From Patescibacteria group bacterium (GTDB lineage Bacteria; Patescibacteriota; Minisyncoccia; UBA6257; 02-FULL-45-10c), in the NCBI GenBank assembly GCA_018969615.1, contig JAGWYA010000006.1:1-55153 (forward strand): 55,153 bases of DNA. The letters run 5' to 3'. Made by a program: the position numbers and the translations under genes. The notes beneath the pieces were generated by a model. It did no database searches. It saw nothing but the letters and a program-made list of their open reading frames with translations, and had not been told where the DNA came from. This document shows, piece by piece, positions 1 to 55,153 of the stretch (position 1 is its first letter; each line of letters starts with the position of its first letter).

Positions 1-8189: not shown

Positions 8190-9332
8190 GTGATCTGCCT
8201 ATATTGCGGTTTCGACAAACCGGAAGCCGAATTTAGTTCCGAGCACATCATCCCGAAGGCACTTATCTGCGGCGGATTGGAGCCCACCAATCCGTTCATT
8301 CTGCCGGTGTGTGGCAGGTGCAATAACCTTTGTGGCCGTTTCGTTGACCGCCCCTTTATTAAGAATTGGTTTTCTCACGGCAACCGGGCGCACAACGAAC
8401 GCCGTTACGTGGATCTAGCTAGAAACCCCGAGATTCCACTTAGTTATATGGGCTGCTTGAGTGAATCGCCGGTAGCGGGAAAGACCTGCGATAACTGGGT
8501 TGGTCCCACTGGCGACCAGATTTTCCATTTGCACGATCCGTATCCCGACCTGGAGCTTGTCGGGAAACCGCTCCCTGCTCGTGGGCAGACTTTTGATCCA
8601 GGGATGGTCTTTCTATTCATGCGGGCGACGAATCCGGCCTGGCACTCCTGCATCTTGAAATCAGTTGCGGCCGGATTTGAGAACGCGCAACTCTATATCG
8701 TGAATGGCGCGAATCCGCCACCTCCTTTCCAGAAGATTCCATCGGAGCTTGAATCTCTCAAAAATAGGCTAATCGAAATCGTGCAAGAACCGCTCAAGCT
8801 GGAATTCAAGATGGCGGCTGACTATGGAGATCGTTTCCTTTCCAAGCTTGCACTCGGATTTGGCGGCCTTTTACTCAAGTCAGACTTTAAAGTAAGCCAA
8901 GATGCAAAACGGCTTCGGGGATTCCTATGGGAGCGGGACTCTGAAAAACGTGCCACGCTAGAGGTTCGGGGTGCGAGTTTCGGATCTTTGCCGAAGAATG
9001 CAACCGTGGAGCGGGTTCTTCCCTGGGCTCCGGGCCATGTCATATATATCGCCGACATGGGGGAGTTCCTCTCGTTAATTCCAATATTCTACGGCGTTCA
9101 AGCCGCAGCCATAGAGATTGCCCGTGATCGGGCCCTGTGGGAAGGTAAAATCCCGGCAGAGGGTATCATCTACGTCATTGCCCCTGGTTTCAAATCTTGG
9201 ATGCCCGCCAAGCTCGGTCACTACATTGCCGCGCGAATCGGTCAGTTACCGGAAACGGATGAGCTCGAGCAATTCATAAAGGTGGCGGAAAATCCACCGG
9301 AGCTCCCGCCATTTGAGGCACCTAAGTCTTAA
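8190..9332 (+). CDS. HNH-endonuclease-domain protein with a roughly 300-aa uncharacterised C-terminal domain
   Basis: GTG start. N-terminus ICLYCG...[10 protein letters not shown]...CGRCNNLCG gives a CxxC...EH...CxxCN HNH/zinc-finger pattern. The rest is not recognised. Confidence 0.5.
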
Positions 9333-11265
9333 GAAACCGCTCCACTCGTTCCCGGGAACTTCGCATTGGCTTCGATTTTTCTGTCTCCCAATCCGCCAGG
9401 GTCGATTCGTCCACACCCATGGCCTTGGCCAGGGCTTCCTGACTGAGCCCCAGTCCTTCCCGCCAGACACGGATTTTTTGGGATAATTTCCTTGTTCCTG
9501 CCGCCGGGAAAGGGCAATACTCCAGGAAGGCGTGGATGCGGGGGTAGAACCGGATGCCGGGGACGCGTTGGTTGAGCTCCCAGTTGTTGATGGAACCTTC
9601 GTCCACACCCAGGCGTATGCTTAGGGCGAGTTGGCTCAGGCCCAGGTCAAGCCGGCGCTTCCGGATGTGATCGCCCAGGGTCGTCAGGGCCTTCGGATAT
9701 AATGAATTCAATGGCTTTTTCGCCGTCAGACGGAGCTTGCCAAAAGGCAACGCGGCCATGACGTTGCGTTGCCTATCTGCTACGGATTCCGAAGACGGAG
9801 GGACGAGGTCTGAGGCGCTCGGCAGATAGCTCAGATTGATTGTAACGTCCCCCTTCCCTACCACTACCCGCTCCGTGATCTGCTCGATGATTGTCCGTTT
9901 CTCTTCCCTGGTCAGATTCGGCCAGTGAGTGTAGAGATCGCGAGCCTCGCTGATGACCTCGTCCGAAGATTGGAATTGAATGCGGACGAAATCGATCTCG
10001 GCCAAGAGCGCCGGAATTCGGTTTTGAAGCTGTTGATAGCGCTCTTCGAGCGGCCGATTTTCGCGTCCGAAGCCTTCCTTTGAGATTTCGTCGGCCATGT
10101 AGAGCTGTAGGAGCTTGTCCATCCGGGCTTTAAGCTTCTTCTGTTCATCCTCCATGGTGGCCAGGAGGTCCTGCTTTTCCTTGAGAGCCTGATCGGCCGA
10201 TTCCAGGTGCTTGGCGACCTCCTCCGGGGAGAAGAAGAACCGCTTGAGCTGTTCGTGGAAGATGGCTTCCAGGTCGTCCACCCCGATTTTGTTCCGGCAC
10301 TTGGAGCAGACGTACTTTGGGGTGCTGGACGGGACATACATCTTCTGATCCCCGCCGCAGAGGCCGCAGAACACGAAGCCTGAGAAAAGCTGGACCGTCT
10401 TCTTGGCCGGCCGTTTGCCGCTGGCCTTTCGTTCCTGGAGGATGACGTTCGCCTGGTTCCAAAGGTCCTCAGAGACGATGGCCTCGATCTCAGTGTGGAC
10501 CCATTCGCTCTCCGGCTTGAAGCTCCAGGACTTCCCGTCGCCCTTGGACTTGGTGTAGTTGGCGCGGCGGAGGCCCTTGGCCGATGGGTCGCTGATGAGG
10601 CGGTCCACAGTGGTATCCGAGAACTTGGCCCCGCTTCGGGTGCGGTGCCCGCGCTCATTGAGGATGCGGGCGACGGTTTTTTTGCGGCGGTGTTCCACGA
10701 AGAGTTCGTAGATGAGCTTGCGGACGGGGGCTTCTTTGGGGTCTACCACGAGCTGCTTGTTCTGCCAGGCGTACCCGAAGGGCGCGGCGCCGCCCAGGGA
10801 CTTGCCGAGCTTGGCGCGGATCGGAACCGAGGCCGCGACCCGGGAGGCGATCTCTTCCCGCTCCCATTGGGCCATCGCGGCGATCATGGTGTAAAAAAGA
10901 CGCCCGGCGGGCGTCGAGGTGTCGATCGCTTCTTGGAGGGAGATTAAGTCGGCGTCGTACTTGTTGAACTCATCGGCGAAGTCGAGAAGCTGGCGGGTGT
11001 TTCGAGCAAGGCGGGCAAGCTTTGAGAAGATGAGGCCGGTGATGTGGCCGGATTCGATGTCAGCCCGCATCCGCTTGGTTTCCGGATGCTCAGAGACATC
11101 CTTCCCGCTGACCCCGGCGAGGTTATAGACCTCGCGGACCTTCCAGCCTTTGGACTCGGCGTAGTAGCGGGCGCGCCTCTCGTGGTGCTCCGGGCTTTCG
11201 CCCTGAGCCTGATCCTCGGTGGAGACGCGAATCCAGATGCCGACGGCTTTGGAGGGCTTGTCCAT
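9322..11265 (-). CDS. Large serine recombinase fused to two C-terminal XRE-type HTH domains
   Basis: Resolvase catalytic N-domain [19 protein letters not shown]...[12 protein letters not shown]. Recombinase domain followed by zinc ribbon CGLCGG...CSKCRNK and a coiled coil. The last roughly 130 aa contain two HTH_XRE-like units ([23 protein letters not shown] and [23 protein letters not shown]). Confidence 0.85.
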
Positions 11266-11573
11266 GAGCGATCTCCTAGCGTTTGCTGGAACGGCGAGGC
11301 GGCTTTTGTTTTTTGCTGGCGGGGAGGAATCCTTCCTCAGGCTTGACGTGCATGAGCCGCCAGAGGAAGAAGTCCAGCCCGCCCCAGTCTACGTAATTGG
11401 CATAGACCTGGACCGAGAATTCGGCAAGGAGGATATTCCGGGGGCTGCGCTTCATGCAGTCTTATACGGGATGGGTGGAGATTGGTTCCCTTTTCTGAAA
11501 AGCGCATGAGGCATTGCATTTATTACCAAACAGGGGTTATACTTGAAACGACGGTTGTTGCTTAACAATTATC

Positions 11574-12392
11574 ATGGGTGAACCTGAAAAAGAGCCTTCA
11601 CTAACTGGAGAACTCCCACCTTCGACGGCTGGCGAGCTAAAGGGATTGAATCGGCAACCCGAAAAGGCGCCGGATGCTTCGTTTGTTTCTAGAGATGCTC
11701 GTATCCTCGTTGTTGACGATAATGACGTGGTGGGAAAATTGATTTCAGCCATACTCACCGCGGATGGTTACGAAGTGGAGTGCCGCAAGCAGAAAGATGT
11801 GTCTCCTACGAGCTTTCCCTCAAAAGCGGATTTGATAGTGATAGATGCCCTCATGCCGCTTCCAGGTCAAGATGTTCCCTTGGGCGTGGGTGAGGTCCTA
11901 AAAAATCTGAAAGCCTCTGCAGTTACGCGTGGAACCCCTGTCGTTGTGGTTACCGGCAAAACGTTGACGGGGAAAAATTTTGGCGAAGGTGATTTTCTTG
12001 AAAAAGTGGTAGAGCTGGACGAGCTTTTAGCAGCAATACCCGAACGAATAGCTAAGGCGAAGATGCAGAAATCGGAAGGGATGTATTCGGAATCTCCTTC
12101 TGCTCCTGGAAACACATCGGGAGCGGAAGGAGGTAAGAAGATGTCTGAGAATCCGGAACTTAAGTCGCCCGAAGAAAAGAACAATGAAATTCCGGCCAAA
12201 CCCCTCATCCCAAAACGCTGGTATGGAATTTGGGCAGTCCTATTGTTGCCGCTACTGGTTCATTCGTTAACTCCGGTGAATCCGGGAACAGAAAATTTTC
12301 GGGCGATTCTCGGATATGTCTTCATTGGCATGATCCCGCTGGTTGCACTTTTTGCCGTGTACGACTGCCTCCGCATTTTGGCCAGTGACTAA
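11574..12392 (+). CDS. Response-regulator receiver (REC) domain protein with two C-terminal TM helices
   Basis: REC motifs are present: ILVVDDND (acidic pocket), LIVIDALMP (phospho-acceptor Asp), VVVVTGK (Thr) and DFLEKV (Lys). After a low-complexity linker come two hydrophobic helices, WYGIWAVLLLPLLVHSL and ILGYVFIGMIPLVALFAVY. Confidence 0.65.
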   Translation: MGEPEKEPSLTGELPPSTAGELKGLNRQPEKAPDASFVSRDARILVVDDNDVVGKLISAILTADGYEVECRKQKDVSPTSFPSKADLIVIDALMPLPGQDVPLGVGEVLKNLKASAVTRGTPVVVVTGKTLTGKNFGEGDFLEKVVELDELLAAIPERIAKAKMQKSEGMYSESPSAPGNTSGAEGGKKMSENPELKSPEEKNNEIPAKPLIPKRWYGIWAVLLLPLLVHSLTPVNPGTENFRAILGYVFIGMIPLVALFAVYDCLRILASD

Positions 12393-12750
12393 TTTGAAAC
12401 TGACTCGGAAGCAGCTTCGTGTCCTCATTATCCTTTCCATCGGCCAAGTCGTGTTTGCGGGCGGCGCGCTTCATTTTTTCAATCACTGGGCATTTCCCAG
12501 TAAACCAATCCCCGTACCTTGTTGTACGGGGACTTTTTATTCACCCAGCAATGTGGACGCGTGGTGGTTCGTAATCCAAACGATTACAACCACGGGGTAT
12601 GGATCTCTCCCTGTGTGGACCAATAGACTGAAAATACTTTCTTCGATTCTAATGATAGGGAGCATATTGATGTGGACGGTGTTTCTTGGGTTGGTAATCA
12701 ACATTATTCACGATTACCTCAAAGGGGACGGCCGAACCAAATCGCGGTAG
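12343..12750 (+). CDS. Minimal 2-TM K+-channel-like pore protein
   Basis: Canonical selectivity filter TTTGYGS preceded by pore helix DAWWFVIQTI, flanked by TM1 (LRVLIILSIGQVVFAGGALHFF) and TM2 (ILSSILMIGSILMWTVFLGLVINII). The start is ambiguous: ATG at 12343 overlaps the upstream gene, and TTG at 12394 lies just after its stop. Confidence 0.7.
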   Translation: MHFLPCTTASAFWPVTNLKLTRKQLRVLIILSIGQVVFAGGALHFFNHWAFPSKPIPVPCCTGTFYSPSNVDAWWFVIQTITTTGYGSLPVWTNRLKILSSILMIGSILMWTVFLGLVINIIHDYLKGDGRTKSR

Positions 12751-12772
12751 CCAGTCTGAGTTGGTGGGTGTT

Positions 12773-13285
12773 TCATTCGCTAGAGGCTCCTGTTACGGCC
12801 AGCGCTGCCGCATCAAAGATGTTCATCCGGTAGTCCTCGGTCATCCAGATTTCTCTGTGGCGCGGTAGACGCGGGATTAGCTCCGGAAAGATCGTTGTCA
12901 GCGCGTGAGCAATCTCTTCTTTCGTGATGGCGCCCGCTCCCTCGAACGTGGCCTGAACCTCCTCGCGTGAATAGCGGAGGACTTTTATCTTCCGTTTCCG
13001 TGCAGCGGTAGCAATCTTCTCCATGATGTTCTGTGTGGTGCGCGTCCTGCGCCAATCGTCCTTGTAGTCCTCGAGGACGAGTACATCCGGGCCGTAGCGG
13101 TCGAGGAGATCCGTGGCGAGCCCCAGGGCGTCATAGTTGAGAGACTTTGTGCCCCTGAAGTTCTTCACGCCCCAATCAACGAGGCGCTTGGGCTCCTTTT
13201 CGAGGATCGCGTAGGCCAGGCCCTCTGTTGTGGGGTCGAGAGCGAGGATGCGGGTATAGGTGGTGGGGATATACGTATTCGTCAT
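12773..13285 (-). CDS. RuvC-like (RNase H fold) nuclease
   Basis: ILALDPTTEGLAYAIL (first catalytic Asp), VLVLEDY (Glu) and MNIFDAAALA (C-terminal Asp) occur in RuvC-like order and spacing. There is a 4-nt ATGA-type overlap with the upstream XRE gene. Confidence 0.55.
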   Translation of the reverse strand: MTNTYIPTTYTRILALDPTTEGLAYAILEKEPKRLVDWGVKNFRGTKSLNYDALGLATDLLDRYGPDVLVLEDYKDDWRRTRTTQNIMEKIATAARKRKIKVLRYSREEVQATFEGAGAITKEEIAHALTTIFPELIPRLPRHREIWMTEDYRMNIFDAAALAVTGASSE

Positions 13286-13698
13286 CGTGTGATATCGCGC
13301 GGCGGCTGACCGTGAGCGAGTTCCTGCAGGAACTGCATCTTCCGAGCGAGAGCCGGGCTGGCCGGCTGTGCTCCGAGTTTGGCGAGCAGGCGCTGCGCGC
13401 GTTTGTGAATGGTAATGGCGACCTCATCGTAGTGACCGGCGAAGAGGTCTTCGAGGGAAGCGTTGAAAATGAAGCTGTACGCGAGGATCGCGTCGAAGGT
13501 CGGAATCCGCCGGCCGTTTTCGTAGCGGCTGACCTTAGAGTCCCGGGTTGCACCGAGAAGGAACGCGAGCTCTTCTTGGGTGAGCGCGCTCCGCTTGCGG
13601 TACATCCGGAGATAGTTGGAAAGTCTGTGTGTCGGCATTTGTGAGAAACGCACGAGGCCGTTTCTCCTCGAACAGTACACGTTCTGCGGAATTTGCAT
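13282..13698 (-). CDS. XRE-family helix-turn-helix transcriptional regulator
   Basis: YRKRSALTQEELAFLLGATRDSKVSRYENGRRIP is a classic HTH_3 pattern. Translationally coupled to the RuvC-like gene. Confidence 0.75.
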   Translation of the reverse strand: MQIPQNVYCSRRNGLVRFSQMPTHRLSNYLRMYRKRSALTQEELAFLLGATRDSKVSRYENGRRIPTFDAILAYSFIFNASLEDLFAGHYDEVAITIHKRAQRLLAKLGAQPASPALARKMQFLQELAHGQPPRDITR

Positions 13699-13895
13699 CG
13701 GAGGGGGAAGTTGCCGTCTCCGGCAGGTTCCTGTTCATTTTTGGGTGTTCCCGGGGCGGCGTATCCACACGAAAAGGCATGTGCGTCAGATGAGTTGTTA
13801 ATGTGCGCAGTGTCGTCGAGGGTCGGGCATTTGACGGATTTCAAGTTCCGTGTTACCGTGAGATCAGTTCAAAAACATGCGAAATCAGGAGGGAG

Positions 13896-14202
13896 CATGA
13901 TCGCTCACGGCATTGTCAGTTACGATGACGGGGTCCCGGATATCTGTTGCCGCACTCTGGCAAGCAGGGAGGACGGCTTGCATTTTTTCGTGGAGTGGCT
14001 GGCAGGGCTTCGGAAGCCTACGGATTTCGAGGAGATATCCGCTTCTCGGATCATAGTCGGAGACGACGATGTTTCGGCAAAGATCTTCTTCCGGGGTCCG
14101 AAGGAGGATATGGCTCCGCTCGTCGCAGTCGCCCGGTGGTATCTTGCGCATGCGCGCAGCGGTTCTCCGGCGGTTCCCGCACGGGAGAAGATCGCTTCCT
14201 GA
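13896..14202 (+). CDS. Hypothetical protein (102 aa)
   Basis: The ATG at 13896 is preceded by AGGAGGGAG. A clean intrinsic terminator follows. The longer track ORF from 13693 lacks a ribosome-binding site. Confidence 0.45.
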
Positions 14203-14217
14203 TTCCGGCATCAACAA

Positions 14218-14246
14218 GGAGCCCTTTCGAGGGCTCCTTTTTTATT
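14218..14246 (+). terminator. Intrinsic terminator
   Basis: GGAGCCC-TTTCGA-GGGCTCC hairpin followed by TTTTTT. Confidence 0.7.
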
Positions 14247-14369
14247 GCCCGAAATACGACGCAATGTGCTCATTCCATTATCGGCCATCAGGCCGAGGGC
14301 CTGGTGTGGATAAAAAGCGAGGGAAGCCGTATGTGAATTTTCCACTCGCCTGTTTTGTTGAGGTGCTGG

Positions 14370-14936
14370 TCAGTTTCCTCCTCTCAGCTCGCGTAGGTGA
14401 AACGCGATCCGAAGCTTCTCTCGTGCTCGGGATACCCGCGAGCGGATAGTCCCGGTCGGTACGCCGAGTCGTCGCGCGGCATCGCCATAGTGCAGCCCGG
14501 CGATGTCGCAGAGCGCGATGACCTTGCGGTGCGGCGGGTTCAGCGTCAGGTACGCCTCGCGGGCGAGCCCCAGCATTTCCTCGTGGACGAGCGTCTCGAG
14601 GATCGGCTTGTCGGTGCCGGCGAGCAGTCCCAGGTACGGCGTGCTGCCTTCCTCGGTTTCGACGTTCCCATCGAGCGAGCGATTGTGGCGCTCGGGCCCT
14701 CTGCGGCGGTCGATGAACTCATGTTTGAGGATGGCGAGGAACCACGACTTGAAGCTTCGCGCGGGATCGTACTGATCCCAGTGTTGGAGGGCCTGGTAGC
14801 AGGCTTCCTGCACGAGCTCGCGGGCTTCGTCCCGGTTATGGCACAGCTGGAACGCTACACAGTACGCGCGCTGTCCGGACTCCTTGAGGAACTTTGCCAG
14901 GCATTGCGCGGGGGTCTCTCCATTCGCGTTTCTCAT
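14370..14936 (-). CDS. ECF-type sigma-70 family RNA polymerase sigma factor
   Basis: Region 2 (ARELVQEACYQALQHWDQYDP...FKSWFLAILKHEFIDRRR) and region 4 HTH (IALCDIAGLHYGDAARRLGVPTGTIRSRVSRAREKL). Confidence 0.85.
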   Translation of the reverse strand: MRNANGETPAQCLAKFLKESGQRAYCVAFQLCHNRDEARELVQEACYQALQHWDQYDPARSFKSWFLAILKHEFIDRRRGPERHNRSLDGNVETEEGSTPYLGLLAGTDKPILETLVHEEMLGLAREAYLTLNPPHRKVIALCDIAGLHYGDAARRLGVPTGTIRSRVSRAREKLRIAFHLRELRGGN

Positions 14937-14990
14937 GTACGGCCTCCCTTCGGTTGGATGTCCCCGAAGTCCCGTTGTCTACCCGCCCGT

Positions 14991-16451
14991 TCAAATAGGC
15001 GGGAGACTTTGCGGGGACTTGGGGACATGGGGAGGACCGGTGGACGTTCCGGTGGATATTGAGGCATCAGGCGTTTGTTCGGAAAATAAGGGCGCCGGGG
15101 GGACTTCAGGACTTTGTTCAGGGGATGCCGGCGGGGGGACGTCGTAGCGGAGGGAGAGGCGGTCGAGCTTGGCGTATTCCGATTGGGGGAGGACGAAGAT
15201 GCCGTGCCGCTTCATAGGGACCAGGTGGAGTTTCGTTCGGAGGAGGTAGCCGACCCATTTGGGGGTGATCTTGCGGTCGTACTCTTCGCCGAACTTGGCA
15301 GCGAAGGTGTCCGTGATGTCCTTGAGGGCGACGGAAGATGATGCATCGGTCCAGAGTTCTCGGACGACTTCGAGAATCTGCGCTTCGGCTTCGAGGCCCC
15401 GTGCCCCTACCATCAGATCGTGATATTCACGGGCCAGGCCCTGAAGCTCTTGCCGGATTGCCGGGTCGTCTACGGTGCTGAGGAGCGGAACGAAGATTTG
15501 GCTGAGCCGTGGCTCGATGGCCCGGTCTACGAGAGACGGATCAACGGTGCAATGGGCAAGATTGCGGAACCGGAAGAGCAGGAGCTTGTTGCGGAGGCTC
15601 AGAGCTTCGCGTTGCTGTGCCTGCGGGAGGTTGATCGGGATGTCCCGGCGCAGTTCCCGCTCGCCCATCGGTTCGGTGAGGAAGCGGCTTTCGAGCGCCC
15701 GGTCTTCGAAGAGGCCGCGCGTAGCGACGATCTTGGGGCCGAAGACGGCGTATGCTCGGGGGTTGAACTCCTTGGTCTGCGGGGAGGCCTCGCTCCGGAG
15801 GACCGGGAAGCCCCGGACGTTCCCGTTGTTGAGGATTTTCACCATCTCGGAGCGTTCGTCGCTTTGGCGGAAGTCGGACTCGTCGATAATGAGAGTGCCA
15901 CGGAAGGCGTCGAGGATGCGGAACAGCGGGGAGATCGTCGAGGCTCCGGAGGCGAAGATGGGTTTGTAGCAGAGGGAGCCGACGGTCAGGAGGAAGCGCG
16001 TCTTGCCGCTGCCCGGCTCGCCTTGAATGCGGAGATATGGGAGTTCGTTGAAGGCGTCGTAGACCCAGGAGAACAAGACATACGAACTGGCGATGCGTTC
16101 ATAGAGCGGGCTTACATCGACGTAGCGGTGAATGAAGGACCGGATTTCGTCGAGAAGCTGGGTTGTGCTGCCGTATTCCTCGGGCATGGAGGGTAGGAGG
16201 ACGACGTTGTTGATGAGGAGGTTATTGCGCGGCGAGTACGGGACCAGGCGCTCGGCCGAGGAGAGCAGGATGTCGCTCGCGAGCGTCCAGGTGGCCCCGT
16301 CGTATACGGCGAAGCGGGTCCGGACGAGCTCCGGGTCATACACCAGCTCCACAATGCGGCCATCGGGAAGATGAGCGGAGCCGGCGGGGATGCGGCGGAC
16401 CGACTGTTCTTGGGGCGCGGCGTGCGCGTGCGGGGTATCCATGCGCCCCAC
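14991..16451 (-). CDS. P-loop NTPase, possibly a replication or mobilisation helicase-like protein of the element
   Basis: Walker A GEPGSGKT and Walker B LIIDESD. The overall layout resembles phage or plasmid primase-helicase C-terminal ATPases. The functional assignment is only an inference. Confidence 0.5.
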   Translation of the reverse strand: MGRMDTPHAHAAPQEQSVRRIPAGSAHLPDGRIVELVYDPELVRTRFAVYDGATWTLASDILLSSAERLVPYSPRNNLLINNVVLLPSMPEEYGSTTQLLDEIRSFIHRYVDVSPLYERIASSYVLFSWVYDAFNELPYLRIQGEPGSGKTRFLLTVGSLCYKPIFASGASTISPLFRILDAFRGTLIIDESDFRQSDERSEMVKILNNGNVRGFPVLRSEASPQTKEFNPRAYAVFGPKIVATRGLFEDRALESRFLTEPMGERELRRDIPINLPQAQQREALSLRNKLLLFRFRNLAHCTVDPSLVDRAIEPRLSQIFVPLLSTVDDPAIRQELQGLAREYHDLMVGARGLEAEAQILEVVRELWTDASSSVALKDITDTFAAKFGEEYDRKITPKWVGYLLRTKLHLVPMKRHGIFVLPQSEYAKLDRLSLRYDVPPPASPEQSPEVPPAPLFSEQTPDASISTGTSTGPPHVPKSPQSLPPI

Positions 16452-16567
16452 GGTACGCCGATCTTATTCTCTTTCCTAGACAGAGAATCCTGCCAAGATC
16501 GAATGATTCCTCTTCGGCAAAATTCTGGACCTTTGCGGGATGCTCGGGGGGTGTATCGTCTTTGAGT

Positions 16568-16816
16568 ATGAAAAAAGAACATCAAGAGGCGCTACGGCGC
16601 CTCTACCCCCAGCTCCCGCCTGAGCAGATCGTGGCACTCGACACGTTGCTTGATCGCTATGCGGCCTTCCTGTGGCAGATGCATGCCCGGGTAACGGCGA
16701 GCGATGAGGCGTGGAACGAGTTCCTGGCTTTGACAGAAGGTGCGGCGCGCTCTATCGTGGAGGAAGAACCTTCACACCAAAGGTCGAAAATTTATCGTCG
16801 AGATCAAAATGTATGA
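16568..16816 (+). CDS. Small hypothetical protein coupled to the recombinase
   Basis: Its stop overlaps the recombinase ATG (ATGA at 16813-16816). It could be an accessory or directionality factor, but no motif was recognised. Confidence 0.35.
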   Translation: MKKEHQEALRRLYPQLPPEQIVALDTLLDRYAAFLWQMHARVTASDEAWNEFLALTEGAARSIVEEEPSHQRSKIYRRDQNV

Positions 16817-18315
16817 ACGGAACAGAGTTCTACGCATACATCCGTGTCTCGACGGCTAAACAAGGCGAAAAGGGCGTTTCACTCATCGAGCAAAAAGCTG
16901 CGATCGAGCGGTACGCGGAACGCAATAACTACACGATCGTCGAGTGGTTCGAAGAACGCGAGACGGCCGCATCACGCGGTCGCCCCGTCTTCAATCGAAT
17001 GCTCCAGCTCCTCCGGAAACGGAAGGTGCGGGGTGTTCTCATTCACAAGATCGACCGGAGTGCGCGCAATCTCAAAGACTGGGCAGATCTCGGAGAACTG
17101 ATTGACCAGGGCATCGAGGTTCACTTCGCAAACGAAGGGCTCGATCTTCACTCCCGGGGCGGGCGGCTCTCAGCTGACATCCAGGCGGTGGTCGCCGCAG
17201 ATTTCATTCGAAACCTCCAAGAAGAGACCCGTAAGGGCATGTGGGGGCGGTTCAAGCAGGGCCTCTATCCGTTGCGTGCACCATTGGGCTATCGCGATTG
17301 TGGACCAGGGAAGCCAAAAGAAATCGACCCCGCAAAGGGGCCGCTCGTTCGGCGGGCATTCGAGCTGTATGCCACTGGTAAATACTCACTGATTCGCTTG
17401 CGCGCGGAGATGGCGCGTCGTGGGTTAACGAACCTTGCCGAAAGGAACCTGAGCATAAACAGCCTTGCCGCTGTGCTGCACAACCCGTTCTATGCGGGAC
17501 TCATCGCAATTAAAAAAAGTGGTGAAACCTTCCAAGGTGTTCATGAAGCTCTCATCCCTATGCATCTCTACAAGGAGGTGCAGAACGTTCTCAGAGGTAA
17601 GGTGCCGGTTCGCCAAGTGAAACATGATTTCTTGTTCCGGAAGAGCATCCGATGCGGAGAATGTGGACGCGCGTTGATTGGCGAACGAGTGAAGGGCCGG
17701 GTGTACTACCGTTGCCATCTGTCGGTATGTTCAACAAAAACGATCCGAGAGGATCGGGCGCTCGCAGAGGTCATCAGAGAGCTTCACAAACTTGAGTTTC
17801 CTGCTGGGGTTCAAGACATCCTCATCAAGGAGCTTGAAGAGATGCGGAAGAATGAATCGCGTAACCGACTTGAAGACAGGCAGTCGCGATCATTGCGTCT
17901 CGATCAGATGCGCGAACGCCTAAACCGGCTGACCGATGCCTATCTTGATCGCTTACTGGAAAAGGACGCCTACGAGGATCGACGCCGGCTTATTCTTATC
18001 GAAATCCGTGAGCTTGAGGAATTGGCAAAGAAGGAGCCGATGGGAGCCGAAAGAATGCCTGATCGGATCGTGGATCTCGTGATGCGCGCTCAAAATGCCG
18101 GTTCGACGTTCATCGCGGCAAAGGGTAACGAACAAAAAGTGCTGTTGCGAATTTTTACCTCGAACTTGAAGCTCAATTTCCGGAAGCTAGACGTAGAGCT
18201 GGCTCAGCCGTTTTTTGCAATTGAAAGTTTTAATACATCTCTGAAAGGGGTGCCTAATGGGAATCGAACCCATGCTATCGCTGCCACAGAGCGAAGTTCT
18301 ACCATTAAACTATAG
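16813..18315 (+). CDS. Large serine recombinase (integrase)
   Basis: FYAYIRVSTAKQGEKGVSLIEQ...VLIHKIDRSARN resolvase domain, followed by a recombinase domain, zinc ribbon CGECGRAL...YYRCHLSVC and a coiled coil. The internal ATG at 16813 is preferred over the track start at 16711. The last roughly 22 codons are antisense to tRNA-His. Confidence 0.85.
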   Translation: MNGTEFYAYIRVSTAKQGEKGVSLIEQKAAIERYAERNNYTIVEWFEERETAASRGRPVFNRMLQLLRKRKVRGVLIHKIDRSARNLKDWADLGELIDQGIEVHFANEGLDLHSRGGRLSADIQAVVAADFIRNLQEETRKGMWGRFKQGLYPLRAPLGYRDCGPGKPKEIDPAKGPLVRRAFELYATGKYSLIRLRAEMARRGLTNLAERNLSINSLAAVLHNPFYAGLIAIKKSGETFQGVHEALIPMHLYKEVQNVLRGKVPVRQVKHDFLFRKSIRCGECGRALIGERVKGRVYYRCHLSVCSTKTIREDRALAEVIRELHKLEFPAGVQDILIKELEEMRKNESRNRLEDRQSRSLRLDQMRERLNRLTDAYLDRLLEKDAYEDRRRLILIEIRELEELAKKEPMGAERMPDRIVDLVMRAQNAGSTFIAAKGNEQKVLLRIFTSNLKLNFRKLDVELAQPFFAIESFNTSLKGVPNGNRTHAIAATERSSTIKL

Positions 18316-18320
18316 GCACC
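18248..18320 (-). tRNA. tRNA-His (anticodon GTG)
   Basis: The reverse complement folds as a cloverleaf. It has an extra 5' G typical of tRNA-His, anticodon arm TCGCT-CTGTGGC-AGCGA, T arm ATGGG-TTCGATT-CCCAT and acceptor GTGCCTA/TAGGCAC. CCA is not encoded. Confidence 0.85.
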
Positions 18321-18410
18321 ATAAATACCTTGAGAGCGTATCGCAAAGCGATGAAAAACGCAATCTTAGGATGTCTTCATTGTACTGAAAAATACCTGAT
18401 CGCTCAATGA

Positions 18411-18437
18411 TAAAAAATAACCCTCGAAAGGGTTATT
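18411..18437 (-). terminator. Intrinsic terminator after the isochorismatase-family gene
   Basis: AATAACCC-TTTCGA-GGGTTATT hairpin followed by a T-run on the minus strand. Confidence 0.6.
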
Positions 18438-18439
18438 GA

Positions 18440-19126
18440 TCAATAAAGCGGAAAGATCTTGGGAGTCATAGCGAACTGCACTCCCATCGATTCAAGCCTC
18501 CGCTTCGCTTCCTGGGACTCGCTCGGATGCCACGGCCGGACCAGATCCTCCAGAATGACGATATCTCTTATCACGCCTTTCGTGAGAAGATACGCGATCT
18601 CATCCATGATGCAATATTCGAGATGGAGTCCGGCAAAGAAGATCCGGCGAACGCCCATTTCCTCCATCAGCATATCCAATTGATACTTCTGGAAAATACT
18701 GAATTGCGCCCCCAGCAACGGGCAGCTCTCGCGGTCGTACCACGACCAAAAGATCTGGGAAAGAAGCTGCTGCCGATAGACCTCTGCAAGCGGCAGCTCG
18801 GGAAGGTATCCGTCGGAGAACAGCTCATAGTGCCCTGCGGGCACCTCATAAAAGAACCCGTCCGGCAACCTCACCGGGTTCGTAGCGATCGCATGCTTCA
18901 AAACCGCCGTCGATGTCTGATCGGGAAATAATGTCAGATGATGCTTATGGGCGAAGAAGAATACGTTCTCCAATTTAAAATACCGCCGCGCCAAGCCAGC
19001 GAGATACGGAGAAAATTTTTCCGTACCGAGCGTCGGTTGTCGCCCGCGGCTCAAAAAATCATTCTGCATATCGTTGATCACCAGCGCATCCCGTTCGCGA
19101 TCGAACTCTTCGACCCGTTGATGCAT
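18440..19126 (-). CDS. Isochorismatase/cysteine-hydrolase family protein
   Basis: The N-terminal ALVINDMQNDF motif is characteristic of the isochorismatase/nicotinamidase fold. Later IFFAGLHLEYCI contains a candidate catalytic Cys. Confidence 0.65.
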   Translation of the reverse strand: MHQRVEEFDRERDALVINDMQNDFLSRGRQPTLGTEKFSPYLAGLARRYFKLENVFFFAHKHHLTLFPDQTSTAVLKHAIATNPVRLPDGFFYEVPAGHYELFSDGYLPELPLAEVYRQQLLSQIFWSWYDRESCPLLGAQFSIFQKYQLDMLMEEMGVRRIFFAGLHLEYCIMDEIAYLLTKGVIRDIVILEDLVRPWHPSESQEAKRRLESMGVQFAMTPKIFPLY

Positions 19127-19260
19127 ACGGCCTCCGCTTTCAAAGAACTTAACTTAAGCGTACCCTTTCGCCCGAAAAAGAAAAAGCCCCGCAGGATGCG
19201 GGGCTTGCCTCAAGGACAGGAGTCCGAGGACTTGGTGGGAGGTAAGGACGCCGGCTTCGG

Positions 19261-19629
19261 TCAGCGCGCGACGGCGGGCACGAGCAGCATCCGCGAGTGG
19301 CGGAACTTCCGCGACACGCGGCGCATCGGGATGAAGCCGGTCGGCTTCACGCCGTAGTACTCGGTGATCGCCTTCAGCAGGCGGGGGCTGACCTTCTTGC
19401 TCTTGCAGCTCCCGGCAGCGATGCTGCGGATCTCGTTCAGGACGAACGCCCGCTGCCCGCGACCGTCGAGGTCGAACGGCATCTCCCGCAGACCCAGACG
19501 CTTGAGGCGCGCCGGCATCGGCCCGGCGGGAACGGAGACGGGCTCCGAATCCACCAGATCGGCCGGATCCACCACCCCGAGCAGCGTCAGGACCCAGTAG
19601 AAGACCTCCGTCAGCGCTTTCTTGATCAT
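19261..19629 (-). CDS. Hypothetical protein (122 aa) in a GC-rich patch
   Basis: Strong ribosome-binding site GGGAGGAAGAG upstream of the ATG. It has its own promoter and terminator (hairpin 19185-19205). No motif recognised. Confidence 0.45.
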   Translation of the reverse strand: MIKKALTEVFYWVLTLLGVVDPADLVDSEPVSVPAGPMPARLKRLGLREMPFDLDGRGQRAFVLNEIRSIAAGSCKSKKVSPRLLKAITEYYGVKPTGFIPMRRVSRKFRHSRMLLVPAVAR

Positions 19630-19717
19630 GATCTCTTCCTCCCTCAGTTTTCTGTTAGGCGAGGCCTTGCCTCTGCCCCTCCATCAAAGAACGGATACCC
19701 TTATTCAGGATAGATAT

Positions 19718-19745
19718 ATTATACCATATACTGGTATAAAGTCAA
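19718..19745 (-). promoter_or_regulatory. Near-consensus sigma-70-type promoter overlapped by a 19-bp palindrome (candidate operator)
   Basis: The minus strand reads TTGACT-16 nt-TATAAT. The palindrome TATACCA-N5-TGGTATA (19720-19738) spans the spacer and the -10 box. Confidence 0.45.
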
Positions 19746-19780
19746 GTATTAAAAACTCCCCTGTTTGAGGGGAGTGATCG

Positions 19781-20356
19781 CTACCGATAGGCCCTGAGAA
19801 GGGTCCCGTACGGCTTCCATTCACCGGCATCTTTATCGTAATACAGGCACTGCTGAGCGCTCAGTAGGCTACTCAGCCGCGTATCTGTATCAAGCTTTAG
19901 CACAAATCGCTGATCCTCGAGAATGCCGGCCCCGAGGAAGAGGAGCCCCTCGTATCGCTCGCCGAGACATTGAGAAAAGATGTCGCAAAGCTTGATGGTC
20001 TCCTTGCTCTTCTCAAGGACGATCGCACATTTATCCCAATACATCATGAACTGGTAATTCCCCCATTCGTTCGTGTAATGCAAAATACCCATATCCACCC
20101 AGCGCGAACGGTCCGCATCCCACGAAAGGCAATGGAAATTTTTTTCGGTCGGCGCAACGCAAAGAAAAAGGTCATCGGCATCGGCATCTTTCCGGGCGAA
20201 CTGAACCGCCATATATCCGCCGATCATCTTCGTACCCCTCGGTCCGCTGAAAAGGTCCGTGAAGTACACGTACTTTTCGCCCTCTTTCAGTTCGATGCAA
20301 TGCTCCTTCCAGCGGATCTCCAGGCCTTGAAGGTCCATGGCAAACCTCGTTTTCAA
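19781..20356 (-). CDS. Hypothetical protein (191 aa)
   Basis: Long ORF with coding-like composition, followed by a terminator-like hairpin. No motif recognised. Confidence 0.45.
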   Translation of the reverse strand: MKTRFAMDLQGLEIRWKEHCIELKEGEKYVYFTDLFSGPRGTKMIGGYMAVQFARKDADADDLFLCVAPTEKNFHCLSWDADRSRWVDMGILHYTNEWGNYQFMMYWDKCAIVLEKSKETIKLCDIFSQCLGERYEGLLFLGAGILEDQRFVLKLDTDTRLSSLLSAQQCLYYDKDAGEWKPYGTLLRAYR

Positions 20357-20468
20357 GGAATTACTTTTACGCTAACACAAATAAAAGGGGTTTGGGAATA
20401 CTCGCCCCGGCCTTAGGCGCGGGCTTTTTGACCCCCTTCCCGAGTTCGATTTCCCTCTTCAAGCAACG

Positions 20469-20506
20469 AATAAAGAATACCCGCCATATGGCGGGTATTC
20501 TTTATT
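20469..20506 (-). terminator. Long hairpin terminator downstream of tRNA-Cys
   Basis: AATAAAGAATACCCGCC-ATAT-GGCGGGTATTCTTTATT, a near-perfect inverted repeat. Confidence 0.6.
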
Positions 20507-20508
20507 GA

Positions 20509-20579
20509 GGCCTGAGGGAGAATCGAACTCCCGTATAAGAGTTTTGCAGACTCCTGCCTTACCACTTGGCTATCAGGCC
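20509..20579 (-). tRNA. tRNA-Cys (anticodon GCA)
   Basis: The reverse complement is GGCCTGATAGCCAAGTGGTAAGGCAGGAGTCTGCAAAACTCTTATACGGGAGTTCGATTCTCCCTCAGGCC. The anticodon loop is CTGCAAA, with a canonical T arm. Confidence 0.85.
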
Positions 20580-20819
20580 GATATTATATTTCCGCTTCAA
20601 CATCTCCTTCTGCTGCCCGGTCTTCAAGAATCTTTCTAGTTTCATCGCCTCGCTTCTTGATGGGGCTTCTCTGACCTCCAATAAGACCCAGGGGCGATAA
20701 GATTTCGTCGATCGAACCCTACCCGCATTATGCAGCGAAATTCTCTTTTCAACGTCTTCAGTACTCCCAATATACATATCATTATTTGCACAACTTTTCA
20801 AAACATAGACATAAAACAT
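20559..20819 (-). CDS. GIY-YIG nuclease-domain protein (86 aa)
   Basis: MFYVYVLKS...MYIGSTEDVEKRISLHN...R...E gives the GIY-YIG core motifs. ATG at 20819. The last 6 codons and the stop lie inside the 5' part of tRNA-Cys. Confidence 0.8.
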   Translation of the reverse strand: MFYVYVLKSCANNDMYIGSTEDVEKRISLHNAGRVRSTKSYRPWVLLEVREAPSRSEAMKLERFLKTGQQKEMLKRKYNIGLIAKW

Positions 20820-20832
20820 GCCCGAGACGCAT

Positions 20833-21222
20833 TTAATCTTTCTCCTGATCCTCATCATCTTTTTTGTCCCTTCGGGACACCTCCCGCAGGGAGGCAATTT
20901 TCATGAACGTCTTCTCAAGCTCGGCCGCGCGGCTCGTTCCCTTGTCCAGAATAAAGCGCAGCATCGGCATCGGCTTGATATTGATCTTCTTCAAAAGCAA
21001 ATGGCGGAGGTACTGCCGTGAATCGTTGAGCTTGGCGAGCACATCGTCGCCGCGGTTGTCCGGGATCACCGACACGAAGATATCGGCATACTCAAGGTCC
21101 TTCTGCACCTCGACTTCGGTCACAGTCACCAAGGCGCCGTCAAACTCCATTTCGCGAAGAATGACTTCGTTCAAATATTCCTGGATCACGCTGGTGACCC
21201 GCTGAGCACGCAAGAACGGCAT
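20833..21222 (-). CDS. rbfA: Ribosome-binding factor A
   Basis: RVTSVIQEYLNEVILREM...LVTVTEVEVQKDLEYADIFVSV...LLLKKINIKPMPMLRFILD is the typical RbfA pattern. Its start overlaps the infB stop (TAATG). Confidence 0.85.
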   Translation of the reverse strand: MPFLRAQRVTSVIQEYLNEVILREMEFDGALVTVTEVEVQKDLEYADIFVSVIPDNRGDDVLAKLNDSRQYLRHLLLKKINIKPMPMLRFILDKGTSRAAELEKTFMKIASLREVSRRDKKDDEDQEKD

Positions 21223-22670
21223 TAGGGCTGAAGAAGAATATCCCCCGTCTGAATGATAATATCCGATTCGAACAGCAGGCCGCATTCATTCCCTTCCGAT
21301 ACCACGTTGGCGTCCTTTTTAGCCTGCTGGAGGTTCACCACCTTTCCTTTGCCGATGATCGCATCATCGCGGCGGATATCAAGCCACGCCTTCGTAAGAA
21401 TGCGCCCCTTCGTCACTTTGCCGCCGATCGTCTGCACGCGGTTCTTCGCGCTGAACGTCGCCAGGATCTGCAGTTCGCCCTGGTAGTTCCCTTCATGCAT
21501 CGTCTTGAACATCGTTTCGATCTGTTCCACCAGCTTGTAGATGATCTCGTCGGTCAGCAGCATAATGTCGTGCACGCGCGCGAGGTTCTCCGCCGCCCGC
21601 GTCGGATAGGAGCCGAAACCGATGATGAACGCTCCGGTCGCCAGCGCGTCCTTCACATCGCCGTCAGTGATCTCGCCGACCGTCTGGCTGATGATCTCCA
21701 GCCGCTGATTCTTCGCGATCGGTATCTTCCGCAACAGGTCGTTCAACGCCTCAAGCGATCCGGCGGTATCCGCCTTCAAAATGACGCGCACGGTCTGTTC
21801 GTCCTTCGCGCCGCTTCCCGTCACGCGCGTGGACGCTTTCTTCACCACCTCGTCCAGTTCCTTTTCGGATAACTTTCCCGCCTTGAACTCTTCGCCGACC
21901 GCCGGCAGTTCTTCAAAACCCATGATCACCGCCGGGCTGGACGGCAGCAGTTCATCCACGGCCTTGCCAAGGAAGTTTTCCAGGATCTTCACTTTTCCTT
22001 TCGCGCTCGGCGTCATGATCATATCGCCCCGGCGCAAAGTTCCGTTCTTCAAAATGACGGTCACGGTATTCCCGCGCCGCTTATCAAGCTTCGTTTCGAG
22101 GATCATGCCGGACGCAAGCGCTTCCGGATCATACGACAGGTCCTCTACTTCGGATGCAAGCACGATAAGGTCGAGCAGCTCGCCTATGCCTTCGCCGGTC
22201 TTGGATGACACGCCCTGGTAGCTCACATCGCCGCCGTATCCCTCCAAAAACACGCCGTTCGTCATGAGGTCGTTCTTCGTTTTGTCGATATCGATCCCGG
22301 ATTTGTCGATCTTGGTCAGCGCGACCACGAACGGCGTCTTAGAACCGATGATCGCCTTCAATGCTTCCTTCGTCTGCGGCTTCACGCCTTCGTCCGCCGC
22401 GACCACCAGGATCGCCACGTCCGCCACATGGGCGCCGCGCTCGCGCATCTTCGAGAACGCTTCGTGTCCCGGCGTATCGATGAAGGTGATCTTCTTGCCG
22501 TCGTGCTCGATCTCATAGGCGCCGACCGACTGCGTAATGCCGCCGGCTTCGCGTCCCACGATATTCGTCTTGCGGATGTAGTCCAGCAAGCTCGTCTTGC
22601 CATGATCAACATGGCCGACAATGACCGCTACCGGAGCCCGCTTCAATTGTTCTTTCGTTTCATTTGCCAT
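21222..22670 (-). CDS. infB: Translation initiation factor IF-2 (short form lacking the long N-terminal region)
   Basis: G-domain motifs [20 protein letters not shown] and TKID, followed by the IF-2 domain II and C-terminal domains. The alternative GTG start at 22691 is possible. Confidence 0.9.
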
Positions 22671-22830
22671 ACAGTCCCATAAAAATACCACGTTTTTTTC
22701 ATTTTGACAAATAAAGATCGGCTTTTAACTTCAAATATTCTCGGTCAAAATTTGTTTGTAAATTAACCGATCTTCATATAATATGTACCTAGAGCAGGAA
22801 GAAAGCGGGATCATCTCCCGCAAAAAAAAT

Positions 22831-23146
22831 ACGGAGGCGTGGCCGAGTCCTGCCTGCCGGCAGGCAGGGGCTGAAAGCAAAATATGTTTTGCGTCTACAT
22901 CCTCAAAAGCGAAAAAGATAACAGTTTATACATCGGCAAAACGAACGATCTTAAGCGCCGACTTGCCGAGCATAACCGCGGCGATACCCCGTCGATCCGA
23001 TCGAAGCGACCTTTGGTCCTTCTGGAATATATCGAATGCGCCACAGAGCCTGAAGCGCGCCGATTGGAAAAAGACTGCAAAAAGGGGTATAAAAGAGAAG
23101 CAATAAGAAAGAAGTATAATTTATAACATACGGAGGCGTGGCCGAG
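22831..23146 (+). mobile_element. GIY-YIG cassette inserted at the 5' end of tRNA-Ser, flanked by an 18-bp direct repeat of the tRNA 5' end
   Basis: ACGGAGGCGTGGCCGAGT occurs at 22831-22848 and again at 23129-23146. The perfect 20-bp palindrome CCTGCCTGCCGGCAGGCAGG at 22849-22868 directly follows the first copy. Confidence 0.6.
22884..23126 (+). CDS. GIY-YIG nuclease-domain protein (80 aa)
   Basis: MFCVYILKSEKDNSLYIGKTNDLKRRLAEHN...E. It ends ...RKKYNL, 4 nt before tRNA-Ser. Its C-terminus resembles that of the copy next to tRNA-Cys (...KRKYNI). Confidence 0.8.
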   Translation: MFCVYILKSEKDNSLYIGKTNDLKRRLAEHNRGDTPSIRSKRPLVLLEYIECATEPEARRLEKDCKKGYKREAIRKKYNL

Positions 23147-23218
23147 TGGCTGAAGGCAGCATCCTGCTAAGATGTTAACCGGGAAACCGGTTCGAAGGTT
23201 CGAATCCTTCCGCCTCCG
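23131..23218 (+). tRNA. tRNA-Ser (anticodon GCT)
   Basis: GGAGGCG acceptor, anticodon loop CTGCTAA, long variable arm (ACCGGGAAACCGGT) and T arm GAAGGTTCGAATCCTTC. Confidence 0.85.
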
Positions 23219-23274
23219 CAGAAAAGTAAAACGACACTACCTGCCTGTCTTACTTCGTTAGTAGTGAACTTACT

Positions 23275-23871
23275 ATGACCTACGAAAACGTCATTCTCGC
23301 AAGCTGGGCAGCATTTATCATCGTCTGGAGTATCGGTGCATTCAACGTAAAACGCGACGTTAATAGAGATCGCATTCTCATCCTTCGATCTTGGCTTCTC
23401 CGCTCAGTAGTCATCGTGCTCGTACTCTTCGCCCTGACTCGTATCGCGACACGAACAGCACATTACACCCGCACTGATATTATAGTTTTAGGGGAAGCCC
23501 TCTTTACCCCGCCGCTTATGCTCGGCTGGATCGCTGCTTGTCTTACGATGCTCGGCGTTCTTTTCGCGATCTGGGCACGCATCCATCTCGGACGCAACTG
23601 GAGCTCTGTTCCTACGGCAAAAGAGGGTCATGAACTCATTACAAGCGGCCCATACCGCTTCGTCCGCCATCCTATTTATACCGGCATTCTTTTCGCCGCG
23701 TTCGGGGCTGCGCTCACCGGAAGCTTATTCGGCATCGGTATTTTCATACTTGTTTGCGCCATATTTCTGCGCCGCATCAGCAAAGAGGAGCACATCATGC
23801 TAGGGCTATTCCCCAATACATATCCGGGATATCAAACGAGAACGAAACGGCTTATTCCGTTCGTGTGGTAA
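23275..23871 (+). CDS. Isoprenylcysteine carboxyl methyltransferase (ICMT)/phospholipid methyltransferase family membrane protein
   Basis: Multi-TM protein with the family signature ELITSGPYRFVRHPIYTG. Confidence 0.7.
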   Translation: MTYENVILASWAAFIIVWSIGAFNVKRDVNRDRILILRSWLLRSVVIVLVLFALTRIATRTAHYTRTDIIVLGEALFTPPLMLGWIAACLTMLGVLFAIWARIHLGRNWSSVPTAKEGHELITSGPYRFVRHPIYTGILFAAFGAALTGSLFGIGIFILVCAIFLRRISKEEHIMLGLFPNTYPGYQTRTKRLIPFVW

Positions 23872-23996
23872 AATGTGAAAAATAGAAATTGATTCGCTCG
23901 ACACTATAAAACACGCCTTTCGGCGGTTTTTATATTTTCACGCTATTTTCTCAATACAAAAAACTTAACTTTCGTGTGAACTAAACCGATCCGGTC

Positions 23997-24452
23997 TCAA
24001 TCAAGGTTCAACTCCGCATCAATCCAAACTTTGACCTGCTGATGCAGCCGCGCATATGCACGCCATACTGAAGCCGACCATGCACGGATCGCATTATCCC
24101 GCTCTGCGCCTGCTGGAACAGCAATTACGTCATAAACGGTCATGGCGCCGGCGGTATCGATCGGAACGAGTCGTGGTAAGCGCTCTTTGTGCTTCGCAAG
24201 CTCCACGTGCGCCTGCTGTACTTCTTTTCCGGAATATCCCTTCTCGTTATGAAGATAGAGGCCCGCAAGTGCGAAGTCGAGGTAGATAGGTTTTGATAAT
24301 CCGTCCGCATGCTGCGCTGCATATGCATCAACGATATATTGGTGTATAAATTCAACGCTCGGATGTGCAAGCGTATAAAAAGAAAGTTCGTTGTATGCAT
24401 CCTGATCGGCCATAATTTCCGGTAATAATGCAACCTTATTGTACACCGCCAA
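23997..24452 (-). CDS. Hypothetical protein (151 aa)
   Basis: Complete ORF flanked by terminators of the form AAACCGCCTTTCGGCGGTTT. No motif recognised. Confidence 0.45.
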   Translation of the reverse strand: MAVYNKVALLPEIMADQDAYNELSFYTLAHPSVEFIHQYIVDAYAAQHADGLSKPIYLDFALAGLYLHNEKGYSGKEVQQAHVELAKHKERLPRLVPIDTAGAMTVYDVIAVPAGAERDNAIRAWSASVWRAYARLHQQVKVWIDAELNLD

Positions 24453-24514
24453 TATTCAGATCGAAAGAAGCATAGATCACTAAAAACCGCCTTTCGGCGG
24501 TTTTTAGTTTTAAC

Positions 24515-24934
24515 TTATTTCCTCGATGCCAGATGGAAACTTGTATACGAGATGAAAGCGGCAACGAAGATCGCGATCCAGCTCATCCACATCGGTGCAG
24601 CCCAGGCGCCGATCATCACCGACCACCCAAAGACCAAACGAAGGAAATGCGCGAGTGCGACCAGGCCGGTGATCACGCCGACCACGAAGAAGAGCGACTT
24701 CGGCGATGCGCCGGGCTCCATACTGCGCGGATGCCATGCATAATGGATCAGGACCAGGAGCAGGAAGAGATCGAACCCGATCCAGAACCATGCCGTCTGC
24801 GACGTCACCCAAATACCCATAAAACTCTGCGGGAGAAGCCCTGAGGACAGCATCCAAACGCCCGTCAGCAGATCCCCCAAAACAAGCCCCGACGCAAACT
24901 TCGCTATCTCCTTTAATCGTTGTGTATGTGTCAT
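24515..24934 (-). CDS. Integral membrane protein (about 139 aa, 4 TM)
   Basis: The start at MTHTQRL (ATG 24934) is preferred. The longer track ORF would overlap the divergent UXS gene. Confidence 0.5.
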   Translation of the reverse strand: MTHTQRLKEIAKFASGLVLGDLLTGVWMLSSGLLPQSFMGIWVTSQTAWFWIGFDLFLLLVLIHYAWHPRSMEPGASPKSLFFVVGVITGLVALAHFLRLVFGWSVMIGAWAAPMWMSWIAIFVAAFISYTSFHLASRK

Positions 24935-25040
24935 ACCTTTATAATACCATCGGATCGTTTTCCGCCAAAAAACAGGGGTGTCGGTAACTTTAGCCTCCTT
25001 GCCGAGGGTTTTATTGCATGAGACACTAAAGAACACATCC

Positions 25041-26000
25041 ATGAAGAAACGAGTTGTAAAAAAACGAAAGACGATCCTCGTGACCGGCGGAGCCGGATTC
25101 ATCGGCAGCCACCTCTGCGAAGCGCTTTTGGCGCAGGGGCATAAAGTCATCTGCCTGGATAACTTTTTCACCGGTTCAAAAGAGAATATCAAGCATCTCC
25201 TGAAAAACCCCCGTTTCACCCTCATTAAACATGACATCGTCAACCCGATCTTCCTGAAGCCCGACCAGATCTATAACCTCGCCTGCCCGGCCAGCCCGAT
25301 CCACTATCAGCACAATCCGATCAAAACGGTCAAAACCTCAACGCTCGGCATGATCAATATGCTCGGCATGGCGAAAAAGTCCGGCGCCCGGATCCTCCAG
25401 GCGTCGACCTCCGAGGTCTACGGCGACCCGGATATGCATCCGCAAAAAGAGACCTACTGGGGCAATGTGAACCCGATCGGGATCCGCGCCTGCTACGATG
25501 AAGGAAAGCGCGCCGCCGAAACGCTCTGCTTTGAATACCACCGCGAACATGGCGTGGAGATCCGCGTCGCGCGCATTTTCAATACCTACGGCCCGCGCAT
25601 GAGCGAGAACGACGGCCGCGTCGTCTCGAACTTCATCGTCCAGGCGCTCCGCGGCAAGCCGATCACGCTTTACGGCAGCGGCAACCAGACCCGCAGCTTC
25701 TGCTATGTCGACGATCTCGTCCGCGGACTGATCGCGCTCATGAACGGCTCCCAGACCGGACCGATCAACCTCGGCAATCCGAAAGAGATCACCGTTCAGA
25801 CGCTTGCGGAAAAAGTGATCACCCTGACCCATTCACCGTCAAAGATCAAAAAAGTCCCGCTGCCGAAGGATGACCCGCGCCGTCGAAAGCCCGACATCAC
25901 TCTGGCGAAAAAATTCCTGAAATGGACGCCGACAGTGCCGCTTGACGAAGGGCTCGAAAAGACCATCGCCTACTTTCGCACCAAGATAAAAGCCCGTTAG
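25041..26000 (+). CDS. UDP-glucuronate decarboxylase (UDP-xylose synthase)-type short-chain dehydratase
   Basis: [14 protein letters not shown] Rossmann motif, YDEGKR (YxxxK) and high overall resemblance to UXS/ArnA-C-type enzymes ([19 protein letters not shown]). Confidence 0.8.
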
Positions 26001-26043
26001 AAGCGAGGCTCGTCAAAAACGGCAAATAGAGTATCCTAAAGGT

Positions 26044-27267
26044 ATGGATCTCGTCACTCAGAAACCGGAACCGAAGAACCGCAACGTGTTTTACGTCGGC
26101 CTGCTCAGTTTTTTCGGCGGCATCAGCCAGGACATCTTCTCACCGATCCTGCCGATCTATTACACCAGCGTTCTCGGGTTCGACAAAACCTTCGTCGGCG
26201 TCGCCGAAGGCCTCGTAACCGCAAGCAGTTATCTCTTCAAGATCTTCGCGGGGTTCTTTTCGGATAAGTTCAAAAAACGAAAACCGATCATCTTTGCCGG
26301 TTACTTCCTCTCCATGGTCAGCCGTCCGCTTCTCGCGCTCTTCATCTCCGGCGGCGCCGTGATCGGCCTCCGCGCGCTGGACGGCATCGGCAAGGGCATT
26401 AAAGATCCGCCGAAGGACGTTCTCATCGCGGGATCGGCCGAAAAAGAGATCCGCGGCAAAAGCTTCGGCATCGCCCGCATGCTTGATACGCTCGGCTCCG
26501 TCGCCGGTCCGCTGATCCTCTTCGGGCTTTTGTATGTTCTCAAAGAAAGCACCTGGCTCTATCACGACATTTTGGTCTTCACCGCCGTTCCGCTGGTCAT
26601 TACGCTGTTGATCCTCGTATTCAAAGTACGGGAGGTGAAAGATGCGCAGCCGGAACCAACGCCGGCGCCGGCAGCCACTCCTACTTCTATCGGCCCATTA
26701 CCGGCATCGTTCTATCTCTTCCTCGGCATCGTGATCCTCTTCACGATCGGCAATTCCTCAGACGCCTTCTTGATCTTGCGCGCGCAGAACGCCGGCGTCA
26801 CCCTGCTTGAGATCCCGCTCGTCATTACATTATTCAACTTCATCTATGCGATGTTCGCCGTGCCGTTCGGCTCGCTCTCAGACCGCATCGGCCGCATTCC
26901 GACGATCCTTATCGGCTGGGGAACCTATGCGCTCGTCTATCTCGGTTTTGCGCTTGCGGTCCACGCGTATCTCATCTGGTTCCTCTATGCGCTCTACGGC
27001 ATCTATTACGCGACCAATCAAGGCGTCGTCAAAGCGCTGCTTGCGGATATGGTCGGCAGCGAGCACCGCGGCAAAGCGTTCGGCATTTACGGCACGACCA
27101 TCGGCCTCGCAACGCTACTTGCGAGCTTCATCGCCGGCTCGCTCTGGGACCATCTCGGCCCGGCAGCGCCGTTCTATTTCGGCGCGAGTATCGCCGCGAT
27201 CTCAGCCGTCGTCCTTCTCTTATTCGCAAAAAAACTGACGCCTACTTCGGAAACGATCAGAAGCTAG
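26044..27267 (+). CDS. MFS transporter
   Basis: About 12 TM segments. MFS loop motif GFFSDKFKKRKP between TM2 and TM3, and SDRIGR in the second half. Confidence 0.8.
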   Translation: MDLVTQKPEPKNRNVFYVGLLSFFGGISQDIFSPILPIYYTSVLGFDKTFVGVAEGLVTASSYLFKIFAGFFSDKFKKRKPIIFAGYFLSMVSRPLLALFISGGAVIGLRALDGIGKGIKDPPKDVLIAGSAEKEIRGKSFGIARMLDTLGSVAGPLILFGLLYVLKESTWLYHDILVFTAVPLVITLLILVFKVREVKDAQPEPTPAPAATPTSIGPLPASFYLFLGIVILFTIGNSSDAFLILRAQNAGVTLLEIPLVITLFNFIYAMFAVPFGSLSDRIGRIPTILIGWGTYALVYLGFALAVHAYLIWFLYALYGIYYATNQGVVKALLADMVGSEHRGKAFGIYGTTIGLATLLASFIAGSLWDHLGPAAPFYFGASIAAISAVVLLLFAKKLTPTSETIRS

Positions 27268-27608
27268 CGGTATAAAAGCGCGCCGATCACCACGAGCGCG
27301 TTCACCGCTTCCCACAATACGAAACTGACGATGATCGTCTTGTCTTTGTGTGCGATGCCATAAAAGACCCACGGGAGCGTCACAATGAAAATAAGCGCCC
27401 AGGAGACCGCGGATACGCCGGCGGCCTGATGCGTCGTAAAGATCTGCCAGATCTGCGGCACGACCATAAACGGACCGATGATTCCGGCGTAGAACGTCGT
27501 CCGGTCGAGAAAATGCATCCAGTCGGATGGCTGGCCATGGAGCGGCGACGCCTCTTCGGACTCCGTGCGGCGGACATGTTTGTGCTTAAGGCCAAGATAC
27601 GGGTGCAT
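27264..27608 (-). CDS. PQ-loop/SemiSWEET-like small transporter
   Basis: Three TM helices with VVPQIWQIF (PQ motif) and LPWVFYG. The start codon is uncertain. Confidence 0.55.
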   Translation of the reverse strand: MHPYLGLKHKHVRRTESEEASPLHGQPSDWMHFLDRTTFYAGIIGPFMVVPQIWQIFTTHQAAGVSAVSWALIFIVTLPWVFYGIAHKDKTIIVSFVLWEAVNALVVIGALLYR

Positions 27609-27648
27609 AGCCTTATTGTACCCGCTCCCGCCGCTGTTCCCAAATCGA

Positions 27649-28080
27649 ATGCGTTATACTGAATACATGGCTCCGCTCTATAGCACGATCACGCTGTTCG
27701 CCGAACTCATCGTGTCCGGCGTTATTTTTTATGCACTTTGGAGCGGCTGGGTCCGTAACCGCTTCCCCCGAAAGCTTGTTGTCGCAGCCCTCAGTTATGA
27801 AGTGCTCTTCAATATCAGTTATATGGTCTTCCGGACCGCGGGAGATCGGGGAGGCTCGATCCTGCCGCCGGCGGTAATCGCCCTCGCCGCCTTTCACGGC
27901 ATTCTCTCGCTGATCATGTTCCTCACGCTTCTTGCGTTCTTCATTACCGCCTGGAAGCGGTATCGGATCGGCATTAATTTTTTCAAAACCTATCCGCGGC
28001 TGACGATCATCTTTGGCTGTTTCTGGACGCTTTCGGTTCTCTCCGGAAGCCTGCTGTACGTTCTCACCTATCTGCACTGA
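27649..28080 (+). CDS. Integral membrane protein (4 TM), unknown function
   Basis: Hydrophobic helices throughout, followed by a strong terminator. ATG at either 27649 or 27667. Confidence 0.5.
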   Translation: MRYTEYMAPLYSTITLFAELIVSGVIFYALWSGWVRNRFPRKLVVAALSYEVLFNISYMVFRTAGDRGGSILPPAVIALAAFHGILSLIMFLTLLAFFITAWKRYRIGINFFKTYPRLTIIFGCFWTLSVLSGSLLYVLTYLH

Positions 28081-28100
28081 TCGCGCCGCGCGATAAAAAA

Positions 28101-28130
28101 GCTCCGACCGGGGTCGGAGCTTTTTCTTTT
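28101..28130. terminator. Bidirectional intrinsic terminator
   Basis: GCTCCGACC-GG-GGTCGGAGC flanked by an A-run and a T-run, between convergent genes. Confidence 0.7.
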
Positions 28131-28143
28131 TATCATCAGTTCG

Positions 28144-28527
28144 CTACAGCGGGAACACCATGTACAAGAGGATCAGCACCGCGCCGAGCAATGCCATGTT
28201 CTTCATGAAATTCACGCGATCCGCCATCTTTGCCTGCGGGTCCGCCTCGCGCCAGTACGGATGCATCATGAACGATACCGGCACCAGGAAAAGCACCAGC
28301 GCCATAAGGGATGCCGAGATATACAGTCCGGTCAAAATACCGAAACCGCCGATCAGCAGCAGCACGCCGGCAACGGTCACCGCCGCCTTCGGCATCGGGA
28401 CCTTTTTGGATGCCGCATACCCGGACATCATTTCTAATTTTGTGAAGTGCGTGATACCCATCATCAGGAAATATCCGCCCAACAGGATCCGACCAAGCAG
28501 GAACGCAACAACTAATGTGATCTCCAT
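28144..28527 (-). CDS. DoxX-family membrane protein
   Basis: The N-terminus LLGRILLGGYFLMMGITHF is typical of DoxX. 4 TM. Confidence 0.6.
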   Translation of the reverse strand: MEITLVVAFLLGRILLGGYFLMMGITHFTKLEMMSGYAASKKVPMPKAAVTVAGVLLLIGGFGILTGLYISASLMALVLFLVPVSFMMHPYWREADPQAKMADRVNFMKNMALLGAVLILLYMVFPL

Positions 28528-28610
28528 ATGCTAAAAATTGATTAATTATGATCATCGTCAGTATACCAAAAAAACACCGAATACGCATGAGCGAGGTATA
28601 CTGAAGATAT

Positions 28611-29015
28611 ATGAAACGGCTCTCTATTCCCGATCGCGAACTGAAAATCTTCTTCAGCCGGAGCAGCGGGGCGGGCGGTCAGAATGTGAACAAAGTGGAG
28701 ACCAAGGCAACGCTCCAATGGAATATCCTGCGCTCCGCTATGCTTACTGACGGGCAAAAGAACCTGCTCTGCCGGCGCCTCGCTCATCGCATGACCGGCG
28801 ACGGATTTATCGCCGTCTCGAGCCAAGCCGAACGGGGCCAGCACGCCAATCGGGAACATGCCCGGCGTCTTCTGGAGCAGCTTGTAAGCAAAGCTCTCAC
28901 TCCGCGCAAACAGCGCATTCATACCGCTGTTCCCCGGCGCGAACGGGAGCGGCGCCTTGACCTAAAGCGAAAAAAATCGGAAAAAAAACGTCTTCGCCGG
29001 CCGGAACCTATCTAA
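28611..29015 (+). CDS. arfB: Alternative ribosome-rescue factor ArfB (peptidyl-tRNA hydrolase, RF-1 domain)
   Basis: GGQ motif in SSGAGGQNVNKVETK. About 134 aa with a basic C-terminal tail (RRERERRLDLKRKKSEKKRLRR). Confidence 0.8.
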   Translation: MKRLSIPDRELKIFFSRSSGAGGQNVNKVETKATLQWNILRSAMLTDGQKNLLCRRLAHRMTGDGFIAVSSQAERGQHANREHARRLLEQLVSKALTPRKQRIHTAVPRRERERRLDLKRKKSEKKRLRRPEPI

Positions 29016-29060
29016 TATCCCCGTTTAAACAAAAAATGTTATACTAAAAGAGAACTTGTT

Positions 29061-29543
29061 ATGAAACAAACCCTGGAAAAGGACCACGAAAAGATCGTCT
29101 GGCATGCGCCGGAGTTCGAATATATCCACAAAGATCTCGAATGGTATTGGACCACGCTCATCGCATCCGCCGTGCTCTTTTTGATCGCGATCTGGCAGCA
29201 AGACCTCCTGTTCGCGATCTTCATTGTGATCGCCGAAGCGCTTTTCATCCATTGGGCGCGGGAATATCCGCGGACGCTCAAGTTCATGATCGATGACCGC
29301 GGGATCGAGATCGGCCATATCAAATCGTACACCTACGTCCATCTTTCCGGATTCCACATTCTCACGCATTCGGACCATGGCGAGCTCATCCTCCGCACCA
29401 AGACCCGCCTGCATCCGTATACCCGGATTATCGTGGTCAAAGAAGATATTCCCGATATCAAGGCATTCCTGCGGCGGCATCTGCCGGAGATCGAATACGA
29501 AGAATCCCTCAGCGACCATTTCGGCCGCATGATCGGATTCTAA
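29061..29543 (+). CDS. Membrane protein with two TM helices and a C-terminal soluble domain; unknown function
   Basis: WYWTTLIASAVLFLIAIWQQDLLFAIFIVIAEALFI hairpin. No catalytic motif. Confidence 0.45.
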   Translation: MKQTLEKDHEKIVWHAPEFEYIHKDLEWYWTTLIASAVLFLIAIWQQDLLFAIFIVIAEALFIHWAREYPRTLKFMIDDRGIEIGHIKSYTYVHLSGFHILTHSDHGELILRTKTRLHPYTRIIVVKEDIPDIKAFLRRHLPEIEYEESLSDHFGRMIGF

Positions 29544-29590
29544 CGGCGTATTGAAAAACAAACCGAATATCAGTATAGTAGGGAGGTCCT

Positions 29591-29662
29591 GCCCTCGTCG
29601 TTCAACGGATAGGACGCAAGATTGCGGATCTTGTAATTGAGGTTCGATTCCTCACGAGGGCA
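29591..29662 (+). tRNA. tRNA-Arg (anticodon GCG)
   Basis: GCCCTCG acceptor pairs with CGAGGGC. Anticodon arm CAAGA-TTGCGGA-TCTTG. T arm GAGGTTCGATTCCTC. Confidence 0.8.
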
Positions 29663-29862
29663 CAAAGGAAAACAAAGTCTCTTTCGCGCAGTGCCGGGTT
29701 CTTACACTGCTTTAAAGAGACTTTGTTTTTATAAAAATAAAAAGACGCAAGGGCTGTCCAGCCGCGAATGAAACTTTATTCCCAGAGGGCACAAAATAAA
29801 ATATTCCCTTCCGGGAATTTTTTATTTTTGCGTAGTGCCGGGTTCTTACACTGCTTCAAAGA
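29656..29862 (+). repeat. Two tandem small units downstream of tRNA-Arg, each preceded by GAGGGCACAAA (tRNA 3' end) and containing a conserved 33-bp box
   Basis: GAGGGCACAAA occurs at 29656-29666 and 29785-29795. The box GCG(C/T)AGTGCCGGGTTCTTACACTGCTT(T/C)AAAGA occurs at 29686-29718 and 29830-29862, with 23 nt identical. In unit 1 the box sits in the loop of a perfect 16-bp inverted repeat (29669-29684 with 29714-29729). Confidence 0.6.
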
Positions 29863-29914
29863 AGTTTTGTCTTAAGTATAAAAAGCCCCCGACCAAAGTC
29901 GGGGGCTGTCTCTC

Positions 29915-30601
29915 TTAGAATCTCAGGTCGAACGCTCCGAGGCCTCCGTAGCCGGTATCCCAGAAACCGGCGACGGACATCCCGAGATGGCGGTAGAGCT
30001 GAACGCGCATGCCGGCCTCCACGTTAACGATCGGCACCGTGCGCTTCACGGCATCCTTCGCGTCTTCCGTGACGGGATAATTCATACCGCTCTGCGTCTC
30101 GTGCCCGACGAACTTTCCGTTGAACCGGACCGTCAGCTCGCCGAGACCGAGACCGGTACGAACATAAGGAGTCACGATGCCATGGATCGACCCGAAGCGA
30201 TACTCATAATCGAGCGTCACGCCGTTGAGGTCGATGTCCGTCCGCCCTGTGATCACGCCGGCCACATTGTTCTTCGCCAGCTCTTGCGCCGTGTCAGAAC
30301 GAGCCCACGCGCCATCTCCGGACGCAGCGATCTTCACCCACGAAACGCCGATGAGATTGTGCTTGCTGAGCGCGTACATCATGCGCAACGAACGCATCTC
30401 GCCGTCGAGCTTCTGCGGATGCTTCACGATCGACTTGTCCATTCCGAGCAGCATGCCCGGGAGGACGTATGATCCGTCCACGGCCTCAAGCGACAGCTTG
30501 TCCAGCTGGCCGCACTGCGCGGACGGAACCCGCACGCACAGAACAGCGAACAGCGAAACGACCGCCAGCACCGACATGCGGAACTGCTTCATGAGGCTCA
30601 C
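29915..30601 (-). CDS. Outer-membrane beta-barrel-like protein (OMP_b-brl/OmpW-like impression)
   Basis: Signal peptide MKQFRMSVLAVVSLFAVLCVRVPSAQC. Alternating hydrophobic beta-strand pattern. The C-terminal ...GLGAFDLRF has a terminal Phe, as in OMP sorting signals. The gene is GC-richer than its neighbours. Confidence 0.5.
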   Translation of the reverse strand: MSLMKQFRMSVLAVVSLFAVLCVRVPSAQCGQLDKLSLEAVDGSYVLPGMLLGMDKSIVKHPQKLDGEMRSLRMMYALSKHNLIGVSWVKIAASGDGAWARSDTAQELAKNNVAGVITGRTDIDLNGVTLDYEYRFGSIHGIVTPYVRTGLGLGELTVRFNGKFVGHETQSGMNYPVTEDAKDAVKRTVPIVNVEAGMRVQLYRHLGMSVAGFWDTGYGGLGAFDLRF

Positions 30602-30727
30602 CTCCGTGTGAGATTCTTTGTTCGAATTGCTAGGGATAGCTTACTGAATTCGCCTTATAAAGTCAATCAAAGCAGGCCACGGTGCTTGAACATTTTAAGC
30701 CTTTTCTGGTACCATAAGAAGCGAACT

Positions 30728-30799
30728 GCGGGTATCGTATAGCGGCTATTATGCGACCTTGCCAAGGTCGAGATACGGGTTCGACTCCCGTTACCCGCT
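30728..30799 (+). tRNA. tRNA-Gly (anticodon GCC)
   Basis: GCGGGTA acceptor pairs with TACCCGC. Anticodon arm CGACC-TTGCCAA-GGTCG. T arm ACGGGTTCGACTCCCGT. Confidence 0.85.
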
Positions 30800-31003
30800 C
30801 AGTAAAATAAAATATCTCCTTCGGGAGGTATTTTATTTTTACTTTGGGAGTCGAACCGGGAAAATGCCTGCCTGCCGGCAGGCAGGCAGGCAGGTTCCAA
30901 AGAGCGCGAGCATCTTGTCAGTGAGATCCAGCGAGCGCGAGGTTCGAGTGAGCGAGCGGGTCATCTGACCGCGAGCGAAGCCTTGCTCCCGTTACCCGCT
31001 CAG
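30785..31003 (+). mobile_element. ORF-less insertion scar at the 3' end of tRNA-Gly, flanked by an 18-bp direct repeat and carrying the same palindrome as the GIY-YIG cassette
   Basis: CTCCCGTTACCCGCTCAG occurs at 30785-30802 and 30986-31003. GCCTGCCTGCCGGCAGGCAGGCAGGCAGG lies at 30866-30893. There is a 12-bp inverted copy of the tRNA T arm (GGGAGTCGAACC, 30846-30857). No intact ORF. Confidence 0.5.
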
Positions 31004-31051
31004 CAAATAAAACACCGGCCTCAGCCGGTGTTTTATGTATGTCAGGATCGT

Positions 31052-34000
31052 CTAATTGCTCGGGACATTCAACCCTGAAATATCAATGAGCGTTCCGACG
31101 GCTAATTCATGATCGGCCGTATTCCCCGCGATCCCCCATTCCGGAACGCCGATGCCGTTATTCTGAGCCACAACCTTGCACGCGCTCTTTACTTGATCCA
31201 CGTTGGCAGTAGCGCCGAGGACATCAAGCGCGAGAGCCCAGAGCGTCTGTCCTTGCGAAAGCGCCTGATACTTAAAAGCTCCTGTTTTGGTGATCGTCTC
31301 ATTGAACTGCATCCGCTTGGTCACCACGGTTCCTGCGGACGGAACAGCATTATCAGCATCACTGTCATCATTGGCCTGCTTGTCGGCAGTCATACTTGCG
31401 CTGTTCTTGAAATTGATGATCTTACCGTCATAGGTTTTCGTGCCATCGGTACCGGTCATCTGAGCGACAACCAGAAGATGACCCGGCTGAGTCTCTCCGA
31501 CCGCACACGAGCCGGTCACATCGGTCGCACACGAGCCGATCAACCCAGTCGTAGCCCCAAAGATAGATGCAAATTTATCCTTGGACGGTCCCTTGCCGAA
31601 CTGCTTCACAAAATCCGCATTCTCACGATCAAACACTTTGACCTGCGCACTCGGCAGCGGCTGGGTGCACTCAGGAGCTGGCTTGCCATTGGAAAGGGTT
31701 CCGCAAACACCTGACTTCGCCTGGTCAACAATATGAATGGTCGTGACCGTATCGTTCGCGAACGGGCAGCCGGTATCGCCGGCATTTCCTGCAACTGACG
31801 GGCACTGATCGGTCATGACCTGGTTCGGAGCGATCGTCACCGGGGTTCCATCCATGATCAACGTCACCGGTTCCGCGCTGAGGTTCTCAATCAAGATCCC
31901 GTTCGTTGCATTCGGATCAATATTCACTTCCTGACCCGGAAGCAGCGATCCGGTATCAAGCACGACATCATTTTCATCAACGACTTCGATCGAAAGCGGC
32001 TGCGCGTTCGATGCTGCCGGCAAGATAAAACTTCCCAGGGTTACGGTTTGTCCCGTGGACAAATTTACTTTCACCGCCTTCCCTTTGCCGGTCTGCGGCT
32101 CACGCAGCGAAATACTCGTTGCAGCTTTCACCGCCGTCGCGGTCGTGGTTAAAAGTCCGGTCGCCGGATCGGTCCCGCAAGTGATATCAACCGTATCTCC
32201 CGCTTTTTGCATTGAGACCTGCACCTTGTTTCCGCAGACCACCATCGAGGTATTGCTTCCGGATCCGCTAAGGCTCGCTTCGATCGTCCCTGCGGCCGCG
32301 GTCGGGATCACCGAGTAATTCCACCCGCCGCGACTCGTGATCGAGCCGAAGGTCGTACCGTCATTGAAATCGCTGGAATAGATCAGGCTTTCATCGGCGT
32401 TCGTCGATGCGTTGTGATCAATCGCTGTAACAATGCCGTCGTCATCAACCGTGATCATCGGACTCGAAGCAGTATTCCCTGCAAGGTCAGTTGCCGAAGT
32501 GGTAAAGGTCAGCGCGCTGCCTGCCGCCGGCGGAACCGTTACCGGCACCGAAGCGGTCCACACACCCGATTGCGCCGTTCCCGACGTCAGCGTTGCCGCA
32601 ACGCCATTCACTGTTACCGAAGCCGTACCGCTCGTCGCGTCGGAAACTGAAACCGTGACCGTTGCCGGTGAAGCCGTGATCGTATCATCTTTGACCGGGC
32701 TCGTGATCGAAGAGGCTGGCGGCATGGTATCCACCTGAACTTGCGTAGAATGGAGCGCCTCCACATTTCCCGCATTATCCACCGCCTGATAGCGGACATA
32801 GTTCATACCTTCGGTCGAAACCGATGCGGATGCGGCGATCGCGGTCGGAACACAGGTATTATTCTGGTCCACACATACTTCAACGCCGTTCACACCCGAT
32901 CCTCCCGCAGCATCCGTTGCGCTCAAGGCAACCGTTACCGCAGAGGTATACCAGTTATTCTGTCCCAGCGTCCCTGAGAGGGCCGCAGTCGAAACCGGCG
33001 CGGTCATATCGATCTTTACCGGATCGGAATGAAGCGCCTCCACGTTCCCGGCATTATCCACGGCCTGGTAGCGGACATAGTTCGTTCCTTGGGTCGAGAT
33101 CGTTGCGGTCGTGCCGGCCGTCGGCGTGCACGTATTCGTCTGGTCAACGCACAAGCTGACCGATTTCACGCCGGAACCTCCTGTGTTATCCGTCGCCGCA
33201 ACTGTAACCGTCACATTCGAGGTATACCAGTTATTCTGGCCGGCAGTACCCGCATAGGTTGCCGTAGAGATCGGCGCGGTCGTGTCCGGAGGAGTGCCGA
33301 AAACGGCATCATACTGTCCGCCGGCGAAGTCGCCGAATGCCTGCATGCCATAAAATGCAGAATTTACCAATGAATTGATAAGCTTATTGGTTGTTTTATC
33401 AAACTGGAAGATCTCACCGTTCGAATCATCAATGACCCATACATACGTATCGTCGAATGCAACGCCTGTCATATTAACGCCTCGATACGATGGCCATGTT
33501 GCAACGCCCGTAACCGCATCAGTAGTTTCATCGATCTTATAGAATTGCGGATCGGTCTGATCGACAACCCATACTGAGGTATTATCGGCTGCGATCGCCC
33601 CCAAATGGCCCCAGGAATAACGGCCGACCGGGATCGTTGCAACGACCGCGTCCGTTGTCCGGTCGATCTTCGTGACCGCATGTGTCCAGAAATCAGCGAC
33701 CCATACATAATTGCCGCCAAGAGCGACGCCAGTTGCCATACTGCCCGTCGGGATCGTTGCAACGACCGCTCCGGTATTTTTATCGATCTTCTGAACACTG
33801 CCACCGGTCGCAGCCCATACATAGTTCTGATCCACGGCGATACCCTGGTCATAACTTCCGCTTCCGGCTCCTGAGATGGTCTTGTCTATAGCAAGCGTCG
33901 CCTTGTTAATGGCGAGGATCGTAGGCGGGTGGTTAGTCGCAGAATAGGAGACCCATGCATCGGTAGAATCCAATGCAATAGCGCCGGCATTGTGCTGATA

Positions 34001-34360
34001 CGTACCAAAGATCTGGGTGAGCACTTCATTCGGAACTACTCCAAGGACCTGGCCGGTCGCTTTGCTCAGTTTTACAATTGGCCCCTGCCCGGCAAGAAAA
34101 ATAGCATTATCATCTACCGCAACATTCGGCGTGTCAGAACCAGCCGTATTATTCACCATGGCAATGGTCGTTGACGCCTTATTGAACTGGTACAGCCAGC
34201 TGAATCCATTGGGATTTCCCGACCTCGGCAACCAGAGAGAGCCGTCGACTGCCGGCACAAAGGTCGTTTGCGCATGCGCCGCACCAGGCAACGTCAATCC
34301 TCCGGGAAGGACGACCATTGCCGCAATTAATGATAAAACGATGATTTTTTTATTCATCAT
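31052..34360 (-). CDS. Large secreted surface protein: N-terminal beta-propeller-type repeats, tandem Ig-like domains, C-terminal LysM-like segment
   Basis: Signal peptide MMNKKIIVLSLIAAMVVLPGG. Repeated motifs of the form VW(V/A)A...V.KID..T.AVVATIP.G are YVTN/NHL-like. There are two near-identical 93-aa domains. The C-terminal GQTLWALALDV...VGTLIDISGL is LysM-like. Confidence 0.7.
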   Translation of the reverse strand: MMNKKIIVLSLIAAMVVLPGGLTLPGAAHAQTTFVPAVDGSLWLPRSGNPNGFSWLYQFNKASTTIAMVNNTAGSDTPNVAVDDNAIFLAGQGPIVKLSKATGQVLGVVPNEVLTQIFGTYQHNAGAIALDSTDAWVSYSATNHPPTILAINKATLAIDKTISGAGSGSYDQGIAVDQNYVWAATGGSVQKIDKNTGAVVATIPTGSMATGVALGGNYVWVADFWTHAVTKIDRTTDAVVATIPVGRYSWGHLGAIAADNTSVWVVDQTDPQFYKIDETTDAVTGVATWPSYRGVNMTGVAFDDTYVWVIDDSNGEIFQFDKTTNKLINSLVNSAFYGMQAFGDFAGGQYDAVFGTPPDTTAPISTATYAGTAGQNNWYTSNVTVTVAATDNTGGSGVKSVSLCVDQTNTCTPTAGTTATISTQGTNYVRYQAVDNAGNVEALHSDPVKIDMTAPVSTAALSGTLGQNNWYTSAVTVALSATDAAGGSGVNGVEVCVDQNNTCVPTAIAASASVSTEGMNYVRYQAVDNAGNVEALHSTQVQVDTMPPASSITSPVKDDTITASPATVTVSVSDATSGTASVTVNGVAATLTSGTAQSGVWTASVPVTVPPAAGSALTFTTSATDLAGNTASSPMITVDDDGIVTAIDHNASTNADESLIYSSDFNDGTTFGSITSRGGWNYSVIPTAAAGTIEASLSGSGSNTSMVVCGNKVQVSMQKAGDTVDITCGTDPATGLLTTTATAVKAATSISLREPQTGKGKAVKVNLSTGQTVTLGSFILPAASNAQPLSIEVVDENDVVLDTGSLLPGQEVNIDPNATNGILIENLSAEPVTLIMDGTPVTIAPNQVMTDQCPSVAGNAGDTGCPFANDTVTTIHIVDQAKSGVCGTLSNGKPAPECTQPLPSAQVKVFDRENADFVKQFGKGPSKDKFASIFGATTGLIGSCATDVTGSCAVGETQPGHLLVVAQMTGTDGTKTYDGKIINFKNSASMTADKQANDDSDADNAVPSAGTVVTKRMQFNETITKTGAFKYQALSQGQTLWALALDVLGATANVDQVKSACKVVAQNNGIGVPEWGIAGNTADHELAVGTLIDISGLNVPSN
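32717..33283 (-). repeat. Tandem duplication of a roughly 93-aa (about 280-nt) domain inside the surface protein
   Basis: TAP(I/V)STA...GQNNWYTS.VTV...ATD..GGSGV..V..CVDQ.NTC.PTA...NYVRYQAVDNAGNVEALHS occurs twice in tandem, with long identical nucleotide stretches. Confidence 0.75.
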
Positions 34361-34486
34361 AGATATTAAAATGAGTAGTAAAAAATAATTTTGTCTTACT
34401 TAGTCATCATACCATATTATTTAGGGTCATCTCTATCTAAAAGAGCAGCCTTTCAAGGCTGCTCTTTTAGAGATCTGATATGCACA

Positions 34487-34984
34487 TTATTTTTTCGTTG
34501 GATCAGGCGCGCTTCCGTGTTCAAAGATGCCGAATCTGCGGAACGCGTACAGTGTGGTCGGCACAAGGACCGTGGCAAACACCGCAAGATCAATGATGCC
34601 AAGACCGGTCAGCATCCCGACGCCCGCAACCAGCCACACCACCGCTGCCGTCGTAATGCCATGGACGTGCTCCTCGTTCTTGATGATCAAGCCGGCTCCC
34701 AAAAAACCGATGCCGACGACGATATTGCCGATGACGGTCAGATAACCGCTGTTTCGGGCGATGACATCGGTCAGATTCTGGGGCGAAAGCGAAATAATAT
34801 ACGGCAACGAAAGCCCCGCCATCGTAAAAATAGCGGCACCCGCGCATACCAGCATTGACGTCCGGACGCCGGCTTCTTTTCCGATCGATTCGCGTTCAAG
34901 ACCGATAGCTCCCCCCAAGCCCATCGCGATCAGAAGACGGATCGCCATTTGTGTGAATGTAAGCATACCTCCATGATACTCCAA
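34487..34984 (-). CDS. mgtC: MgtC/SapB-family membrane protein
   Basis: IRLLIAMGLGGAIGLERE...AGVRTSMLVCAGAAIFT is the MgtC signature. Confidence 0.8.
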   Translation of the reverse strand: MEYHGGMLTFTQMAIRLLIAMGLGGAIGLERESIGKEAGVRTSMLVCAGAAIFTMAGLSLPYIISLSPQNLTDVIARNSGYLTVIGNIVVGIGFLGAGLIIKNEEHVHGITTAAVVWLVAGVGMLTGLGIIDLAVFATVLVPTTLYAFRRFGIFEHGSAPDPTKK

Positions 34985-35053
34985 ATCGTAAAAAACAAAA
35001 AAGCGCTTATACGCCTTTGTCGTTAAAAAGAGAATCGGTCATACTGAGAGTAT

Positions 35054-35893
35054 ATGCAGCAAGAATCACGCTCCCAGAAACCCCGCATCGGCCTCGCGTT
35101 AAGCGGCGGATCGGCACGCGGGATCGCCCATATCGGCGTTCTGCAGGCGCTTTCCGACCATCATATTCCGATCGATTGCATTGCGGGCACCAGTTCCGGC
35201 GCGATCGTCGCCGCCGCCTTCGCATTCGGATATCCGCTCCCGAAACTCCAGGAAAAAGCGAAAACATTGAGCTGGTATTCGATCGCAAATCTTCCCACTT
35301 CAGGATTAGGACTTACCTCGAACCAATCGCTCGGGAAGATCATGGAAGAATTCATCGGCGGTGCCGCCGACATCAAGGATGCAAAGATCCCGCTCGCGAT
35401 CGTCGCCACCGATATCGAAACCGGTGAAAAAGTGGTCTTCCGAAACGGCAACGCCGCGCTCGCGGTCCGCGCAAGCGCCTGTATTCCCGGCGTCTTCATT
35501 CCGGTGGAGATCGAGGGACGCAAGCTCGTGGACGGCGGACTGTCAGAAAGCCTTCCGCTTTCTTCTCTCCAAACGCTGCAGCCCGACATCAGGATCGGCG
35601 TAAACGCGATCCATTGGCATTCCACAAAACCGGTCGGAAATCTCATCGACGTTATGTCGAACGCCATCGATATCGCTGCGAACCATCAAAAAGAGAACCC
35701 TCTGCAATTCGCTGACATCATGATCGAACCCGATCTCAGCGATTTCGGCCCGTCCGATTTCAAAAAAACGGACGCACTGATCGCTGAAGGATACCGCGCC
35801 GCACTGGCCCAGCTTCCTGCGATCAAAGAGCTTATCCGGCAACGGAGCCCCGAACCCTCATGGAAACGGTTCTTCCGCTGGTTCAAAAAATAA
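35054..35893 (+). CDS. Patatin-like phospholipase
   Basis: GGSARG oxyanion motif, GTSSG (GxSxG nucleophile) and LVDGG (catalytic Asp). Confidence 0.8.
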   Translation: MQQESRSQKPRIGLALSGGSARGIAHIGVLQALSDHHIPIDCIAGTSSGAIVAAAFAFGYPLPKLQEKAKTLSWYSIANLPTSGLGLTSNQSLGKIMEEFIGGAADIKDAKIPLAIVATDIETGEKVVFRNGNAALAVRASACIPGVFIPVEIEGRKLVDGGLSESLPLSSLQTLQPDIRIGVNAIHWHSTKPVGNLIDVMSNAIDIAANHQKENPLQFADIMIEPDLSDFGPSDFKKTDALIAEGYRAALAQLPAIKELIRQRSPEPSWKRFFRWFKK

Positions 35894-35897
35894 CGCA

Positions 35898-37208
35898 CTA
35901 TGCGTTATTTTTTTTAAGGATCACGGCGCGGAGCGCGGCAAGGTCGTTCGGGAGCGGTATGGCATGCGGACGTTTTCGTGCAAGCGCACGGAGGCGGGAA
36001 GGCAACGGAACCCGTTTCTTGATGACCGGCTCAACGACCTCGCGGAACTTCGCCGGATGCGCGGTTCCTGCTACGATCACTTTGGTTCCCTTCTTTGCCA
36101 GGCAGGCAGCGGTAATGCCGACCGCCGTATGCGGATCGATGATATATCCCATTTCACGATAGGTCCTCGCGATCGTGCTCCGCGTATCTGCATCGCTCAC
36201 GCGCATACCGGCGATCGTCCGCGCCATTACAGAGCGTTTCCCGTGAAACAATTCCAATAAGCGCGCAAAATTACTGGGATTCCCCACGTCCATCGCATTG
36301 GAAATTGTTTTACGCGAAACACGTGAAACAAACGGCGCTCCGTGAAGAAAACGGGGGACGACGTCATTTATGTTCGTCGCGGCGATAAATTGTTTCACGG
36401 GCATCCCCATCCGCTGCGCAAGGATCCCGGCGGTCAGATTTCCGAAATTTCCGCTGGGAACACAAAAAGCCATATCCACCGCCTGTTCTGTTCCGTATCG
36501 CTTTGCGAATTGGGCATAGGCGTAGAGATAATAGAACGATTGCGGCAGCAGCCGGCCGAAATTGATCGAGTTCGCCGAGGACATCAGCACTTTTTTCCGC
36601 AGTGCCGGGTCGGCAAGCGCTGCTTTAGCGAGCTTTTGGCAATCATCGAAGCTTCCTTGGACCGCGATCGCGGTGATATTGCCGCCAAGCGTCGCCATCT
36701 GCCGTTCCTGGATCGGCGTTACCCGGCCGCGCGGATAGAGCACGAACACCTTGATATGAGGCACGCCGTAAAAACCCCGTGCGACCGCACTGCCGGTGTC
36801 TCCCGAGGTCGCCACGATAATGTTCAGCGTCTCTTTCTGTTTACCAAGATAATATCCCATCAGCCGCGCCATGAACCGCGCGCCGAAATCTTTGAACGCA
36901 AACGTCGGTCCGTGAAAAAGCTCAAGGACCGAGATCGAATCATCGATCCGATGAAGCGGCACCGGAAAATTGAACGCATCCCGGATGATCATTTTTAATT
37001 TTGCCTGCGGGATGTCAGTGATATACAGCCGGGAAACCTCATAGGCGATCTGCTGGAATGTTTTCCGGTGAAGATCACGCAAAAACTTCCGAGACAGATG
37101 CGGGATCCGGTCGGGCATGAACAATCCGCCGTCTGACGCAAGTCCTTGAAGAAGAACATCAGAGAACGGTACATTCTCTGTCCGATGGTTAGTGCTGTGA
37201 AATTTCAT
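35898..37208 (-). CDS. thrC: Threonine synthase
   Basis: FHGPTFAFKDFGARF (PLP lysine motif), ATSGDTGSA and SANSINFGRL. ATG at 37208 is preferred (MKFHSTN...). It overlaps the upstream kinase gene by 20 nt. Confidence 0.85.
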   Translation of the reverse strand: MKFHSTNHRTENVPFSDVLLQGLASDGGLFMPDRIPHLSRKFLRDLHRKTFQQIAYEVSRLYITDIPQAKLKMIIRDAFNFPVPLHRIDDSISVLELFHGPTFAFKDFGARFMARLMGYYLGKQKETLNIIVATSGDTGSAVARGFYGVPHIKVFVLYPRGRVTPIQERQMATLGGNITAIAVQGSFDDCQKLAKAALADPALRKKVLMSSANSINFGRLLPQSFYYLYAYAQFAKRYGTEQAVDMAFCVPSGNFGNLTAGILAQRMGMPVKQFIAATNINDVVPRFLHGAPFVSRVSRKTISNAMDVGNPSNFARLLELFHGKRSVMARTIAGMRVSDADTRSTIARTYREMGYIIDPHTAVGITAACLAKKGTKVIVAGTAHPAKFREVVEPVIKKRVPLPSRLRALARKRPHAIPLPNDLAALRAVILKKNNA

Positions 37209-37707
37209 AGATCTTTTCAACGATAGCATGCTCATCTGACCCCGTACAAATGATCGTGTGATCCGCATACCGGCGGTAGAGAATATCACGCTCAGCATGA
37301 AGCGCTTCCAATCCTTTTTCACGAAGTCCGACAATGCCGCGACTCTCCAATCCGCCGCCTAAGCGCCGGCGAAGCTCATCGGTATCAACCTCAAGATAAA
37401 TAACGATCGTATCGTCAGCGATCTTGCGCATTGCTCGTTCCGAATAAATAATGCTCCCGCCCGGGGCGAACACTGTTTCGCTGAGATCAAGCGTCAGAGT
37501 ATACGCCTCTTCCTGAGAGATCAACGCGGCGTTACCGTCGGCAGCCAGAATATCGGCATGACCCCTCTGGGTATGATCGCGAATATAAACATCCAGATCG
37601 ATAAACCGGGATCCAATACGGGAAGCGAATTTCTTCCCGATCGTCGACTTTCCCGCCCCGGGCATTCCGATAAGTGTTATTCCTTTTCGTTTCTTGAACA
37701 TATCCAA
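37189..37707 (-). CDS. Shikimate-kinase-family (AroK-like) P-loop kinase embedded in the thr operon
   Basis: LIGMPGAGKSTIG Walker A, DLD, PGGS and an AroK-like length of 172 aa. In a by-eye alignment, the Arg of the AroK F-R-x-x-E-E shikimate-binding motif is replaced (LISQEE). Confidence 0.65.
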   Translation of the reverse strand: MDMFKKRKGITLIGMPGAGKSTIGKKFASRIGSRFIDLDVYIRDHTQRGHADILAADGNAALISQEEAYTLTLDLSETVFAPGGSIIYSERAMRKIADDTIVIYLEVDTDELRRRLGGGLESRGIVGLREKGLEALHAERDILYRRYADHTIICTGSDEHAIVEKIYEISQH

Positions 37708-37714
37708 CTTTTAT

Positions 37715-38818
37715 CTACTTTCGATGCTGAATATATCCTTTCTTATAGAGCAATTCGGCGCCCAAGATCGCTCCGCCGGCCGCGCCGCGGATCGTATTAT
37801 GCGAAAGCGCAACGAACTTCCATCCTGACGGACCGTCCTCGCGGAACCGGCCGCAGGTGATCCCCATGCCGCGTTCATAGTCACGATCCAGTTTTGTCTG
37901 CGGCCGATCAGGTTCCGAAAAATAGGTAATGAACTGTTTAGGCGCCGACGGCAGATCTAGACCGGCAAGCGGATTCGGAAATCGCTCAACGGCCTTGATG
38001 ATCTGTTCCAGCGAAGGCTTCTTCTCAAAAACGACCGATGCGCTCGCCATATGTCCGTCTGCGACCGCGACCCGGATGCATGTCGCTGAGATCGCCGGAA
38101 CGGATGCGTTCACGATGTGGTCGCCCTCAACCGAGCCCAAGATCTTCATCGGCTCTTTCTCGCTCTTCTCTTCTTCGCCGCTGATGAACGGAATGCAGTT
38201 ATCAACCATTTCAGGCCAGGTCGCGAATGTCTTTCCCGCTCCTGAGATCGCCTGCAAGGTCGTGACCGAAACCGTCTTCGGCTTGAACTCGCTGAGCGCC
38301 GCAAGGATCGGCACATACGACTGCAGAGAGCAGTTCGGCTTCACCGCCAAAAGCCCCGTCGTCCATCCGCGCTTAGCACGCTGCGCATCGATGAGCGCAA
38401 TATGATCCGCATTCACTTCCGGCATCAGCATCGGCACATCATCCGTCCAGCGATGCGCGGAATTATTCGATACCACCGCAACGCCCGCAGCGGCATAGCG
38501 CTCCTCCAGCTCTTTGATCTTCGCCTTATCGGCATCGATCGCCGAAAAGACCAGGTCAACGTTCTGTGCGATCACGTCCAAATCCTCTTCCACTGCTTTC
38601 AACTTCATCCCCTTCACGGCCAAAGGAATGGGACTTTCAAGCAACCACCGCCCCATAACCGCTTCCTCATAGGCTTTCCCCGCCGATCGAGGCGATGCCG
38701 CGATCTCAACCACCTCAAACCATGGATGACCATCCAGTAGCGAAAGAAAGCGCTGCCCGACCATACCGGTCGCACCCAGAACACCCACTCTCACCTTTTG
38801 ATCTTTGATCTGTGACAT
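37715..38818 (-). CDS. asd: Aspartate-semialdehyde dehydrogenase
   Basis: VGVLGATGMVGQRF NAD(P) motif, active-site region KPNCSLQ, and conserved C-terminal LSHNTIRGAAGGAIL. Confidence 0.9.
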   Translation of the reverse strand: MSQIKDQKVRVGVLGATGMVGQRFLSLLDGHPWFEVVEIAASPRSAGKAYEEAVMGRWLLESPIPLAVKGMKLKAVEEDLDVIAQNVDLVFSAIDADKAKIKELEERYAAAGVAVVSNNSAHRWTDDVPMLMPEVNADHIALIDAQRAKRGWTTGLLAVKPNCSLQSYVPILAALSEFKPKTVSVTTLQAISGAGKTFATWPEMVDNCIPFISGEEEKSEKEPMKILGSVEGDHIVNASVPAISATCIRVAVADGHMASASVVFEKKPSLEQIIKAVERFPNPLAGLDLPSAPKQFITYFSEPDRPQTKLDRDYERGMGITCGRFREDGPSGWKFVALSHNTIRGAAGGAILGAELLYKKGYIQHRK

Positions 38819-38822
38819 ATGA

Positions 38823-41234
38823 CTAAATTTTTAATATATCCGCCACCACTCCCGCTGCAGTAACCTCCGCGCCGGCGCCAGGACCCTGAACGACCAATGG
38901 TCGCTTCGCATACCGCCGGGTCGTGATCGCAAAGATATTATCCGCTCCGCGCGTTCCGGCAAGCGGACTTTCCACCGAGACCGCCTGAAGCGAAGCGCTC
39001 GCTTTCCCATATTCGATCCGCGCGACATAGCGCAATACTTTTTTCTGCGCATACGCCTGAGCGGCCATCTTTTCAAATGCCTTATCAGAGGCGCGCAATC
39101 CTTTCAAAAACGCATCGGCGTTCTTTGCGTTCCGCAATGCCGTAGGGACCAAATTCTCGATCCGTATGTCCTTAAACTCCATCGCGAGACCGATCTCACG
39201 CGCAAGCACCAGCAGCTTCCGGCCGACATCATTTCCATTCAGATCTTCCCGCGGATCCGGTTCGGTGTATCCCAGTTTTTTCGCTTCCGCGACCACTTCG
39301 CTGAATCCCCGTGTTCCGTCAAAGGTATTGAAAATAAAGCTCAGCGTACCGGAAAAGATCCCTTCGATCTTTACGATCCGGTCCCCGCCGACAAGAAGAT
39401 CGCGCAGCGTGCCGATCACCGGCAAGGCCGCACCGACGTTCGTCTCATAGCGGAACTGCTTACGGTTCTTCGCCATGATCTCGCGGATCCGGCGATACTC
39501 GCGCATGCCCAGCACGTTGAACTTCTTGTTCGGCGTTACGATATGGAATCCCGCCTCCGCAACCGCCTGGTATTTTTTCACCACCGCATCGCTTGCCGTG
39601 CAATCCACGAACACGCTGTTCGGCAATACAAGCGCCTGTGCATCGGCGATCCATTGATCGATATCGGCTTCCTTGCCGCGGCTCAATGCCTGTTTCCATC
39701 CGTGAGCATCAATACCTTGCGGGTCCAAAAGCATTTTCGTCGTCGTGGCGATCCCGCAGACGCGAAGCGCCGCTCCCTGCTTCTGAAGCTCGGCGATCTG
39801 ATGTAAAAATTCAGCACCGATCGTTCCCGTTCCCACGAGGAAGATATTCTTTGCGCTTTTTTCAAAAAAAACATTATGCGCTGCGTTCATTGCGCGCACC
39901 TTGTCGTCCGCGCGGACCGCGAACGAAATGTTCCGCTCCGAACCGCCTTGGGCGATCGCCGAAACGCTCACGTCGTTCTCACCGAGCGCGCGAAACAGGG
40001 TACCCGCAATACCCGGTACGCCCCGCATGCCGTCACCGACAAGCGCAAGGATCGCCTGACCGGATGTCGCCGTGATATGCACCAGGCCGTTCCGTACTTC
40101 TCTTATGAATTCCTGCTGCAGTTTCTCAAGCGCCGCCGGTAATTCGGATGATTTGATCGCGATGCAGATCGTATGCTCGGATGACGCCTGAGAGATCAGG
40201 ATCACGTTCGCTTTTGCGCGCTCGGTCGCCCGGAACACCCGTGCGGCACTCCCCGGAATGCCGGCCAAGCTCACACCCGCGATGTTCACCAGCGCGACAT
40301 CATCGATGCCGGTGAGGCATTTGACCCGCATCCCTTCCTCATTCCCGCCGGCGCGGATCCATGTCCCCTCCGCCTGCGGATGGAACGTATTCTTGATCAC
40401 CACCGGAATGTTCTTTCTGACCGCCGGAAGCATCGTCGCCGGATGGATCACTTTCGCACCGAAATACGCCATCTCAATGGCTTCTTCATAACTTACTTCG
40501 GGAAGCACGACCGCGTTCTTCACGATCCGCGGATCGGCGCTGAGGATCCCGTCAACATCGGTCCAGATCTCGATCACTTTTACGTTCAATGCCGCGCCGA
40601 AGATCGCCGCTGAATAATCAGAGCCGCCGCGGCCCAGCGTCGTGGTCGTGCCCCGATCCGTCGAACCGAGGAATCCCGTGATCACCGGAATGCCCTTTTT
40701 CCCTTTAAAAAAAGCGCTGATGTTCCGGTCGGTCTTTGAAAAATCAACGGCGGCATGCACGAACGAGCCGTCGGTCTTTACCAATTCGCGCGCGTCAACG
40801 AAATATCCTCCTTTCAGCGATGCCGCAACGATGTATGCACACAACCGTTCACCGAAGCTCGCTACATGGTCCAGGTTCCGGTCGGAAACCTTTTCCTCTA
40901 CCTTAATACGGTCAAGAACTGAGCGGAGCTCATTCAAAAGTTCGGCGACATACGCCTCGCTTTCTTGTTTTGCTTTTTTACCTTTCACTAACTGCCGGAT
41001 CGCCTGAAGGTGGCGCTTCCGTAATTCTTCCAACTCCTCATCAAGCTTCGGCGAACGAGCTGCGCCCAGCTGCGCACAGCGCAGCAATTGATCGGTCACG
41101 CCCTGGAATGCCGAGACGACGATCGCCGTACCTTCTTTCCGCGCCGATGCGCCGGCGATCGCGGCGACCTCCTTGATCATTTTGGGACTTCCGACCGAAG
41201 ACCCCCCGAACTTCATGACTTTTGTTATTTTCAT
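38823..41234 (-). CDS. thrA: Bifunctional aspartokinase/homoserine dehydrogenase
   Basis: N-terminal VMKFGGSSVGS aspartokinase motif, then ACT-like region, then C-terminal Rossmann FLVGTGTIGAEF and a homoserine dehydrogenase catalytic domain. 803 aa. Confidence 0.9.
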   Translation of the reverse strand: MKITKVMKFGGSSVGSPKMIKEVAAIAGASARKEGTAIVVSAFQGVTDQLLRCAQLGAARSPKLDEELEELRKRHLQAIRQLVKGKKAKQESEAYVAELLNELRSVLDRIKVEEKVSDRNLDHVASFGERLCAYIVAASLKGGYFVDARELVKTDGSFVHAAVDFSKTDRNISAFFKGKKGIPVITGFLGSTDRGTTTTLGRGGSDYSAAIFGAALNVKVIEIWTDVDGILSADPRIVKNAVVLPEVSYEEAIEMAYFGAKVIHPATMLPAVRKNIPVVIKNTFHPQAEGTWIRAGGNEEGMRVKCLTGIDDVALVNIAGVSLAGIPGSAARVFRATERAKANVILISQASSEHTICIAIKSSELPAALEKLQQEFIREVRNGLVHITATSGQAILALVGDGMRGVPGIAGTLFRALGENDVSVSAIAQGGSERNISFAVRADDKVRAMNAAHNVFFEKSAKNIFLVGTGTIGAEFLHQIAELQKQGAALRVCGIATTTKMLLDPQGIDAHGWKQALSRGKEADIDQWIADAQALVLPNSVFVDCTASDAVVKKYQAVAEAGFHIVTPNKKFNVLGMREYRRIREIMAKNRKQFRYETNVGAALPVIGTLRDLLVGGDRIVKIEGIFSGTLSFIFNTFDGTRGFSEVVAEAKKLGYTEPDPREDLNGNDVGRKLLVLAREIGLAMEFKDIRIENLVPTALRNAKNADAFLKGLRASDKAFEKMAAQAYAQKKVLRYVARIEYGKASASLQAVSVESPLAGTRGADNIFAITTRRYAKRPLVVQGPGAGAEVTAAGVVADILKI

Positions 41235-41257
41235 AAGATAAATGATGAATAAATGAA

Positions 41258-41283
41258 AACCGCCTCGGAGCTCCGGGGCGGTT
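41258..41283 (-). terminator. Attenuator terminator of the thr leader
   Basis: The minus strand reads AACCGCCCCGGAG-CTCCGAGGCGGTT followed by TTTCATTT. It lies between the leader ORF and the thrA start. Confidence 0.65.
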
Positions 41284-41307
41284 CAGTATATTTTCTTCAA
41301 ATACTAC

Positions 41308-41373
41308 TTAACAGCCCCGAAGATCGTTTTGGGTAGTCGTCGTAGTCGTAGTGGTCGTGGTCGAAAAACGCAT
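41308..41373 (-). CDS. thrL: Thr-operon leader peptide MRFSTTTTTTTTTTQNDLRGC (21 aa)
   Basis: Read directly from the minus strand: ATG CGT TTT TCG, then ten consecutive Thr codons (ACC/ACG/ACT), then CAA AAC GAT CTT CGG GGC TGT TAA. It lies 73 nt upstream of thrA, with a terminator in between. Confidence 0.7.
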   Translation of the reverse strand: MRFSTTTTTTTTTTQNDLRGC

Positions 41374-41379
41374 GTTCTG

Positions 41380-41407
41380 AGTATAGCACATATCACTACG
41401 ACGTCCA
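41380..41407 (-). promoter_or_regulatory. Candidate promoter of the thr leader (extended -10)
   Basis: The minus strand reads TGGACG-16 nt (ending TGC)-TATACT. The -10 box ends only 6 nt before the leader ATG and no Shine-Dalgarno sequence is present, suggesting a leaderless or near-leaderless transcript. Confidence 0.35.
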
Positions 41408-41451
41408 CACTAATAGCCTCAAATAAAAAAACCGGCTTTACGCCGGCTGTC

Positions 41452-41799
41452 TTACAAGTAAATCCCGTATTTTATCGCATTAATAAGAGTAAGAACTTGA
41501 TCCGATCCCTCCGAACGCTCGATCATGCATGAGATCGGAGAAATATCTCCTAAATATGCATTTTTTCTGTTCAGCCATTTCCCAATCCTATCCCGCTTCA
41601 GAACTCCGTGAGACTCGGAAATGATCTTCTCGAGTTTATGGAACGTAAAAAGACGATGCGCCCTACTTACGTTCTTACCCTTCTTCCATCGCCGCACCGT
41701 TGATTCAGAAACCCCAAGTATCTTTCCAAGTATCCGAGGACTTACCTGGTAAAATCGCAAAAGCACATTGATCCGCTGAGCGATTGTTTTTTCAGTCAC
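41452..41799 (-). CDS. XRE-HTH plus DUF2384-like (ParS/MbcA-type) antitoxin-like protein
   Basis: The N-terminal HTH (ILGVSESTVRRWKKGKN) and the C-terminal WLNRKNAYLGDISPISCM...VLTLINAIKYGIY match the Xre/MbcA/ParS toxin-binding domain pattern. No RES-type toxin gene is adjacent. Confidence 0.55.
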   Translation of the reverse strand: MTEKTIAQRINVLLRFYQVSPRILGKILGVSESTVRRWKKGKNVSRAHRLFTFHKLEKIISESHGVLKRDRIGKWLNRKNAYLGDISPISCMIERSEGSDQVLTLINAIKYGIYL

Positions 41800-41839
41800 A
41801 TAAACTCCGTGAACAACGAACTATTGGAAGTGTAGCTCT

Positions 41840-42985
41840 CTAGGCGGAAATTTTCAAGAATTTATGCTTCCCCACCTGGAGCACGATCTCGCCGCCCAGC
41901 GCGACCGTTCGCATCGGTTCAGTCTGCCGCTCACCGTCCAGTTTCACGCCGCCTTGTTCGATCAACCGCCGCGCTTCGCTCTTACTTGCCGCCATACCGG
42001 TCTCCAGAAGCAAATCGGTCAGGCTCAAGCTTTTTACTTTCAACTTTTTACGTTCAATATCGCTTGGTATTTCCTTGTTCGAAACCACGCGCACGAACTC
42101 ATCCTCAGCCGCAGCCGCAGCTTTCGCGTCGTGGTACATACCGACGATTGTTTTAGCCAGCGCAAGCTTCGCCTCTCGCGGATCTTCGGTCGGCCGCTTC
42201 GCATCAGTGCACAAAGTGAAATACTGGTCGATCAGATCGTCATTCACCGACATAACCTTCCGGAACATCTCGTTTGGTTCATCAGTAAGACCGATATAGT
42301 TGCCCACTGATTTTGACATCTTCTTTACGCCGTCGGTTCCCACCAAAAGCGGAACGGTGATCACGTCCTGCTGAGGCAGGCCGCGATGGCGTTGGAGATC
42401 TCTCCCGGCAAGCATATTGAACTTTTGATCGGTGCCGCCAAGCTCAACGTCAGCCTCAACTATGATCGAGTCATAGGCTTGCATGATCGGATACAGGACC
42501 TCGTGGCTGTGCACCTCCGTGCCGCTCTTCAGCCGCTTCGTGAAATCATCACGCTCCAAAATGCGCTGAACTGTGAATTCCGCCATCAGCTTGATCAGTG
42601 ATGCGAGATCGAGCTTCCTGAACCACTCGCTGTTATAGCGGATCTCGATCTTTTTTGCGTTCAAGATCTTCCCCACCTGTTTGAAATAGGTCTTTGCATT
42701 GGCCTTGACCTCCTGTTCTGAAAGCATCGGGCGCGCCTTCGAGCGGTCGGTCGGGTCGCCGATCCGGGCGGTATAATCGCCGATGATAAAAACGATCGTA
42801 TGCCCCTGATCCTGAAACTCCTTTAATTTCCTGAGCGCGACCGAATGCCCCAAATGAAGGTCGGGCGCGGTCGGATCCGCCCCGTATTTGATCCGCAGTT
42901 TTTTCCCGCTCGCAAACGCTTTTTCCAGATGATCTTTTTCGATCACCTCGACAACGCCGCGGGTCAGTAGGTCGTTCTGTGCCAT
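41840..42985 (-). CDS. tyrS: Tyrosyl-tRNA synthetase
   Basis: HIGH-type motif LHLGH, KMSKS present, and a C-terminal S4 domain (SKSEARRLIEQGGVKLDG). Confidence 0.9.
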   Translation of the reverse strand: MAQNDLLTRGVVEVIEKDHLEKAFASGKKLRIKYGADPTAPDLHLGHSVALRKLKEFQDQGHTIVFIIGDYTARIGDPTDRSKARPMLSEQEVKANAKTYFKQVGKILNAKKIEIRYNSEWFRKLDLASLIKLMAEFTVQRILERDDFTKRLKSGTEVHSHEVLYPIMQAYDSIIVEADVELGGTDQKFNMLAGRDLQRHRGLPQQDVITVPLLVGTDGVKKMSKSVGNYIGLTDEPNEMFRKVMSVNDDLIDQYFTLCTDAKRPTEDPREAKLALAKTIVGMYHDAKAAAAAEDEFVRVVSNKEIPSDIERKKLKVKSLSLTDLLLETGMAASKSEARRLIEQGGVKLDGERQTEPMRTVALGGEIVLQVGKHKFLKISA

Positions 42986-43016
42986 TGTTATACAGTATAA
43001 AACAAAAGGTTCTCAT

Positions 43017-43301
43017 TTAAAATGAGAACCTTCCCATGGGGCACACCAGGTGCCCGAACAACTCCCAATCGAGATCGTCGTCTCCGGTATTCCTGATGCG
43101 CCGGAAGCACTGCGCCGCATCATCGCACCGTAAGGTCAGCATCTCATCCGCATACGATCCCGTGCCGGAAAAGAGAAGCCCGCCCCTATGCTCGCCGATG
43201 CATTCCCTGACCACATCCTTCAACCGAAGGTCGGTACCGCCGATCCCGGGCTCTACGATGAACAAATGCCGCCAATTCTCACGCAGCTCGGTCAGCGTCA
43301 T
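43017..43301 (-). CDS. Hypothetical protein (94 aa)
   Basis: ORF lying between the clpP terminator and a hairpin. No motif recognised. Confidence 0.35.
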   Translation of the reverse strand: MTLTELRENWRHLFIVEPGIGGTDLRLKDVVRECIGEHRGGLLFSGTGSYADEMLTLRCDDAAQCFRRIRNTGDDDLDWELFGHLVCPMGRFSF

Positions 43302-43351
43302 AGCGATCTCGCATGTACTACGGTTCTGTTCCCACTCTACGCCGTCCGCCT

Positions 43352-43381
43352 ACAAAAAAACAAGCCCCGCGCGGGGCTTGT
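43352..43381 (-). terminator. Intrinsic terminator after clpP
   Basis: CAAGCCCCGC-GCGGGGCTTG followed by a T-run on the minus strand. Confidence 0.7.
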
Positions 43382-43384
43382 TTT

Positions 43385-43984
43385 TTATTTTCCGGTCTTT
43401 CCTTTCAGGATCTCATCGACAACGCCGTAATCTTTCGCTTCCTGCGCCGTCAGCCAGAAATCCCGGTCGGTGTCCTTTTCGATCTTCGCATGCGACTGGC
43501 CGGTGTTCTTCGAAAGGATCTGGTTCAGCTGCTCCTTCATGCGAAGGATATGCTTGGCCGTGATCTCGATCTCCACCGCCTGGCCTTCCGCGCCGCCCAT
43601 CACCTGATGCAAAAGCACTTCAGAGTTCGGGAGCGCAATGCGTTTCCCTTTCTTTCCCGCCGTAAGAAGGACCGCAGCCATCGATGCCGCCACGCCGACG
43701 CAGATCGTCGAGACGTCCGGCTTGATATGCTGCATGGTGTCATAGATCGCGAGTCCTGCAGACACCGATCCGCCCGGTGAATTGATATAGAGCTTAATAT
43801 CCTTCTTCGGATCCTCATGTTCAAGGAACAGCAGCTGCGCAATGATCGTGTTCGCCATGCCATCATTGATCGGACCGGCAAGGAAAATGATCCGCTCCTT
43901 CAAAAGACGGGAATAAATGTCATAGGCGCGCTCGCCCATGCCTGTTTTTTCGATAACCGTCGGAATAAGATATTCGTTCTGCAT
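43385..43984 (-). CDS. clpP: ATP-dependent Clp protease proteolytic subunit
   Basis: [19 protein letters not shown] (catalytic Ser region), and MIHQP-equivalent LLHQVMGG. Confidence 0.9.
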
Positions 43985-44038
43985 ATAAGTAGTATACTCT
44001 ATTTTACGATAGCCGAGACCACCGGCTCTGCCTTGTTT

Positions 44039-45307
44039 TTACTGCAGGGACTCCAAAAAGTCAAAAACTTTCTTGTTCTGCACGCGGCTGTAGCTGTAAT
44101 CGTACAAACGCTGCGGATCAAGCGTTTTCGTCTGCTCGGACGTCATCGTGTTCGCGAACCGCTTCGCCTCTTCTTCAACCTCCGGCGGCGTCGGCTGCAG
44201 GTTCTCATCCTTGGCGATCTGGTACAGGACCAGATTTGTCGCCACACTTTCTTTCGCCTTCGGCTCCAGCTGCTTCCGCAGCGCCTCGTCGCTCAGATCC
44301 TCCTGCTTCGCTCCCGCCTGCTGCGAGGCGCTGCGATACTCCTGGTATTCCTGCACCATGCTGTCGAGGGTATGCTGCAACATCGGTTCCGGAATATCCA
44401 TGGTCGCATGCTTGATGATCTGTTCGATCATCTTCAGGCGCACGCGTTCCTTCTCCTTATCGCTCTTTTCTTTCGTAATGCCATCGCGAATGTTCTTTTT
44501 CAGCTCCGCAACGGTCTCAAACTTCCCGAGCGACTTTGCAAACTCATCGTTCAGCTCCGGCAAGGTCCGTTCAAACACGCCATGGACCGTTACCGCAAAA
44601 TCAACCTTTTTATTCCGCATGTCTTCTTTCCAATAATCCTTCGGGAACGTGACCGCAAAAGAAACCTTGTCGCCTTCCTTATGGCCGATCAAGTTCTCTT
44701 CGAACCCGGGAACGAATTTCCCGTCGCCCAGCACAAAACTATCCGCATGGCCGGATGCGCCATCCAATGCTTTTCCGTCCGCGGTTCCCGTAAAATCCAT
44801 ATCCAACACATCTCCTTTTTTCGCGTCGCGGGCGACCCGGGCCAGCTTTGCGCGGGAGTTCAGGACCCATTTCATCGTATCGTCGATCTCCTTCTCGTCC
44901 ACCTTCACTTCTTTTTTCTCCGCCTGGAGAACCTTCGCGGCGTGCTTTTTGTAATCACCAAGATCAACCTGCGGAAAGACCGTGAGATGTGCTTTGAATT
45001 TCAAACCTTCCTTGCTTTCAAGGACCTCAATGCGGGGCTGATCGATGATCTGCCATTCTTTATCCTCCGCGATCTCCTTCAGCGTCGCCTGGACCGCGCG
45101 GCGGACAGCTTCCTCAAAGACCCGTTCCTTGTCGACGGCTTTGCTCGCCATTTCTTTCGGCGCCGTGCCGGGACGAAATCCTTTGAGATGAACCTTTCCG
45201 ACCGCATCATCAAAAAGCGGCTGATAGTAGTCGAGGAACTCCTTGTGATCAAGGGCAACTTCAAGATCGTACGATGAGTTCTTAAGTTTTTTTTCTGTGA
45301 ATTTCAT
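44039..45307 (-). CDS. tig: Trigger factor
   Basis: The N-terminal ribosome-binding motif GFRPGTAPKEM, the central FKBP-like domain and the tig-clpP gene order all fit. Confidence 0.9.
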   Translation of the reverse strand: MKFTEKKLKNSSYDLEVALDHKEFLDYYQPLFDDAVGKVHLKGFRPGTAPKEMASKAVDKERVFEEAVRRAVQATLKEIAEDKEWQIIDQPRIEVLESKEGLKFKAHLTVFPQVDLGDYKKHAAKVLQAEKKEVKVDEKEIDDTMKWVLNSRAKLARVARDAKKGDVLDMDFTGTADGKALDGASGHADSFVLGDGKFVPGFEENLIGHKEGDKVSFAVTFPKDYWKEDMRNKKVDFAVTVHGVFERTLPELNDEFAKSLGKFETVAELKKNIRDGITKEKSDKEKERVRLKMIEQIIKHATMDIPEPMLQHTLDSMVQEYQEYRSASQQAGAKQEDLSDEALRKQLEPKAKESVATNLVLYQIAKDENLQPTPPEVEEEAKRFANTMTSEQTKTLDPQRLYDYSYSRVQNKKVFDFLESLQ

Positions 45308-45329
45308 TATAAGATCGTAACAACAATGT

Positions 45330-47309
45330 TTAGAGGAACGGGATCAAGAGCAATGCAACGATGTTGATGACTTTGATCAGCGGATTGATCGCCGGGCCCG
45401 CCGTATCCTTATACGGATCGCCGACCGTATCACCGGTCACTGCAGCCTTATGCGCATCGGATCCTTTGCCGCCAAAATGGCCCGATTCGATATACTTCTT
45501 CGCGTTGTCCCATGCCGCGCCGCCGGTCGTCATCGAAATACCGAGGAACAGACCTGCGACAATGGTGCCGACAAGGAAGCCGCCAAGCGCCTGGGCGCCA
45601 AGGAATAATCCTACCAGCAACACCGCCGCGAGCGGGATCAGCGCCGGCAATACCATTTCTTTCAAAGCCGCCTGCGTCACAATATCCACCGCGCGCGCAT
45701 AATCCGGCTTCACCTTGAACTCCATAATGCCCGGCATCTCGCGGAATTGGCGGCGCACTTCTTCCACGACCGCGCCTGCGCTCTTGCCGACCGCTTTCAT
45801 CGCGATCGATGCAAAGAGATACGGAACCGCCGCACCCAGCAGCAAGCCGATCACTACCGAAGGATTCTGAAGGTCAAATACCGCTGTTTTTCCGGACGCC
45901 GTAAGATCGGCAACGTATCCGGCGAACAATACGATCGCGGCCAATCCGGCCGACGCGATCGCGTACCCCTTGGTCACCGCTTTTGTCGTGTTCCCGACCG
46001 CATCAAGCGCATCAGTGATCTTACGCACGTGCGACGGAGCTCCGCTCATTTCAGCAATACCGCCCGCGTTATCGGTGATCGGACCGAACGAATCGATCGC
46101 GATCACAATACCCGCGACCGACAGCATCGAAGTTGCCGCAAGCGCCACGCCGTATAATCCCGCAAGACTGTAGCTCGCAAGGATCGCGCCGACGATGACC
46201 AGCACCGGCACAAAGGTCGATTCCATACCGACGGAAAGTCCCATGATGATATTCGTTCCATGACCCGAGTTCGATGCATCGGCGATCGATTTCACCGGAC
46301 GATAGTTGGTCGCCGTATAGTAATCAGTGACCACCACCATTAACGCCGTCACCGCCAATCCGATCAACGTGCTGAGATAAAAATTCATATATCCGACACC
46401 GAAGTAGAACTGGGTCGCCGGATAGAAAAGCACCGCGGATGCGACCAGCGAAGCGATCAATCCTTTATAGAGCGCACCCATGATCGTCCCGCCTTCGCTC
46501 ACTTTCACGAAGAATGTTCCGAAAAGCGATGCGACGATCGCAAGGCCGCCGATCACCATCGGAAACATCACCAGCGGGCTCGTTGGTGTTTTATCGATCA
46601 AAAATCCGAGCAGCATCGCCGCAACCAGCGTTACCGCATAGGTTTCGAACAGGTCAGCCGCCATCCCTGCGCAGTCACCGACGTTGTCACCGACGTTGTC
46701 GGCGATCACGCCCGGATTGCGCATGTCATCCTCCGGAATACCCGCTTCCACCTTTCCGACAAGATCAGTTCCCACATCCGCCGCTTTCGTATAGATACCG
46801 CCGCCCAACCGCGCAAAAACCGAGATCAAGCTTGCGCCGAAACCGAGTCCGATCAATGCCTTCACATCATGCGTCGCCATAAAGAAACCGGCGATCGCAA
46901 GCAATCCCAGCGCCACCACTAAAAAGCCGGTGACCGCGCCCGCTTTGAACGCCATTGAAAGCGCATCGTTCAATCCGCGCGACGCCGCTTCCGCGGTCTT
47001 CGCATTCGAACGCACCGCCACGTTCATACCGATATATCCCGCCACCGCCGATGCCGTCGCACCAATCACGAATCCGGCCGCCGGAACAAAACCAAGGAAA
47101 TAATAGATCGCGACCAGCAACACCACCGCGACCATCGCCACGCTGCGGTACTGACGGTTCAAGAACGCGCTTGATCCTCCCTGGATCGCCGCGGAGATCT
47201 CCCGCATCTTTTCATTGCCATTCGGCTGCGTGCGAAGCCATACCATAATATAGGCGCTATACAGCACCGCGAGCACGATCGGACCAAAGACTAAAAGTGA
47301 AAAACCCAT
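45330..47309 (-). CDS. hppA: Membrane-bound proton/sodium-translocating pyrophosphatase
   Basis: [21 protein letters not shown] and [19 protein letters not shown] signatures. About 15 TM helices. Confidence 0.9.
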
Positions 47310-47336
47310 AAGAACGTTAGTTGAATTAATTAATGA

Positions 47337-48557
47337 TTAAAAATCCGCAAGCCCGTCATCACCGGTCTTTTTTTCTTCAACAGCGCCCGACGCGACGCCG
47401 CCTTCCAAGACCTCATCAGGCTTTGCCTGAGAACGCACATCGATCTTCCAGCCGGTCAGCTTTGCAGCCAAGCGGACGTTCTGTCCTCCCTTGCCGATCG
47501 CCAAGCTCAGCTGGTCGTCGGGAACGAATGCACGCGCTTCACGACGGGGAAGGACCTCAACGCTCGTCACCTTCGCCGGCGACAATGCATTCGTGATGAA
47601 CTTCACCGGCTCTTCAGCCCATTCGATGATATCGATCTTTTCCTGTCCCAGCTCGTTGCTCACCGCCATCACGCGGGTTCCCCGCTGACCGACGCACGAC
47701 CCGACCGGGTCAACGCCCTCACCCTTGGAAAGCACGGCGATCTTCGTGCGGCTTCCCGCTTCGCGGGCGACCGATTTGATCTCCACAACGCCATCGGCGA
47801 TCTCCGGCACTTCCAGTTCAAAAAGCTTCTCCACGAACTTCGGATGCGAACGCGACAAGATGATTCCCGGAATACGAGTCTCTTCCTGGACCGCGGCGAT
47901 ATAGAAACGCATACGGTCACCAACCGTGTAGTGTTCGCCCGGGATCGATTCATTATAGAACATGATACCGGTCGCACGGCCGAGGTCTATGAACACGTTG
48001 CCGCGGTCATACCGCTGCACCATGCCGCTGATGATCTCTCCCGCTTTATTGCGGAACTCATCAAGGATCGAATCGCGCTCCGCTTCGCGCAACCGCTGCA
48101 GGATCACCTGCTTTGCGGTCTGTGCGGCAATACGGCCGAAATCATCGTGCATTTCAAGCGGAAAAACAAGCTCTTCGCCAAGCTGCGCATCCGCCTTTAT
48201 CTCCTGCGCTTCCTTCAGGAACATATGGCGGTCCGCATTATAGCGCGGCAACAAACCCTCCTCCGCCGGCTCCGGCTCCTGTCCCCTGCGGGAACGAGGC
48301 GCCTCTTCCGGCTCCTCCTCGCCTTCCTCCGGAATGCGGACCGTCGTCTCATCGACGACCGTCTTCACCTTCCAAAACTTCAAGCCGCCGGTCTTTTGAT
48401 CGAACTGGCAGCGCACCACGTCGCCCTTCTGGCAATATTCTTTTTTATACGCGGCCGCGAGCGACATCTCGAGCGCCGTAAACACCTTCTGAGCGTCGAT
48501 CCCTTTTTCCTGGGAGATCTGCTCCACTGCCTTTTTTAATTCTTTTAAATTGAACAT
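47337..48557 (-). CDS. nusA: Transcription termination/antitermination factor NusA
   Basis: N-terminal NusA domain, S1 domain (GEIISGMVQRYDRGNVFIDLG) and two KH domains (...GACVGQRG-like CVGQRGTRV). Confidence 0.9.
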   Translation of the reverse strand: MFNLKELKKAVEQISQEKGIDAQKVFTALEMSLAAAYKKEYCQKGDVVRCQFDQKTGGLKFWKVKTVVDETTVRIPEEGEEEPEEAPRSRRGQEPEPAEEGLLPRYNADRHMFLKEAQEIKADAQLGEELVFPLEMHDDFGRIAAQTAKQVILQRLREAERDSILDEFRNKAGEIISGMVQRYDRGNVFIDLGRATGIMFYNESIPGEHYTVGDRMRFYIAAVQEETRIPGIILSRSHPKFVEKLFELEVPEIADGVVEIKSVAREAGSRTKIAVLSKGEGVDPVGSCVGQRGTRVMAVSNELGQEKIDIIEWAEEPVKFITNALSPAKVTSVEVLPRREARAFVPDDQLSLAIGKGGQNVRLAAKLTGWKIDVRSQAKPDEVLEGGVASGAVEEKKTGDDGLADF

Positions 48558-48664
48558 ACGGTATACCTTCGTTTTTAATGATTATTTTTAATTTTTATTT
48601 TTTATATTTACCCCTTATTAAATAAATATCCGCCAACCTGGCGGACACATCGATCATCGCTACT

Positions 48665-48692
48665 AGTATACACGAAAATATGAAAAAGTCAA
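48665..48692 (-). promoter_or_regulatory. Candidate sigma-70-type promoter upstream of nusA
   Basis: The minus strand reads TTGACT-16 nt-TATACT, about 110 nt upstream of the nusA ATG in an AT-rich spacer. Confidence 0.4.
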
Positions 48693-48741
48693 GTTTGCGC
48701 TCAAAAATAAAATCCCCTCTTTTCAGAGGGGATCAAACTGA

Positions 48742-49473
48742 TTACCGTGAAGAGACTTTCTCCAGAAGCCATTCGGTGGCGGGTGCAAACGACTGAGCGT
48801 CGATCGCCACGTCGCCCATAACTTCGAGAAGCTTCTTGCGCCCCTCTTCAGTTCGGGCAAGGCCGAATCGGTTCTCCTTCAGATGGCCGAGTAGTCGATC
48901 GCCGCTCGGAGAGTCACCGACTGCCAGAATGTTCCGGTATGGAACACCGTGCACATCAGCGAACCGGCGCGAGAATGCTCCTTTATTGAACGGATAGACC
49001 GAGGTTTTCGGATCGAAGCCGACCACCTTCCCGTGCGCATCGAACGTCAGCCGGGTCGAATACACCTTATCGATCAGCATCTCTAGGCCCTGCCATACCA
49101 GCGCAGCCCGGATGAACTGAGCGATGCCGTAGGAAACGATCGCGACCGGAATACCGCGTGAGCGAAGATCCATCAGGCAGGCGCTCACGCCGTCGCGGAA
49201 CCTTATGTTCGCGAGCGTCCGATTGATCGTCCTCATCGTCAGACCGGCATCTGCATACAACGCGACCGTATCGGCAAACCATTGCTTCTGCTCGGCGCGG
49301 GTTAATCCGCTCTCCAGGGCCTTCGCAAGATAGTGCTTGCGCATGCGCTCCGCCCGACAATGATAGGTCCGGGACATGCCATGCGTATCGATCACGTCAT
49401 ACAGTGATCCGTAGGAAGGCGGGATGAGCGTCCCGTCAAAGTCCAGTACAACAGCCCACTTGGCCGTTCTCAT
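48742..49473 (-). CDS. HAD-superfamily hydrolase (phosphoserine-phosphatase-like subfamily impression)
   Basis: Motif I VVLDFDGTL, motif III/IV ...VGDSPSGD. Confidence 0.65.
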   Translation of the reverse strand: MRTAKWAVVLDFDGTLIPPSYGSLYDVIDTHGMSRTYHCRAERMRKHYLAKALESGLTRAEQKQWFADTVALYADAGLTMRTINRTLANIRFRDGVSACLMDLRSRGIPVAIVSYGIAQFIRAALVWQGLEMLIDKVYSTRLTFDAHGKVVGFDPKTSVYPFNKGAFSRRFADVHGVPYRNILAVGDSPSGDRLLGHLKENRFGLARTEEGRKKLLEVMGDVAIDAQSFAPATEWLLEKVSSR

Positions 49474-49565
49474 TTTTTCTCCTCATTCAAAGAACGAATT
49501 TGAATATAGTGTACAAGAAAAAAAGCGTTTCGTCAAAAAGCCCCCGATGTTGGTCGGGGGCTACT

Positions 49566-49700
49566 TTAGGAACTGATCCTGATAGGCTGCGGCATGAAAT
49601 TACCGCACTCACGGCACACCCGCCCATCCTTCCCGCAGTCGGGATGAGCGCACGGCGGCGGAGCAGTATCGTCCCGGACCTGCTTTTCATTCTTGGCCAT
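49566..49700 (-). CDS. Unannotated 44-aa zinc-ribbon miniprotein MAKNEKQVRDDTAPPPCAHPDCGKDGRVCRECGNFMPQPIRISS
   Basis: An AGGAGG box lies 5 nt upstream of the ATG. The Cys pattern is CxxxxC...CxxC. A hairpin terminator (49541-49562) follows. This ORF is preferred over the overlapping 67-aa track ORF, which has no ribosome-binding site. Confidence 0.5.
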   Translation of the reverse strand: MAKNEKQVRDDTAPPPCAHPDCGKDGRVCRECGNFMPQPIRISS

Positions 49701-49726
49701 AGAACCTCCTGAATGGACTGTCCCCA

Positions 49727-50638
49727 CTATATCCCGCCCGCATTCAAAAGCAAAGCACCCACAACGATCACCCCGATCGCAATGCCTTTTTTGATCAAAG
49801 TCCCCCGGCGAAGGTCTTCATGAATAAGTCCGGGAAGCCAAAGCGACAAAGCGAGACCATAGAGAAAAACGAAGACCGGCCCGGAGCTTCCGACCGCTGC
49901 GACGAGGTAGACCGGTGCAAGAAGGATCGCATAGAACGTACAGAAGCGGGCGATGATGTAGATCAATTCGTTCGACATGATGAGCGCCCAGACCTCTGAC
50001 GATAATCCGCGGATATCGCTTCCATCCTGCTTGGGGTCCGCTGCGCGGAGAAAAAGAAGTGGAATGATCCCGATCGCTCCGCCGAAGAATTCGTACGCGA
50101 GCGTATCCCAAAAATTCGCATAAGAGAGGATAAATTTAAAAATGATCCCGGGGACCGCATACAGGAACGCCGCAAGCATCGCATACCAAAAGAACGTATC
50201 CACTTTGAAAAATCCCGTCGCTCCTTCTTCACGCGCAAGCACAAAAGCCCCGCCGATCAACAGAAGGAATCCGATGAACTCGGCGATGTTCGGCACTTCA
50301 TGTAAAAAGAAGAACGAAAGGATAAGCACGAAAACCGGCACTACCTGAAAAAGCGGGGCAACGCGCGACGCATCTTCAAGCGAGATCGCATGATAATACG
50401 GCACCAGCGCTATCTCATAGAGGACGCCTGAAAAAAGGATGAGCGCGGCGTAGACCGGGTTCAGCAGCGGGAAACCGCGAACCACGAAGATAATCATTCC
50501 GGCAATGAACGCAACGACCCCGCTGAGGATCGAAAGGAACAGAAAATCCCGGATCTTCTTTTCGACCAAAAACCGGTCGATGAACGTCGATGCGGCATAG
50601 AGCGCAGGCGCAAGGGTCGCAAAGACGATCCAGCTCAT
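49727..50638 (-). CDS. EamA/DMT-family transporter
   Basis: 10 TM helices arranged as two EamA-like halves. Confidence 0.7.
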   Translation of the reverse strand: MSWIVFATLAPALYAASTFIDRFLVEKKIRDFLFLSILSGVVAFIAGMIIFVVRGFPLLNPVYAALILFSGVLYEIALVPYYHAISLEDASRVAPLFQVVPVFVLILSFFFLHEVPNIAEFIGFLLLIGGAFVLAREEGATGFFKVDTFFWYAMLAAFLYAVPGIIFKFILSYANFWDTLAYEFFGGAIGIIPLLFLRAADPKQDGSDIRGLSSEVWALIMSNELIYIIARFCTFYAILLAPVYLVAAVGSSGPVFVFLYGLALSLWLPGLIHEDLRRGTLIKKGIAIGVIVVGALLLNAGGI

Positions 50639-50641
50639 ACG

Positions 50642-52798
50642 TTATTGCACCTGGATCGTCTGGTCGAAGCTACTGCTGCCGTCAAGATTCTGGCACGTCA
50701 GCGTATAGGTCGTCGTGGTAGTCGGAGAAACACGCGCCGTTCCGAATGTTCCCGCGCTCACCCCGATGCTCGGCGTGATCGCGCACGAATTCGCGAACTG
50801 ACAGCTCCAGGTCAGGACCGATTGCTGTCCGAAGACCGAAGCTTTGTTCAGCGTGGTCGGCATCGCGGAGAAATCGCAGGTCGGAAGATCGGCCACCGTC
50901 ACCAGCATGCTCTGTGTTGTCGTTCCCAGCTGGCCGACGCAGGTCAGCGTATAGGTCAGATCCTTCTTCGCTGAAGCGTAGAAATCCTGAGAGCCGGTCG
51001 GGAACTTGCTGCCGCTCCAATCGTCGCTTGCGGTGCATCCGGTCGCGTTCGTGGCTTTCCATTGCAACGTATAGGCCGCCGGCGCCGCAAGTGTCGCCTG
51101 GTTTTGCATACCGTTCACCGACATTGTGATCACCGGTGCGCTCGTCGGCGCCGGCGGCGCATCAACCGCAACGTTGATCGATGAAATATTGGAAACCTTG
51201 CCGTCACTCTGTACCAGTCGCAACACACCGTACGCGTAGACTCCCGGCTGATCGAAGAATGTCAGGGTTCCAAGATCAACCGTACAATCTTGGACGGCTA
51301 CCGGATTCGGTATCGCGACATCAAATGTAGGGGTTCCTTGATTGAGATCGTAGTTCCAATCGCAATGCCCGCCTGCGGACATCAGCCCCGTCCATCCGCC
51401 GGTCGCATCCTGTGAAACATGGCCGTCGCGATTCGCATCATAGGCTGCCGAGAGCCACACATGCGTCGGAACGCCGCGAGTAATATGAACGCTCCGGGTA
51501 AATGTCTTTCCATCAGTGCTGATCGTTGCCTCCGCGGTCGGCATTGGTACCGCCGCGCCTCCGCTGCCGGTCATAATGACCTTCACCGAATCAGAACCGA
51601 GGCCGGGGCAATACATATTATAGGTATAGGTTCCCGGACTGGTGAGCGTATGCTGTTCCTGTCCCGCATTCGTGCGAATACCCAGCCATGAACCGTAGAC
51701 CAGGCAATACTGGTTCGCCTGCCAGGCAAGCGTAACCGTTGCCGGTACTTGCATCGTCAGCGGTCCTTTTTGCCCGTTCACGGTCAAGCCGACCACGGGC
51801 TGTACCACCTGGGTTGTGGTCGCTACCGGCGTTGGAGGCGGAGCCTCAACCGGAGGCGGAGCGGTTGGTCCGGTCGGAGCCGCAACGACCTTCACGGTCG
51901 CGGAGTACTGCGCTAAACCAAGCTGACTAAATTCCCCCGCCGCCGTGATCGTATAGCGTGTCGTGAATTTCGGCGAGACTTTTGTCGATCCCTGCGCCGC
52001 CACAATGCCGATACCGTTATTAATGGAAACCGCGGTCGCGTTCGTCGAGGTCCAGGTCAGCGTTGCGGATTGTCCGTCCGTGATCGTATCCTTATCTACC
52101 GTCAACGTCACCGTCGGCGGCGGCGGAATGTTACCGACATAGATCGTAAGGCTTCGCGTGATCGTTCCTTGCGCGGTCGATTTTGAATTATCGACATATC
52201 CCTTACAAGCAAAATTAAAATCATACACGCCGCGCTTCACGTATGTATAGGTCTTACTTCCCCGAATGACACCGGTTGTTCCGTCAAAATTCTGAGAAAA
52301 ATTTCCTGTGTCGGGCTCATTCCCGGAGAGCATACACTGTGACGCCGTCGGTCCGCTCCAATTAATAGTGAATGCCCCGCCTTCCGGAACTTTATCTTCA
52401 GTGGCCGTAAGACTTACCATCGCATCAAGCGGCGGACAGATCGTATTGCCGCGCGCTCCTGGATCTACCGGATTGAGCGAGAGCCACGAAATGACACAAT
52501 ATTCAGGCCGATATCCGCCGGCGATCTGGCCGCCAAATCTATCATAGACATATCCGCCGACTGCACCCCTTGTAGTACCCATTAACTGCTCCGAGCATTG
52601 CCGTTGATTACCCTCAATACGCTGCTGACCATACTGATTCCAAACGCAGAGCGGCGGCTGCTGCGTCGATGCGCCGATCTGTAAATTTGGATCAGTGGCA
52701 GCGAAGGCGCCGATCGCTGAAACCGCAAGAAAAGCGATGATCGCTCCCCAGAGGATGAGAAGCTGCCTTTTTGAGAACGGAAGCAGATGTCTATGCAT
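50642..52798 (-). CDS. Secreted surface protein built of repeated Ig-like domains
   Basis: N-terminal signal or anchor LLILWGAIIAFLAVSAIGAFA. Repeated roughly 90-aa modules end in patterns such as T(T/R)YT(L/I)T(C/A) (TTTYTLTCQN, LTYTLTCVG, TRYTITAAG). Confidence 0.7.
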   Translation of the reverse strand: MHRHLLPFSKRQLLILWGAIIAFLAVSAIGAFAATDPNLQIGASTQQPPLCVWNQYGQQRIEGNQRQCSEQLMGTTRGAVGGYVYDRFGGQIAGGYRPEYCVISWLSLNPVDPGARGNTICPPLDAMVSLTATEDKVPEGGAFTINWSGPTASQCMLSGNEPDTGNFSQNFDGTTGVIRGSKTYTYVKRGVYDFNFACKGYVDNSKSTAQGTITRSLTIYVGNIPPPPTVTLTVDKDTITDGQSATLTWTSTNATAVSINNGIGIVAAQGSTKVSPKFTTRYTITAAGEFSQLGLAQYSATVKVVAAPTGPTAPPPVEAPPPTPVATTTQVVQPVVGLTVNGQKGPLTMQVPATVTLAWQANQYCLVYGSWLGIRTNAGQEQHTLTSPGTYTYNMYCPGLGSDSVKVIMTGSGGAAVPMPTAEATISTDGKTFTRSVHITRGVPTHVWLSAAYDANRDGHVSQDATGGWTGLMSAGGHCDWNYDLNQGTPTFDVAIPNPVAVQDCTVDLGTLTFFDQPGVYAYGVLRLVQSDGKVSNISSINVAVDAPPAPTSAPVITMSVNGMQNQATLAAPAAYTLQWKATNATGCTASDDWSGSKFPTGSQDFYASAKKDLTYTLTCVGQLGTTTQSMLVTVADLPTCDFSAMPTTLNKASVFGQQSVLTWSCQFANSCAITPSIGVSAGTFGTARVSPTTTTTYTLTCQNLDGSSSFDQTIQVQ

Positions 52799-52856
52799 AC
52801 CTCATTATTTTACCATAAAAACCTAAAATAGGCCTAAATAAAATACTTATCCCCAC

Positions 52857-53282
52857 TTAGTCCACATTTTCAAAATACGATATTTCACAATAATTTATTA
52901 ACTTTGTCAATTCACGCTTAGAGAGCTTTCCTTGCGGGATCATGTCGTCCGGAACCGCGATCGCAACCGCATCGATGCGCCACGACCCCCTCTTTTCCCA
53001 CAGGTCAAGATGGGTGTTCGCGTAAAATTCAGCGATCCGTTTCATTTTTTGAATTTTTTGGCGCGTAAGGTTGTCTTCCGGCAAAAGCACCGCATCACCG
53101 CCGTGTCGCACGATCGTTTTGACCTCGACAAAAACCAAAATCCCCTTCGGATCGGTCGCAACAATGTCGATCTCGCCCCATGGACGCCGGAAATTCTTTT
53201 CCCGGATGCGAAAACCTCGCGCGCTAAGGTATTCGCATGCCATCTCCTCCCCAACCCTCCCGATAGAAGTAGTGTTTTTCAT
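52857..53282 (-). CDS. yraN: YraN-family (UPF0102) endonuclease-like protein
   Basis: IGRVGEEMACEYLSARGFRIREKNFRRPWGEIDIVA...LVFVEVKT is the YraN pattern. The start could be at 53282, 53291 or 53309. Confidence 0.75.
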   Translation of the reverse strand: MKNTTSIGRVGEEMACEYLSARGFRIREKNFRRPWGEIDIVATDPKGILVFVEVKTIVRHGGDAVLLPEDNLTRQKIQKMKRIAEFYANTHLDLWEKRGSWRIDAVAIAVPDDMIPQGKLSKRELTKLINYCEISYFENVD

Positions 53283-53411
53283 AAAAAACATCTTCTGTAC
53301 CGGCCGCATTGTGGTGTGCCGGTATCTGCCCTCTGAGTATACCCCACTCTGTCCAAGTCTGTAATGGGATCTTCCGCTTTATTTATTGCGATCCTGGCCG
53401 AGTACGCTATT

Positions 53412-54393
53412 TGTTTCACGATAAACAAATAACAAGGGCTCATGGATCAGTTCTGATCCTGTTTGGTATATCGGATCTGTTTCACGGCAAACATTTTTGC
53501 CGCCGATTGATCCTTTTAAGATGTTTGTCGTGAAACAAACACCCTGAAGTATCCCGTCTCGTGCTGCACCTTATAAAAAACGAGGCCCCCCCCTTCTTCA
53601 TATCTTTTTCGTCTATCCGGAGCCGCGAGAGTAAGCTGCGCTGATGCGGTGATCAAATAAAAAACGATCTTACGAAAAAATAAGATACGGATGTGTGTCC
53701 ATCACGCCCAAGAACAGCGGTGCGATCTTATTTAAGAACGATCGGTGAAGAAAAAGGATCCGGGCACAACTAGTATTCAAGCTGGGCCGATTAAACTAAA
53801 ATACTTTTCCAATAAAGATATGACTACTCCCCGCAAAAGCTACGACTGTTTCACGCGAAACACTGAATTCCGTATTTACTCAAAAACGGCCAAAAACTAA
53901 AAAGTGGATAACTTAAAAACCTAAAAAACTATCAAAGAAACAACTAATGCCTGGTTTGATCTATGAGACATATATGTTTCACGAGAAACATTAAAGGCTA
54001 TCTTTTGCTTGTTTAGTTTCACGTGAAACATATCCAGAGGGATTATTATGGCACTAAAACTTTGTTTCACATGAAACATTATTATAGATCAAATCATAAG
54101 TACACATAATAGTTTCACGTGAAACACAATCTAACAATTTAATATATTAAAACATGAGCTTCGATATCACATTTTGTTTCATGTGAAACATATTTATATC
54201 TATAAAATATATAAATTTATTAACTTTATTTAAAATGTTTCACAAAATAGGCGTGAAACATATATAAATATCGGCAATAACATGGCAAACTAATATATTG
54301 CCGAATTATAAGATAATTTATGTGAAACATATGATGTTAAATAAAAATAGCGCCCTTTGGACGCTATATAAATGTTTCACACCTATGTTTCAC
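53412..54393. repeat. parS: Dense array of parS-like 16-bp palindromes (ParB-binding centromere-type sites) in an AT-rich intergenic region
   Basis: Nine sites match the consensus TGTTTCACGTGAAACA. Three match at 14 of 16 positions: 53412-53427, 53478-53493 and 53522-53537. Six match at 15 of 16: 53847-53862, 53975-53990, 54015-54030, 54063-54078, 54111-54126 and 54175-54190. There is a split site (54236-54243 with 54253-54260) and half-sites at 54322-54329, 54373-54380 and 54386-54393. Confidence 0.7.
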
Positions 54394-54395
54394 GA

Positions 54396-55153
54396 TTATA
54401 ATTTATCGTAATTCTCGACTATTTCTATCAGATTACTATATCTCTTTGACATTCTCTTGCTCCGGCGGCGGTTGATCTGCTTTACCTTTCCTATCTCCTT
54501 CCAGTTGAACTCATAAGGGATCCAGATGCCTCGGTACCCCGCCTTAATGGCTGGGATGATGTCATCGGCATAAGTATCGCCGATGCTGTAATAGGAAGAC
54601 CCCTTATAGCGGCTCTTCACAAGCTTAAAGTCGCTATATTTGCTATCAATCGGGATAAAAACGGCATCGAAGTACTTCAGGAGACCCGCCTTTTTAAGGG
54701 CCTTGATCTTATCTCCCTGGATCTTTTTATCACCTTTAGTGATGATCACCAGAGTATCCCCCTTTTCCTTTAAGAACTTGAGGACATGGGCCACTTCCGG
54801 CTTGATCTTACGGACATAGCGGTCCTGACGGAACGCCTGGAGCCCGATGCTGTAGAGCCGGCGGATGACCTGAACGTTCAGATCAATCCCGGCTTCCTTG
54901 CACAGGATCTCATAGATCTTACACAAAGAAGTAGGGAAACGCGGCTTGGTGTAGTAGTACAACCGGCCGGTATCCGGGTTCTTCATATAGATCATCTGTT
55001 TATCCAGCTCAGCATGCCGGCGTTTGATCTCAGCCAACGTAGGGGAGTGGTCACTCAACGCACGCTTGATCTCCACGCACGCCTCTTCAGTAGGCTTTAC
55101 GTAAAAATCCGTCTTCATCATCGTCCCATCAAGATCAAAGACCAGGACCTTCT
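54396..55153 (-). CDS. HAD-superfamily hydrolase (5' end runs off the window)
   Basis: The frame stays open to the window edge. The last in-window codons read KVLVFDLDGTMMKT (HAD motif I DLDGT). The later ITKGDKK and GDTYADDI fit HAD motifs II to IV. Confidence 0.65.
   Translation of the reverse strand, partial: KVLVFDLDGTMMKTDFYVKPTEEACVEIKRALSDHSPTLAEIKRRHAELDKQMIYMKNPDTGRLYYYTKPRFPTSLCKIYEILCKEAGIDLNVQVIRRLYSIGLQAFRQDRYVRKIKPEVAHVLKFLKEKGDTLVIITKGDKKIQGDKIKALKKAGLLKYFDAVFIPIDSKYSDFKLVKSRYKGSSYYSIGDTYADDIIPAIKAGYRGIWIPYEFNWKEIGKVKQINRRRSKRMSKRYSNLIEIVENYDKL

Follow-up and report, generated by a model that had tools for sequence, protein, structure and literature searches.

A parS array next to yraN is probably a chromosomal centromere in a Paceibacteria-type Patescibacteria bacterium

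In a Patescibacteria bacterium of the Paceibacteria type, a gap of about 1 kb between yraN and a weakly assigned hydrolase gene contains a dense cluster of palindromes resembling the ParB-binding site parS, which raises the question of what this cluster does there and which protein reads it. The DNA analysed (a stretch of 55 kb, called the window) had led to the original prediction of a compact ParB-loading centromere. This prediction is supported by the canonical motif, the conserved position of the cluster and the presence of ParA and ParB in the phylum, and positions 53412-54393 most probably constitute the chromosomal centromere (parS array) of the organism.

When the window was rescanned for 16-mers with at most two mismatches to the consensus TGTTTCACGTGAAACA, nine were recovered at 53412-54190, 5' of yraN: six parS sites with one mismatch (starts 53847, 53975, 54015, 54063, 54111 and 54175) and three parS-like sites with two (starts 53412, 53478 and 53522), exactly the counts originally predicted (six matching at 15 and three at 14 of 16 positions). 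Elsewhere in the window there were two further 16-mers within this limit (36235 and 36306), and 100 dinucleotide-preserving shuffles of the window produced none (mean and maximum both 0). The nine sites lie within 0.78 kb, and array density was about 9-11 sites per kb. Exact 8-mer half-sites were similarly concentrated, 14 of the 19 in the window falling inside the 1 kb of the array. Beyond the last 16-mer, the array region (53412-54393) includes the predicted split site and three isolated half-sites, all located at 54236-54393. The whole region is AT-rich and intergenic, with 28% GC in the distal half of the array. The features are as follows (strand given where one is assigned):

36235-36398: mini-cluster of degenerate parS-like sites inside a thrC-like ORF, 17 kb from the main array
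52857-53309, minus strand: yraN (UPF0102; Pfam PF02021, E 2.5e-21), predicted PD-(D/E)XK-type nuclease
53336-53365, minus strand: sigma-70-like promoter match (ATTACA, 18 bp, TATACT) between array and yraN, a candidate yraN promoter by consensus match only, the number of such matches being not above that in shuffles
53412-53427: parS-like site TGTTTCACGATAAACA, 2 mismatches, canonical half plus 'ATC' variant half; nearest to yraN
53478-53493: parS-like site TGTTTCACGGCAAACA, 2 mismatches, canonical half plus 'GCC' variant half
53522-53537: parS-like site TGTTTGTCGTGAAACA, 2 mismatches, hybrid with 'GTC' variant half
53541-53846: site-free stretch of 306 bp, GC 0.45, splitting the array and without recognisable feature
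53847-53862: parS site TGTTTCACGCGAAACA, 1 mismatch, at position 10
53975-53990: parS site TGTTTCACGAGAAACA, 1 mismatch, at position 10
54015-54030: parS site AGTTTCACGTGAAACA, perfect 14-bp core, outer base alone differing
54063-54078: parS site TGTTTCACATGAAACA, central CG changed to CA
54111-54126: parS site AGTTTCACGTGAAACA, perfect 14-bp core
54175-54190: parS site TGTTTCATGTGAAACA, central CG changed to TG, a variant also present in the L187 and L217 arrays of relatives
54236-54260: split site, TGTTTCAC (54236-54243), 9 bp, GTGAAACA (54253-54260)
54322-54329: isolated half-site GTGAAACA
54347-54367, minus strand: terminator-like hairpin followed by a T-run, 3' of the HAD-type gene but still within the array region (consensus scan only)
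54373-54380 and 54386-54393: two isolated half-sites TGTTTCAC, between the HAD-gene stop codon and the terminator-like hairpin
54396-55121, minus strand: weakly assigned HAD-type hydrolase ORF, across the array from yraN, both HAD matches being under Pfam's curated cut-offs

Compared with the chromosomal parS standard, a 16-bp palindrome matching TGTTNCACGTGAAACA, the array comprises six sites with one mismatch and three with two, and includes two perfect 14-bp cores. The deviations from the consensus affect an outer base (two sites), the central CpG, changed to TpG or CpA (two sites), and position 10 (two sites), while the remaining three sites are hybrids. The statement that no copy is perfect holds for the 16-mers, but in both AGTTTCACGTGAAACA sites only the weakly conserved outer base is off. 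Centre-to-centre distances along the array are 66, 44, 325, 128, 40, 48, 48 and 64 bp; the predicted core spacing of 40-66 bp was roughly right, except that the site-free stretch cuts the array in two. For this stretch, neither Rfam nor blastn against relatives gave a match, GATC was not in excess, and its predicted RNA fold was no better than that of shuffles (z = +1.2). Contigs from four Logan runs (mine-drainage and soil metagenomes) covered 53232-54367 and 53642-55007 with zero substitutions, differing solely by one base in the length of a C-run at 53586. Since independent contigs from four runs reproduce the array, it is not an assembly artefact. The mini-cluster at 36235-36398 consists of two 2-mismatch 16-mers, one overlapping site and one half-site; no thrC homologue was present among the fetched relative loci.

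Both predicted flanking genes, yraN and the HAD gene, gave Pfam hits, the HAD assignment being weak, and no identical protein is on record for the HAD-type product. The NusA protein was found solely on a Logan contig of 2.2 kb, and searches of genome and metagenome contigs for exact matches to window sequence gave no hit. Alignment with relatives places the likely yraN start at the ATG at 53282 (MKNTTSIG...). The window also carries housekeeping genes (nusA, tyrS, infB, H+-PPase and tRNAs) in conserved chromosomal synteny. Pfam scans of the large ORFs agreed with the predicted absence of parA, parB, dnaA and dnaN from the window, and smc was likewise not visible in the available 55 kb. An integrated island occupies 1-18.3 kb of the window, with its boundary beside tRNA-His.

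An equivalent parS array was found immediately 5' of yraN in relatives, at this position in more than 10 Paceibacteria-type genomes, and yraN is the only gene with conserved linkage to it. The genes on both flanks vary, the HAD-side neighbour being replaced, for example, by a TrpR-like gene in L005 and an MGMT-like gene in L187. Site numbers were 9 (5 perfect) in L005, 5 in L004, 7 plus variants in L202, 6 in L207, 5 in L215, and 8 (7 perfect) in both L187 and L217; arrays were also present in L213, L206, L223 and L247, the last with 3 sites. L187 is a complete Paceibacterota chromosome of 661,662 bp, in which the site positions show a 175-bp periodic pattern. Across 80 nusA-anchored relative loci (1.18 Mb), 21 of the 22 parS-like sites sit just 5' of yraN, in 2.1% of the sequence (binomial P = 1e-34), and in each relative locus all or nearly all half-sites fall in a single yraN-adjacent stretch. 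The cross-genome comparison suggested with the original prediction found the cluster kept at the yraN position, with mostly perfect sites in several relatives, and the concentration of half-sites in the window and of parS-like sites in relatives speaks against a dispersed repeat, the outcome named there as fatal to the idea. No parS sites were seen at yraN loci outside Patescibacteria. In a metagenome scan with the unspecific pattern of parS followed by ATGAAAAA, 4 of 120 hits were yraN loci, and among metagenome hits with parS before an ATG, ParB was nearby in 65 of 120.

The relatives also share details of the array. The commonest site-to-site distance, in the window and relatives together, is 48-49 bp, and in L202, L207 and L213 variant palindromes such as TGTTTGCCGGCAAACA lie in a 48-49 bp register with canonical parS. 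The hybrids of the window recur: one like the 53412 site (TGTTTATCGTGAAACA) has two copies in L005, that of site 53478 is also present in L202, L207, L213 and L215, and that of site 53522 has two copies in L020, with the full variant palindrome TGTTTGTCGACAAACA in L016.

Canonical ParA and ParB are present in Patescibacteria. In the Yanofskybacteria locus L247, parB-parA lies 3 kb from the yraN gene and its three parS sites, the single case of array and parAB together on one contig. The L247 ParB combines the domains ParB_N and HTH_ParB with a GERRWKA box, and its close relatives include proteins assigned by NCBI to Paceibacterota, Portnoybacteria, Sungbacteria and Azambacteria. A genome scan with this protein gave hits mainly in other phyla and did not recover any array-bearing MAG. 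Within 10 kb of four Patescibacteria parAB loci, neither parS nor a half-site was found, which fits with the centromere lying elsewhere. For the source organism, we infer the presence of ParB from the phylum.

The original prediction implied that tight chromosomal arrays are rare. However, Myxococcus xanthus has 22 chromosomal parS in about 3 kb, bound preferentially by ParB (Iniesta 2014, PMC3899335), and further arrays of 7-8 sites per kb were found in L148 (Lachnospiraceae), L167 (Eubacteriales), L120 (Muribaculaceae) and one viral contig. The L148, L167 and L120 arrays use the same palindrome and none is linked to yraN; that of L148, with its sites spaced at 46 bp, is located 1 kb upstream of parB. 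The M. xanthus cluster is 4 kb from parA, with parS near the origin (PMC3899335). It resembles the array described here in its dense chromosomal-type palindromes (about 7 per kb, versus about 9-11), in lying apart from the parAB genes and in having non-identical site variants. Unlike in M. xanthus, there is no parAB for at least 36 kb on one side of the present array, the conserved neighbour is yraN, and the genome is probably smaller than 1 Mb (9.1 Mb in M. xanthus); the M. xanthus site consensus, TGTTCCACGTGGAACG, also differs.

With the parS sites of B. subtilis, C. crescentus and P. aeruginosa, the array has in common the same 16-bp palindrome, the expected reader (ParB/Spo0J, carrying HTH_ParB and the CTP-binding GERRxRA box) and presumably the mechanism, in which CTP gates clamp loading, ParA drives segregation and SMC is loaded. 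In those species, a few sites range over distances of several kb up to hundreds of kb, often within genes and often inside or beside parB, whereas here the sites are packed in one intergenic kb and parS is missing from parAB loci of the phylum. The sopC centromere of F is a tandem repeat with a 43-bp unit. The array is like it in having many ParB-family sites at short, fairly regular spacing (48-49 bp being commonest here) and in its likely effect, one large partition complex. In contrast to the homologous tandem units of sopC, which lie next to sopAB on a plasmid and have their own site sequence, the array is chromosomal, vertically conserved and made of the universal chromosomal parS site. 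In neither the window nor L202 did Tandem Repeats Finder detect a repeat whose period matched that of the sites, and the spacers are unrelated. The analogy with sopC drawn originally does not hold, given the lack of a repeat unit, the unrelated spacers, the absence of nearby parAB and the chromosomal context; a sopC-type tandem repeat was rejected, as neither tandem units nor an adjacent parAB in an extrachromosomal setting was found.

A location close to the replication origin, considered probable in the original prediction, found only partial support: in L217 and L223, dnaA is 5-8 kb away from the array, but it is absent from the window and from the 10 kb around the L005 array. GC skew in the window is negative up to its end, with no switch at the array, and its sign suggests an origin past the right-hand limit of the window. 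The only skew sign change in the window, at 18 kb, considered as a terminus 35 kb from the array, was actually the boundary of the integrated island beside tRNA-His. That the AT-rich region is itself oriC, with a DNA-unwinding element and with the palindromes as accessories, is hardly credible. The low GC of the distal half, the divergence of the L005 genes from the array and the proximity of dnaA in two relatives would fit, but instead of a DnaA-box cluster there is one 1-mismatch box in the array of the window and none in the tested region around the L005 array, the skew sign is unchanged across the array in L005, L213 and L217, and the DnaA-box-like sites of L223 cluster by dnaA, not by the array. 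With neither a box cluster nor a sign change at the array, an oriC was rejected. A centromere belonging to an integrated plasmid or prophage, like a generic dispersed repeat, has a negligible chance of being the right reading: low GC around the array, an integrated island elsewhere in the window and closely spaced perfect parS pairs on 78 IMG/VR contigs are set against the same chromosomal position by yraN in more than 10 genomes, the confinement of half-sites to one stretch per relative locus, the absence of yraN from all of the viral contigs with parS pairs and the lack of mobile-element genes adjoining the array. A mobile-element centromere was rejected on the conserved position and this lack of adjoining mobile genes.

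The remaining alternatives concern the role and the reader of the sites. It is unlikely that the array is primarily an operator of yraN, through which a ParB-family protein represses or times yraN while segregation is secondary or served elsewhere. As would suit an operator, yraN is the sole conserved neighbour, both outer flanks varying, and a site lies 23-25 bp ahead of the yraN start codon in L202, L207, L005 and L004; two studies also report effects of ParB on parS-adjacent promoters in P. aeruginosa and S. pneumoniae (PMC5521831, PMC4488948). However, 8-10 sites over 0.5-1 kb far exceed what an operator needs, the nearest site in the window is about 130 bp from the likely yraN start, the sites have the universal centromere sequence while the parAB loci of the phylum are without parS of their own, and operator and centromere roles are not exclusive. 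Decay of the array into a weak centromere, with drifted sites and with the functional loading sites of this genome elsewhere, is quite improbable. The array has no perfect 16-mer (5-7 in relatives), contains split and isolated half-sites and a 306-bp interruption, and a second parS-like cluster exists at 36.2 kb; yet six sites carry a single mismatch, two of them with perfect 14-bp cores, and the array is identical in sequence across several samples and sits at a conserved position. Natural parS sites of B. subtilis and Caulobacter with 1-2 mismatches are, moreover, bound in vivo. Very improbable, finally, is a different reader (for instance a ParB paralogue of the Noc type, or some unrelated regulator), possibly beside ParB, as an explanation of the recurrent TGTTTnnCGnnAAACA variants. 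The 48-49 bp register of variant and canonical palindromes and the recurrence of hybrid sites, three of them in the window, would be consistent with it, and the variable array positions include one that in published work separates parS from the Noc site. However, canonical parS accounts for most sites, none of the loci showed a second ParB-family gene, and relaxed specificity of a single ParB fits the data equally well.

With a chromosomal centromere as the preferred explanation, each palindrome would be recognised by ParB dimers, which would bind CTP and close into sliding clamps. These clamps would move onto flanking DNA, and many loading sites close together would give one dense ParB complex, to be segregated by ParA and probably also to load SMC. 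Since a site directly adjoining the yraN start (often 24 bp upstream) is retained in relatives, the same complex probably also occupies the promoter or leader of yraN, and it may modulate yraN expression. The ParB-bound cluster of M. xanthus and the reported ParB effects on parS-adjacent promoters (PMC5521831, PMC4488948) are precedents for this explanation. For the mismatched sites, the simplest reading is drift that a redundant array tolerates, with clade-typical variants at positions 6-7 and 10-11 also among them. The suggestion that one-base deviations tune ParB loading is unsupported, since most sites in relatives are perfect and the 14-bp core is perfect in two sites here; the variant halves of the three hybrid sites recur in relatives and do not point to tuning either.

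The array is a conserved example of an already known type of element, and leaves the ParABS paradigm unchanged. A more far-reaching view, possible but doubtful, is that the chromosomal centromere of Paceibacteria-type CPR bacteria is a spaced array (commonly about 48 bp, with unrelated spacers) of canonical parS and TGTTTnnCGnnAAACA variants, permanently tethered to the yraN start and unlinked from parAB. YraN could then work together with the ParB complex or be regulated by it, or the ParB of the clade, or a second reader, could be relaxed or dual in specificity at the positions by which parS is normally told apart from other sites.

In the literature searched, no report of parS in Patescibacteria was found. 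The array probably marks the centromere in uncultured bacteria with tiny genomes and little-known cell biology, and as a sequence landmark it could orient chromosomes in MAGs of the clade. The natural series of parS number, spacing and variants in this clade could be used to ask how ParB complex size depends on site number and quality, and the strict linkage to yraN gives a widespread but functionally uncharacterised protein family its first testable lead.

Scanning of the window (55,153 bp) with the parS query TGTTTCACGTGAAACA, allowing up to two mismatches, gave 11 matches, nine of them at 53412-54190 (six with one mismatch and three with two, as originally predicted), while 100 dinucleotide-preserving shuffles of the window gave none. 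Exact 8-mer half-sites (TGTTTCAC or GTGAAACA) numbered 19, of which 14 fell within 53412-54393, and this search recovered the predicted split site and isolated half-sites. The statement that no copy is perfect held for the 16-mers, but in both AGTTTCACGTGAAACA sites the 14-bp core matches perfectly. Centre-to-centre distances were 66, 44, 325, 128, 40, 48, 48 and 64 bp, the 325-bp interval leaving a site-free gap of 306 bp (53541-53846) that parts three yraN-proximal sites from six better ones. The GC content of the distal half was only 28%. The array and its flanks comprised, besides the nine sites:

52857-53309, minus strand, ORF for a UPF0102/YraN protein, flanking the array
54236-54243 and 54253-54260, halves of the split site, 9 bp apart
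54322, 54373 and 54386, three lone half-sites
54396-55121, minus strand, ORF for a weak HAD-type hydrolase, flanking the array

In Logan contigs of mine-drainage and soil metagenomes (four public runs), 53232-54367 and 53642-55007 were covered without substitution, which ruled out an assembly artefact as the source of the array. The sole between-sample difference seen across it was the length of a C run (approximately 53579-53587; window position 53586), with one C fewer in the contigs of two of these four runs. A second, weak parS-like cluster was present at 36235-36398, inside a thrC-like ORF 17 kb from the main array; it holds CGTTTCCCGTGAAACA, the overlapping pair TGTTTTACGCGAAACA and CGAAACACGTGAAACA, and one isolated TGTTTCAC, amounting to three exact half-sites in 160 bp against approximately 1.7 expected per whole window.

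Comparison across related genomes, proposed as a check on the original prediction, revealed equivalent arrays 5' of yraN. In 80 nusA-anchored relative loci (1.18 Mb), 21 of the 22 parS-like sites were located just 5' of yraN, in zones covering 2.1% of that length (binomial P approximately 1e-34). Array-bearing examples were drawn from several searches:

Sites 5' of yraN in related genomes
L005, MAG contig CAYMXN010000002.1: 9 sites, 5 perfect
L004, MAG contig CAYICF010000001.1: 5 sites
L187, complete 661,662-bp Paceibacterota chromosome OZ241963.1, which an independent pattern scan picked up: 8 sites, 7 perfect
L202, MAG contig JAUYHP010000031.1: 7 canonical plus variant sites
L207, MAG contig JAUYMR010000020.1: 6 sites
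L217, Liptonbacteria MAG: 8 sites
L215, Colwellbacteria MAG: 5 sites
L213, L206, L223 and L247, other Patescibacteria MAGs: smaller or mixed arrays

Within each 20-kb relative locus, the stretch 5' of yraN held all or nearly all of the half-sites, and no parS sites were found at yraN loci from other phyla. The far-side neighbour of the array differed (HAD-type gene in the window, TrpR-like gene in L005, MGMT-like gene in L187), as did the gene after yraN (a 718-residue protein without Pfam match in the window, nusA in L005, relA in L247). The array is conserved among relatives, with yraN as its one constant neighbour. In several genomes a site lies 23-25 bp ahead of the yraN start codon; the nearest in the window is at approximately 130 bp.

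The sites of these arrays have TGTTT...CG...AAACA in common, while positions 6-7 and 10-11 vary. Full variant palindromes (TGTTTGCCGGCAAACA; TGTTTAACGTTAAACA in L004 and L203; TGTTTAGCGCTAAACA in L012 and L212; TGTTTGTCGACAAACA in L016) were found, as were hybrids of a canonical and a variant half. The three two-mismatch sites of the window are such hybrids, each also found in other genomes; the six one-mismatch sites carry an outer-base change (two), a central CG-to-TG or CG-to-CA change (two) or a change at position 10 (two), with the central TG form shared by L187 and L217. TGTTTGCCGGCAAACA was interleaved with canonical parS and hybrids in L202 (9589-9992), and also in L207, L213, L206 and L209; in L202 the three kinds of site hold a 48-50 bp register despite unrelated spacers. 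The variants suggest that ParB specificity has drifted or relaxed at positions 6-7, or that the sites have a second reader. The idea that mismatches tune ParB loading gained no support, since sites are mostly perfect in several relatives; it would be simpler to assume that drift is tolerated in a redundant array and that positions 6-7 are relaxed in a clade-typical way.

The predicted analogy with sopC of the F plasmid was not supported: tandem repeat units are absent from both the window array and L202, and the spacers show no relation to one another. The commonest inter-site distance across arrays was 48-51 bp (18 of 73 distances), and L202 has nine successive sites 48-50 bp apart. Unlike in sopC, regular spacing, where present, appears to be kept without sequence homology. 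In L187 (locus positions 1473-1906; OZ241963.1 at approximately 417.5 kb), site positions are periodic at 175 bp with three parS per unit (repeated spacing series 68/42/69/64), a pattern suggestive of array growth through local duplication. Closely paired perfect parS sites are common across phyla, being found in more than 120 genome loci and 78 viral contigs, mostly at 2-5 sites per kb; Lachnospiraceae L148, Eubacteriales MAG L167, Muribaculaceae L120 and viral contig L384 reached 7-8 sites per kb. L148 (1014-1353; CAVBGA010000065.1), from an unrelated phylum, has a regular, closely spaced array of eight parS, seven perfect, at 46-47 bp spacing approximately 1 kb upstream of parB. In M. xanthus, a cluster of 22 parS in 3 kb is bound by ParB (PMC3899335). 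With nine sites in 0.78 kb, the window array is at the top of the sampled density range, but the type of element is not new.

The window carries ordinary chromosomal genes (nusA, infB, rbfA, tyrS, trigger factor, H+-pyrophosphatase, threonine pathway, five tRNA genes), and its NusA shares 60-68% identity with the NusA of Patescibacteria MAGs variously labelled Harrisonbacteria, Liptonbacteria, Jorgensenbacteria and Paceibacterota. The lineage is generally described as lacking amino-acid biosynthesis, and the threonine block (35898-41234: aspartokinase-homoserine dehydrogenase fusion, aspartate-semialdehyde dehydrogenase, shikimate-kinase-like protein, threonine synthase) was thus unexpected. 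Two long ORFs had no Pfam match (50642-52798, 718 residues) or only a faint one (31052-34360, 1102 residues); the former appeared by eye Thr/Pro-rich with a hydrophobic N-terminal stretch, suggestive of a secreted or surface protein. The first 18.3 kb (1-18319), adjoining tRNA-His (18247-18319), is probably an integrated genomic island:

3298-4623, LanC-like cyclase
4627-7728, LanB-type lantibiotic dehydratase
9322-11265, minus strand, large serine recombinase
16711-18315, plus strand, large serine recombinase
within 1-18319, HNH protein and ECF sigma factor

That a Patescibacteria genome holds lanthipeptide genes may merit attention.

GC skew was positive in 1-18.3 kb and uniformly negative from there to the window end, where the minus strand carries most genes. 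The island explains the sign change, so that the terminus at 18 kb is only apparent; from skew and gene strand, the origin would lie beyond the right window end, on the array side. In line with the original statement, no parA, parB, dnaA or dnaN was found in the window. The array, predicted to be probably origin-proximal, may be so in this genome and is so in at least two relatives, with Pfam-confirmed dnaA 7.6 kb (L217) and 4.9 kb (L223) from yraN. That the array is itself oriC was rejected because arrays showed neither a DnaA-box cluster nor a GC-skew switch, and DnaA-box-like sites in L223 cluster by dnaA instead.

In most bacteria a parS is in or near parB, and in other phyla close parS pairs usually adjoined it. 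The Yanofskybacteria locus L247 combines yraN and three parS sites with a parB-parA pair at a distance of 3 kb; its ParB (ParB_N and HTH_ParB domains, GERRWKA box) has thousands of homologues, the best 120 of which include proteins assigned by NCBI to Paceibacterota, Portnoybacteria, Sungbacteria and Azambacteria. Four Patescibacteria parAB loci have a common parA-parB/relA-topA-dprA neighbourhood with no parS or half-site within 10 kb. This neighbourhood is that of the loci L399-L404; like L252, they carry neither parS nor half-site within 10 kb of parB, in contrast to most bacteria. Such parS-free parAB loci fit a centromere sited elsewhere in these genomes.

Canonical sites, their clustering, conservation among relatives and ParAB in the phylum support the core of the predicted compact ParB centromere, and the array is quite probably a ParB-loaded chromosomal centromere. 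By established ParABS biology, ParB dimers would nucleate at each site, bind CTP, close and slide, and with many loading sites side by side, the loading rate would be high and a single dense partition complex would form, to be segregated by ParA and to recruit SMC. More speculatively, the complex might also cover the yraN promoter and modulate yraN, or YraN might act together with it. The literature search returned no paper combining parS and ParB with Patescibacteria and none linking the UPF0102 protein YraN with parS; the sole paper naming both has the B. subtilis LysR-type regulator YybE in its title. The yraN linkage, the absence of parAB linkage, the common 48-bp spacing and the recurrent variants, undescribed in the literature searched, are clade-specific traits.
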